Source of the DNA: an uncultured Roseibium sp.
Lineage (GTDB): Bacteria > Pseudomonadota > Alphaproteobacteria > Rhizobiales > Stappiaceae
DNA length: 40,000 nucleotides
Direction: 5' to 3'
Assembly (NCBI RefSeq): GCF_963675095.2
Contig: NZ_CAXXSJ010000060.1
Location: 6,903-46,902, forward strand
Shown here: positions 1 through 40,000 of the stretch, piece by piece
Layout: the number at the start of each line of letters is the position of its first letter
How positions within the stretch are numbered: the first letter of the stretch is position 1
Position numbers and translations under genes: made by a program
Notes under the pieces: model-generated
The model's input: only the letters and a program-made list of their open reading frames with translations
What the model was told of the DNA's origin: nothing
The model's database searches: none

Positions 1-341
1 CTATGGGCTTCATGCTGCTCTGTTCAGGCCTCATCCTCGTCATGGGCATGATCCTGGACAGCACCTCGATCCTTTTGATCATGGTCCCGATCGCAGCGCC
101 GATCGCGCAGGGCATGGGGATCGACCTCAGCCAATTCGGCATCGCGGTCGTGATCGCGGTGGAGATCGGCCTGCTGACGCCGCCGTTCGGGATCTCGGTC
201 TTTACCGTCCACAACACGCTCAACGACCCGGCAGTGTCCGTCGAACAGATCTTCGCCGGAACCATGCCATTCATCGCGGTGATGCTGTGCGTCCTGCTGC
301 TGGTCATCCTGATCCCGGGGATCGCGACCCTCTTCCTGTGA
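1..341 (+). CDS. TRAP transporter large permease (DctM family), C-terminal fragment; the gene starts upstream of the window
   Basis: Open frame from the window edge to the stop at 339-341. Hydrophobic sequence typical of DctM C-termini (LLIMVPIAAPIAQGMGIDLSQFGIAVVIAVEIGLLTPPFGISVF). Confidence 0.8.
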   Translation, partial: MGFMLLCSGLILVMGMILDSTSILLIMVPIAAPIAQGMGIDLSQFGIAVVIAVEIGLLTPPFGISVFTVHNTLNDPAVSVEQIFAGTMPFIAVMLCVLLLVILIPGIATLFL

Positions 342-393
342 CCGCAGGAGCGAAATCCTGACTGACAGGTGGCGGGTTCTGCGACCCCGCGTT

Positions 394-1188
394 TCAGGAC
401 TGCAACATCTGGCCGATGCTTCGGTATATCATATAGCTCGCGACCACGAAGATCAGACCGGCAAACAGGGTGTTCAAGGTGCCTTTTCGCGCTGACAACC
501 GCTTGGCAAGCATCCCGCCGATGAGCCCTCCGAAAACACCGCCGCCGATGAAGACGGCCGCAAGCACCCAGTCGACATAGCCGGAAAAGGCGTAGTTCAA
601 GGCCGTTGTCAGCCCGAAGGCGGTGACTGCGACAAGGGAGGACCCGATTGCGAAAAGGATCGGCATGCCGGTCGATGCCAGCAGACCCGGCACGATCAGA
701 AAGCCGCCGCCAATTCCGAAGAAGCCGGAGAAAATACCGGTCAGGCCACCGAAACCCAGAACCTTATGCGCATTTTTCCCCGAGCATTGGGCTCCTGGAT
801 TTCCCTCCGCCCCGCGCTTACGAAACATGAGGCCGCCGACCACGAACATGAGAAGGGCGAACAGCAGGAGAAGTTTCTGCCCGTCGACGATCTTGCCGAC
901 GCTGGAGCCTATGAAGGCGCCGACAATTCCTGCAACGCTGTAGACCGCCGCACACCGCCATTTGACGTTGCCGAGCCGGGCATGACTCAGGAGATTGGCA
1001 AAGGCATTGGCCGCGACGGCGAAGGCACTCGTTCCGATGGCCATATGGGCACTGGGAACGCCGACAAGATAAACCATGAGAGGCACGGCCAGAACCGACC
1101 CGCCACCGCCGAACATGCCGAGTGTAAAACCCACCAGTCCGCCCGAGAGAACCCCGAGACCGTATTGTATCGGATCAAGATGCATCAT
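394..1188 (-). CDS. TauE/SafE (DUF81) family membrane protein, putative sulfite/organosulfonate anion exporter
   Basis: Polytopic Gly-rich membrane protein with the GGGGSVLAVPLMVYL motif and an internal repeat (GIGGGFLIVPGLL). I start it at MMHLDP (1188); the ORF runs to 1299, but that 37-aa extension is hydrophilic and looks non-native. Confidence 0.75.
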   Translation of the reverse strand: MMHLDPIQYGLGVLSGGLVGFTLGMFGGGGSVLAVPLMVYLVGVPSAHMAIGTSAFAVAANAFANLLSHARLGNVKWRCAAVYSVAGIVGAFIGSSVGKIVDGQKLLLLFALLMFVVGGLMFRKRGAEGNPGAQCSGKNAHKVLGFGGLTGIFSGFFGIGGGFLIVPGLLASTGMPILFAIGSSLVAVTAFGLTTALNYAFSGYVDWVLAAVFIGGGVFGGLIGGMLAKRLSARKGTLNTLFAGLIFVVASYMIYRSIGQMLQS

Positions 1189-1401
1189 CTGATCGCCGGC
1201 CTTTTTCCGGCCGGTCCACCTGTTTATTTCGACATCAGTCGCCTGAAGGCGTTCTTCGGCGGCCCCTGTGATGCGGTCGTCGCTTTCCGGCCGGACCATA
1301 GTCGGAAGAATACTTCCATATAATGTGAAATATGAATGTGATCATTTTCGGGCCGTATCGGCCATTCGGCGCAACGCCCCGGTCCCCTTTTGCCCACAAA
1401 G

Positions 1402-1434
1402 AAAAAAGGCGCCATCCCAAGCGGACGGCGCCTT
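1402..1434 (-). terminator. Rho-independent terminator downstream of the first ABC operon
   Basis: On the minus strand the arms aaggcgcc (1434-1427) and ggcgcctt (1413-1406) pair around a 13-nt loop. Including the arm Ts, a 6-T run follows. It lies 70 nt after the permease stop at 1504. Confidence 0.7.
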
Positions 1435-1503
1435 CTTTCTCATTACCGGTCTTGATTGACCGGATTTGGCCCCGGCAACGGTCTACACCTCTGCCGACCG
1501 GTC

Positions 1504-2277
1504 TCAGGCCTTCTTGTTCGAGACGTGCCATGGCGTCAGCCAGGCGCGGAGCTGCGAAATCAGGCCATAGAGCACGAGGCCGACGAGCGTCAGGATCACG
1601 ATGGTGCCGAAGAGTTCGGCAACGGCCAGATCCTGAAGATAGGCGACGGCCAGGTAGCCGAGCCCCTCGTTGCCGCCGATGAATTCCCCGACAATGGCAC
1701 CGATCATCGCCAGAACGACCGCCACTTCCGCACCGGCCAGAATGACCGGAAGCGCCGATGGCAGTTCCAGGAGCGTGAACCGCTGCCAGGACTTTGCCTG
1801 AAGCATGGTGAGCACGTCCTTGTCTCCGGGCTCGACCGACTTGAAGGCCACCAGCGAGTTGGAGAACACCGGGAAGAACGACAGGGCCGCCGCGATCACG
1901 ATCTTCGATTCCAGTCCGAAGCCGAACCACAGGATGAACAGCGGCGCCAGGGCGATTTTGGGGATCAGCTGGAGGCAGACGATGAAGGGTTTCGCCGCCC
2001 ACTCGACTGGTGGGAACCGGGCCATGGTAAAGCCGAGCCCGACACCGATGAAGGTGGCGATCAGGAACCCGGAGATCGCTTCCGTTGCGGTTATGCGCGC
2101 ATGGTGCCAGAGCTTTGGTTCGGTGATCATCTGGCTCAGCGCGACCAGGATCTTTTCCGGCGGCGGCAGCACGAAGGCGGAGACTTCGGCCGAATGGACA
2201 TAGACCGACCAGATGATCAGGAAAACGGTCACCGATGCGATCGGCAGGCCAATCCGGTAAAGGCGTTCCCGGCTCAT
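1504..2277 (-). CDS. ABC transporter permease, NitT/TauT (SsuC-like) family
   Basis: 257 aa with about 6 TM segments. Its start overlaps the stop of the upstream ATPase by 4 nt. Sequence is typical of nitrate/sulfonate/bicarbonate-type permeases. Confidence 0.85.
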   Translation of the reverse strand: MSRERLYRIGLPIASVTVFLIIWSVYVHSAEVSAFVLPPPEKILVALSQMITEPKLWHHARITATEAISGFLIATFIGVGLGFTMARFPPVEWAAKPFIVCLQLIPKIALAPLFILWFGFGLESKIVIAAALSFFPVFSNSLVAFKSVEPGDKDVLTMLQAKSWQRFTLLELPSALPVILAGAEVAVVLAMIGAIVGEFIGGNEGLGYLAVAYLQDLAVAELFGTIVILTLVGLVLYGLISQLRAWLTPWHVSNKKA

Positions 2278-3080
2278 TGCATCCCTCCTGTCAGCGCGTT
2301 CCTGAGATGGGCGACCGCGTCCTGGAATTCCGAACGGCGCTGCAGATCGAGATCGCGGGGTCTAGGAAACGGAAGCTCCTCGATGCCGATGATGCGGGCA
2401 GGACGCGGCGCGAGCACCACGACCCTGTCGCTCAAAAACGCGGCCTCGGTAATCGAATGCGTGACCAGGATGGTCGTGACCTTCGCCCGGGCGCAGACAT
2501 TCATCAGCTCCATGTTGAGCGTGTCGCGCGTCATGGCATCGAGCGCGCCGAAAGGCTCGTCGAGCAGAAGCACCTGGGGATCGGTCACCAGGGCTCGGGC
2601 CAGCGAGGCACGCTGACGCATGCCTCCGGAGAGTTCCGACGGACGATTGTTTTCAAAGCCGGCCAGGCCGACCATGTCGCACAGCGCCTTGGCCCGCTCC
2701 ATGCGTTCGGCCTTGGCAACGCCGGATATCCGCAATGGCAGCGCCACATTCTCCGCCACCGTGAACCAGGGAAACAGGCGTGCTTCCTGAAACATCATGG
2801 AAACCGGCCGCGTCGCTTCCACCGACCGTTTCCTGCCCGACCAGACGGAATTGCCGCGAACGGCCACCTCGCCGCTGGTCGGGTATTCCAACCCTGCGAT
2901 AATCCGCAGCAAGGTGGTCTTTCCGCAGCCCGACGGCCCGAGCAGGGAGACGAACTCTCCCTTGCTCAAAGTCAGGCTGGCGTTAGAGATCGCCGTGACG
3001 GCCTTGTCGTCCGTCCCGAAGATCTTCTCCACGCCTGAGAGTGCGATTTCCGGTTCCTGCGAAACCGTATGCGCATTCAT
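2274..3080 (-). CDS. ABC transporter ATP-binding protein, NitT/TauT family
   Basis: Walker A GPSGCGKTTLL, signature LSGGMRQRASLA, Walker B LLLDEPFGALD. 4-nt overlaps with both neighbouring genes. Confidence 0.9.
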   Translation of the reverse strand: MNAHTVSQEPEIALSGVEKIFGTDDKAVTAISNASLTLSKGEFVSLLGPSGCGKTTLLRIIAGLEYPTSGEVAVRGNSVWSGRKRSVEATRPVSMMFQEARLFPWFTVAENVALPLRISGVAKAERMERAKALCDMVGLAGFENNRPSELSGGMRQRASLARALVTDPQVLLLDEPFGALDAMTRDTLNMELMNVCARAKVTTILVTHSITEAAFLSDRVVVLAPRPARIIGIEELPFPRPRDLDLQRRSEFQDAVAHLRNALTGGMQ

Positions 3081-4096
3081 TTCTGCAGAGCCTTGTCCAG
3101 CAGATCGTTGGTGTAGAGGGACTTCGGATCCGGCGTGGTGTCGATCATCTTCGCCTCGGTCAGAAGCGAGACCGCCTTTTCCCAGACTTCGGGAATGTTG
3201 CGCAGCAGGTTCGCCTCGGACTTGGACACCCAGTTTTCCGAGTTGGCGCGCAGATCCTGCTTTGCGGTCTCCATGTCATTCAGACCGCGCACGTCGTGCT
3301 TCGATCCGATGGCCTTCAGGATCGGCTCCAGATCCGAGGCCGTGGCAATTTCAAGAGCGGACTTGTGGGTCGCGCGCAGGAACTTGACGAACTTCTCCGG
3401 GTTTTCCTTGATCGCGTCTTCATGGGCGACATAGACCTGCCCGGGCATGCCGTCGTCCATGGGAATGGCGTGGACGTCGTCGCTGGCGGCCTTGGCCTTG
3501 ATCATGGAAGAGGTATTGCCGATGAAGGCGCCCGCGCGGCCGGCTTCGATCAGGGCGAAGGACGCGGCACTGTCGGCGACCTTGACCTTTTCAACCGAGT
3601 CCGTCGCAAGGCCAGCGCCGGACAAGAGCAGGTCGAGCGTGCCTTCCATCGAGCCGCCGAGGGAGGCCATACCCACGGTACGGCCCTTCAGATCGGCCAC
3701 GGAGTTCACCGGATTGGACTTGGAAGAGATGATGTAGAACGGCGACAACTGCGCAATGGTCGCGATGGAAATCAGCGGCGCGCCGTTGTTGACCTTGGAG
3801 ACGATGTAGTTGGTTCCGCCGGTCCGGCCGGAATCCATCTGCTTCGCGATCACCATCTGGGCTGCCATAGCCGCACCCTTGGCCGACTGGATCGAGAAGG
3901 TCAGGCCTTCGTCGGCGTAGTAGCCTGCGGCTTCCGCGTAAAGTACGGAGCCGAATGCCAGAGAAAGGCTGAACGGAGTAATGAATTGAAACTCATCGCC
4001 CGCGGCAAAACCGGATTTCGGAAGGGCAAGATAGGCCGCCCCGGTGGCTGCTGCGCCAAGAAAATGCCTGCGGTTCAGTTTACCTGTCATCATCAT
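3077..4096 (-). CDS. ABC transporter periplasmic substrate-binding protein (NMT1/THI5-like) with a Tat-type signal
   Basis: N-terminal twin-arginine signal (LNRRHFLGAAATGAAYLALPKSGFA). Its size and operon position match SBPs of NitT/TauT systems. Confidence 0.8.
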   Translation of the reverse strand: MMMTGKLNRRHFLGAAATGAAYLALPKSGFAAGDEFQFITPFSLSLAFGSVLYAEAAGYYADEGLTFSIQSAKGAAMAAQMVIAKQMDSGRTGGTNYIVSKVNNGAPLISIATIAQLSPFYIISSKSNPVNSVADLKGRTVGMASLGGSMEGTLDLLLSGAGLATDSVEKVKVADSAASFALIEAGRAGAFIGNTSSMIKAKAASDDVHAIPMDDGMPGQVYVAHEDAIKENPEKFVKFLRATHKSALEIATASDLEPILKAIGSKHDVRGLNDMETAKQDLRANSENWVSKSEANLLRNIPEVWEKAVSLLTEAKMIDTTPDPKSLYTNDLLDKALQK

Positions 4097-4172
4097 GCCT
4101 TCACCCTCGTTTGCTTGTTGGCAGTTACGAAAGCTCCAGCCTAGGTGTAAGTATTTTCCCTAGCGATAGGCC

Positions 4173-4188
4173 GTTTTATATATAAAAC
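4173..4188. promoter_or_regulatory. Perfect 16-bp palindrome GTTTTATATATAAAAC in the AT-rich leader of the ABC operon (candidate operator, possibly overlapping a -10 element)
   Basis: Read directly and checked as self-complementary. It sits between the IclR stop (4238) and the SBP start (4096). The TAAAAC half-site recurs at 5084-5089 and 5103-5108. Confidence 0.45.
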
Positions 4189-4237
4189 ACAGATCAGGAA
4201 GACGATACAACTAACGATATACTTTACCTTTTTGCAC

Positions 4238-5032
4238 CTACTTTGCATGCTCCGCTGTCGTTTCCTGCCAGCCGAGCAGCCTGGAAATACGCTTAGCCGT
4301 CCGAACCACAGCTTCACGCACCGGTCCATGAATCTCCGCTAGGTGCTGTTCTGAAATCGGCGCCGTGACATTGATGCCGGCGGCGACACGCCCGGTGATG
4401 TCGTGAACGGGCGCTGCCACCGAGGCAATGCCCGCTTCGAAGTTACCGGCATGCACGATGGCTTCCGCGCCATGATCGGCTTTCGCCTGGGTGAGAACCT
4501 CCGTCATGCTGATGGCGCCGCGAACAAGCGCGGCGTTGTCGCTGCGAAACATGCTGACGAGGCTGTCGGTGGACAGATCCGCCAGCATGACGCGCCCGAT
4601 GGCGGTGTTGCGGGCCGGAAGCCGGCTGCCGACATGAACAATGGACATATCCGCATATTTGGCGGGGATCCGTAGCACGTAGAGAACCGAGGTGCCGTCC
4701 AGCACGCCCATATGCGCGGACCAGTTCAGTTCGTCGCGCAGGCGCTCCAGTTCCGGCTGGGCGATCTCGACGATCTCGCGCGTGGCCAGATAACCATAGC
4801 TGAGCCTGAGGATACCGGGACCGACGGCATAGGTATTGGTGCGCTGGTCGTGGATCAGGCATCCCATCTCTGCTAATGTGTAGACCGTACGGAACGCCGC
4901 TGAGCGGGTGATCCCCAGACGTTCGGATATGTCCTTCAGGGAAAGGTTCGGCGTTTCCGGGGTAAAGCACTGCAATGCCTTCAATCCGCGCACGAGGCCC
5001 GGGACCAGGTATCGATCCTCGTCAGCCGCCAT
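4238..5032 (-). CDS. IclR family transcriptional regulator
   Basis: 264 aa. N-terminal wHTH (LKDISERLGITRSAAFRTVYTL) followed by an IclR effector-domain pattern. Confidence 0.9.
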   Translation of the reverse strand: MAADEDRYLVPGLVRGLKALQCFTPETPNLSLKDISERLGITRSAAFRTVYTLAEMGCLIHDQRTNTYAVGPGILRLSYGYLATREIVEIAQPELERLRDELNWSAHMGVLDGTSVLYVLRIPAKYADMSIVHVGSRLPARNTAIGRVMLADLSTDSLVSMFRSDNAALVRGAISMTEVLTQAKADHGAEAIVHAGNFEAGIASVAAPVHDITGRVAAGINVTAPISEQHLAEIHGPVREAVVRTAKRISRLLGWQETTAEHAK

Positions 5033-5069
5033 GTTCTCTCATCTTTCTGTTTGCTGGAATAAAACCGGT

Positions 5070-5108
5070 CTGCGTTTCACCAGTAAAACGCAGTCTCACC
5101 TGTAAAAC
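5070..5108. promoter_or_regulatory. Candidate IclR operator cluster in the divergent promoter region
   Basis: 8-bp inverted repeat CTGCGTTT (5070-5077) / AAACGCAG (5086-5093) with an 8-nt spacer. Also a 13-nt direct repeat TCACC(A/T)GTAAAAC at 5077-5089 and 5096-5108 (one mismatch). Confidence 0.45.
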
Positions 5109-5122
5109 AAGATGCCCCTAGA

Positions 5123-5138
5123 GTTGATCCATATCAAC
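5123..5138. promoter_or_regulatory. Inverted repeat GTTGAT-ccat-ATCAAC, 26 nt upstream of the bicupin start
   Basis: Perfect 6-bp arms read directly; it sits between the operator cluster and the RBS of the 5164 gene. Confidence 0.35.
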
Positions 5139-5163
5139 CGCGTATGAGGACGGAGACGCCGAC

Positions 5164-6111
5164 ATGAACATCGAGAACCAGGAATTCAAAACGCTTAAAG
5201 AAGCCCTGAAGGCCAATACCGGCCGTTTTGTCGACAAGCGCTTCGACTGGGAAGCGTTTCCGTCGAACATCGGCTTTCCGGAGCTTTCCCGCGCCCAGAT
5301 GCGCTACATCGGCGCCGGCGGTTCGCCGAAGGTCGGCGACACCTCGACCCTGAAGCCGGATCACTTCACCCTGTCGCTGATCTACAAGGAGCCGGGCAAA
5401 TACGCCGCCTGCCATAGCCACGAGATCGAGGAAAGCTTCCTGATCATCGACGGCAGCCTGATCGTCGGCTGGGAAAAGGACGGCGAAGTGGTCGAAGTCA
5501 ACCTCGGCCCAAAGGACATGATCCTGAACGCCCGCGAAATCGGCCACGGTTTCCGTGTCGACGGCGTCGAGCCGGTCCTGATGTCGATTTCCGTCGACGT
5601 CGGCAAACCGCTTCCGCCGGTCTACCACTACCACCCGAAGGAGCATGCGCCGGAACTGGCCCGCAGCTTCGGAGCACAGCCGGGCAAGACCATGCCGTTC
5701 GACCCGAACGGCTCCCATCCGCTGCAGAAGCTGATGGGAAAATACGTCGCCCGTCACAATGAACTGGAAACGATCTGGGACGATGCCGGCTTCACCCGCA
5801 AGGTCTATTGCGGCCCGGGCGGCGTCGAGACCGATACCTGCCGGAAGGAAATGCTCGGCATTCCGTCGCGGGTCGGCGTCAAGCCGTTCACGCGGGACGT
5901 GGAAGACGCTTTCCTGGTGCTTGAAGGCTCCCTGACCGTCGGTTGGGAAGAGAACGGCGAAACCACCGAAGTCGAACTCGGACCGCGCGACCTGGTTAAG
6001 ACCCCGGCCGGCCGCAAGCACTGGTTCCGCAACAACAGCGCCACGCCTGCAACCGTCTGGTATGTGGTGGGCTCCGCCGAGCCGGAAACGGTCAAGTTCG
6101 AAAAGGCCTGA
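5164..6111 (+). CDS. Bicupin protein, putative metal-dependent ring-cleaving dioxygenase-like enzyme
   Basis: Two cupin barrels. The N-terminal one keeps the metal motif (CHSHEIEESFLIIDG ... GHGFRV). The C-terminal one lacks the HxH (RDVEDAFLVLEG ... KHWFRN). The antisense 330-aa ORF is rejected. Confidence 0.7.
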   Translation: MNIENQEFKTLKEALKANTGRFVDKRFDWEAFPSNIGFPELSRAQMRYIGAGGSPKVGDTSTLKPDHFTLSLIYKEPGKYAACHSHEIEESFLIIDGSLIVGWEKDGEVVEVNLGPKDMILNAREIGHGFRVDGVEPVLMSISVDVGKPLPPVYHYHPKEHAPELARSFGAQPGKTMPFDPNGSHPLQKLMGKYVARHNELETIWDDAGFTRKVYCGPGGVETDTCRKEMLGIPSRVGVKPFTRDVEDAFLVLEGSLTVGWEENGETTEVELGPRDLVKTPAGRKHWFRNNSATPATVWYVVGSAEPETVKFEKA

Positions 6112-6131
6112 TACCGAAAAGACCATGAAGA

Positions 6132-6175
6132 GGGGCTGCCACCCATCGGCGCAGTTTACTGTGGCAGCCCCCTTT
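6132..6175 (+). terminator. Stem-loop after the bicupin gene (terminator-like)
   Basis: Perfect 11-bp stem ggggctgccac (6132-6142) / gtggcagcccc (6161-6171) with an 18-nt loop. Only a short T stretch (ttt) follows, so it may be an attenuator or stabiliser rather than a full terminator. Confidence 0.45.
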
Positions 6176-6248
6176 AACTTCCAAAGAGCCCGTGACGCCG
6201 CCGGCTACGTAGTTATCCGGTTGACGGGCAATCCATACACGACAATAA

Positions 6249-6265
6249 TTGAACATAATGTTCAA
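6249..6265. promoter_or_regulatory. 17-bp palindrome TTGAACAT-A-ATGTTCAA upstream of the monooxygenase gene
   Basis: Perfect 8-bp arms, ending 25 nt before the ATG at 6290. It shares the heptamer TGTTCAA/TTGAACA with the palindrome at 22144-22159. Confidence 0.45.
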
Positions 6266-6289
6266 ATATGATCTTTCCGAGGGCTTGAG

Positions 6290-7432
6290 ATGACCGTATT
6301 GAAGGTTGGGATCTGTGGTGGCGGTGTTGGCGGTCTGTGCGCGGCGATCGCGCTGACCGACATGGGCCACGACGTGACGATATATGAACAGGCTTCCGAA
6401 TTCGGCCGCGTTGGCGCCGATATCAACCTGACCCCCAATGCCGTCCATGCTCTCGACAGGCTCGGCGTCGGCGAGCGCCTGCGCGAAACCGCTGCACGGC
6501 CGACGCACCGGATCAGCCGCCAATGGGACACCGGCGAGGAAACTTCGCGCCTGCCGATGAGCACGGCGGCGGAAGAACGCTACGGCTCGCCGCAGCTGAC
6601 CATCCACCGGGCAGATCTTCTCAACGCCCTGACCGATCGCTTACCGGCCAGCCGTATCCTCTTCGGCTGCAAGGTGAGCGGCGTCGAACAGGACGACACC
6701 AAGGCGACCATTCGGTTCGCCGACGGCAGCCATGCCGACTTCGACGTGGTCATCGGGGCCGACGGCATCCATTCCGTCGTCCGGACCGCGCTGTTCGGCA
6801 AGGACGACCCGAAATTCACCGGCCTGGTGTCCTACCGCGCGGTCTTCCCGCGCTCCAAAGGCGCGGACGTTCCGGATCTCGACGCCTTCACCAAATGGTG
6901 GGGCCCGACCAGCGACTACCAGATCGTCACCTTCCCGCTCACCCGCGGCGAAGAAATCTTCGTCTTCGCGACCACACCGCAGACCGACTGGACCGAGGAA
7001 GGCTGGACCCTGCCCGGCGACATCAACGAGCTGCGCGCGGTCTACAAGGACTTCCATCCGCAGGCCCGCGCCCTGCTCGACGCCTGCGAAACCGTAACCC
7101 GCTCGGCGCTGCATGTGCGCACGCCGATGGAACACTGGTCGAAGGGCAGGATCACCATTCTCGGCGATGCCGCACATCCCATGGTGCCGTTTATGGCCCA
7201 GGGCGCCTGCATGGCGATTGAGGATGCCGTCGTTCTGGCCCGTTCTCTGGACGGCAAGTCCTCCGCAGAGGTGCCCGGCGCGCTCGAAACCTACGAGACT
7301 GCCCGGAAGCCCCGCACCGCCCATGTCCAGGAAAGCTCCCTTGCCAATGAATGGCTGAAAGACCGCGGCAACGCCGACTGGGTCTACGGCTATCATGCCT
7401 GGGAAGTGGGTCTTGACGACCTGGCAGCCTGA
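6290..7432 (+). CDS. FAD-dependent aromatic monooxygenase (salicylate / 3-hydroxybenzoate / 6-hydroxynicotinate hydroxylase-like, group A)
   Basis: GxGxxG (VGICGGGVGGLCAA), GADGIHSVVR, and LGDAAHPMVPFMAQGACMAIEDA. 380 aa; RBS GAGGG upstream. Confidence 0.85.
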   Translation: MTVLKVGICGGGVGGLCAAIALTDMGHDVTIYEQASEFGRVGADINLTPNAVHALDRLGVGERLRETAARPTHRISRQWDTGEETSRLPMSTAAEERYGSPQLTIHRADLLNALTDRLPASRILFGCKVSGVEQDDTKATIRFADGSHADFDVVIGADGIHSVVRTALFGKDDPKFTGLVSYRAVFPRSKGADVPDLDAFTKWWGPTSDYQIVTFPLTRGEEIFVFATTPQTDWTEEGWTLPGDINELRAVYKDFHPQARALLDACETVTRSALHVRTPMEHWSKGRITILGDAAHPMVPFMAQGACMAIEDAVVLARSLDGKSSAEVPGALETYETARKPRTAHVQESSLANEWLKDRGNADWVYGYHAWEVGLDDLAA

Positions 7433-7445
7433 CGAAAGGGCAATT

Positions 7446-7494
7446 GAGAAGCTGGTCAATATGTGACATATCGTTCATATTAGACCAGCTTTTT
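7446..7494 (+). terminator. Rho-independent terminator of the monooxygenase gene; may double as an operator for the next IclR gene
   Basis: A 9-bp stem aagctggtc (7449-7457) / gaccagctt (7483-7491) is extended by 6 more bp (aatatg/catatt) across a 1-nt bulge. The loop is 12 nt and a T run follows (7490-7494). It starts 17 nt after the stop codon. Confidence 0.65.
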
Positions 7495-7548
7495 GAAATC
7501 ATCCCGATTTCGTTTGAGCGTATGTGATCTGGATCAGGGAGCTCCTGC

Positions 7549-8367
7549 ATGGCGATGGCATCCGAAAAGGACGCAGAACAGACGGGCTATTCGGTCCCGC
7601 CGGTTCTGCGGGCAATCGCGCTTCTGCGCTATATCGGAGCCGGCAACCGCTGCCGCAACATCTCCTCGGCCTCCAAGGAACTGGGAATCAACCGCACCAC
7701 ATTAATCCGCCTCATCCATACGCTGGAAGACGAGCGCATGATCGAGGAGATCGACGAAGGCGCCGGCTACCGTCTCGGAACCGGGCTGATCGCGCTCGCC
7801 TCCGAGGCCATCGCGGACCGGGACGTTGTCCAGATCGCCCGGCCGATCCTTGCCGACCTGGCGGCCGAACTCAATCTGTCGGCGCACCTTGGCATTCTCG
7901 ACGGGCTTGAGATCGTCTACCTGGCCCGGGAAACGCCAAATTCCTACCTGGTCAGCAACGTGCGCGTCGGCACCCGTCTGCCGGCGCATGCGACCACCAT
8001 CGGACGCATTCTTCTGTCTGAACTCGCGCCCGAGGCGCTGCACAAGCTTTATGACCACGTGAAGCTCGATGCCTATACGGACAAGACCAGAACCTCCCTG
8101 GAGGAACTGGAAGCACAGCTTGCCGAAGACCGGAAAGGCCGGATTGCCTGGAGCGTCGCCAATTTCGAGCCGGGGATCGGCTCCTGCGCAGTCGCCGTTT
8201 ACGACGATCGCGGCCGGGCGGTCGGCGGCATCAACGTGACCGGGCAGGACAGCGTGTTCACGCCGGGCACGGACGAGGCGAATGTGATCGAACGCGCCAT
8301 CAAGTCCGCGGCGAACCGGATATCCGAGGGGCTCGGGCACACGTCGCGAAGCATGCGCAGAGCCTAA
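7549..8367 (+). CDS. IclR family transcriptional regulator
   Basis: 272 aa. wHTH (ISSASKELGINRTTLIRLIHTL) followed by an IclR effector domain. RBS AGGGAG. Confidence 0.9.
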   Translation: MAMASEKDAEQTGYSVPPVLRAIALLRYIGAGNRCRNISSASKELGINRTTLIRLIHTLEDERMIEEIDEGAGYRLGTGLIALASEAIADRDVVQIARPILADLAAELNLSAHLGILDGLEIVYLARETPNSYLVSNVRVGTRLPAHATTIGRILLSELAPEALHKLYDHVKLDAYTDKTRTSLEELEAQLAEDRKGRIAWSVANFEPGIGSCAVAVYDDRGRAVGGINVTGQDSVFTPGTDEANVIERAIKSAANRISEGLGHTSRSMRRA

Positions 8368-8379
8368 CTCTCGGAAAAA

Positions 8380-8979
8380 TCAGTCGTAGGTGTAGCCGAA
8401 GGACAGGCCGAACCGGTCCGCGGTCAACGGCCGATTGCCGGTCAGCGCCCGGCGCAGCCACAGGCGGCCGTGGATCTGGGTGTCGGTGAAATCGGCGTTG
8501 TCCGGAAGCCGGACACCATCGCACCAGAGCCCGCCCAGCCACTCTGCGCCGGAGAAATCCGCCTGCTTGCGTAAGCTCGCGCCTTCCAGCGAAAAGTTGC
8601 CATAGGCAACCACGCCTGAGAAATCCGCGTCGTCTTCGAAAACGGCGCCGTTGAAATTACCGATCCCGCGGAACTCGCATCCGGCAAAGGAAACCTTGCG
8701 GGAGAAGGTCACCTCTTCGAAGCGCGCGTCGTTGCGGAACGACGCGCCGGCGAAGGAAACCTCCCCGCCGAAGACCGATCCGCCGAACCAGGACAGGCCC
8801 TGGAACACCGCATCACGTGCGTCGATGCCGTCGGGAAACCGTGCGTTCCGGAAATCGACGCCTGCCAGTTCAAGACCGGCAAGGTCGAGCTCGCCCTCAC
8901 ACTCGATTCCCGAAAGATCGATGCGTTCACCATGATGCCACGGCGTCGATAGTTTTTCGCGGATTTCCCGGGCCAGCAT
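8380..8979 (-). CDS. Pentapeptide repeat protein
   Basis: About 30 consecutive A(D/N)LxX-type pentads (e.g. ADFSGVVAYGNFSLEGASLRKQADFSGAEW). Its start shares 1 nt with the flavodoxin stop (TGATG at 8977-8981). Confidence 0.85.
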   Translation of the reverse strand: MLAREIREKLSTPWHHGERIDLSGIECEGELDLAGLELAGVDFRNARFPDGIDARDAVFQGLSWFGGSVFGGEVSFAGASFRNDARFEEVTFSRKVSFAGCEFRGIGNFNGAVFEDDADFSGVVAYGNFSLEGASLRKQADFSGAEWLGGLWCDGVRLPDNADFTDTQIHGRLWLRRALTGNRPLTADRFGLSFGYTYD

Positions 8980-9446
8980 CAGGCTGCCTCTGAAGCCTGT
9001 TTTTCAGCGAGCGCAACCATTTCCTCTGCCCAGGGCAGAGCCAGATCGTCGGCCATGTCACTACCGGACGCGTCATGGGTCAGCCGATCGCCGAGTTGGG
9101 TCGCTCCGTGTTTGGCGAGCAGGTCGGCGATGTGCTTGCTGCCGTGGTTGAAGGTCTCGTCATATTCGGAATCGCCGAGACCGAAGACGGAGAAGGAGAC
9201 ACCGGAGAGATCCGCACTGGACTGCGCCATGGCTTCCGCGAAAGGCTTCGCCGAGGCCGGCAGTTCGCCGTCTCCATAGGTGGAGCAGACGACCAGGTAG
9301 AACCCGCCCGCCTCGAAGTCGTCCGGAGCGAAATCGGACAGGTTGACAGCTTCGGCCTCGTGGTCGCTTTCCAGGCCGGAGACGATGTCCTCAGCCAGCA
9401 TCTCGGCATTTCCGGTTTCGGTGCCGTAGAGAACAGTGATCTTCAT
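8979..9446 (-). CDS. Flavodoxin (short-chain, FMN-binding)
   Basis: MKITVLYGTETGNAE phosphate-binding loop and STYGDGELP motif. 155 aa; ATGA overlap with the upstream reductase gene. Confidence 0.85.
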   Translation of the reverse strand: MKITVLYGTETGNAEMLAEDIVSGLESDHEAEAVNLSDFAPDDFEAGGFYLVVCSTYGDGELPASAKPFAEAMAQSSADLSGVSFSVFGLGDSEYDETFNHGSKHIADLLAKHGATQLGDRLTHDASGSDMADDLALPWAEEMVALAEKQASEAA

Positions 9447-10699
9447 CCGTTGATCTCCTCAGATTTTTGCAGGGCCAGAGCCAGCATGTCCTGCCGGCAG
9501 GCGATCTTGCGGCGGGTTCTGTCCGCCGGCAGGTCGGCCGTTTCGGCCTCATCGATCCGCTTCCAGCCGGCGTAATCGACCAGATCTGTGCGTTCCGCCA
9601 TCAGGCTATCTCGCCCGCCTTTTCCGGCATCTGCGCCGGCGGCGTCAAGATCCGCCAATATACGGGTGGCAAGCGCCTGCGCGTCCGCACGGTTTTCCGG
9701 AATGGTCCCACGCGGGCCGCGCCGGAACCAGCCGGTCGCGTAGAGACCCGGAGCGAGCGCGCCGGCCGCCAAATCGTCTGCCGATGCAGCCAGTTCGTCC
9801 CGCCCCAGAGGGCCGGCTGCGGCAAACCCGACGGCGGTGATGAAGCTGTCGCAGGCGATCTCGGCCACATCACCACTTGCACTTTGGAACCGGACACCGG
9901 TCACCTTGCCGTCTTCGCCTGTGATTTCCGCCGGTGTCAAACCGAAGCGGAAGGTGAGCTGGCGCGGACCGGCTCCATGGCCGTCAACCGCAGCCAATGC
10001 GTCCAGCTTTTTCTGACCCTCGTCACTCTGGGCAGTCCCCATGTCCTCGACGCGGATTGTCACGCCGGAAAGCTTGGAGAGTTCCTTGATCATTTCCGGA
10101 TCGAATTTCGCGGCTTCGGCCGCCGAGCGTCCGACGAGATCGATGGTCTCGATGTCGTTGCCGGCAAGCCAGGCGCTCGGACCGGCACCGAAATCGGATC
10201 CCGCAAGTTCGTCAGGCGTCTTGCCCAGGATACGCAACAGGTCGATGGCGACATTGCCGTTGCCCATGATGACGACCTTCTTGCCGAGCGTGGGCAAGGG
10301 GTCGGCGTCTGGGTGTTCGTAAAGCGCACGAGTCAAGTCGCCAGCGCGGATCACGCCTTCTAGATCCTCGCCCGGTATGCCGAGCGACCGGTCGCCGGGA
10401 AGGCCGGCCGCCAGAACGACCACATCGTAACAGGCACGTAGGTCATCCAGGGACACATCTTCGCCGACGGTCAAGTTGCCGATGAAAGTGGCACCCATGC
10501 GCTCGAATACCCGCTCGAACTGGCGCGTGATCCCCTTGGTGCCCTGGTGATCGGCAGCAACGCCATAGCGCACCAGACCATAAGGCACCGGCAGGCGGTC
10601 GATCAGGTCGACCTTGAGCTCCGGATTGGCCTTGAGCAAAGCCTGCGCCAGGAAGCACCCGGACGGACCGGCCCCGATAATGGCGACGGATGCACTCAT
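9443..10699 (-). CDS. FAD-dependent NAD(P)H:ferredoxin/flavodoxin oxidoreductase, adrenodoxin-reductase/FprA type
   Basis: Two dinucleotide folds (AIIGAGPSGCFLAQAL and VVIMGNGNVAIDLLRIL) plus PVPYGLVRYGVAADH, typical of the AdR/FprA family. 418 aa. Confidence 0.75.
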   Translation of the reverse strand: MSASVAIIGAGPSGCFLAQALLKANPELKVDLIDRLPVPYGLVRYGVAADHQGTKGITRQFERVFERMGATFIGNLTVGEDVSLDDLRACYDVVVLAAGLPGDRSLGIPGEDLEGVIRAGDLTRALYEHPDADPLPTLGKKVVIMGNGNVAIDLLRILGKTPDELAGSDFGAGPSAWLAGNDIETIDLVGRSAAEAAKFDPEMIKELSKLSGVTIRVEDMGTAQSDEGQKKLDALAAVDGHGAGPRQLTFRFGLTPAEITGEDGKVTGVRFQSASGDVAEIACDSFITAVGFAAAGPLGRDELAASADDLAAGALAPGLYATGWFRRGPRGTIPENRADAQALATRILADLDAAGADAGKGGRDSLMAERTDLVDYAGWKRIDEAETADLPADRTRRKIACRQDMLALALQKSEEING

Positions 10700-12192
10700 G
10701 CGGCTCCCTCCATGGCAGGCAGAGCCCAGGGATGCGGCTTGCCGGAGAGGTCGGTGTAGATCGACTTCTGCGCCATATAGGCGCGCATGCCTTCCCTGCC
10801 CTTCTCGCGTCCGATGCCGCTATCCTTCTCGCCGCCGAACGGGGTCGAGATGGAGAACTGTTTATAGGTGTTGACCCAGACCGTGCCGGTGCTGATGGCC
10901 CGTCCGACACGCCAGGCTTTCGGGAAGTCCTTGGTCCAGAGACCGAGGGCAAGACCGTAGCTGTTGTCGTTGGACTGGGCGATGACGTCCTCTTCGCTGT
11001 CGAAGGGCAGCACGGCCAGAACCGGTCCGAACACCTCTTCACGGCACATACGCGCCGTATTCGGCAGGCCGGCGATGATCGTCGGCAGATAGTAAGCGCC
11101 CTTGGCGTAATCCGCACCTTCCGGCATCCTGCCGCCACAGAGGATCTCACCCCCGTCGGCGCGGGCGGCTTCCACATGTTCGGCCACACTCTCGCGGTGA
11201 TCGAAGTGGATCAGCGGCGCCACCTGGGTATCCGCCTCGAACGGATTTCCGACCTTGAGCCGCTTGGTGACTTCCACCAGACGGGACACGAACTGATCGT
11301 AGATCGGCCGCTCGACGAACAGGCGCGCACCGGCGATGCAGCTCTGACCGGTGGAGGAGAAGATGCCGAACAGAACACCGGCAATCGCCTGGTCGATGTC
11401 GGCATCGGCAAAGACGATGGTCGGCGACTTGCCGCCCAGTTCGAGCGACACGGGCATCAGCTTTTCCGCCGCCTGACGGGCAAGCTGGCGGCCGGTGGTG
11501 GTGCCGCCGGTGAAGCTGACCCGGGCGATATCCGGGTGATCGACCAGCAGATTGCCGATCTCGCGGCCCGCCCCCGGCAGCACGGAGAACAATCCCTTCG
11601 GCAGGCCGGCCGCTTCCACAATCCGCGCCAGCTCCAGGCTGACCAACGGCGACCAGGACGCCGGCTTGAGCAGGACCGCGTTGCCTGCGGCAAGGGCGGG
11701 CGCCACCTTCTGGGCATCCGATGCAATCGGCGAATTCCAGGGAGTGATCGCACCGACCAGCCCGAGCGGTTCATAGACCGACAGGGTCATGGCATCGCCG
11801 CGCTGAACGGTCAGCGCCTCGTCGGAGGTTTCCAGCACCGCGCCGAAATAGCGGAAGGTTCCCGCCGCCGACATCGCAAGCGCCTTGGTTTCCTTCAAGG
11901 TCTTGCCGGTGTCCCGGGTCTGGATAAAGGAAATCCGGTCCGCATTCGCTTCGATGCCGTCGGCGATGGCATAGAGGTATTTCGCCCGCTCATGAGCTTT
12001 CAGATTGCGCCAGGCCGGATCGGCCTGGGCAGCGCGGGCGCGCTCGATGGCGCGCAGACCGTCGGCCTGCGACGCGCCGCGCAACACGCGGTTGACCGAA
12101 CCGTCGGCGGGAAAGATGGAGGTGATTTCCGGGCCCGTGCCCTCTTCCCACGCGCCGCCGACGAAAAGTTTGCCTTCAGGAAGGTCGATCAT
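10696..12192 (-). CDS. NAD(P)+-dependent aldehyde dehydrogenase
   Basis: ELGGKSP and the catalytic Cys motif GQSCIAGARL. I chose the ATG at 12192 (MIDLPEGKLFVGG) because GAGGAG lies 6 nt upstream; the ORF-track start at 12213 is a TTG. Confidence 0.9.
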   Translation of the reverse strand: MIDLPEGKLFVGGAWEEGTGPEITSIFPADGSVNRVLRGASQADGLRAIERARAAQADPAWRNLKAHERAKYLYAIADGIEANADRISFIQTRDTGKTLKETKALAMSAAGTFRYFGAVLETSDEALTVQRGDAMTLSVYEPLGLVGAITPWNSPIASDAQKVAPALAAGNAVLLKPASWSPLVSLELARIVEAAGLPKGLFSVLPGAGREIGNLLVDHPDIARVSFTGGTTTGRQLARQAAEKLMPVSLELGGKSPTIVFADADIDQAIAGVLFGIFSSTGQSCIAGARLFVERPIYDQFVSRLVEVTKRLKVGNPFEADTQVAPLIHFDHRESVAEHVEAARADGGEILCGGRMPEGADYAKGAYYLPTIIAGLPNTARMCREEVFGPVLAVLPFDSEEDVIAQSNDNSYGLALGLWTKDFPKAWRVGRAISTGTVWVNTYKQFSISTPFGGEKDSGIGREKGREGMRAYMAQKSIYTDLSGKPHPWALPAMEGAA

Positions 12193-12202
12193 CCGGATCT
12201 CC

Positions 12203-13027
12203 TCAAATCGCAACTGGAGCGACGCGGTTTCGCAACTCCCGCAGAACGCTGTACACCGTGGTCACGGACGTCTTGATGTTGCCCGGCGACGGCAGGTTCT
12301 CAATGCGGATCGACGTGCGTGCGACGCCGGAAACCGCGGTGAATTCATGAGTGTTGCCGGACGCAGCCGGATCGGCGATCAGCTCGACCTTCGTATCGTC
12401 GAAGCCGAGGCCGGCGAGCGCAATCGTTGCCGCCACATTGGCGTTCTTCGGATACTGCGCGGCCGCATCACGGGCCGTGCCGGAGAAGAACACCGTGGCT
12501 TCCGTGAGCCCATCGAGATCGACCGCGGATTCCGCAGGCGTTCCGGCCCAGGCCGCAGGTGGCTTGCAGCCATGGTAGGTGACCGACGTCAGTCCCGCCG
12601 GGCGCAGGGCGGCCAGCAGATCGATCCCGCCGACCGCTCCGGCCGGCAGCACGATCCGCGCACCGCCTTCTTCGGCTGCCGCGCGAAGCTCGGCTTCCAG
12701 GTCCCGGTGCGCAAAAGCGCCGATCGACACGAGCACCACATCGACGCCCGCCTTCAGGATTGTCGGCACATGGCTGACGACGGCCTGATGACCGGCACAT
12801 TCAATGACAAAGTCGGGCTTGGCCGCCAGAAGCTCTTCGGCGCTGGAGACAGCGACAAAGCTGCAGCCCAGACCGCCATGGTTGGCTTCAAGGTCCTTGC
12901 CCAATTCGTCCGTTTTCTCCGGCAGTCCGAGCACCGTGAGCGCTTCCAGCTTGATTTCCGGGGTCTCCGCAATCAGCCGCAGCAGCGTTCCGGCGATATT
13001 GCCGTATCCGATCAATCCGAGGCGCAT
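12203..13027 (-). CDS. Aspartate dehydrogenase (NadX)-like domain oxidoreductase
   Basis: MRLGLIGYGNIAG Rossmann start, then AGAVGGIDLL, YPKNANVAATIALAG and GNTHEF...NLPSPGNIKTS, matching the NadX/DUF108 family pattern. Confidence 0.8.
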   Translation of the reverse strand: MRLGLIGYGNIAGTLLRLIAETPEIKLEALTVLGLPEKTDELGKDLEANHGGLGCSFVAVSSAEELLAAKPDFVIECAGHQAVVSHVPTILKAGVDVVLVSIGAFAHRDLEAELRAAAEEGGARIVLPAGAVGGIDLLAALRPAGLTSVTYHGCKPPAAWAGTPAESAVDLDGLTEATVFFSGTARDAAAQYPKNANVAATIALAGLGFDDTKVELIADPAASGNTHEFTAVSGVARTSIRIENLPSPGNIKTSVTTVYSVLRELRNRVAPVAI

Positions 13028-13030
13028 GGA

Positions 13031-14704
13031 TCAGGTCCTGTTTCCCGCAGCTCCGGCGGGCGGGCCGGAAAAGGCCTGGGCGAAGGGACCGATGGCGCAC
13101 ATGTCGACCTCGATCACCTTGGGCCCTTCGACGGAAACGGCTTCCTCGAAGGCTTCCGCGAATTCGTCCACCGAGCCGATAGCCCGATGGGGCATGCCGA
13201 TCGAAGCACAGAAGGTGGCGAAATCCGGCGTCGCCAGAGCGGAATAATGCCGGCGGGAGTCATACTGCGCATCCTGGATGTTCTGGATGACGCCATAGGC
13301 CTTGTCGTTCATCAGCACGTAGACCAGCCCGGCCTTTTCCTCGACCGCGGTGATCATCTCGGAGATGCCGAGCATCGTGCCGCCGTCCCCGAGCAGGGTG
13401 ACCGCCTTTGCTTCCGGCGAGGCAATAGCCGCACCGATGCCCATGGCCACACCCTGGCCGATACCGCCGCCGAGGGCGTGGACGCCGTGACGGGGCTCGG
13501 AAATGCGGACATAACGGTTGCCGAAGGTGGAATTGGAAATGGTGACGTCACGCACCCAGGGATGCTTGCCCTCAGAAACCCGCACGGCGAGTTCGTCCGC
13601 AATCACCCGGTAAGGGCCGAGCACATCGCGCATCCGGCCTTCGGCTGTCGCGCGTGCCGTCGCGATATCGAACGCCTGGTTCGGATCGACATCGAGTTTT
13701 TCCGGCAGCAGCTCGAGGATCCGGCCGAGCGTGTCCGCGGCATCGCCATGGGCGAAGATCTCGACCGGATAGTTGCGGCCGCCCTGGGTGGCGTCCGCGT
13801 CGATCTGGATCAGCGGCGACGGCAGAACCATCGCGTTGTTGTGGGTCTCGTTGCCGCGAAGACGCGAACCGACGACGATCATCAGGTCGGACTTGCGGTA
13901 AAGCTCCTGGGCCTCCGGCGTCATGTTGAAGGCACCGAGGTTGCCCGGCTGCTCTTCGGAGACGATGGCGCGGCCGTTGGTGCTGGTAACGATGCCGATG
14001 CCGCGGCGATGAAGTTCGCTTGCCTCCTTGGAGGCGCCGCGGGCGCCACCGCCGAGCCACAGCAGCGGACGCTTGGCCGTTTTGATCCGGCCGGCGATCT
14101 CTTCGATAACCGCATCAGGCGCACGCGGCGTCATCGGTACCGGCGCATGGATGGCTCCGGTCTCGCAGGCCTGGGTGCGCTGGACGTCGACCGGGATTTC
14201 CAGGCTGACCGGGCCCGTCGGCGCGCTCAGGGCGGAGGAGACGGCGGCGGTCAGGGTGCCGACCGCATTGCGCGCATCCCACATGCGGAAATAGGCCTTG
14301 GAGACACCTTTGAGCATGTCCGGCTGACGCGGCACGTCGTGAATGGCGGCGCGGTCCCGGTCGGCGAATTCGACATCGACCTGCGTGGTGATGTGCAGGA
14401 CCCGCGATCCAGCGGTCAGGGCTTCGGCCTGGGCTCCGGCGGCGTTACCGGCGGCTGTACCGGTCGAAGTGATGACCACGCCGAGGCTCTGGGAGACGCG
14501 GGCATAGGCATCGGCCATATTCATAGCGCCTGCCTCGCCACGCGCCGGCACGAAGCGGATCCGCTCCTGGCGGGCGATCGCGTCTAGGATCGGCATGTTG
14601 TGGATCGAGATGACGCCGAACACGGTTGTGACGCCGATCTCGGCGAGGTAGCGGGCGATGAAGTCACCGACCGTCTCAGTGATCGTGATCTTTTCCATTT
14701 TCAT
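13031..14704 (-). CDS. Thiamine diphosphate-dependent enzyme (acetolactate synthase / 2-oxoacid decarboxylase superfamily)
   Basis: Three-domain ThDP architecture with the ThDP motif GDGGTMLG...VYVLMNDKAYG. I start it at MKMEKITI (14704), which has GAGGGA 6 nt upstream; the 31-aa extension to 14797 overlaps the SDR gene and is Pro/Arg-rich. Confidence 0.85.
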   Translation of the reverse strand: MKMEKITITETVGDFIARYLAEIGVTTVFGVISIHNMPILDAIARQERIRFVPARGEAGAMNMADAYARVSQSLGVVITSTGTAAGNAAGAQAEALTAGSRVLHITTQVDVEFADRDRAAIHDVPRQPDMLKGVSKAYFRMWDARNAVGTLTAAVSSALSAPTGPVSLEIPVDVQRTQACETGAIHAPVPMTPRAPDAVIEEIAGRIKTAKRPLLWLGGGARGASKEASELHRRGIGIVTSTNGRAIVSEEQPGNLGAFNMTPEAQELYRKSDLMIVVGSRLRGNETHNNAMVLPSPLIQIDADATQGGRNYPVEIFAHGDAADTLGRILELLPEKLDVDPNQAFDIATARATAEGRMRDVLGPYRVIADELAVRVSEGKHPWVRDVTISNSTFGNRYVRISEPRHGVHALGGGIGQGVAMGIGAAIASPEAKAVTLLGDGGTMLGISEMITAVEEKAGLVYVLMNDKAYGVIQNIQDAQYDSRRHYSALATPDFATFCASIGMPHRAIGSVDEFAEAFEEAVSVEGPKVIEVDMCAIGPFAQAFSGPPAGAAGNRT

Positions 14705-14714
14705 TTTTGTTCCC

Positions 14715-15503
14715 TCAAATATGCCGGGAGACGCCGCCCGAGACCTCGATCTGTGCGCCGGTGATGTAGCTGGCGGCGGGCGAGCCCAGGAAGGCAATCG
14801 CCGCAGCGGCCTCCTCCGGCTGCCCCAGCCGTCCTAGCGGGATACGTTTTTTCGAAGCGAGATCGGCGTACCAGTCTTCGCGGCACTGGCTCTTGTCCTC
14901 GCGGGCTTCGAACCGGCGCTGCCACTGGCCGGAATCGACCAGACCGATCAGGATGGAATTGACCCTTACCTTCGGCGCCAGTTCCACGCTCAGCGACTTG
15001 GCCAGGTTCTGCACGCCTGCCCGGGCGGACGACGTGCACACCATATGCGCTTCCGGCTGGTAGGCGAGCAGCGAGTTGACCACGACGATGGAGCCGTTCG
15101 CTTCCGCCAGCATCGCCTTGAAGGCGCGCACCGGACGGACCTGGCTGAACACCTTCAGCTCGTATTCGGCACGCCAGTCGTCATCGGTCGTCTCGGCGAA
15201 GGTCGATACCCGGCCCTGACCAGCGTTGTTGACCAGCAGATCGCACCGGCCGAACCGGTCCTGAACATCGACGGCGAAGGCCTGGACATCGGCCTCGTCG
15301 AGCACGTTCAGCGCCTTGGCGAACACCCGGCCTTCACCGAATTCGGCGGTCAGGTCCGAGGCTACCTTCTGCAGCCGCTCTTCATTGCGGGCGCAGATGG
15401 CCACGTTCGCACCGCTTGCCAGAAGCAGGCGCGTCGTCGCCAGTCCGATGCCTGAAGATCCGCCGGTCACCACCGCGACCCGGCCGTCGTAGCCGTAATG
15501 CAT
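14715..15503 (-). CDS. SDR-family oxidoreductase, atypical (no YxxxK at the expected position)
   Basis: TGGSSGIGLA cofactor motif and NNAG. At the position where YxxxK is expected, 13 residues after the Ser of VNS, it reads T-S-S-A-R. Confidence 0.8.
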   Translation of the reverse strand: MHYGYDGRVAVVTGGSSGIGLATTRLLLASGANVAICARNEERLQKVASDLTAEFGEGRVFAKALNVLDEADVQAFAVDVQDRFGRCDLLVNNAGQGRVSTFAETTDDDWRAEYELKVFSQVRPVRAFKAMLAEANGSIVVVNSLLAYQPEAHMVCTSSARAGVQNLAKSLSVELAPKVRVNSILIGLVDSGQWQRRFEAREDKSQCREDWYADLASKKRIPLGRLGQPEEAAAAIAFLGSPAASYITGAQIEVSGGVSRHI

Positions 15504-16417
15504 CAGTTCTTCCTCAGTTCCGGGAAGCCGGGATCGGGACGGCCCTGCATCACTGCGCGCTGCGCCGGGGTCGGAGGACCTGCGGTCATCCAGCGGTCCA
15601 TGGCTTCCGGATCGTTGCGCGACCAGACCTTGGCCTCATGGGTCGCCTCGTCGATCTGCTGCAGTTCGGAGGTGAACTCGATCACGAAACCGGACGGAGA
15701 GACGAAATAAGCGAAGGGGTTGTTGCCCGGTCCGTGCCGGCCAGGACCCCAGGTCGGGACGTGACCCTTCTGCTTCATCCGGCCAATGCCGCGCATGAAC
15801 TCGTCAAGCGTCGGCATCTCGAAGGCCACGTGATTGACGCTCGGATAAAAGGCGCGCACCAGGGCGATCGAATGGTGATCGGTATTGCAGCGGAGAAAGA
15901 CCATTTGGTCGGCGGAATAGTCGGACACCCGGAAGCCGAGTACCTTACAATACCAGTCCTGAAGACCTTCCATGTTCGGCGTATTGAGCACGACATGGCT
16001 CACCTTGCGCGGCATCGCCCAATCGTCCTTCGGCTCCAGTTCCTTGGCCTCTGTGCGGAAGCGCAGGCGGCGGTTGTCCGGATCCAGGATCTCGAAGCCA
16101 TAGCCACCGCAGAAATCGGGGAACGGTGCCGGATCGCCGAGGACGGCAGCCCCCGCCGCCGTCACCTGGGCATGCAAGGCGTCCATCGAGGCCCGGTCGG
16201 GCATGGAAAAGTGGACATATTCGATGCCGTAGACCGGCGCATCCTTGAGGCCGTAGAGAAACGGCTCGGTGCCCGTACCGCGCAGGAGAACCTCGTCGTT
16301 CCCCTTGTGCGACAGGTCGAGGCCCCACATGTCTTCGTAGAACGGCAGCGTCTCGGTGATACCGGGACCGCGCATCATGATGCCGCGCAGGGCGCCGACG
16401 CGTATCGGATCAGACAT
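15503..16417 (-). CDS. Type I extradiol ring-cleavage dioxygenase (VOC superfamily, catechol 2,3-dioxygenase / BphC-like)
   Basis: Two-domain VOC protein of 304 aa with His/His/Glu candidates (VSHVVLNT, NHVAFEM, VIEFTSE). 1-nt overlap with the downstream SDR gene. Confidence 0.8.
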   Translation of the reverse strand: MSDPIRVGALRGIMMRGPGITETLPFYEDMWGLDLSHKGNDEVLLRGTGTEPFLYGLKDAPVYGIEYVHFSMPDRASMDALHAQVTAAGAAVLGDPAPFPDFCGGYGFEILDPDNRRLRFRTEAKELEPKDDWAMPRKVSHVVLNTPNMEGLQDWYCKVLGFRVSDYSADQMVFLRCNTDHHSIALVRAFYPSVNHVAFEMPTLDEFMRGIGRMKQKGHVPTWGPGRHGPGNNPFAYFVSPSGFVIEFTSELQQIDEATHEAKVWSRNDPEAMDRWMTAGPPTPAQRAVMQGRPDPGFPELRKN

Positions 16418-16441
16418 TTTCCAATCTCCTGTTCCGGCCCG

Positions 16442-17257
16442 TCACTGTGCGGGCGAAGTCATTGAAGCCAGCGCCGCGGCAAAAGCCCGGGGCGCCTGCT
16501 GATAAAGGGCGTGTCCCGCCGACGGCACTTCCGTGAACGTGCCGCGCACGGCCGAAGGTATGGCGGCATAGGTCTTGCGGGCGGCTTCCGGTGGCGTCAC
16601 CACGTCTTCCGAGCCCACGATCACATCGGTCGGCACGGTCAGCCGGGCGGCATCGTCGAGCAGACGGCCGGACGCCAGCATGCGCACCGCCATGTCGTAG
16701 CCGGGGCTGGAGACCCGGGACATCGCGTCGTAAACACGGGCGACCAGATCCGGATTGGCCTCCGGCTCGAACACCAGCCGAGCCGCACGGGCTTCGGCGA
16801 ATTTTTCAGCACCAAGGGCTGCCAGGTCATCCAACCGCTTCTGGGCCGCGGCACTCAACGCAGAACCCGGCGTCACCCCATGGCCAAGCGCGGTGGACGC
16901 CAGCAACAGATGCGCCACGCGGTCCGGATGCGCGGTCGCAAACGCCGCGGCGATTAGGGTACCCAGCGAATGGCCGACGAGCAGCACCCGCTCCAGTCCG
17001 AGACGATCCAGAAACCCTTTCAAGGCTTCGGCATAATCGGCGGCCTGAGGCCAATCCTTTGCCAGAGGCTCTGATCCGCCATAGCCCGGCGCGTTCCAGA
17101 CGATCACCCGGAAGGACGGGGCGATCTGATCGAGAAACGGTGCGAAGGACATCGCATTGCTGCCGATGCCGTGGAGCAGCACCAGAACCGGGCCATCGCC
17201 CTGTCCCGGACGTTCCAGGTATTCGATACCGCCGGAAATGTGGGTCTGGACAGTCAT
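16442..17257 (-). CDS. Alpha/beta hydrolase, meta-cleavage product (C-C bond) hydrolase-like
   Basis: HGIGSN oxyanion region, nucleophile elbow GHSLGT, C-terminal His (SAGHALYQ). 271 aa. Confidence 0.75.
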   Translation of the reverse strand: MTVQTHISGGIEYLERPGQGDGPVLVLLHGIGSNAMSFAPFLDQIAPSFRVIVWNAPGYGGSEPLAKDWPQAADYAEALKGFLDRLGLERVLLVGHSLGTLIAAAFATAHPDRVAHLLLASTALGHGVTPGSALSAAAQKRLDDLAALGAEKFAEARAARLVFEPEANPDLVARVYDAMSRVSSPGYDMAVRMLASGRLLDDAARLTVPTDVIVGSEDVVTPPEAARKTYAAIPSAVRGTFTEVPSAGHALYQQAPRAFAAALASMTSPAQ

Positions 17258-17264
17258 CGGCGGC

Positions 17265-18008
17265 TCACTTGAAAACGAAACCGTTGTTGACCGGCATCAC
17301 CTGGCCGGTCAGGGTCAGGGCGCCCTCGCTGACGAGGAAGGCGATCACGTCGGTGATCTCGGAAGCCGCCTGGGGACCGGGAACCGCCCTGCCCTCGGCA
17401 TAGAGCCGATGCCGGGCTTCCGGCACATAGTCAGTCGATTCCGTGGTCAGGATGCCCGGTGCGACGGCGGTGACGCCGATCCGCTCCGGACCGAGTTCGC
17501 GTGCCAGCGAACGGGTCATGGACATGACCGCGCCTTTGCTTGCCACGTAGGACAACAACCGGGGGGCCCCCCAGAGCGCGGTGTCCGATGCCACATTGAC
17601 GATGCGGCCCGAGCCGGACGCCGCCAGCATCGGCCGGCAGGCACGGGTCATCAGCCAGGTGCCGCGCACGTTGACGCGCATGACCCGGTCCCAGCTGTCG
17701 ATCTCGATCTCGTCGAAGGGAATGCCACCGATGCCGGTCGCGATCGCGCCGTTATTGACCAGACCATGGAGCTTGCCGCCCGTCTCAGACGCGATGGCCT
17801 CGCCAAGTGCCTGAATGGAGTCCGGTTCGCCGAGATCGACCGGGAAAAAGCGAACCGCCTCGCCAAGTTCGTTCGCCACGGCACGGCCTTCCTCCTCGGC
17901 GATATCCGCCAGGATCAGCCGCGCGCCATGGCCGGCGAGACACCGGGCGATTTCACGCCCGAGGCCACGCGCCGCACCGGTGACGAGTATGGTCCGCTCT
18001 TTCAGCAT
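17265..18008 (-). CDS. SDR-family dehydrogenase (classical; candidate cis-dihydrodiol dehydrogenase)
   Basis: TGAARGLG, NNGA and YVASK catalytic motifs. 1-nt overlap with the Rieske gene upstream. Confidence 0.8.
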   Translation of the reverse strand: MLKERTILVTGAARGLGREIARCLAGHGARLILADIAEEEGRAVANELGEAVRFFPVDLGEPDSIQALGEAIASETGGKLHGLVNNGAIATGIGGIPFDEIEIDSWDRVMRVNVRGTWLMTRACRPMLAASGSGRIVNVASDTALWGAPRLLSYVASKGAVMSMTRSLARELGPERIGVTAVAPGILTTESTDYVPEARHRLYAEGRAVPGPQAASEITDVIAFLVSEGALTLTGQVMPVNNGFVFK

Positions 18009-19051
18009 TATTCGGCCGCCTCACTGGCGGTCAGTTCGGCCTCGATCTGGCTCTTGGCCGCACGGGTCAGCATCTGGCGGATACGGGAAACGCCGAGGTC
18101 GTGCTGATAGAGCATCTCGCGCTTGCGGGCGTCATCCGGCATGCCTTCCAGCATGACCCGGTCCTGTTCGAGCACGTGCCAGTGGTTTGCCTCGAGCTTT
18201 GCGCGATAGAGGAAGCGCCAGCTTTCGCGCGCCAATCCGCTGACCTTGCGCAGACGCCAGAAGAACACCTTGCAGGTGGTGGCATCGATCGGCGCAACGA
18301 AGCCGACAATGCGCATGTTGCCGCCCGGCCCGGCGGCCTTCGGATAGGGAATATCCAGGAAGCAGAACATGGTGCCCGGATGAACCTCGAACTCGCTCCA
18401 GTCGAAGTTCTCGCCGGACTGCTCGACCCGGCTGACGCGGAAGCCGTCATCGGTCTTGTCGAGCTTCATCAGGTCCTGCTTGGCGCCATAAGCGAGCGTG
18501 AAGCTTTCCGAATGCAGGTAGCAGCCGTGCATGGGATCGGCGAGGTTGTCGAGGGCGTAGCGGTAGTTGGTGCCCCAGACGGAGGTACACAGGAAACCGG
18601 TCCACTCGTCGCTGGTGAACTCATGCGGCAGGGCCAGTTCCGGCGGCTCCGGCTGCTCGACGCTCGGCATGTAGACGAAGACAGCGTCGTGGGTTTCGGT
18701 GGTGTGGAAGGAATTCAGCGCCTTGCGGCCTTCGAGGGCGCATTCCGGCATGGCTGGCACCCGCTTGACCACGCCTTCCCCGTCGACGATGACGCCGTGG
18801 TAGCGGCAGCCGATATCGCCGTCATGGATCTCGCCGTAGGAAAGCGGCGCGCCACGGTGCGGGCAGAAATCCTCGATGCACTGGATCTTGCCTTCCTTGT
18901 CGCGCCACAAGACCAGTTTCTGGCCGAGCAGCTTGGCGCCGTAAGGCCGGGAATCCTTGACTTCAACGGATTTGGCGACCGGGTACCACTGTCCCAGGAG
19001 CCCCTGGTTGACGCGTTCCTCGATCAGCGCTTTCTTATCGATATCGGCCAT
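18008..19051 (-). CDS. Rieske [2Fe-2S] non-haem iron oxygenase, alpha-subunit-only type (VanA/PobA/phthalate-family-like)
   Basis: Rieske motif CPHRGAPLSYGEIHDGDIGCRYHG and mononuclear iron motif DNLADPMHGCYLH. I start it at MADIDKK (19051), which has AAGGAG upstream; the 12-aa extension to 19087 is rejected. Confidence 0.85.
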   Translation of the reverse strand: MADIDKKALIEERVNQGLLGQWYPVAKSVEVKDSRPYGAKLLGQKLVLWRDKEGKIQCIEDFCPHRGAPLSYGEIHDGDIGCRYHGVIVDGEGVVKRVPAMPECALEGRKALNSFHTTETHDAVFVYMPSVEQPEPPELALPHEFTSDEWTGFLCTSVWGTNYRYALDNLADPMHGCYLHSESFTLAYGAKQDLMKLDKTDDGFRVSRVEQSGENFDWSEFEVHPGTMFCFLDIPYPKAAGPGGNMRIVGFVAPIDATTCKVFFWRLRKVSGLARESWRFLYRAKLEANHWHVLEQDRVMLEGMPDDARKREMLYQHDLGVSRIRQMLTRAAKSQIEAELTASEAAE

Positions 19052-19212
19052 GTCTCTCCACTCCTTAGTCCAAGACCGGCGGTCCAAGTTCCCGCCCCGG
19101 CTCTCACCTGTGCTTCGGTGTCTTTTTCTCGCAGTTGTCCCTGCCCGGCCGGTGTTGCCGGGGTGGTCAGTTCTGCATGTCCCTCTGGCCGGATCGGCCG
19201 TTGCCGGTCCGT

Positions 19213-20061
19213 TTAGCTCTGCGCTTTCGGCAGGTAATGGAGCACGCGCTCCTCGACCCGCGCGATCGCGGTGTAAAGAATGATCCCGATGACCGTGAGC
19301 AGCACGATGGCGTTGAACACCATGGCCGCATTCGCCTGGCCGCCGCCGTAGGAAATCAGGAAGCCGAGCCCGACGTTGCCGCCGACCAGTTCACCGACGG
19401 TGACACCAATCACGGCGAGGGTCGACGCAATGCGCAGACCGGCAAGCAGGTTCGGCATGGTGGACGGCATCTCCACCTTGAAGAAGACGCCCAGGCGGGA
19501 CAGGTTGTAAGCGCGCGCCAGATTGACCAGGTCGCGGTCGACCGTCTTCATCGCCTGCAGCACGTTGACCAGCACCGGAAAGAACACGATCAGGACGGTC
19601 ACCAGCAGCTTGGGCATGGCGTTGTAGCCGAACCACATGATGAACAGCGGCGCGAAGGCCACCTTGGGCGCGATCTGCAGCGCCAGGATATAAGGCGACA
19701 GCACCTTCTCCCAGAAGCTCGACATGCCCAGAACGTAGCCGATCACCGCGCCGAGCAGGCTGCCCAGGGCGAACCCCAGCACAGTGTAGACCGCGGTGGA
19801 GATCGTGTTGCCGAGCAGGTTTTCCTGCTGCCACATGCGGACCATTTCCACCGCGCAGTCGGACACGGTCGGAATGATATACTTCGGCACGCCGAGCGCG
19901 GGCGGCAGGAACTCCCAGCACAGGAGCAACACGGCCAGGACCGCAAGGCTCATAAACAGGGTGCTTTTCGACGAAGTCATCGGTTTCTTCCGTCTCTTCT
20001 GGTCCTCACGGGTCGCGGCGGCAGGCGCCGCGACCCCTATTGAAGGACTAGCGTCCGTCAT
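19213..20061 (-). CDS. ABC transporter permease, NitT/TauT family
   Basis: Homologous in pattern to the 1504-2277 permease. ATGA overlap with the SBP stop at 20058-20061. An alternative start at 19980 (MTSSKS) is possible. Confidence 0.8.
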   Translation of the reverse strand: MTDASPSIGVAAPAAATREDQKRRKKPMTSSKSTLFMSLAVLAVLLLCWEFLPPALGVPKYIIPTVSDCAVEMVRMWQQENLLGNTISTAVYTVLGFALGSLLGAVIGYVLGMSSFWEKVLSPYILALQIAPKVAFAPLFIMWFGYNAMPKLLVTVLIVFFPVLVNVLQAMKTVDRDLVNLARAYNLSRLGVFFKVEMPSTMPNLLAGLRIASTLAVIGVTVGELVGGNVGLGFLISYGGGQANAAMVFNAIVLLTVIGIILYTAIARVEERVLHYLPKAQS

Positions 20062-21032
20062 TGCGGGACGAATTCGTTGGTATAGAGATCTTCCACCGGA
20101 ACGGCCGTCTTGACGATACCGTTGTCGATATAGAACTTCTGCACCTTGGCCATACGCTCCGGATCGAAGGCGCCGAGCGGCTGACCTTCGCCGGCCGGGT
20201 AGACCTTCTCCACATAGGCGCGCATCACGGCTTCGATCGCCTTTTCCTTGCCGGTGTGCTGCGGCACGAAGGAGACGTATTCTTTCGCAGCCGTGGCCGG
20301 ATCGGCCTGGATGTCCTTGAGGGCGCGGATCACGCCGGCAACGATGCCTTTCACGACTTCCGGACGCTCGGCAATGGTCTTGTCGGAGGCCAGGATCGCC
20401 TGGGCCATGGCCGGGAACATGGTGTCCACGGGAACCTGTTCCATCGGAACGCCAGCAGCTTCAATGGCCGCAATCCACTCAGGAACACCGGACATGCCCT
20501 GCAGAGTGCCGGCAATGGTGAGCTGGATGATGCCGCCCGGGCCGACGCCCTGAATGTTGACGTCATTCTTGCCCAGGCCGACGGAGGCCATGGCGCCGAG
20601 CAGGTTGTAGTAGGTCGTGTCCTGGAAGCCGAGCACGCCGATGGCCTTGCCCTTGAAGTCAGCCGGTCCGGTGATGCCGGAATCCTTGCGCCAGGCAAGC
20701 TGGGTCAGACCACGGCCGCCCAGGAGGGCTACGCCGCGAATGTCCAGGCCGTTGGCGCGCACGATGATCGGCGTGTCGCCGATACCGCCGCCGAGGTCGG
20801 CGTTACCGACGGCAACCTGAGTGGCGACATCCGCGCCGCCCTTGCCGACCATGAAGGTGACATCCAGACCCGCATCGGCGAAATAGCCCTTGTGCTTGGC
20901 AAGCTGGAACGGGGCGAAGGCCGGCAGAAAGTCCGGTGCCGGGAAAAGGTAGCTCACCTTTTCGGCCGCCTGAGCGGCACCTGCGGAAACCGCCATCACG
21001 GCGGCCATCATGCTAATTGCGAAACGCTTCAT
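20058..21032 (-). CDS. ABC transporter periplasmic substrate-binding protein (NMT1/THI5-like), Sec signal
   Basis: Signal peptide MKRFAISMMAAVMAVSAGAAQA. Size and context are as expected for a NitT/TauT SBP. Confidence 0.8.
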   Translation of the reverse strand: MKRFAISMMAAVMAVSAGAAQAAEKVSYLFPAPDFLPAFAPFQLAKHKGYFADAGLDVTFMVGKGGADVATQVAVGNADLGGGIGDTPIIVRANGLDIRGVALLGGRGLTQLAWRKDSGITGPADFKGKAIGVLGFQDTTYYNLLGAMASVGLGKNDVNIQGVGPGGIIQLTIAGTLQGMSGVPEWIAAIEAAGVPMEQVPVDTMFPAMAQAILASDKTIAERPEVVKGIVAGVIRALKDIQADPATAAKEYVSFVPQHTGKEKAIEAVMRAYVEKVYPAGEGQPLGAFDPERMAKVQKFYIDNGIVKTAVPVEDLYTNEFVPQ

Positions 21033-21065
21033 TACAGAGATCCCCTGCTGGATTTCAAAAATGAT

Positions 21066-21836
21066 CTAGATAGTCTTTTCTTCTAGTTTGAGCAGCTCGA
21101 AGAGCTGCGCGGCGTAGTTATTGACTTCCGGCAACTTGCGCCGCTGCAGTGGCCGTTCACGGTGTGGCAGATCGACCTTGATTTCCGCGATCACGCGTCC
21201 GGGACGCTCCGACAGGACCAGGATCCGGTCGGACATCAGGACGGCCTCGGCAAGGTCGTGGGTAATCAGAAGGGTGGTCTTCCGGCTTTCCGAAATCGTC
21301 TCCGCGAAGCTGTTCTGCAGCAGCATCTTGGTCTGCGCATCGAGAGCGGAAAACGGTTCGTCGAGCAGAATGATCTCGGGATCGATGGCAAGGGTGCGGG
21401 CCAGGGCCGCGCGCTGCCGCATCCCGCCGGACAACTGGTAGGGATAATGCCCTTCAAAGCCGTCCAGGTGGCAGTGCTTGAGTTCCTTCATGGCGATGGC
21501 ACGACGCTCGTCGCGCGCTACCCCACGGGACTCCAGGCCGAATTCGATGTTGTGCACGATGCTGCGCCAGGGAAGGAGCAGATCCTTCTGCAGCATGAAA
21601 CCGACATGCTGGTTCGGACCGGTCACCTTCTCGCCACTGACCAGGACATCGCCGACGGTCGGCTGATACAATCCGGCGGTCATGCTCAAGATGGTGCTCT
21701 TGCCGCAACCGGACGGACCGACGACAGAAACGAATTCACCCTCATCGACGCGGAAGCTGACGCTGTCGACAGCGGTCATCATGCCGCCGGTGCGGGACTC
21801 GAATTCCTTGCTGACGCCGCGAAATTCAAGCGCCAT
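21066..21836 (-). CDS. ABC transporter ATP-binding protein, NitT/TauT family
   Basis: Walker A GPSGCGKSTIL, signature LSGGMRQRAALA, Walker B ILLDEPFSALD. Confidence 0.9.
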   Translation of the reverse strand: MALEFRGVSKEFESRTGGMMTAVDSVSFRVDEGEFVSVVGPSGCGKSTILSMTAGLYQPTVGDVLVSGEKVTGPNQHVGFMLQKDLLLPWRSIVHNIEFGLESRGVARDERRAIAMKELKHCHLDGFEGHYPYQLSGGMRQRAALARTLAIDPEIILLDEPFSALDAQTKMLLQNSFAETISESRKTTLLITHDLAEAVLMSDRILVLSERPGRVIAEIKVDLPHRERPLQRRKLPEVNNYAAQLFELLKLEEKTI

Positions 21837-22128
21837 AACCGTTTTCCAGGTAAGCGCTGTCGAACTCCGCGTTGATGGCGGTGAGCTCTTCGGACAGAAG
21901 CGCCTCGGTCCAGTCGGTCTTGCCGGAGATCGGCGCGACGACCTTGCGGTCCGTCAGAGCAGTGGCAACAGCGGCGTAATCGGCGGCGCCAGCACCATAG
22001 ATTTCCATCAGCGCCTCGGCGAGTTTTTCCTCAACCTCGGTCAATTCCCGTCCCCGGGACTGGTGGGCTAGCGCCGGACGGCTGGTGTCGAACGCTTTTT
22101 GCGATAGGCGGTCTTTGAACAGATCCAT
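21826..22128 (-). CDS. Small hypothetical protein (100 aa), first gene of the supra-operon
   Basis: GAGGG RBS 4-5 nt upstream of the ATG. Balanced, acidic composition. 11-nt overlap with the ATPase gene. I recognised no family. Confidence 0.55.
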   Translation of the reverse strand: MDLFKDRLSQKAFDTSRPALAHQSRGRELTEVEEKLAEALMEIYGAGAADYAAVATALTDRKVVAPISGKTDWTEALLSEELTAINAEFDSAYLENGYGA

Positions 22129-22143
22129 GTGACCCTCTGATTT

Positions 22144-22170
22144 TGTTCAATTTTGAACACATTGATCAAT
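22144..22170. promoter_or_regulatory. Two adjacent perfect palindromes in the supra-operon leader: TGTTCAATTTTGAACA (22144-22159) and ATTGATCAAT (22161-22170)
   Basis: Both were read directly and checked as self-complementary. They lie 16-42 nt upstream of the first ATG (22128) in a locally AT-rich stretch. Confidence 0.5.
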
Positions 22171-22518
22171 TATGATGATTGCGCGGATGAAGGGGTCGAG
22201 TCAATGAAAAATTCACAAAGCCGGTTCGGAAGGTGCGCGGGAGGGAAATGCCGGTCGGGAAATGCTTGCTCCTGCTGGCCGGAAAACAATCTGCATTACA
22301 ATGAATAAAGCGGACACGATGGTCAGAGTTCCGCCTTGGTGGTCGTTAAGTCGGACCGGGTGATTTGGCACGGAAATCGGATGGCGCAGCGTTCCCGCGC
22401 CGGGGCAAAATCGTTCCCATAAAAGAAAACAGTCAAATGGCGGCAGATATGATTGGCCACTCCCGGGGATTCACGACATCCCCCGACAGAACAACAAACC
22501 TGCATCCGGGTGCGTGCC

Positions 22519-24717
22519 CTAGACTTTCCCCTTCCACCGGGCGATCAGGCTGGGCAACAGCAACAGGTCACCGAGGAGGGCTGTCAGGAGGGTTGCGATG
22601 AGCATGCCGCCAAAGAGCCTGATGGTGTGGAATTCGCTGAACAGCGTGACGAGCAATCCGCAACTGATCAGCACGGTCGTGATGATCATCGCCTGTCCGG
22701 TCTCGCTCATGGCCGCAGCAAGCGCACCGCGGGTGTCCGGCCACCGCCCCCTTTCCAGCGTGTAGCGGTTGATGAAATGAATGGAGTCGTCGACAGCGAT
22801 GCCGAAGGCGATGGTCAGCGACAGCAAGGCTGCGGGTGTCAGCTCGCTGGCGTTCAGAACATGCAGGGCGGCAACGGCGACCGCGATGGGAAGCAGATTG
22901 GGCAGAAGCAGCAGAACGATGAAGGACGGCGCGCGATAATAACCGGCAATCAGCAATACCGTGATCAGGCACGCGCCGCCGAGACCAAGCGAATTGCGCC
23001 GAACAAGCTCCAAGGTGTCATATCGCATAATCATCGGCTGACCGAAGATGTGCGCGGACGAGCCGGCCCGAACTGCCTCAACCAGCCGGTCCTGCGCCTC
23101 AAGGGTATCCTTGTCGAACATGGGTTCGGGCATCAGGGCGACGACACGCGCGCGTTTTCCGTCGCCGGTCAGAAACAGCGCCTTGGCATCCGACGGCCAG
23201 TTCGCGATTTCCTCAGGCGACGGCATCCGGTCGGTCCGCCCCAGCCACCGCCCCAGCGAAACCAGCGACAGCACCGTGTTGCCCGGCGCTTCCTTTTCGA
23301 TCAGATCGTTCAACTGCACAAGGCGTTCCCAGTCGGAAGACGCGGCAAAGCCCTCACCGGTTTCATCTTCCGCATCGAGCTCGAACCAGAGCTGGTAGAA
23401 ACCGCCGAATTCCTTGGTGATGACATCGTTGGCGTAAATCAAGGCACTATCGGCCGGCAGGTTGTCGTCCATCTTGAACCAGGGCTTGATGGTAACCACC
23501 CCGGCAAGGGCGACCGCAGCAAGGACAAGGCTACCGGCACGGATCGTTCCGGCATTATCCAGCATCCAGGACACCCGGTCCTTTGAGAGTGCGAACAGGA
23601 CCCGGCGCCGGGCACCTGATTTTTTGGGCCACAGAACAGGCGCGAGCAGGCAGAAAACGGCGATGACCACCGCATAGCTCACCAGAACGGAAACCGCTCC
23701 CGCCACGGCCATCTCGCGTGTCTGTACATTCTCGCTGATCATGATCGTCAAAAAGGCGATCGACGTGGTCACGCCCGTCAGCGCACAGGCGGGGCCAACC
23801 GTCACGAGCGCCTTGCGGGCACGTGCGCGCGCCGTGTCGCTGTTGCCGTTGGCGCGCATGTTCAGGATAAGGTGCACAGTGTCCGCCACCCCTAGCACCA
23901 TCACCAGCAAGGGGATCGCGTTATTCAGCACCGTGATCTTCAGTCCAAGCGCGACAAAGACCACCAGCGACGTATAGGCGGCGGCAATGGATGGCACCGC
24001 CGCCAGGAAGACGAGACGCAGATTACCGAAAACGATGAAGGAAACCGCAAGGACGACCGCCACCCCCGCGACATTGAAGATCCACAAATCCTGGCGCAGC
24101 GCCCGGACCATTTCCGGGCCTACGGTTTCCTCACCGGTAAAGGTGACGCGGAACCGATCACCGGCTGTCTCCGCCGTTATCTGTTTCAGTTCGGTCAGCA
24201 GATCAGCGGAAACGCCTTTGCCGGTCTCGATCAGGAACAGCGCCGATGTCCTGTCGGCGGAGACGGGCAGCTTCGGCTGAAGCTTCAGCGCGTCATAGGC
24301 GGCAAGCTGTGCCTCGACCGTTTCCACATCCAGCTCCAACGGCAGCACCGGTTCTTCCGGATGGTCCGGATGCCAAGGGGGAAACCGGGCCGATGCAAGG
24401 GAAAAGACCGCATCGACCCCGCCCGCCAGGGAATAGCCGAACTGCAGGTCGCGCAGAAGCTCATAGCCTGCCGCGTCCATCGGTTCAGGCGACTGAACCA
24501 GTGCCAGGAGCGGAGACGCCGATCCGCCGTTGGTGTCGGCGAAATCGAAATAGGCCTTCGCATGACCGCTGGAGGAAGCAAAGCTCGCGGTGATATCGTT
24601 CTCAAACCGGATATTGAGGACGGGGAAGACGGAAAGTCCCGCCAGAATCATCAGCACAATCGAAACAATGACGGGCCGCGACAGCGCCGCGTGGCCGGGC
24701 CACAACAGAAAATACAA
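22519..24717 (-). CDS. RND-superfamily exporter (MMPL/SSD, COG1033 HpnN-like)
   Basis: 732 aa with two 6-TM bundles and two large loops. It carries duplicated MMPL-type motifs (GVADTVHLILN and GIAVDDSIHFINRY). TTG start preceded by GGAGAGGAGG. Confidence 0.8.
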   Translation of the reverse strand: MYFLLWPGHAALSRPVIVSIVLMILAGLSVFPVLNIRFENDITASFASSSGHAKAYFDFADTNGGSASPLLALVQSPEPMDAAGYELLRDLQFGYSLAGGVDAVFSLASARFPPWHPDHPEEPVLPLELDVETVEAQLAAYDALKLQPKLPVSADRTSALFLIETGKGVSADLLTELKQITAETAGDRFRVTFTGEETVGPEMVRALRQDLWIFNVAGVAVVLAVSFIVFGNLRLVFLAAVPSIAAAYTSLVVFVALGLKITVLNNAIPLLVMVLGVADTVHLILNMRANGNSDTARARARKALVTVGPACALTGVTTSIAFLTIMISENVQTREMAVAGAVSVLVSYAVVIAVFCLLAPVLWPKKSGARRRVLFALSKDRVSWMLDNAGTIRAGSLVLAAVALAGVVTIKPWFKMDDNLPADSALIYANDVITKEFGGFYQLWFELDAEDETGEGFAASSDWERLVQLNDLIEKEAPGNTVLSLVSLGRWLGRTDRMPSPEEIANWPSDAKALFLTGDGKRARVVALMPEPMFDKDTLEAQDRLVEAVRAGSSAHIFGQPMIMRYDTLELVRRNSLGLGGACLITVLLIAGYYRAPSFIVLLLLPNLLPIAVAVAALHVLNASELTPAALLSLTIAFGIAVDDSIHFINRYTLERGRWPDTRGALAAAMSETGQAMIITTVLISCGLLVTLFSEFHTIRLFGGMLIATLLTALLGDLLLLPSLIARWKGKV

Positions 24718-24963
24718 TCCGCCTCCTCTCCCGGCTGCCCGCCGGTACGCGCGGAAAGGGTCGTGATGACGATCGCTTTCCTATCCCCACGCCAGAATAT
24801 CCGATGCAAGACCAAAAGCCATTCGGGACCCGGCTTCGCCGCGGCCCGGTCTTTTCAGTATCGGCGAACCTCTGCTAGCATTCGCATCCGGACCCGGTAA
24901 ACTGGCTTGCGGGAACAAAATCCCGGATATATTCGTCCGGAGAGGCACTTGGGGACGCGCAAC

Positions 24964-25476
24964 GTGACCAGAAAATCCTACTTCGCGGCTCCGGCCCTTG
25001 CCTTTGCAATTGCCTGCGGACCGGCTGCAGCCGATGATTTCCTGTCCAAAGCGGAAGGAACCTGGCGGGGCAAGGGATGGGCGAAGCAGAGCCTGGACGC
25101 GCCGAAGGAAGCCGTCTTGTGCCGCATTACGAACACCGTGGACGCCGGTAGCAACCGGCTGAAAACCTCGGGACGCTGCGCGGTCGCCAGCCAGACATTT
25201 ACCGTGGAAGGACAGATTACCCTGGCGCCCGGGAGCGGCCGAATTACCGGTACCTGGCACATCCCGCAAGGCTCCGGTAACGCCGCCATTTCCGGCCAAA
25301 GACAGGGAAACCGCATTGTTTTCACTTTTCAGGCGCCCGAAAAAAGCACGAAACAGGACCTGTTGCACAAGAGCCTGTGGACACTCGGTGCATCTGCGCT
25401 GACGATTACCGCCAGCGTCAGACGACCGAATGATGGAAAGTACATCTCCTTGAGTTCCTTGAATTTTTCAAAATAG
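24964..25476 (+). CDS. Small secreted beta-rich protein, unknown function
   Basis: Signal peptide RKSYFAAPALAFAIACGPAAA with a GTG start at 24964; the ORF-track start at 24907 is also possible. The mature part begins FLSKAEGTWRGKGW, which weakly recalls lipocalin/nitrobindin-like barrels. The last ~12 codons lie in a low-GC tract. Confidence 0.5.
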   Translation: MTRKSYFAAPALAFAIACGPAAADDFLSKAEGTWRGKGWAKQSLDAPKEAVLCRITNTVDAGSNRLKTSGRCAVASQTFTVEGQITLAPGSGRITGTWHIPQGSGNAAISGQRQGNRIVFTFQAPEKSTKQDLLHKSLWTLGASALTITASVRRPNDGKYISLSSLNFSK

Positions 25477-25597
25477 ACATCGAACTTAAAACCATCCATC
25501 AGACTTATATGAAAATCGTCCCACCTTGTGCGGCAGAATAGTTCGATATCGGACAAATATTTTCTGCCACCGCCGACGTAAAGGACAACCAGTTTTT
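25440..25597 (-). pseudogene. Low-GC gene relic (fragment of a foreign ORF)
   Basis: The minus-strand frame reads KLVVLYVGGGRKYLSDIELFCRTRWDDFHISLMDGFKFDVYFEKFKELKEMY. It has no ATG and begins just after a stop codon. Downstream it runs antisense into the 24964-25476 gene. Hand-counted GC for 25441-25560 is 44/120. Confidence 0.4.
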
Positions 25598-25677
25598 ACT
25601 GGACTACACAGTATGTCTTTGCCCTAATAGTATTTGATTTTATCGGTCATTTTCAGGTGTTGGGCGGGCAGCGACAC

Positions 25678-27135
25678 ATGAACAGTTCAGAAGACATTGT
25701 CGAGGGGGCGCCCGTCTCCTCCCGCACTGTCATTGTCGGCGCCGGAATAGCCGGCCTCCTTGCTGCTCGCGTTCTAGCAGACGACTTCGCGGAAGTGGTT
25801 TTGATCGAACGCGATCGGCTGCAGGAACGAACCGGGCCCCGCCCCGGTGTCCCCCAGTCCGCCCACGGGCATCTTCTTCTCGCCGCCGGTTTCAGAACGA
25901 TCACCGAACTGTTTCCCGATCTTGACCGGGAACTGGTGGAAGCCGGTGCCGTCCCGGGCGACATATGCGCCGACGGCATCGTCAACGTGCGTGGCAGACG
26001 CCTGCCGAGGTTTGCCTCCGGCCTCAAGACCCTCCTTATGAGCCGGACCCTTCTGGAAGGCCATATCCGGCAGCGGGTCACGGAAATCCCCAATGTCGCC
26101 ATCCGCACCGGCTGCCGGTCCACCGGGTTTCTATTCGACCAAACAAGCTGCCGCGTGACCGGCGTCCGTCTTCGGACGACGGACGGCACGGAGGAAGACC
26201 TGGCCGCGGATCTCGTCATCGACGCCAGCGGCCGCAGCGCCGCCGCTTCGGCCTGGCTTGGCGAAAACGGCTTTGGCCGGGTTCCCGAGACTGTCGTCGA
26301 TGCCCATGTGGGCTATGCATCGCGCCGGTTTTCGCTTCCTGCAAAGCAGGAGATGCCGTCGACGGGAGACTGGAAAGTCGCCGCTTGCGCCTGGCTGCCT
26401 CCGGACAACCGGCGCGCGGGCGGCCTCTACCGGGAGGAAAACGGCGTCTGGGTCGCAAGCCTGGTCGGAGCGTTGGAGGCCATTCCCTCCACCGACGAAA
26501 AGGCTTTTCTGGACCACGCGCGGCGGCTGGAAGACCCGGCACTTCATGAAGCCCTGCACCACGGCATGCCCCTGTCGAAGATCGCAGGCTACCGGGTGGC
26601 CGGCAGCCGTCGTCGCCGTTTCAGTCCGCTGGCCCGACGCCTCAAGCGGCTGGTGGTCATCGGGGATGCCCTGTGCACCGTCAATCCTTTCTATGGTCAG
26701 GGGATGACGATCGCCGCCCTTCAGGCACGCGCCCTGCAAGGGCGGTTCCGCCGGGGTGCTGCCCTGGGCGGCACTCCCCTCGACCGGGCCGCCCGTCATG
26801 CCCAGCGCGCTTGTGAGACGGTAACGGCGGTGCCGTGGCTGTTTTCCACCTCCGAGGATCTGCGCCACGGAGCGGCGGTGCAAGGCCGGCGCACTTTTGT
26901 GCACCGGGTGATCAATTGGTACGTCAACCGGGCCCTTGCCGTTGGCGGCCCACGCACGATCCGCGCGCTCTACAACACCATGAGCCTGGTCGACCCGCTT
27001 GCCCTCGCCCGCCCCGGCACCGTGTTCGACATTCTGCTCATGCCGTTTTTCAGACGGGACCGATACAATTTCAGAAAGAACAGCCATCAGCGGCCCTCGG
27101 CCCTGGAGGAGCGCTGCGGAGAGGATAGTATATGA
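25678..27135 (+). CDS. FAD-dependent monooxygenase/epoxidase-like oxidoreductase
   Basis: GxGxxG (VIVGAGIAGLLAARVLA), VIDASGRSAA, and GDALCTVNPFYGQGMT, which resembles the squalene-epoxidase-type GDAxNxRHPxTGxGMT. ATG at 25678 preferred; a GTG at 25657 is possible. Confidence 0.75.
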   Translation: MNSSEDIVEGAPVSSRTVIVGAGIAGLLAARVLADDFAEVVLIERDRLQERTGPRPGVPQSAHGHLLLAAGFRTITELFPDLDRELVEAGAVPGDICADGIVNVRGRRLPRFASGLKTLLMSRTLLEGHIRQRVTEIPNVAIRTGCRSTGFLFDQTSCRVTGVRLRTTDGTEEDLAADLVIDASGRSAAASAWLGENGFGRVPETVVDAHVGYASRRFSLPAKQEMPSTGDWKVAACAWLPPDNRRAGGLYREENGVWVASLVGALEAIPSTDEKAFLDHARRLEDPALHEALHHGMPLSKIAGYRVAGSRRRRFSPLARRLKRLVVIGDALCTVNPFYGQGMTIAALQARALQGRFRRGAALGGTPLDRAARHAQRACETVTAVPWLFSTSEDLRHGAAVQGRRTFVHRVINWYVNRALAVGGPRTIRALYNTMSLVDPLALARPGTVFDILLMPFFRRDRYNFRKNSHQRPSALEERCGEDSI

Positions 27136-28013
27136 TGGATGCGAAAACCGAATTCAGCGGCGAGAAGGCGGATGTCCGCGAAGCGGTCGAGCGCTACCTG
27201 GAAGAGCAGTTCGCCGCCTATGCCGAGACCGAAGTCCGCCGGGCGGCTGAATATACCGCCCTTGGAGGCGGCCACCGTTGGCGGCCGATCGTGGCGATTG
27301 CGGCCGGGCGGATCTTTCACACCGATGCATTGGAGATCGCCCTGCCGGGGGCATGCGGCGCCGAACTTGCCCACGCCGCCTCGCTGATCCTGGACGATCT
27401 GCCGTCCATGGACGACGCCGCCCTCCGCCGCGGCAAGCCGTGTGTCCATCTGGTCTTCCCCAAATGGGCGGTGGACATGGCCCCGGTCTTCCTGGTGACC
27501 ATGGCCTATGCCATCAGCCTCAATCACGACCGCTCGTCCGCAGACCGGCGCGTTCAGGCGGCTCTTGCCCTCAGTTCCGCCGGCACTGCCATGATCGAGG
27601 GCCAGTGCCTCGATCTTGCCAGCAGCCTGGCAGACGGCACGGAAGCGCAGATGCTCGATTGCTACCGGTTGAAGAGTGCCGCTCTTTATGGCGCTGCCGC
27701 GCGTGGCGGTGCACTCCTGTGCGGCGCCGGTCCTGAAGATGCGGACCGGATGGAACGCGCAGGCTTTTATCTCGGCCTCGCCTACCAATTCATGGACGAT
27801 GTCGCCGACGTCACCGCCACGGTCGAACAAGTCGGCAAACAGGTTCATCAGGATGACGGCAAATTCACCGCAACGGCCTGGCTGGGCGTCGAGGGAGCCG
27901 CCGAAATGAGCCGGTCCTACCAGACGAAGGCCCTGGCCGAGCTTGCGCCCTACGGACCCGAAGCCGAATGGCTACGCAGTATCGTCTGCGAGGCGAGCTG
28001 GGCCACCCACTGA
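27132..28013 (+). CDS. Polyprenyl diphosphate synthase, CrtE-like geranylgeranyl diphosphate synthase
   Basis: First Asp-rich motif ASLILDDLPSMDDAALRRGKP, with small residues ahead of it as in GGPP synthases. Second motif AYQFMDDVADV, followed by GKQVHQDDGKFT. ATGA overlap with the FAD gene. Confidence 0.85.
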   Translation: MMDAKTEFSGEKADVREAVERYLEEQFAAYAETEVRRAAEYTALGGGHRWRPIVAIAAGRIFHTDALEIALPGACGAELAHAASLILDDLPSMDDAALRRGKPCVHLVFPKWAVDMAPVFLVTMAYAISLNHDRSSADRRVQAALALSSAGTAMIEGQCLDLASSLADGTEAQMLDCYRLKSAALYGAAARGGALLCGAGPEDADRMERAGFYLGLAYQFMDDVADVTATVEQVGKQVHQDDGKFTATAWLGVEGAAEMSRSYQTKALAELAPYGPEAEWLRSIVCEASWATH

Positions 28014-28021
28014 ACGCCCGG

Positions 28022-29287
28022 CTATGCCGACACCGCCGCCTGTCGCCGCACCCCTGAAAAGGGCATCCGGGTCGCACCGCGCAACAGCAGCGACTTGCGC
28101 CATGACACCCTGCCCGCTTCGATGTCGAAGCGGGAATAGACATCCAGAAAGGCCTTGATCCCCACCTCCAGCACCATGCGGGTCAGCGCCGCCCCCAGGC
28201 AGAAGTGAATACCATAGCCGAAAGTCAGCGGCTGCGGATCCGGCCGGTCCAGCCGCAAGCGATCCGGCTCGTCGTAACGCCGCGGATCCCGGTTGGCGGC
28301 GACAAGCTGGATCATGATGTTCGATCCGGCCGGGATGCGCTTGCCGGCGAGTTCCATGTCGTGAGGCGTGTACCGCGGCGCAAATTTCACCGACGTGTCG
28401 AAACGGCAGAATTCCTCAACCGCATTCGGCCAGATTTTCGGATTTTCACGTAACAGAGCCTGCTGGTCGGGAAACCGGGAAAGCGCCAGGATCGAATTGC
28501 CGACCAGTCCGCCGGTCGTCTGCGACCCTGCCCCCAGCATCATCAAGGCCATGGTGATCGTTTCCTTGCGGCTGAACTCCTCACCCTCCGCCCGCACCAT
28601 GGCGGTGATGAAATCGTCCTTCGGCTCTTGCTTGCGCTGTTCGGCCAGAGCGTCGAAATAGCGATAGAGTTCGTCGATGGTGGCGCTGACCGTTTCCGGA
28701 TCGAACCGCAATAGAGGGTCGAGCAGCTTGACGATCACGTCGGTCATGCGCTGCGACCAGTCCCAGTCCTCCTCTGGTATGCCGATCAGGCTCGCAACGG
28801 CCGCATTCGCCAGCGGCCTGGTAAAGTCCCGCGTCAGATCGCCGTCGGGCTTGTCCCCAAGCCTCTCCAGAAGCCGATACGCCGTGGCCTCGATACGCCC
28901 TTCGAGCCGGGTGATGCTGCGGGAGGTGAACTCCCTGTGCACCATCCGGCGCAAGCGGGTGTGATCCGGGGGGTCGCTCACCAGGATAAGGTTCCGGAAC
29001 GTCCATTGGGCCAACGGCGAAAGTTTCGAATAAGGCCGGACGTTCAACAGCAGGCCGATCGGCTCTCCCACCAGCAGATCGTCGCGCGAAAGCACTTCCA
29101 GGGCTTCGTCATAGCCGGTCACGACCCAGTGCCGGTAAAGCGTGCGATAGGTAACCGCTCCTTCCCGGTGCATGGCGGCGACCGCCGAGGTGGGGTCGCG
29201 GGAATACGACTCCCCCAGAGGATTTCCCCAAGGATCGAAGGCGAACACGAGACCGGCAAGTTTCGGACGGGCCGCAACAGCCTGCAT
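28022..29287 (-). CDS. Cytochrome P450
   Basis: Haem loop FGYGIHFCLGAALTR, ExxR (EEFCRFD) and I-helix GAGSQTTGG. The start is ambiguous between 29287 (MQAV, 421 aa), 29335 and a TTG at 29383; none has a convincing RBS. Confidence 0.85.
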   Translation of the reverse strand: MQAVAARPKLAGLVFAFDPWGNPLGESYSRDPTSAVAAMHREGAVTYRTLYRHWVVTGYDEALEVLSRDDLLVGEPIGLLLNVRPYSKLSPLAQWTFRNLILVSDPPDHTRLRRMVHREFTSRSITRLEGRIEATAYRLLERLGDKPDGDLTRDFTRPLANAAVASLIGIPEEDWDWSQRMTDVIVKLLDPLLRFDPETVSATIDELYRYFDALAEQRKQEPKDDFITAMVRAEGEEFSRKETITMALMMLGAGSQTTGGLVGNSILALSRFPDQQALLRENPKIWPNAVEEFCRFDTSVKFAPRYTPHDMELAGKRIPAGSNIMIQLVAANRDPRRYDEPDRLRLDRPDPQPLTFGYGIHFCLGAALTRMVLEVGIKAFLDVYSRFDIEAGRVSWRKSLLLRGATRMPFSGVRRQAAVSA

Positions 29288-29697
29288 CACCGGATAGAAG
29301 ATCTGCTCGAAATGCACGCTTGGCCCTACCCTCATCAAACAGGCCGAATGGTAGGAAGGAAATTGTTCGGACACAAGGCACAAAGCCGCAGGAAGCCGGC
29401 TGATTTTCAGCGTTTTACAGCAATGACGCCGGTCAAATTCGCCCTATCCTTCAGGGATGCACGGCGGATCTCCCTCTCCTGCTACTCCGCAGGCCTACCT
29501 CCGCTCCGGTTTAACAGGAACCGCGCAAGAGCATTGCTTGAGACCATCCGGACAGGCAACGGCTCAAGGCTTTTGTTTCGTCTGCTCATAGAACCGGGCA
29601 GTCCTCGGTCCATTTTGCACACCAGATGAGCAGACCACATCCATTCGAAGTCCAGGCAATGAGCACTTTGCTCATAATGACTCCAATTGAATTTTAT

Positions 29698-29709
29698 TCC
29701 TATATAGGA
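29698..29709. promoter_or_regulatory. Palindrome TCCTATATAGGA (candidate GntR/HutC operator, distal site)
   Basis: Perfect 12-bp palindrome in a low-GC intergenic region. The 14-mer TTCCTATATAGGAC matches the proximal site at 12 of 14 positions. Confidence 0.45.
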
Positions 29710-29750
29710 CTTGTAGCCTTTTTATTGAATCTGTAGCGTCTATAGCAACG

Positions 29751-29764
29751 GTCCTTTATAGGAC
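29751..29764. promoter_or_regulatory. Inverted repeat GTCCT-TTAT-AGGAC (candidate GntR/HutC operator, proximal site)
   Basis: 5-bp perfect arms, ending 27 nt upstream of the GTG start of the GntR gene. Centre-to-centre distance to the distal site is 54 bp. Confidence 0.45.
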
Positions 29765-29791
29765 TTAATCAAGCGCGACAGGTGCAGACCC

Positions 29792-30562
29792 GTGAAAGTT
29801 TCGAAACTTGGTTCGGCAAAAGCGAAACACCGCCAGATCTCTGAGGAGATCCTGAGCGCGATTGAGGAAGGGCGCTGGCTTCCGGGAGACCGTCTTCCGG
29901 CCGAAGACCAGCTCGCCGCCGAAATGGATGCCAGCCTCGGCACCGTCCAGCGGGCCCTGCGCAGCCTGGTGCAGATGGGCGTGGTCGAACGCCATCACGG
30001 GCGCGGGACCTTCGTTACCGGCGCCCAGGCCCAGGAAGGCCAGTTGCGGCACTTCCGTTTCATGGCGGAGGGTGGCAAGCAGCTTCTGCCGGTCTACTTC
30101 AAGATCATCGGCGTCGAGCTGACGAGCGAAAGCGGACCGTGGAGCAATTTCTTCGGAACCCCCGAAGAGGAATATGTCCACATACACCGCCTCGTGAACG
30201 TGAATGACGAGTTCGACGTCTTCAGCGAGATCTACCTGCCCGCCAGCCGGTTTGCCGAAATCGCTGGGATGAGCGAAGCGACGCTCAACGGTGTGTCCTT
30301 TCGCGACTTCCTGGCAGAACGCTTCAACGCGCCGACGATCAACACGCACCAGACCATGGTGTGTCAGCCGCTGCCGCCACGGATCACGCGCGTCCTGAAC
30401 GTGCCCCATGGCCAATACGGCATCGTCTGGACCGTCGGCGGCCTCAGCTACCGGGACGCACCGATCACCTGGCAACGGATCTTCGTACCGCCGAGCGACC
30501 GGGTGATCGAGATCGTTCCCATCTCCTCGCCGGAGCAGACCAACCTGCGCGAGATGTTTTGA
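29792..30562 (+). CDS. GntR family transcriptional regulator (HutC subfamily, UTRA effector domain)
   Basis: N-terminal wHTH (LPGDRLPAEDQLAAEMDASLGTVQRALRSLVQMGVVERHHGRGTFV) plus a ~170-aa C-terminal domain of UTRA size. GTG start. Confidence 0.85.
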   Translation: MKVSKLGSAKAKHRQISEEILSAIEEGRWLPGDRLPAEDQLAAEMDASLGTVQRALRSLVQMGVVERHHGRGTFVTGAQAQEGQLRHFRFMAEGGKQLLPVYFKIIGVELTSESGPWSNFFGTPEEEYVHIHRLVNVNDEFDVFSEIYLPASRFAEIAGMSEATLNGVSFRDFLAERFNAPTINTHQTMVCQPLPPRITRVLNVPHGQYGIVWTVGGLSYRDAPITWQRIFVPPSDRVIEIVPISSPEQTNLREMF

Positions 30563-30673
30563 CATGCCGGCGCATCCAGCTTCGCCGGTGAAAAGCAGAA
30601 TGGGCGCCAAGCCCATCGTGATCAGTCCGCTTTTGGGGAGCGGATCAAACCACAGCAGACAGGAGCACCTTCC

Positions 30674-31729
30674 ATGAACCTGACCTTATCCAATCGCCCC
30701 GGATCCAATCGCCCCGGCCTGACCAGCAGGCTGTTCCGGACCGCGCGAACCGCCATCGCGGCCCTTTCCGTAAGCCTTGTCGCTCTCAGCGGTGCCAGCG
30801 CCGAAGATTATCCGGAAATGACCCTGAAATTCGGCCATCCCTATAACGAGAGCCATCCGCTCGCCAAAGGCGCGCAGATGTTCGCCGACAAGATCAAGGA
30901 AAAGAGCGGCGGCAAGATCACGGTCCAGGTGTTCCCGAACAGCACCATCGGATCCTCGCGCGAGCTGGTCGAATCCGCCCAAATCGGCGTTGTCGATTTC
31001 GCCCTCGTTCCGACCACCAACGTGGCGAGCTTCTATTCCCCGCTCGATATCTTCTACCTGCCGTTCCTGTTCCGCGACAGTGAGCATGCCTATGCGGTTT
31101 CCGACGGCCCGGTCGGCCAGGCGCTCTACGACGGACTGCAGAAGGAAACCGGCATCCATACGCTTGCCATGTACGAAAGCGGCTTCCGGACCATCACGAC
31201 CCGGGACAAGAAGATCGAGATGCCGGACGACATGAAGGGCGTGAAGTTCCGCGTCGTGAACAACCCGCTCAATGTCGCCACCTTCAAGGCGCTCGGCGCC
31301 AACCCGACGCCAATGGCGCTGTCCGAGGTCTTCACCGGCCTGCAGCAGGGCACCGTCGACGGCCAGGACAACCCGGTCGGCAACGTCAAGGCCTTCGGCT
31401 TCGACAAGGTCCAGGGCAACATCACCCTGTCCCGCCACCAGTGGGCCGGCATCATGTTCCTGGCAAGCGACGGCCTCTGGCAGAAGTCCCCGGACAACGT
31501 GAAAGCGCTGTTCAAGGAAACCGCCATCGAGACCCAGGACTGGGAACGCAAGGAACTGAATGCAGTCGAGGCGACCTATCTCGACGAGATGGCGAAGGGC
31601 GGCATGGTCGTCACCCGCCTGACCCCGGAACAGGCCACTGCCTTCCAGAAGGCCATGGAGCCGGTCTGGGCCGAATACAAGGACAAGATCGGCGCCGACC
31701 TGATCCAGTCCGCGGTCGAAGCCAAGTAA
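30674..31729 (+). CDS. dctP: TRAP transporter substrate-binding protein (DctP family)
   Basis: Signal peptide ending ALSGASA. Mature sequence is DctP-like (MTLKFGHPYNESHPLAKGAQMFADKIKEKSGGKI...). Confidence 0.9.
   Translation: MNLTLSNRPGSNRPGLTSRLFRTARTAIAALSVSLVALSGASAEDYPEMTLKFGHPYNESHPLAKGAQMFADKIKEKSGGKITVQVFPNSTIGSSRELVESAQIGVVDFALVPTTNVASFYSPLDIFYLPFLFRDSEHAYAVSDGPVGQALYDGLQKETGIHTLAMYESGFRTITTRDKKIEMPDDMKGVKFRVVNNPLNVATFKALGANPTPMALSEVFTGLQQGTVDGQDNPVGNVKAFGFDKVQGNITLSRHQWAGIMFLASDGLWQKSPDNVKALFKETAIETQDWERKELNAVEATYLDEMAKGGMVVTRLTPEQATAFQKAMEPVWAEYKDKIGADLIQSAVEAK
30688..30717 (+). repeat. Perfect 15-bp tandem duplication (atccaatcgccccgg x2) inside the dctP signal-peptide n-region
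   Basis: Read directly. It is in frame and yields SNRPG-SNRPG. Confidence 0.9.
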
Positions 31730-31760
31730 GCGCCAGCGCCACCGGCAGGGAACCCTGATC

Positions 31761-32261
31761 ATGCAGGTCATCAAGAAATTCCTCGACCTTACTGAACTCA
31801 CCCTGTCGGTGGTGTGCGTCCTCAGCTTCGTCGCGATGTTCGTTCTCGGCATCGCGACGGTGGTCTTCCGCTTCATCATCGAAAGCTCGCTGGCCTTTCC
31901 GGCCGAACTCATCCGCTATCTCTTCATCTGGATGATCAGCCTGGGCTCGGCCGTGGCCCTGAGACGCAACGTTCACGCGGCCATCGGCGTCGTTGTTTCC
32001 CACCTGCCCGCGGTCCCGCGCCGTGCCGCGCTGGTCGGCTCGACGCTGCTCGGCATCGTTTTCTTCGCCCTGATCCTGGTTGCCGGCATCAAGCTCACGA
32101 TGCGGGTCCAGCCGCAGATCTCGCCGGCCCTGGAAATCTCCATGGCGTGGGTCTACGGCGCCGTTCCCGTCGGCATGGCCTTCCTCATTCTGTTTTCTCT
32201 GGAACTGGTCGCCAGGCAGCTCAAGGCGCCCGACGCCGAGCTACTCGCAGATGGCCAATAA
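31761..32261 (+). CDS. dctQ: TRAP transporter small permease (DctQ family)
   Basis: 166 aa with 4 TM segments, located between dctP and dctM. Confidence 0.85.
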   Translation: MQVIKKFLDLTELTLSVVCVLSFVAMFVLGIATVVFRFIIESSLAFPAELIRYLFIWMISLGSAVALRRNVHAAIGVVVSHLPAVPRRAALVGSTLLGIVFFALILVAGIKLTMRVQPQISPALEISMAWVYGAVPVGMAFLILFSLELVARQLKAPDAELLADGQ

Positions 32262-32291
32262 CCTCCCCCTTCCTGAGATCGGTACACATCC

Positions 32292-33563
32292 ATGGTAACG
32301 GCAACGATTTTCGGGTCCCTCATCCTGCTCATGCTCATCCGTGCACCGATCGCGGTGGCACTGGGCCTGTCGAGCGTCCTGGGACTGATCATCAGTGGTA
32401 TCGATCTCCAGATCGCCGCGCAGCGCCTGCTGTCCACGAACAATTCCTTCCCGCTGCTGGCCATTCCCTTCTTCATTCTCGCCGGTGAAATCATGTCGAC
32501 CGGCGGCATGTCGCGCCGACTGGTCAATTTCGCAGGCTCCCTGGTCGGGCACCTGACGGGCGGGCTGGGCGCGGTCGCTATTCTGGGTTCCAGTTTCTTC
32601 GCAGCCCTTTCGGGGTCCAACGCGGCGACGGTGGCCGCTATCGGCGGGGTCATGAATGCCCCGATGGAGGAAAAGGGCTACCGCCCGCAATATACCGCCG
32701 CCGCCATCGCGGCCGCAGGCGTCACCGGCATGATCATTCCCCCGAGCATCCTGCTGATCCTCTATGGGGTCGTCACCGGCGTTTCCATCGCCGATCTCTT
32801 CCTTGCAGGGCTGCTGCCCGGGATCGTGATCTGTCTTTCCATGCTGGCGCTCAACTGGTTCATGACCCGCCGCGAGGGCATCGAGAAAACCGAATTTCAG
32901 GGTCTGACCGGGATCTGGGACAGCTTCCGGGCCGCCTTCCTGCCGCTGCTCATGCCGGTCATCATCCTGTCGGGCATCTACGGCGGCGTGTTCACCCCGA
33001 CGGAAGCCGCCATCGTTGCCGTGCTCTATGGCCTGATCGTCGGCTTCATCTACCGGGAACTGACGCTCAAGGATCTCTACAAGGCCTTCCAGAAGGCCGT
33101 CCTGTCGTCGGCGGTGGTGATGTTCATCATGAATTCCGCCGGTGTCTTTGCCTGGCTGATCACCATCAACCAGATCCCGCAGAGCATCTCCGCCTATCTG
33201 GCCAGTGTTGCCGGCGGGCCGATCCTATATCTGCTGCTGGTGAACATCTTTCTGCTGTTCGTCGGCTGCATCATGAACGCGGCTGCCGCGGTCGTGATCT
33301 TCACCTCGATCCTCTATCCCGCCGCCATGAGCTTCGGGATCGATCCGATCCTGTTCGGCATCATCGTCTCGGTGAACCTGAGCATCGGCACCGTCACGCC
33401 CCCGCTCGGTGTTGACCTGTTCATTGCCTCCGCGATCACCAAGGTGCCGATCGAAAAGATCGTGACCACCATCTGGCCCTATATCGGCGTGCTTCTGATC
33501 GATCTCCTGATCATCACCTACTTCCCGCCCGTTTCCCTGTTCCTCGTGCAGCTGTTCGGCTGA
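32292..33563 (+). CDS. dctM: TRAP transporter large permease (DctM family)
   Basis: 423 aa, polytopic, with a typical DctM sequence (FPLLAIPFFILAGEIMSTGGMSRRLV). Confidence 0.9.
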   Translation: MVTATIFGSLILLMLIRAPIAVALGLSSVLGLIISGIDLQIAAQRLLSTNNSFPLLAIPFFILAGEIMSTGGMSRRLVNFAGSLVGHLTGGLGAVAILGSSFFAALSGSNAATVAAIGGVMNAPMEEKGYRPQYTAAAIAAAGVTGMIIPPSILLILYGVVTGVSIADLFLAGLLPGIVICLSMLALNWFMTRREGIEKTEFQGLTGIWDSFRAAFLPLLMPVIILSGIYGGVFTPTEAAIVAVLYGLIVGFIYRELTLKDLYKAFQKAVLSSAVVMFIMNSAGVFAWLITINQIPQSISAYLASVAGGPILYLLLVNIFLLFVGCIMNAAAAVVIFTSILYPAAMSFGIDPILFGIIVSVNLSIGTVTPPLGVDLFIASAITKVPIEKIVTTIWPYIGVLLIDLLIITYFPPVSLFLVQLFG

Positions 33564-33615
33564 GGCCCGGCGAACCGCCGCCTTTCCGTTCAACAAGAAA
33601 AAAAGAAGGTTTCAA

Positions 33616-35943
33616 ATGTCCGCCAGCGTACCCGTCACCGATCGTCAAGACCGCCCCTGGGAAGCGATGAACAGCGGCGTGATCCGCGACCCCATCGATC
33701 CGTCCCTGTTGGGCCACGCGGAAATCACGCCGGCGGGCGCCTTCGAGGCCGGGTCCTACGCATCGTTCACCCTGGTCTATACGGCGGGCACCTTCGGCAT
33801 TGACGATTCCGGCAGCCTCCGGGTCTGCTTCCGGTTTGCATCCGACCAGGGCAATCCGCAGTTCGACGATCCGTCGGCCGCCAACTACTGCACCGTGGAA
33901 GCCTCCAACGGGGCCGTGCTGCAGGTCCGCTGGGATCCGAAGGGAAACGTCCGCCCGTGGGATCGCACGCTCTGGATCAAGGTGGTCAAGGGGTTCCTGC
34001 AGGTGGGCGACACGATCACCATCCGCTTCGGTGTCACCGACCATGGCGGGCCCGGCATGCGGCTGCAGACCTTCTGCGAAGACACGTTCGAGTTCCGGGT
34101 TCTGGTGGATCCGATCGCCACGTTCAATTTCCAGACCCTGCCGGTCCAGCCGATGATCTCGATCGTACCAGGGCCGGCTGCCAAATATGCCGCCGTGATG
34201 CCGACATTGCGCCGGCCGGGCGAGACCTTCGCGCTCAAGATCAAGGGCGAAGACAAATGGGGCAATCCGACAGACCGCTGTTCGGGAAAGCTGTTCCTTA
34301 TGGCGGAAGGCAGCATCGACGGCCTGCCGGAAAGCGTGGAGATGACCGAAGGCGTCTTCGGAGTCACCGTCCCGGGGCTTTCCGTGAGCGCGCCGGGACA
34401 GGCCGCCGTGGTCGTGACGGACGAAGCGGGCATCATTGTCGCCCGCACCAATCCGCTCATCGTTGAAGACCGGAAGCTGGTGCATTTCTGGGGCGACATG
34501 CACGGCCAGTCGGAAGAGACCATCGGCACCAACAGCGCTTTCGGCTATTTCGCCTTTGCCCGCGACAAGGCCTGGGTCGATGCCTGTGGCCATCAGGGCA
34601 ATGACTTCCAGATCACAGACGCATTCTGGGCCGAGCTCAACCGCATCACGGCAGAGTTCGACAAGCCGGACGAATTCGTGGCCCTGCCCGGCTACGAGTG
34701 GTCGGGCAACACCGCGCTTGGCGGCGACCGCAACGTTTTCTACCCGACCGACGACCGCCTGATCCGACGGTCCTCGCATGCGCTGATCGAGGATCAGACG
34801 ACGGCGGAGACGGATTGCTTCACCGCCCGGGAACTGTTCCAGGCCTTCGCGGACAACGATGAAACCGACGTGGTCTGCTATGCCCACTGCGGCGGCCGCT
34901 ATGCGGATATCGGCTACGCCCACGACGGCCGTTTCGAGAAGTCGGTCGAGGTTCACTCTTCCTGGGGCAGCTTCGAATGGCTGCTGCACGATGCCATCAA
35001 GTTCGGCTACCGGGTCGGCGTGGTGTGCAATTCCGACGGCCACAAGGGACGCCCGGGCGCGAGTTATCCGGGCGCCGGCAAGTTCGGCGCGATCGGCGGA
35101 CTGACCTGTTTCAACGTGCCGGAACTCAACCGCGACACCCTGCTCGACTGCATGCGCAAGCGCCGCCATTACGGTACCACCGGCGGCGATGGCGGCCGCA
35201 TGGCGATCACCGTCGAGGCGCGTTTCACCCACGACGTCAGTCTCTATCACGACGATCCGAAGTTGTTTTCAGACAGCAAACCGGTCACGACGCGCACTGC
35301 CATGATGGGCGACATCGTTCATCTGCCGGAAGGCGAGATGGAGCTGGAGGTTTCGGTCGACAGCAATTCGCCGATCCTGAAGGTGGATATCTTCAACGGT
35401 CTCGACCTGGTGGAGACCATCCGGCCCTATGGCGAAGACGACCTGGGTGCGCGCCTGCGGCTGCACTGGGAAGGCGCGGAATACCGCGGCCGCTTCCGCG
35501 AAGTCATCTGGGACGGCTCGGCCAAGGTTTCCGACAACGGCGTCACGGCGACCACGCCGATCAACTTCTTCAATCCGGACAAGACGCTCGATCATGCCGG
35601 CCCGACGGACATCTCCTGGAAGGCGCTGACCACCGGGAATTTCGGCGGAGCGGATGTTTACCTGGAAGACGCGCAAGCCGGGACGCTTTCGGTAAAAACG
35701 CCGCTGGTCAGTTTCGAGGTTCCGATTTCGGAGATCGGTCTGGACGAACAGGTCTTCGATGCCTCGGGAGACCTGCCGCGCTTCTTCAAGGTCAGCCGGC
35801 TGCCAGCGGTCAATCCACACCGGTCGCTGCGCTTTACCAGATCTGTTGCCCTAACGTCCGACGGCGACAATCCGGTCTATATTCGCGTCGAGCTGGAGGA
35901 TGGCACCCGGGCCTGGACGAGCCCGATCTATCTCTACCGCTGA
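33616..35943 (+). CDS. Large cytoplasmic DUF3604-like putative metal-dependent hydrolase with a ~290-aa N-terminal beta-rich extension
   Basis: 775 aa with no signal peptide. The C-terminal ~480 aa carry a motif series: FWGDMHGQSEE, GYEWSGNTALGGDRNVFY, HCGGRYAD, VEVHSSWGSFEWLL, NSDGHKGRPG. From memory this matches the DUF3604/PHP-like order. RBS AAGAAGG. The antisense 578-aa ORF is rejected. Confidence 0.6.
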   Translation: MSASVPVTDRQDRPWEAMNSGVIRDPIDPSLLGHAEITPAGAFEAGSYASFTLVYTAGTFGIDDSGSLRVCFRFASDQGNPQFDDPSAANYCTVEASNGAVLQVRWDPKGNVRPWDRTLWIKVVKGFLQVGDTITIRFGVTDHGGPGMRLQTFCEDTFEFRVLVDPIATFNFQTLPVQPMISIVPGPAAKYAAVMPTLRRPGETFALKIKGEDKWGNPTDRCSGKLFLMAEGSIDGLPESVEMTEGVFGVTVPGLSVSAPGQAAVVVTDEAGIIVARTNPLIVEDRKLVHFWGDMHGQSEETIGTNSAFGYFAFARDKAWVDACGHQGNDFQITDAFWAELNRITAEFDKPDEFVALPGYEWSGNTALGGDRNVFYPTDDRLIRRSSHALIEDQTTAETDCFTARELFQAFADNDETDVVCYAHCGGRYADIGYAHDGRFEKSVEVHSSWGSFEWLLHDAIKFGYRVGVVCNSDGHKGRPGASYPGAGKFGAIGGLTCFNVPELNRDTLLDCMRKRRHYGTTGGDGGRMAITVEARFTHDVSLYHDDPKLFSDSKPVTTRTAMMGDIVHLPEGEMELEVSVDSNSPILKVDIFNGLDLVETIRPYGEDDLGARLRLHWEGAEYRGRFREVIWDGSAKVSDNGVTATTPINFFNPDKTLDHAGPTDISWKALTTGNFGGADVYLEDAQAGTLSVKTPLVSFEVPISEIGLDEQVFDASGDLPRFFKVSRLPAVNPHRSLRFTRSVALTSDGDNPVYIRVELEDGTRAWTSPIYLYR

Positions 35944-35967
35944 TCGTGGTGTGAACCGGACCTTCCC

Positions 35968-36684
35968 TTAAACGCCGCCTAGGTAGCTTTCGAAGACACG
36001 GGCATCCGAACGCAGGTCCGCGGATTTGCCTTCAAGGGCAACCTGGCCGGATTCCAGCACGTAGCCGTAATCGGAGCTTTCAAGCGCTGCTAGGGCATTC
36101 TGTTCCACCAGGAGGATGGAGACGCCGTCGTCGCGCAGGCTTCGGACGATGGCGAGAATTTCCTTCACGATCAGGGGTGCAAGGCCGAGGCTCGGCTCGT
36201 CCAGCATCAGAAGGCGCGGTTCGGACATCAGAGCCCGGCCGATTGCCAGCATCTGACGCTCGCCGCCTGACAGCGTATCGGCGCGTTGGTGGCGACGTTC
36301 CGCGAGCCGCGGAAACAAGCCATGGACGCGGTCGAGCAGTTGCGTCAGTTTCGCGGCCGAAGGCCGACGCGTAAAGGCGCCGAGTAGCAGGTTATCGGCA
36401 ACACACATCTCTCCGAACAATTCCCGGCTCTCCGGCACCAGACACAGGCCACGCCGGACCCGATCCTCGACCGACACGTTGCCGATATCCTCGCCTTCGA
36501 AGCGGATTGTCCCACTCGAAGGCAGCAGGCCGATGGCGGCGGCCATCAGAGTCGTCTTGCCGGCGCCGTTGGGCCCGATCACCGACACCGCTCTACCGGC
36601 TTCCAGGGTCAGGGAAACATCCTGAACCGCCTCGACCTTGCCATAGGCCACGTGAAGGTTCTCGATCTGCAGCAGGGCCGTCAT
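35968..36684 (-). CDS. livF: Branched-chain amino acid ABC transporter ATP-binding protein (LivF-like)
   Basis: Walker A GPNGAGKTTLM, signature LSGGERQMLAIG, Walker B LMLDEPSLGLAP. 4-nt overlap with the upstream gene. Confidence 0.85.
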   Translation of the reverse strand: MTALLQIENLHVAYGKVEAVQDVSLTLEAGRAVSVIGPNGAGKTTLMAAAIGLLPSSGTIRFEGEDIGNVSVEDRVRRGLCLVPESRELFGEMCVADNLLLGAFTRRPSAAKLTQLLDRVHGLFPRLAERRHQRADTLSGGERQMLAIGRALMSEPRLLMLDEPSLGLAPLIVKEILAIVRSLRDDGVSILLVEQNALAALESSDYGYVLESGQVALEGKSADLRSDARVFESYLGGV

Positions 36685-38468
36685 GCCGCGTCTCCCAGAT
36701 AGGCGGCGCGAACGCCCTTGTCGGCGCGTGCATCCTGCGGGGCGCCTTCGAATAGCTTGGTGCCGAAATTCATGACCACGAGCCGGTCGACCAGTTTCAT
36801 GACGAAATCCATGTCGTGCTCGACGATGAGGATGGTGACGCCCTCCGCCCGCAATCGGCCGAGCAGGTCTCCGAGCGCCTGCTTTTCGCCTTTCCGAAGG
36901 CCTGCCGCAGGCTCGTCGAGGATCAGGAGAACCGGGTCGGAGGCAAGCGCGCGGGCGATCTCGATGATTCGCTGCGTGCCGAGCGGCATGCTGCCGGCAA
37001 GTTCGTGCTCGCGCCCGGCAAGCCCGATCCGCTCGATCTGGTGCATGGCCTCCGCCCTGATGCGGCGTTCCTCTTGCGCGTCAAAGCCGAAACCGCCACT
37101 CAGATAGCCTGCCCTGCCCCGCGCATGTGCGCCCAGCGCGATATTGTCCAGGATCGACATCTGCGGCCTGAGCTTCACGTGCTGGAACGTTCGGGCCATC
37201 CCCATCAGGGCGATATCGCGCTGGGACTTTCCGGAAATGTCCTTGCCCAGAAAGGCGATCCGCCCGGCAGTCAGGTTCAAGGTGCCGGTCAGGAGATTGA
37301 ACATGGTCGACTTTCCCGCACCGTTGGGGCCGATCAGCCCGACGATCTCGCCGGCCCGAACGTCGAAACCAACCTGATTGACGGCGATCAGTCCCTTGAA
37401 GTGCTTGGAGACCCCGTCGACGGAGAGGAGAACCTCTCCCTTCGCCGGAAGGGCGCGCCGCGGGAGCGGTTCGACCGGCTCCCCGGAAATCGCGGCCGGC
37501 GCCCCTCCCCCGCTTCTCGTTCCGATAAAGCGGGAAGCAAGGCTCAGGACCCCGCCCCGGGCATGGTGCAACAACAGAATAAAGAGGATCGCGAACACCA
37601 CCGCCTGGATCTGGGCGGCATGGGTGGAAAAAAGCGGCAGAATATCCTGCAGGACGCTCTTCAGGGCGATGACGATCGTCGTGCCGGCGATGCCGCCTGC
37701 AAGCTGACCAAGGCCGCCGACCACCATCATGAACATGTAGTCGATGCTGGCGTGCAGCGAGAACGGCGCCGGGCTGACGAACCGGTTTGCATGGGCATAA
37801 AGCCAGCCGGAGAAGGCGGCAAACACGGCGGAGAGAACGAACAGGGCCAGACGAACCCTGAAGATGTCGGCGCCGAAACTCGCCAGCAGCACCTTGCCTC
37901 CACGCACCGCCCGGATCACCCGTCCCATGCGGGAATCGAGCAACCGGTAGCTGAAGACGGTCACAAGCCCGACCAGGATCCAGATGACGTAGAACACCGC
38001 CTCGGAGCTGGAGAACTGCCAGCCACCTACGGAGATTGGCGCAATGCCGGAAATGCCGGAGTGACGGCCGAGGGTTGCGATGTTGCCGAACAGCAGCGGC
38101 ACCGACAGGCCCCAGGCGATTGTACTGAGTGGCAGGTAATGACCGCCGAGCCGCAGGGTCAGGATACCGATCAAAACAGCGCTGACGGTCGTGACCAGAA
38201 GCGCAAACGGCAGTCCGATCCAGGGCGACAGGCCCAAATGCGTGTTCAGCCAGGCACTGGAATAGGCCGCAATTCCAACGAAGGCCGCCTGGCCGAAGGA
38301 GGTGACGCCGCCGACACCGGACAGAAGCACCAGCCCGAGGACGACAAGGGCCGCCATGCCGATATCGTTGAACAGGGACACCGTGAAGCTGCCGAAAACA
38401 AACGGAACGGCGGCCAGAGCGATGACGGGAACCAGAAGAAGCAGTCGGTTTTTGGAGGTGGCGTTCAT
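36681..38468 (-). CDS. Fused branched-chain amino acid ABC transporter permease (LivM-like) and ATP-binding protein (LivG-like)
   Basis: The N-terminal ~320 aa are polytopic. The C-terminal ~250 aa carry [13 protein letters not shown], a degenerate signature motif ([10 protein letters not shown]) and [10 protein letters not shown]. It is one uninterrupted frame. Confidence 0.85.
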
Positions 38469-38470
38469 GA

Positions 38471-39523
38471 TCAGACCTCCTCTTCCGGCTCTTCATCGGA
38501 ATGCGACGAGAAATGGGACCGAACCAGAAGGGCCGGAATTAGAAGCGAAAACACGATGACGTCCTTCAAGGCGCCATGCCAGAACGAGGCGAAGCTCTCC
38601 AGCATGCCAACGGCAACCGCGCCAAGTGCGGTGAGCGGATAACTGTTCAACCCGCCGATGATTGCGGCAACAAACGCTTTCAGCCCGATGATCAGGCCGG
38701 AGTCGTAATACATGGTCGTGGACGGTGCGATCAGGATACCGACGATGCCGGCGAGCACGGAGACCGCGACATAGGCAAGCGTGGCGGTCGCTGCCGGCCG
38801 GATGCCGACCAGTTGCGCCCCGACCCGGTTGACGGCCGTGGCCCTGAGGGCCTTGCCGATCATCGTGCGCTCGAAAGCAAGAAAGAACAGACCCGCCAGG
38901 ACAATCGCAGCCCCTACCATCAGGAGGATCTGGAAGCTGACAGAAAAGCCGGGCGCCAGTTGAAGCGTGCCCTGAACGAAGGGCCGGGTGCGGAAGCCCT
39001 CCGGACCGAAGAACAGCAGCCCCAGGCCCGACATCAGGAAATGCAGCACCAGGGAGGCGATCAGCAGAACCAGAACCGACGCGTCGGCAATCGGGTGATA
39101 GACCAGCCTGGCCGTCAACGGGGCGATGGGGACCACGAGCGCAAGGGATAGCGCAATTGCGGCCAGGGCCGGCATCTCACTGCCCGCGAAAATCCAGGCG
39201 GGTACGCAGGGTAGAAGCGGAAGAATCCCCCAGTAGAAGACGGCTTTGGGAATACGTGCGAATTCCCTGAGCCCGGCAAACCGGACAACTTCCATCAGGG
39301 TGGCGAGAGCCGCAAGCGTGGCGACCAGACCGATGGTCGGCGGCACGCGGCCCGCCTCGATAAAGGCAAGTGTGAGGGCGCTGAAGACGGCCACATCTCC
39401 GAACGGCACGTAGATGACCCGTGTCACCGAAAAGACCAGGACCAGACCTATCCCGGCAAGGAGATAGATTGCAGCACCTGCCATTCCGTCGACTGCGAGT
39501 ATCGACGCAATATCCCAGGACAT
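38471..39523 (-). CDS. livH: Branched-chain amino acid ABC transporter permease (LivH-like)
   Basis: 350 aa, polytopic, LivH-type sequence with an acidic C-terminal tail. 2-nt gap to the next gene. Confidence 0.8.
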   Translation of the reverse strand: MSWDIASILAVDGMAGAAIYLLAGIGLVLVFSVTRVIYVPFGDVAVFSALTLAFIEAGRVPPTIGLVATLAALATLMEVVRFAGLREFARIPKAVFYWGILPLLPCVPAWIFAGSEMPALAAIALSLALVVPIAPLTARLVYHPIADASVLVLLIASLVLHFLMSGLGLLFFGPEGFRTRPFVQGTLQLAPGFSVSFQILLMVGAAIVLAGLFFLAFERTMIGKALRATAVNRVGAQLVGIRPAATATLAYVAVSVLAGIVGILIAPSTTMYYDSGLIIGLKAFVAAIIGGLNSYPLTALGAVAVGMLESFASFWHGALKDVIVFSLLIPALLVRSHFSSHSDEEPEEEV

Positions 39524-39595
39524 AACTGTCGTTCCTTCATTTGGCCTTTTGAGGCCTGGTTATGAGGCAGCACCCTCACACAGCGGCAATCAGGG

Positions 39596-40000
39596 TTATT
39601 GCAGGACCCAGTTGCCGTTTTCGAGCTTGACCATCACCGCGGCGCGGTCGTCGGCGCCGTAAGGGCTGCCCGGCTTGAAGGTCAGGACGCCGTGGGTGAC
39701 CGGCAGATCCTTGGTTTCGAAGATCGCGTCACGCAGAGCTGCCCGGTATTCCGGCGTCCCCGGCTCCATGTCGGCGGGAACCCGCGCGGCCGCGTCTGCG
39801 ATCACTTTCCAGGCGTCGAAAGCATAAGCCGAGAAGGCGTCTTTCGGTGCCTCACCGTTGGCCGCTTCATAGGCTGCCGCGAATTCCGCCGCGACGACCT
39901 TGCTCGGATGGCTGTCCGGCAACTGGTCGGCGACGACCACCGGGCCGGTCGGCGCCAGAAGACCTTCGGCCGATGCTCCCGCCACGCGGATGAAGTCCGG
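39596..40000 (-). CDS. Periplasmic amino-acid-binding protein (LivJ/K-like, type I PBP), C-terminal part; the gene continues beyond the window
   Basis: The frame is open to the window edge. The C-terminal sequence (AYAFDAWKVIADAAARV...GVLTFKPGSPYGADDRAAVMVKLENGNWVLQ) is typical of Leu/Ile/Val-binding-type SBPs. Confidence 0.7.
   Translation of the reverse strand, partial: PDFIRVAGASAEGLLAPTGPVVVADQLPDSHPSKVVAAEFAAAYEAANGEAPKDAFSAYAFDAWKVIADAAARVPADMEPGTPEYRAALRDAIFETKDLPVTHGVLTFKPGSPYGADDRAAVMVKLENGNWVLQ

Follow-up and report, generated by a model that had tools for sequence, protein, structure and literature searches.

A reductase/flavodoxin pair linked to Rieske oxygenases in Alphaproteobacteria: a putative electron supply without iron-sulfur partners

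Within the analyzed window (the whole 40-kb stretch of DNA of an uncultured Roseibium sp.), two adjacent minus-strand genes encode an FprA/adrenodoxin reductase (AdR)-type, cindoxin-reductase-like FAD flavoprotein (418 aa; 9443..10699) and a short-chain, cindoxin-like FMN flavodoxin (155 aa; 8979..9446), which together probably form a dedicated, Fe-S-free electron chain for the alpha-only Rieske non-haem-iron oxygenase encoded in the same operon (18008..19087, minus strand). The larger protein would serve the oxygenase as its NAD(P)H:flavodoxin reductase, with electrons passing from NAD(P)H to its FAD, then to the FMN of the flavodoxin, the putative one-electron shuttle, further to the Rieske [2Fe-2S] cluster of the oxygenase, the proposed acceptor, and finally from this cluster to the mononuclear iron of the same enzyme. 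The flavodoxin would presumably cycle between the semiquinone and hydroquinone states, as cindoxin does, and we infer its electron transfer to the Rieske cluster from gene linkage. The original prediction regarded the pair as redox partners of the oxygenase in a non-classical arrangement, and in the comparative evidence this reading is the best supported one, because the operon linkage is fixed, a sister pair lies beside a second Rieske oxygenase, and the oxygenase represents the only recognised enzyme class of the operon with a need for external electrons. With somewhat less assurance, we also favor a broader reading, in which the AdR/FprA-type reductase and the cindoxin-like flavodoxin, neither carrying an Fe-S center, would constitute an unclassified natural Rieske system serving at least two lineages of these oxygenases (a VanA_C-type alpha-only enzyme and a "split" LigXa-type enzyme whose Rieske subunit is separate) in mainly marine Alphaproteobacteria.

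The operon, transcribed from the minus strand, opens with a NitT/TauT-type ABC importer (permease, NMT1-type binding protein, and ATPase; 19213..21836, Pfam), which precedes the Rieske gene in related loci as well. The oxygenase gene is followed, as judged from Pfam and NCBIfam assignments, by those of an SDR (17265-18008), an alpha/beta hydrolase (16442-17257), an extradiol dioxygenase (15503-16417), a second SDR (14715-15503), a ThDP enzyme (PRK07064; 13031-14797), an AspDH-like protein (12203-13027), and an aldehyde dehydrogenase (ALDH; 10696..12213, Aldedh 5e-158), after which come the reductase, the flavodoxin, and, as the final gene, a pentapeptide-repeat protein (8380..8979, Pentapeptide_3 7e-37). 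The last genes are tightly coupled: ATGA overlaps join ALDH to the reductase ("...GCC GCA TGA GT") and the reductase to the flavodoxin ("...AAC GGA TGA AG"), and a TGATG overlap joins the flavodoxin to the pentapeptide gene. The two reading frames on the minus strand and their ATGA junction were thus confirmed as predicted. NCBIfam names of the pathway enzymes are generic or below cut-off only, and the operon is an uncharacterised, widespread pathway of aromatic catabolism in marine bacteria of the Roseobacter group and the Rhizobiales. Among the enzyme classes recognised in it, the oxygenase alone depends on single electrons from outside, and no enzyme of the 12203..18008 region belongs to a class known to require an external electron carrier.

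The oxygenase itself, whose start codon is uncertain (TTG at 19087 or a later one), comprises the Rieske (PF00355, 2.8e-23) and VanA_C (PF19112, 5.8e-14) domains, with the Rieske motif CPHRG...CRYHG and the iron motif DPMHGCYLH, and its distant relatives in PDB are KshA, SxtT, and CarAa. Based on these features it is assigned to the alpha-only VanA/KshA/CarAa-like group, and the operon holds no beta subunit gene. Apart from the Rieske motif of the oxygenase, no cysteine motif of a [2Fe-2S], [3Fe-4S] or [4Fe-4S] ferredoxin was found in any frame of the 40-kb window, and neither a Rieske beta subunit nor a PDR/VanB-type reductase is encoded there. NAD_binding_1 (FNR/PDR-type) had no match on the contig of the window, and the nearest Fer2 matches on this contig fall outside the window (C60:1322-1483 and C60:48750-48908). 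Moreover, the minus-strand genes tile the region from 8380 to 21836 almost gaplessly, therefore there is no space for a further operon gene. The motif scan of all frames, the domain search, and the gene tiling agree with the earlier claim that the operon encodes no ferredoxin, Rieske beta subunit, or PDR-type reductase.

For three decades, the classification of Rieske oxygenases has rested on their electron-transfer partners, which in Batie classes IA-III are either FNR-[2Fe-2S] reductases of the PDR, VanB, TsaB or KshB type, or a GR-type reductase combined with a [2Fe-2S]/Rieske ferredoxin (e.g., DdmA/DdmB). To our knowledge, every established class has at least one iron-sulfur partner. Searches of the window for Fer2, NAD_binding_1, and the ferredoxin cysteine motif revealed no partner of class I, II or III encoded with the oxygenase. 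The proposed chain would resemble the classical ones in its general course (NAD(P)H, flavin, one-electron carrier, and the Rieske cluster of an alpha3-type oxygenase), but it would differ in that neither partner has an iron-sulfur center, the reductase is of the AdR/FprA and not of the FNR or GR type, and the carrier is an FMN flavodoxin instead of a ferredoxin. The established classification contains no partners of this type, an AdR-type reductase with a flavodoxin. Non-classical flavin supply is exemplified by the stachydrine demethylase Stc2 with the flavoproteins Stc3/Stc4 and by PrnD with the flavin reductase PrnF, which likewise pair a Rieske oxygenase with a flavoprotein reducing partner outside the Batie scheme; however, those partners are OYE-like or flavin reductases, and here an AdR-type reductase and a free flavodoxin are encoded. 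The Stc system is mentioned in PMC11759058. As a point against the proposed chain, flavodoxin and flavodoxin reductase of Escherichia coli failed to support the Rieske oxygenase CAO in vitro (PMC9615114). A 2025 review of Rieske oxygenases names no natural flavodoxin partner. Our literature search, which reached few subscription journals, returned no description of a flavodoxin-dependent Rieske oxygenase, of cindoxin combined with a Rieske enzyme, or of this operon.

The assignment of both proteins by HMMs, together with structure prediction for the flavodoxin, bore out the types originally proposed. The reductase matches Pyr_redox_2, and its best relative of solved structure is FprA of Mycobacterium tuberculosis (1lqt, E 1.2e-48; query residues 5-410 against chain residues 6-455), with bovine adrenodoxin reductase also matching (1cjc, E 9.6e-42). 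This homology is full-length, covering both the FAD and the NADP domains, and one database homologue bears the NCBI name "Cindoxin reductase". Both dinucleotide-binding motifs of FprA and mitochondrial AdR are present, i.e., IIGAGPSGCF for FAD and IMGNGNVAIDLLR, the second one, of the GxGxxA type; the core GAGPSG and GNGNVAID sequences are invariant in 12 orthologues. Compared with FprA and AdR, the window reductase is about 40 residues shorter, and its proposed partner is a flavodoxin, whereas theirs are [2Fe-2S] or 7Fe ferredoxins. It also lacks the Arg-Arg pair contacting the 2'-phosphate of NADPH (GRRG in FprA and AdR), with GRS(A/P) replacing it. Since GRS stands in this clade at the position of the GRR of FprA and AdR, the coenzyme is uncertain (NADH or NADPH). 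No other FprA-type gene occurs in the whole genome.

Flavodoxin_1 (PF00258) covers the partner protein along its full length (positions 1-143 of 143, 6.8e-30), and cindoxin is its closest relative of solved structure (4oxx, E 1.8e-25, 38% identity), followed by MioC (5e-17). The AF2 model (pLDDT 93.3, pTM 0.89) has five strands and five helices in a five-stranded parallel alpha/beta fold, and the top Foldseek match was again 4oxx (TM 0.83, rmsd 1.9 Å). The insert of roughly 20 residues that marks long-chain flavodoxins is missing, and the structural matches are short-chain flavodoxins of 145-153 aa. The FMN phosphate loop (T/S-x-T-G-x-T/A) and both isoalloxazine-flanking loops are present: GTETGNAE, STYGDGELP, and FGLGDSEY of the window protein align with GTETGNAE, ATYGEGEFA, and FGLGDSYY of cindoxin, and the loops (the third as FGLGD) are conserved in 13 orthologues. 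The computed pI is 4.05, and this is the only strong flavodoxin of the whole genome. Orthologues of the two genes with 50-91% identity occur in many genomes, hence they are not chance ORFs.

The same two protein types are known from P450 systems. Rhodococcus XplB is an AdR-like reductase, and XplA is a fusion of a flavodoxin domain with a P450. There too a reductase of the AdR family passes electrons to a flavodoxin domain, within a system for catabolic oxygenation, but the acceptor is a P450 fused to the flavodoxin, and the fusions found here are ordered P450-reductase-flavodoxin. In the P450cin chain of Citrobacter braakii, electrons pass from NADPH through the AdR-like FAD reductase CinB (cindoxin reductase) and the FMN flavodoxin CinC (cindoxin) to the P450 (PMC9687028). 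In both cases the reductase and flavodoxin genes are adjacent, and the window proteins are proposed to play the same roles, yet the electrons of the P450cin chain go to a haem P450, while the acceptor linked here is a Rieske non-haem-iron oxygenase and no P450 is linked. One locus (L027) was considered as carrying a P450cin-like enzyme, which was rejected; this P450 is closest to the 3p3l/3p3o P450, therefore there is no true cin operon among the loci.

The pair could accordingly be a P450 redox system, with the orphan P450 at 28022-29383 or further P450s of the genome that lack partners as its clients, and with its place in the Rieske operon being incidental. Apart from the kinship with cindoxin, this is favored by the reductase relatives at 37-45% identity, which are P450-adjacent in 21 loci and in nine form single P450-reductase-flavodoxin fusion proteins, by the nine P450 matches in the genome, several without a neighboring ferredoxin, and by the GRS(A/P) motif, common to P450-linked and Rieske-linked reductases, GRR being kept only in the unlinked clade. 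The pair and the P450-serving pairs belong to one wider family. However, none of the loci in the window's clade has a P450 closer than 10 kb, so the P450cin-type arrangement (reductase and flavodoxin beside a P450) is absent from it; the P450 of the window is 17 kb away from the pair; and the pair is translationally coupled to a catabolic operon. A search of 60 genomes of the same family for this P450 without the pair returned no orthologue at E<=1e-80, a result that weighs on neither side. Furthermore, in the unrooted reductase tree, of which CinB itself was not a part, the P450-linked proteins form a clade separate from that of the window (SH-aLRT 96). We therefore consider this explanation unlikely, although the pair may occasionally moonlight for a P450. 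The suggestion that it serves the P450 at 28022-29383 was in this way weakened by the clade loci, while the module did prove to be of a P450-serving type. As a point against the Rieske reading, the Rieske-linked rows do not form a single clean clade (five changes, with a weakly supported backbone). The tree, being unrooted, allows recruitment in either direction between P450 and Rieske modules.

The reading as partner of the Rieske oxygenase draws mainly on gene neighborhoods, compared in dozens of genomes. At least three gene orders were seen for the operon, whose carriers include Roseibium, Nitratireductor, Mesorhizobium, Roseitalea, and Rhodoplanes as well as many Rhodobacterales; full operons with the pair occur in Nitratireductor, Mesorhizobium, Maritimibacter, Mameliella, Roseitalea, Pararhodobacter, Rhodoplanes, and genome G735. 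The order of the catabolic core (12203..18008) is the same in L004, L005, L008-L016, L022, L024, and L094, and in all complete loci of the clade the pair and the oxygenase belong to one operon, an association that has survived at least three rearrangements, e.g., reductase-flavodoxin-HTH-Rieske-pentapeptide in L007 and L025, and Rieske-pentapeptide-ABC...ALDH-SDR-reductase-flavodoxin in L097-L099, L018, and L021. Two of these (L018 and L021) were initially taken for operons with the pair and without a Rieske gene, which was rejected, as this gene lies just beyond the 10-kb flank. Altogether, 20 of 27 loci with an oxygenase orthologue also contain the pair.

The co-occurrence of the trio, suggested for checking in the original prediction, was examined in 301 Rhodobacterales genomes, and linkage was indeed found. 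The reductase of the pair was present in nine of them, the oxygenase orthologue in 16, and both in eight (Fisher p = 7e-11, a value overstated because the sampled genomes are kin), seven of these eight having the two genes on one contig, 8.5-12 kb apart. A ninth oxygenase-bearing genome (G1098) has a divergent form of the pair, and in the only reductase-only genome (G983) a LigXa-type oxygenase adjoins the reductase. Within the family of the window's host, the reductase is rare (one of 60 other genomes), and in all these family and Rhodobacterales genomes a Rieske oxygenase is adjacent to it. This rarity bears on a housekeeping function like that of Fpr/FldA or FprA systems (activation of radical-SAM enzymes or methionine synthase, or oxidative stress), for which one could invoke the unlinked FprA-type reductases (35-45% identity) of about 23% of the sampled alphaproteobacterial genomes and the unlinked MioC-like flavodoxins of G001, G073, and G271. 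Such a role is highly improbable, since the orthologous clade is accessory and always Rieske-linked, and has GRS where the housekeeping-like clade keeps GRR.

In many genomes, the pair is linked to one or the other of two kinds of Rieske oxygenase. A sister pair is divergently oriented to a split LigXa-type oxygenase in L015, L020, L023, L100, and L108, being 52-57% identical to the window pair in L100, which comes from the same genus as the window, and in L108. The only gene classes common to both contexts are the Rieske oxygenase and IclR-type regulators, with nothing else catalytic. Near the sister pair in L020, L023, L100, and L108, no extradiol dioxygenase, ThDP enzyme or ALDH of orthologous level was seen, a comparison confined to these four because L015 is a contig of 3.8 kb only. 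This argues against another operon enzyme as the client, whether by reactivation of the extradiol dioxygenase iron, as XylT-type ferredoxins do, or by removal of electrons from the ThDP enzyme or ALDH. The overlap of the ALDH, reductase, and flavodoxin genes, and their joint absence from genome G609, would fit such a role, but L102-L107 keep ALDH, the ThDP enzyme, and the extradiol dioxygenase without the pair, as G609 keeps the latter two, so that we regard it as very unlikely.

Orthologous oxygenases do occur without the pair, namely in seven of the 16 sampled Rhodobacterales that have one. Six of them (L102-L107) have a TRAP/sulfatase-type variant of the cluster. In G609 and G082 the operon ends with AspDH-pentapeptide. 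The operon of G082 is split over short contigs (L089 and L093), so it is the better assembled congener G609 that settles the pairless arrangement. Neither genome has an FprA-type reductase or a cindoxin-like flavodoxin, G609 showing only a weak, 45-bit Flavodoxin_1 match. As the pairless clusters hold oxygenase orthologues at 64-74% identity, the pair is dispensable or replaceable and the oxygenase can be served by something else; the pair is an accessory module, open to loss or replacement. Paralogous sister operons (45-51% identity) either lack a linked reductase or have one that is VanB-like by sequence features only, as in G271, where a probable VanB-like reductase lies two genes downstream of the oxygenase gene (assigned solely from its length, N-terminus, and number of Cys residues). 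The window genome encodes several Fer2+NAD_binding_1 reductases, none adjacent to a Rieske gene, which could cross-serve the oxygenase. Together with the pairless orthologues, found in at least two to three lineages, they would allow the pair to be a redundant or decaying passenger, with an unlinked Fer2-FNR-type reductase driving the oxygenase. We find this quite unlikely, given that both ORFs are intact and 50-91% conserved, with invariant cofactor motifs, and that retention through the rearrangements and across two orders is not a pattern of decay. A basic docking surface was also sought, and the Rieske domains of flavodoxin-linked and unlinked oxygenases did not differ in net charge or pI.

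If the proposed assignment is true, a new class, with an all-flavoprotein natural chain, would be added to the Batie/Kweon classification, and the transfer of redox modules between P450 and Rieske systems would be demonstrated. Orphan alpha-only Rieske oxygenases are often difficult to use in vitro because their reductase is missing or unknown, and a compact, oxygen-robust pair of partners free of Fe-S would be useful for Rieske biocatalysis.

The pentapeptide gene follows the Rieske gene, not that of the flavodoxin, in the rearranged L007, L025, and L097-L099; the Rieske-pentapeptide adjacency recurs in L102-L107, and L095 keeps the pentapeptide gene without the pair. On the plus strand of the window, genes of a bicupin (5164-6111), a group-A FAD monooxygenase (6290-7432), and an IclR regulator (7549-8367), all assigned with Pfam, probably belong to the same pathway but lie outside the redox module. 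Strong homologues of the bicupin (475-535 bits) and the monooxygenase (559-578 bits) are found within or beside the orthologous clusters in L101-L107, and the IclR gene is divergently located beside the operon end in L004, L005, and other loci.

Profile searches resolved the operon as a near-gapless run of genes on the minus strand, from an ABC ATPase to a pentapeptide-repeat gene. The ATPase (21066-21836) is followed by an NMT1-type binding protein (20058-21032), a permease (19213-20061), the alpha-only Rieske oxygenase with its Rieske and VanA_C domains (18008-19087), an SDR (17265-18008), an alpha/beta hydrolase (16442-17257), a two-domain extradiol dioxygenase (15503-16417), a second SDR (14715-15503), a ThDP enzyme (13031-14797; NCBIfam PRK07064), an aspartate-dehydrogenase-like (AspDH) protein (12203-13027), an aldehyde dehydrogenase (ALDH; 10696-12213), a 418-aa FprA/AdR-type reductase (9443-10699), a 155-aa Flavodoxin_1 protein (8979-9446) and the pentapeptide-repeat protein (8380-8979). 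The window sequence confirmed the ATGA overlap originally described for the reductase and flavodoxin genes; the same overlap joins ALDH to the reductase, and the flavodoxin and pentapeptide genes meet at TGATG. As the genes between 8380 and 21836 tile, there is no room for a further one in the operon. The original prediction also held that no ferredoxin or FNR/PDR-type reductase gene is present, and this was borne out: a scan of all frames of the window revealed no ferredoxin-type cysteine motif except the oxygenase's own Rieske motif, the contig's nearest Fer2 matches fall outside the window, and FNR-type NAD_binding_1 had no match on the contig.

The reductase aligned over its full length with Mycobacterium tuberculosis FprA (1lqt, E 1.2e-48) and bovine adrenodoxin reductase (AdR, E 9.6e-42), while its remaining solved relatives matched only the N-terminal FAD domain common to GltD-type proteins. 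Its FAD motif and second dinucleotide motif are invariant in 12 orthologues. In FprA and AdR, an Arg-Arg pair binds the 2'-phosphate of NADPH, whereas the window reductase and its whole clade carry Arg-Ser. At residues 190-193 of the window protein, Arg-Ser is found in both the Rieske-linked and P450-linked clades, and Arg-Arg in an unlinked, mainly acidobacterial clade. Judged from these alignments, the oxygenase-serving reductases may share Arg-Ser as a derived trait, with a possible effect on the choice between NADH and NADPH. The flavodoxin, a full-length and strongly acidic protein (pI 4.05) with conserved FMN-binding loops, has cindoxin (4oxx, E 1.8e-25) as its closest solved relative, followed by MioC; cindoxin was again the top structural match of its AF2 model (pLDDT 93.3; TM 0.83, rmsd 1.9 A). 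A genome-wide search showed that these are the sole FprA-type reductase and the sole strong flavodoxin of the genome.

The Rieske oxygenase is alone among the recognised enzyme classes of the operon in needing external single electrons. It is therefore proposed that electrons would pass from NAD(P)H to the FAD of the reductase, then to the FMN of the flavodoxin, the Rieske cluster and, finally, the mononuclear iron of the oxygenase. The flavodoxin-to-Rieske step is thermodynamically plausible, since flavodoxin hydroquinone is a far stronger reductant than oxygenase Rieske clusters (about -150 mV) require. An AdR-plus-flavodoxin system is also known from XplB/XplA, where it serves a P450. The closest known system is the P450cin chain of cindoxin reductase and cindoxin (PMC9687028), and we propose, on comparative grounds, a three-component Rieske oxygenase system in which both partners would be of the P450cin type. 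A 2025 review of Rieske oxygenases names no natural flavodoxin partner (PMC12445004), and E. coli flavodoxin with its reductase failed to support chlorophyllide a oxygenase in vitro (PMC9615114). No account of a cindoxin and Rieske pairing was found in the literature searched, which covered few subscription journals. An iron-sparing role of the pair is speculation; the clade is mostly marine, yet Rhodoplanes is among its members, and each subunit of the oxygenase still requires three iron atoms.

Relatives of the reductase number in the thousands, and the best 120 (59-91% identity) include proteins of Roseibium, Nitratireductor, Maritimibacter, Leisingera, Ruegeria, Mameliella and Phaeobacter, one of the relatives being labelled 'Cindoxin reductase' by NCBI. 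In three contexts from public assemblies the same operon spans importer to pentapeptide gene, an IclR gene lies divergent from it and P450 genes are absent. Among species-representative genomes, a scan yielded 80 loci, which, after annotation of their 10-kb flanks by profile searches, fell into four groups: (i) alphaproteobacterial loci (47-68% identity) with the Rieske/extradiol operon; (ii) three loci (L015, L020, and L023; 51-53%) with the pair divergent from another Rieske oxygenase; (iii) actinobacterial and Pseudomonas loci (37-45%), where the pair adjoins a P450 in 21 cases and P450, reductase and flavodoxin form one Pfam-confirmed protein of ~1010-1060 aa in nine; and (iv) mainly acidobacterial loci, in which the flavodoxin is unlinked or distant and neither oxygenase is present. 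In the reductase tree (unrooted and built, like the oxygenase tree, from quick searches), the P450-linked proteins group as a single clade (31 rows, SH-aLRT 96). The window reductase lies within a starred 16-row clade of 11 operon loci, three LigXa-type loci, L013 (an operon locus on a short contig, with its Rieske orthologue on another) and L019 (a 13-kb contig that showed no Rieske gene). Operon-linked rows of Pararhodobacter, Rhodoplanes and L018/L021 fall outside this 16-row clade on a weakly supported backbone, so the Rieske-linked state is not strictly one clade.

The fused proteins of Actinobacteria (Microbacterium, Leucobacter, Kineococcus, Brevibacterium, Enemella, and Pseudoglutamicibacter) are encoded at L041:8684-11722, L067:8681-11722, L084:2682-5870, and likewise in L047, L058, L060, L066, L068 and L071. 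In each, P450, reductase and flavodoxin follow one another in this order. The proteins form one clade (SH-aLRT 100) and look like an architecture for self-sufficient P450s that differs from both the CYP102 and the CYP116B type.

The second Rieske context is the most telling one. In G693 (L100, of the window genus), G983 (L108), L020, L023 and L015, the pair (52-57% identical to that of the window in L100 and L108) is divergent from a split oxygenase, i.e., a 150-180-aa Rieske-domain gene, a stop and ribosome-binding site, and a 410-425-aa LigXa_C catalytic gene (L100:11018-12856; L020:8055-9806; L023:8091-9760; L108:8010-9721). Searches of L020, L023, L100 and L108 gave no match to an extradiol dioxygenase, a ThDP enzyme or an ALDH at orthologous level (the L015 contig is 3.8-kb). 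IclR-type regulators aside, the two contexts have no gene class in common but a Rieske oxygenase, which argues against the pair as a partner of the extradiol dioxygenase, ThDP enzyme or ALDH. A glutamine-synthetase-like gene near the split oxygenase (seen in both L100 and L023) hints that the oxygenase may act on a gamma-glutamylated amine.

Co-occurrence across genomes, the check put forward originally, was counted in 301 evenly drawn Rhodobacterales genomes (orthologue cut-off E<=1e-90 for reductase and Rieske protein). The reductase orthologue was present in nine genomes and the Rieske orthologue in 16; eight carried both (on one contig, 8.5-12 kb apart, in seven of them), one the reductase only (G983, the LigXa-type case) and eight the Rieske gene only, including G1098, which has a more divergent pair in its operon. 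Fisher's test gave p = 7e-11, a figure that overstates the evidence owing to the kinship of the genomes. The association is asymmetric: the pair is always accompanied by a Rieske oxygenase, but the oxygenase occurs in some genomes without the pair. It is missing from a variant cluster of six genomes (L102-L107), which consists of bicupin-Rieske-SDR-pentapeptide, FAD monooxygenase, IclR and ALDH-AspDH-ThDP-SDR-extradiol-hydrolase genes, with a TRAP transporter replacing the ABC importer and a sulfatase-like gene (both assigned from sequence features alone). In the genus of G082/G609, the operon closes with AspDH-pentapeptide and lacks ALDH, reductase and flavodoxin; FprA-type reductases and cindoxin-like flavodoxins are absent from both genomes (G609 gave one weak 45-bit Flavodoxin_1 match). 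Draft genomes underlie some of the absences reported here. In the oxygenase tree, orthologues without the pair branch among those linked to it, which implies at least two to three losses, and the pair is thus replaceable. Alpha-only Rieske oxygenases are known to be promiscuous toward reductases. Replaceability fits this promiscuity and the presence in the window genome (12 Rieske and nine P450 matches) of several Fer2-FNR fusion reductases, some not adjacent to a Rieske gene.

Sister-operon paralogues of the oxygenase (45-51% identical) are all unlinked, one having a probable VanB-like reductase nearby. The lower pathway (SDR, ThDP enzyme, AspDH-like protein, and ALDH) recurs in the sister operons L088, L091 and L092 (G073, G309, and G001), which have no linked reductase; ThDP/AspDH-type aromatic pathways appear to be uncharacterised as an entire family.

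Across at least three gene arrangements and two bacterial orders, the pair has stayed with the oxygenase operon, since rearranged loci retain both. In Phaeobacter sp. J2-8 and a Sedimentitalea MAG the order is reductase-flavodoxin-HTH-Rieske-pentapeptide, with the Rieske gene right after the flavodoxin, and in G419, G589, G621, L018 and L021 it is Rieske-(pentapeptide)-ABC...ALDH-SDR-reductase-flavodoxin-IclR, the pentapeptide gene being seen in the first three only. That L018 and L021 lack the Rieske gene was ruled out, as it lies just beyond the first 10-kb flank. In 12 other genomes of the window genus the reductase orthologue is absent or in the other context, none of the five also searched for the Rieske orthologue yielded it, and 59 of 60 same-family genomes lack the reductase orthologue. 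Such a patchy presence is what a mobile accessory operon would show and, together with the 60-83% protein identity at which the operon is common to Rhizobiales and Rhodobacterales, suggests its horizontal spread.

The pentapeptide-repeat gene (8380-8979) moves with the Rieske gene in rearranged operons (L007, L025, L097-L099, and L102-L107) and is kept in clusters without the reductase and flavodoxin (L102-L107 and L095), which ties the role of its product to the oxygenase or the pathway and not to the flavodoxin. The bicupin and FAD monooxygenase genes beside the operon (5164-7432) have strong homologues within orthologous clusters elsewhere (L101-L107) and probably belong to the same pathway; in L102-L107 the bicupin gene immediately precedes the Rieske gene.

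Follow-up and report, generated by a model that had tools for sequence, protein, structure and literature searches.

A five-gene Roseibium cassette proposed to make and export an oxidized C20 isoprenoid lipid

The 40,000-nucleotide stretch of Roseibium DNA analysed here (the window) carries five adjoining genes which we read, with a probability of roughly one half, as a dedicated cassette for making an oxidized C20 isoprenoid lipid and exporting it from the cytoplasmic membrane. The complete cassette has so far been seen in Roseibium only. An RND exporter gene is followed by genes for a small secreted protein, an FAD monooxygenase and a polyprenyl synthase, and then by a cytochrome P450 gene:

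22519-24717, minus strand: RND/MMPL transporter with sterol-sensing domain, 732 aa
24964-25476, plus strand: small secreted protein, 170 aa (database start GTG at 24964)
25585-25650, plus strand: conserved non-coding blocks upstream of the FAD gene, from sequence comparison among loci
25678-27135, plus strand: FAD monooxygenase, 485 aa (database start ATG at 25678)
27132-28013, plus strand: polyprenyl diphosphate synthase, 293 aa
28022-29317, minus strand: cytochrome P450, 431 aa from GTG at 29317 (the ORF reaches 29383)

All five ORFs of the original prediction are present, at or near the predicted positions and in the predicted families. The ATGA stop/start overlap that joins the FAD gene to the synthase gene (27132-27135) and the 8-nt convergent gap between the synthase and P450 genes (28013 to 28022) were likewise borne out. 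Besides its four intergenic regions, the block holds no unassigned coding space.

The five genes occur in identical order and orientation in the window and in the related loci L001, L170 and L003 (Roseibium sp. MMSF_3544), with protein identities of 52-96%. A fifth locus, L002, has the FAD-synthase pair without the P450, RND or barrel genes, and this pair forms the conserved minimal core. The FAD reading frame runs into that of the synthase, sharing 4 nt with it in the window, L001 and L170 and 8 nt in L003. Translational coupling of the two genes persists down to 54% identity. Since the five-gene order recurs in L001, L170 and L003 and all four partner genes are absent from 78 of the 80 control loci (L006-L085, obtained with their broad-family FAD homologues in a genome-collection scan), the arrangement exceeds chance. 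The original prediction had itself named lack of co-conservation as evidence against a module, and the recurrence of the block in these three loci upholds its claim. The single other co-occurrence with a synthase among the broad-family FAD loci, in L061, was judged incidental. Full cassettes were found in Roseibium only, and there was none among the 80 best loci of each of two collection scans. The neighbours of the block in L003 differ from those in the window on both flanks, while L001 and L170 share the left flank of the window and have a different right flank. These synteny breakpoints, the sole pointer in this respect, suggest that the block acts as a unit. The flanking genes in the window encode aromatic-catabolism-like and transport functions.

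By its motifs, the synthase looks like a short-chain trans-polyprenyl diphosphate synthase of the CrtE-like type II geranylgeranyl diphosphate (GGPP) synthase kind. It matches Pfam polyprenyl_synt (8e-39), has the motifs AASLILDDLPSMDD and DDVAD and is conserved better than any other gene of the block (96, 75 and 74% across the related loci). Ala/Ser precede DDLPSMDD at positions -5/-4, where the FPP synthase 7lbj has Tyr at -5 and the solved GGPP synthase used in the comparison has Met at -5; the chain-length residues are thus GGPP synthase-type, in line with the CrtE-like assignment first made. A member of its 90% cluster was named 'geranylgeranyl diphosphate synthase type II' by JGI. The original prediction would have been weakened by a housekeeping synthase, but the NCBIfam scores stay below the IspA and CrtE equivalog cut-offs (FPPsyn 159 bits, cut-off 275; CrtE 147 bits, cut-off 460).

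The FAD protein is, judging from its sequence, a group A flavin-dependent monooxygenase whose relatives include the polyether olefin epoxidases MonCI and Lsd18 (LasC). In a phmmer search against the PDB it matched MonCI at 2e-48 and Lsd18/LasC at 5e-38, with the next match at 9e-4, and the alignment to MonCI is collinear with 36% identity over 377 aligned residues. It belongs to Pfam FAD_binding_3 and has GxGxxG at ORF residue 28 and GDALCTVNPFYGQGMT at ORF residue 336. MonCI bears the same GD motif (GDSLTAFNPIYGHGMS), and GD(A/S)LxxxNPxYGxGM is common to MonCI, Lsd18 and the Roseibium enzyme. The GDAxxxxNPxxGQGM motif that had led to the label squalene-epoxidase-like is therefore not diagnostic. 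As squalene epoxidase was neither matched in Pfam nor found among the PDB matches at E<0.01, and the closest characterized relatives are MonCI and Lsd18, we dropped this label. The top-scoring relatives are thousands of uncharacterized proteins with 35-42% identity, and the broad family is functionally heterogeneous; one uncharacterized relative belongs to the C-1027 enediyne cluster, and family membership therefore leaves the substrate class unfixed. MonCI and its homologues epoxidize several trisubstituted olefins on one linear chain, and a heterologous host expressing monCI epoxidized the terpene linalool about 20-fold more (PMC10560226). The trisubstituted olefins of a flexible linear chain, on which MonCI and Lsd18 act, are also the predicted target of the Roseibium enzyme. 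However, MonCI and Lsd18 are encoded in type I PKS clusters and act on ACP-tethered polyketides, with the epoxide hydrolases MonB/Lsd19 alongside (PMC10560226), whereas the Roseibium block lacks a PKS, an ACP and an epoxide hydrolase, and its FAD gene is coupled to a polyprenyl synthase. No report linking the MonCI/Lsd18 epoxidase family to isoprenoid synthesis was found in the searchable literature.

The P450 (Pfam p450, 2e-24) is CYP107-like by sequence, with the heme loop FGYGIHFCLG and the motifs AGSQT and EFCR. Its best PDB relatives are a P450 hydroxylase, vitamin D3 hydroxylase, PksS, EryF, TamI and PikC (E 1e-58 to 1e-50), and these nearest relatives work on large hydrophobic substrates. 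It was found in four of the five loci that bear the FAD-synthase pair, and no ferredoxin or reductase accompanies it.

The exporter matches Pfam MMPL (6e-22), Sterol-sensing (2e-10) and Patched (3e-9) and appears MMPL/HAE3-like, with a TIGR00921 HAE3 score of 100 bits, under the cut-off of 352. Hydropathy predicts two TM bundles, the first preceded by TM1 and a periplasmic loop of ~165 aa and the second by another loop. The original prediction called it HpnN-like, which holds at the superfamily level but not for HpnN itself, as the HpnN models give 47.6 bits (cut-off 752) and 19.3 bits (cut-off 1100). With HpnN and other RND/MMPL lipid exporters that contain a sterol-sensing domain it shares this domain, small periplasmic loops and adjoining isoprenoid genes, and from this likeness it would be expected to carry a hydrophobic lipid outward. 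It differs from HpnN in its shorter length, its scores far under the HpnN cut-offs, the lack of hopanoid genes nearby and its recurrent secreted beta-barrel partner, which, to our knowledge, has not been described for HpnN. Orthologues have 92 and 57% identity in L001 and L003 and 34-36% in L166, L167 and L171.

This partner, the small secreted protein, has a signal peptide (...AAA|DD), is identical to the database protein P0121 and belongs to a family of 307 cluster representatives with invariant C53/C72 and GxWxGxGW. AlphaFold2 (pLDDT 90.9, pTM 0.80) models it as a calycin/nitrobindin-like barrel of 10 antiparallel beta-strands, accompanied by a single short helix. Foldseek matched the model to nitrobindin (TM 0.68-0.75) and to the spirocyclases OssO/OlmO (TM 0.63-0.71), which enclose a hydrophobic ligand in a 10-stranded antiparallel barrel of ~150 residues, as is proposed for the Roseibium protein. 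Sequence identity to these proteins is only 10-14%; the Roseibium barrel is secreted and has a conserved Cys pair, and its genetic linkage is to a transporter, not to cytoplasmic biosynthetic enzymes. A heme-binding nitrobindin identity was rejected because the family lacks a conserved His, and DUF1579 was weakly matched by 18 of 40 family members. In the unrelated loci L166, L167 and L171 the barrel gene lies directly downstream of the orthologous RND gene, which has a sterol-sensing domain, and overlaps its 3' end. The lipid genes beside the pair vary: in L167 they encode a type III PKS and an ICMT methyltransferase, in L166 a flavoprotein. RND pairing was present in three of the six distant barrel homologues examined; the other three, in Rhizobiaceae, have no RND neighbour. 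Since the barrel family sits directly after the orthologous RND gene in three unrelated loci, RND and barrel would form a reusable lipid-export pair. The small signal-peptide protein of the original prediction is thus present and secreted, but not an incidental neighbour, and appears from its gene context to be the conserved, putatively lipid-binding periplasmic partner of the RND protein. Exporters and carriers are paired in aryl-polyene/flexirubin clusters, which combine a LolA-like protein with an exporter of the MMPL type, and Lol and Mla include lipid chaperones. These pairs follow the same logic of an inner-membrane exporter and a small soluble periplasmic lipid-binding protein that accompany various clusters for lipid biosynthesis; the known carriers have a LolA or MlaC fold, whereas the Roseibium carrier has a nitrobindin-like calycin barrel.

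In the reading that we prefer, the CrtE-like synthase would provide a private pool of geranylgeranyl diphosphate. The FAD enzyme, made from the same mRNA, would epoxidize at least one trisubstituted double bond of the geranylgeranyl chain with NAD(P)H and O2, either on the diphosphate or once this has been removed. The CYP107-like P450 could then add a further hydroxyl or oxidize a terminal carbon, with redox partners encoded elsewhere. Drawn out of the inner membrane by the RND transporter, the lipid would be handed to the secreted barrel, which would ferry it through the periplasm to the outer membrane or the outside. An oxidized acyclic or non-canonically cyclized C20 isoprenoid is a plausible product. 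We regard the cassette as a variation on known systems of terpenoid tailoring and lipid export. The phenalinolactone-type core (PlaT1-PlaT4; brasilicardin, tiancilactone, atolypene, longestin) also clusters a GGPP synthase with a flavin monooxygenase and has a P450 nearby (PMC11317874), and the FAD enzyme can be likened to PlaT1 by described role, as PlaT1 is a bacterial flavin epoxidase that works on a geranylgeranyl chain in phenalinolactone biosynthesis (PMC11317874). Those clusters are actinomycete, whereas the Roseibium block is alphaproteobacterial and has an exporter pair. Their four core genes include a UbiA prenyltransferase and an oxidosqualene-cyclase-like type II cyclase (PMC11317874), neither of which is present in the Roseibium block and related loci. 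No annotated ORF of the 40-kb window contains a terpene synthase, SHC, UbiA prenyltransferase or phytoene/squalene synthase domain, which agrees with the absence of cyclase, prenyltransferase and phytoene/squalene synthase reported before.

The phenalinolactone epoxidase requires prior prenyl transfer and has no detectable action on GGPP (PMC11317874), which, in a block without a prenyltransferase, counts against direct epoxidation of GGPP. It is rather unlikely, but conceivable, that GGPP instead serves a prenyltransferase encoded elsewhere, with the FAD enzyme and P450 oxidizing the prenylated acceptor and the RND-barrel pair exporting the meroterpenoid. In the phenalinolactone family UbiA prenyl transfer precedes epoxidation and hosts without plaT3 gave no detectable diterpenoids (PMC11317874); moreover, the block has no diphosphate-removing enzyme. 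Yet neither a UbiA nor an ABBA prenyltransferase was found in the window or the flanks of L001, L170, L003 and L002, and dependence on a prenyltransferase encoded elsewhere would be unusual, given how tightly the block is otherwise conserved as a unit.

The repeated epoxidation of one linear chain by MonCI-family enzymes, together with the absence of a conventional cyclase, also fits an unlikely scheme in which the FAD enzyme epoxidizes several double bonds and the polyepoxide collapses, spontaneously or aided by the barrel or the P450, to a cyclic-ether (THF-type) or other non-canonically cyclized terpenoid. The resemblance of the barrel fold to the polyketide spirocyclases OssO/OlmO points in this direction, as does a SnoaL_2 gene two genes from the RND gene in L003; we take SnoaL_2 to be the fold of MonB/Lsd19-type epoxide hydrolases. 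However, the SnoaL_2 gene is missing in the window, L001 and L170, and the window has no MonB-type epoxide hydrolase. The barrel is secreted whereas the oxidations are cytoplasmic, and the pairing of its family with RND genes beside unrelated chemistry favours the carrier role.

The genes might, quite improbably, be unrelated neighbours: a general FPP/GGPP supplier (e.g. for quinone or bacteriochlorophyll), an FAD enzyme and a P450 acting on non-isoprenoids, and a general efflux pump. The functions encoded in the flanks and the heterogeneity of the broad FAD family would suit this. Against it stand the coupling kept to 54% identity, the gene order kept despite the different flanks of L003, the synthase scores under both housekeeping cut-offs, the finding of full cassettes in Roseibium only, with none among the 80 best loci of each scan, and a transporter that has a sterol-sensing domain and, in place of an AcrA/TolC-type adaptor, a barrel partner of its own. 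Very improbable is a geranylgeranyl-reductase-type FAD protein that saturates the chain and so yields a phytyl-like lipid for P450 hydroxylation, as its top NCBIfam match, the geranylgeranyl reductase superfamily TIGR02032 (E 5e-12), scores only 46 bits (cut-off 158.8) and spans only the FAD-binding N-terminal residues 25-202, while the PDB matches at E<0.01 include no geranylgeranyl reductase and MonCI matches over 377 residues.

The low-GC tracts that bracket the biosynthetic genes had been taken as a sign of acquisition as a cassette, but this did not hold up: GC is 0.43 at 25477-25677 and 0.51 at 29318-29791, both inside the ordinary intergenic range of the window (0.42-0.66, mean 0.52). 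The non-coding blocks upstream of the FAD gene, which have no Rfam match, include a palindrome, CCAGTTTTTACTGG, at 25589-25602 and a second conserved block, TTTGATTTTATCGG, at 25633-25646. They are retained in L001, L170 and the divergent L003, and are probably the promoter/operator of the FAD-synthase operon.

ORF calling with Pfam and NCBIfam annotation recovered all five ORFs of the block, each in the family named for it in the original prediction:

22519-24717, minus strand: RND protein with MMPL and sterol-sensing domains (ORF and family match)
24964-25476, plus strand: small protein (ORF)
25678-27135, plus strand: FAD-binding monooxygenase (ORF and family match)
27132-28013, plus strand: polyprenyl synthase (ORF and family match)
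28022-29317, minus strand: cytochrome P450 (ORF and family match)

The FAD gene stop and the synthase gene start share an ATGA overlap, the stops of the convergent synthase and P450 genes are 8 nt apart, and the quoted motifs were found in the sequence. Pfam annotation covered every substantial ORF of the 40-kb window. The left flank encodes an ABC uptake system, a Rieske/VanA oxygenase, SDRs, hydrolases, a ThDP enzyme and an aldehyde dehydrogenase; on the right of the block are genes for a GntR regulator, a TRAP transporter, DUF3604 and a branched-chain ABC system. None of these ORFs encodes a terpene synthase, squalene-hopene cyclase, phytoene/squalene synthase or UbiA prenyltransferase, which upholds the absence of such enzymes noted in the original prediction. 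What had been observed, an orphan oxidative isoprenoid module without a cyclase, is confirmed, and its interpretation is supported in part. In the right flank, a 775-aa protein (33616-35943) encoded after the TRAP transporter genes could be assigned to no family beyond a weak and partial DUF3604 match (E 3e-6, about 77 residues).

Related loci were found via the contigs encoding the closest FAD homologues. The five genes have identical order and orientation in the window and in two further Roseibium assemblies, L001 and L170. Identities of L001 to the window are 92% (RND), 89% (small protein), 84% (FAD), 96% (synthase) and 92% (P450), and the FAD enzyme of L170 is 87% identical. The full block is also present, in a far more divergent form (57, 52, 54, 74 and 69% in the same order), in L003 from Roseibium sp. 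MMSF_3544, where RND, FAD, synthase and P450 correspond to RefSeq WP_305988810, -812, -813 and -814. The left flank of the window is common to L001 and L170 and the right flanks differ, while the neighbours in L003 are unlike those of the window on both sides. Just beside its RND gene, L003 (826-1938) has genes for a 120-aa SnoaL_2 protein and for an alpha/beta hydrolase; the window, L001 and L170 lack the SnoaL_2 gene. Polyether epoxide hydrolases share a SnoaL/NTF2-like fold. A fifth locus, L002, contains only the FAD-synthase pair (FAD 56% and synthase 75% identity). The overlap between the two genes is conserved: it is 4 nt long in the window and likewise in L001 and L170, and 8 nt long in L003.

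The matches listed by a scan of the genome collection with the FAD alignment were all broad-family members with 33-42% identity, and 80 of these loci, from cyanobacteria, Chloroflexota, actinomycetes and others, were used as a negative control. None of the four partner genes was present within the fetched flanks (up to 8 kb) in 78 of the 80. In a Bradyrhizobium locus (L061) the FAD and synthase genes are 4 kb apart with unrelated genes between them; this sole other synthase co-occurrence among the controls was considered incidental. A metagenome scan with the synthase gave no further cassettes among the matches listed, and the synthase relatives at 50-66% identity were on short contigs beside transposases or unrelated genes. 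One of them (L087, 38-3931; 50% identity) lies between DDE_3 and Mu-type transposase genes. The next clade of FAD homologues (41-47% identity; L004, L168 and L169) occurs without a synthase, beside DUF2339 and MFS genes or another flavoprotein. In L004 (1-5657) and L168 (215-5756) the FAD gene (43-47%) is located between a divergent gene for a large DUF2339 membrane protein and a downstream MFS gene, a conserved trio that differs from the cassette of the window. The 737-aa neighbour in L004 was suspected to be an RND protein or a cyclase and was found to be DUF2339. From the pair-only locus, the next-clade FAD genes without a synthase and the 80-locus control it follows that the core of the cassette is FAD plus synthase, and that the P450, RND and small genes were added in Roseibium. 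Among the matches listed, the full cassette is so far confined to Roseibium, and no description of this cluster was found in the searchable literature.

The polyprenyl synthase has DDLPSMD as first Asp-rich motif, which is the form with a two-residue insertion, and DDVAD as second motif (surrounding stretch AASLILDDLPSMDD). Together with non-aromatic residues at -5 and -4 (Ala and Ser), it shows all the features that mark type II GGPP synthases (DDxxxxD with insertion, DDxxD, non-aromatic -4/-5). In the printed alignments position -5 is Met in solved GGPP synthases and Tyr in the FPP synthase 7lbj (HAYSLVHDD), and this comparison of the -5/-4 residues supports a predicted product of at least C20. 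The synthase scored 147.3 bits with the NCBIfam CrtE equivalog (cut-off 460) and 158.8 bits with the FPP-synthase subfamily (cut-off 275). Since both scores are below cut-off, it is under these models a distinct subfamily, neither photosynthetic CrtE nor housekeeping IspA. It is also the most conserved gene of the block. Because of its motifs, the scores below cut-off and this conservation, we argue that the synthase is probably not the housekeeping enzyme but a dedicated paralogue.

A PDB sequence search with the FAD enzyme gave strong matches only to MonCI (E 2e-48) and Lsd18/LasC (5e-38); the next match was at 9e-4. MonCI and the FAD enzyme align collinearly over 377 residues (36% identity), with GDSLTAFNPIYGHGMS of MonCI opposite GDALCTVNPFYGQGMT of the FAD enzyme. 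The group A flavoprotein motifs GxGxxG and GD are present and aligned with the MonCI/Lsd18 family, to which the enzyme belongs by sequence. The motif that had been called squalene-epoxidase-like is a general group A flavoprotein motif, and MonCI has the same one. Squalene epoxidase itself was rejected, as no SE domain was among the Pfam hits (E<=0.001) and no squalene epoxidase among the PDB sequence hits (E<=0.01). MonCI and its homologues are epoxidases that act on several trisubstituted olefins within one linear polyene, and epoxidation of linalool, a terpene, rose when monCI was expressed (PMC10560226). The 40-kb window and the related loci contain no type I PKS, ACP or MonB/Lsd19-type epoxide hydrolases. 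By score, the nearest relatives of the FAD enzyme are thousands of uncharacterised proteins. A homologue with 36% identity, annotated as 'NAD(P)-binding protein', is encoded on plasmid SGLP1 of S. globisporus C-1027 (L175, 8917-10272), within the C-1027 enediyne cluster, with sugar genes around it and an epoxide hydrolase about 7 kb away. With such relatives the activity can only be inferred, and a predicted olefin epoxidase is the best-supported inference. MonCI-type enzymes in terpenoid pathways were not described in the searchable literature.

The P450 has canonical motifs throughout: the heme loop FGYGIHFCLG with the Cys ligand, EFCR as ExxR, and AGSQT in the I-helix. Its closest solved relatives in the PDB are CYP107-type hydroxylases of macrolides and vitamin D3. 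The block itself encodes no redox partner for the P450. A flavodoxin gene that overlaps a Pyr_redox_2 reductase gene (8979-10699) is located 18 kb from the P450 gene in a different operon, and these two could be candidate redox partners.

The RND protein contains MMPL and sterol-sensing domains above the Pfam cut-offs, and its hydropathy layout fits a 12-TM-type protein with two periplasmic loops. It does not reach the cut-off of the HAE3 subfamily (100.6 vs 351.9). The original prediction called it HpnN-like; assignment to HpnN itself does not hold, with scores far below the cut-offs of both TIGR03480 (47.6 vs 751.85) and NF052374 (19.3 vs 1100), and neither shc nor hpn genes occur in the window.

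The small protein has a predicted signal peptide (AAA|DD) and two invariant cysteines, and matched no Pfam family above threshold. An exhaustive HMMER search gave a family of 307 related cluster representatives, mostly about 165 aa long; DUF1579 was weakly matched by 18 of 40 family members. An AlphaFold2 model built from a 40-sequence alignment predicts one helix and ten antiparallel strands (pLDDT 90.9), and in Foldseek this model matched nitrobindin (3wjf, 2a13; TM 0.68-0.75) and the polyketide spirocyclases OssO/OlmO (TM 0.63-0.71). In the 40-member alignment Gly and the two Cys are the invariant residues, and no His is found among the invariant or near-invariant columns. The barrel fold thus matches heme-binding nitrobindin, but the protein is not one, because the proximal heme-ligating His is not conserved.

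In three loci (L166, L167 and L171) a homologue with 28-35% identity to the small protein is encoded directly after, and overlapping, the gene for a 720-737-aa RND protein that is 34-36% identical to that of the window. The genes beside these pairs differ between loci. L167 (4288-8489) has one co-directional run of genes for a type III polyketide synthase, an ICMT/PEMT-type methyltransferase, the orthologous RND protein and the barrel, which resembles a phenolic-lipid cluster with the same pair for export. In L166 (4141-8504) a gene for a 549-aa FAD_binding_2 flavoprotein comes before the pair, and in L171 (146-3603) one for a 243-aa protein without Pfam family. Three more distant homologues on Rhizobiaceae replicons (27-28% identity) have no RND neighbour, which rules out a universal RND-barrel pairing and makes it a frequent one. 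We read the RND and barrel proteins as a putative exporter with a periplasmic lipid carrier that may be attached to different lipid pathways. No RND-barrel (RND-calycin) pair was described in the searchable literature.

We propose, with a probability of about 0.5, that the synthase would make a private GGPP pool, that the MonCI-type FAD enzyme would epoxidise the geranylgeranyl chain, that the P450 would oxidise the epoxidised chain further and that the RND-barrel pair would export the product. The cassette is a variation on known kinds, namely clusters for terpenoid tailoring in bacteria and lipid exporters that have a periplasmic carrier. If the proposed route is true, polyether-type flavin epoxidases would be shown working in isoprenoid metabolism, and GGPP synthase plus epoxidase would be a minimal two-gene unit for oxidised acyclic diterpenoid lipids. 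The RND transporter and the nitrobindin-like barrel would be a portable lipid-export pair (for an isoprenoid here, with a type III PKS elsewhere), and a so far unnamed family of proteins, with about 300 sequence clusters, would thereby gain a function. Both the epoxidase and the export-pair ideas are directly testable by heterologous expression and lipidomics. Roseibium is a genus with known symbionts of corals, sponges and algae.

Of known systems, the phenalinolactone-type core (PlaT1-4) comes closest; its GGPP synthase and flavin epoxidase work on a geranylgeranyl chain (PMC11317874). As in the cassette, a polyprenyl synthase and a flavin monooxygenase are encoded in one cluster; in the cassette they are translationally coupled. 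Members of the phenalinolactone-type family need both a UbiA prenyltransferase and a type II cyclase (PMC11317874), whereas the annotated ORFs of the window and the called genes of L001, L002, L003 and L170 encode no UbiA domain and no oxidosqualene-cyclase-like type II cyclase (no SQHop_cyclase/prenyltrans-type domain). The cassette is therefore not a member of this family. Hosts of that system without the prenyltransferase gave no detectable diterpenoids (PMC11317874), and this keeps alive the rival explanation of a prenylated acceptor made elsewhere.

A second rival is that a polyepoxide collapses into cyclic ethers. In its fullest form, the MonCI-type enzyme would poly-epoxidise the geranylgeranyl chain, the polyepoxide would collapse into a cyclic-ether terpenoid with no canonical cyclase involved, giving a bacterial terpenoid polyether, and the secreted OlmO-like barrel would chaperone the product or finish ring closures in the periplasm. 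We consider this improbable; if true, bacteria would have their first genetically defined route to terpenoid polyethers, and the polyether-epoxidase family would for the first time be seen in use outside polyketide pathways. The FAD protein could instead act as a reductase, as its best NCBIfam match is the geranylgeranyl-reductase superfamily TIGR02032, but this match is weak (46.1 bits vs a cut-off of 158.8) and covers only residues 25-202, the N-terminal FAD-binding part, and geranylgeranyl reductase was rejected as primary reading. That the genes are merely neighbours without a shared pathway is a last rival; their co-conserved five-gene order in L001, L170 and L003 indicates that they form a module.

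The two low-GC tracts originally taken as brackets of an acquired cassette are the intergenic regions 25477-25677 (GC 0.43) and 29318-29791 (0.51). In the window, which has a GC content of about 62%, the eleven intergenic regions of at least 90 nt range from 0.42 to 0.66, so that both tracts are ordinary and drop out as evidence of acquisition. The cassette genes have a GC of 0.58-0.66 and a GC3 of 0.67-0.78, within the range of the window except for the slightly low GC3 of the small gene (0.67). The composition thus shows no trace of recent acquisition, for which the synteny breakpoints at the block edges are the only sign. No regulator is conserved with the block. Beside the cassette, a gene for a 100-aa HTH_62 protein (recombinase-like helix-turn-helix; 21826-22128) overlaps the start of an ABC ATPase gene. 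It is conserved in L001 and L170 and missing from L003, and is therefore probably not the regulator of the cassette. An Rfam scan of 21500-30500 gave no matches, and the counts of promoter and terminator scans were no higher than the shuffled-control level. Upstream of the FAD gene, a palindrome CCAGTTTTTACTGG (25589-25602) and a block TTTGATTTTATCGG (25633-25646) are kept in L001, L170 and the divergent L003, and these are a candidate operator/promoter.
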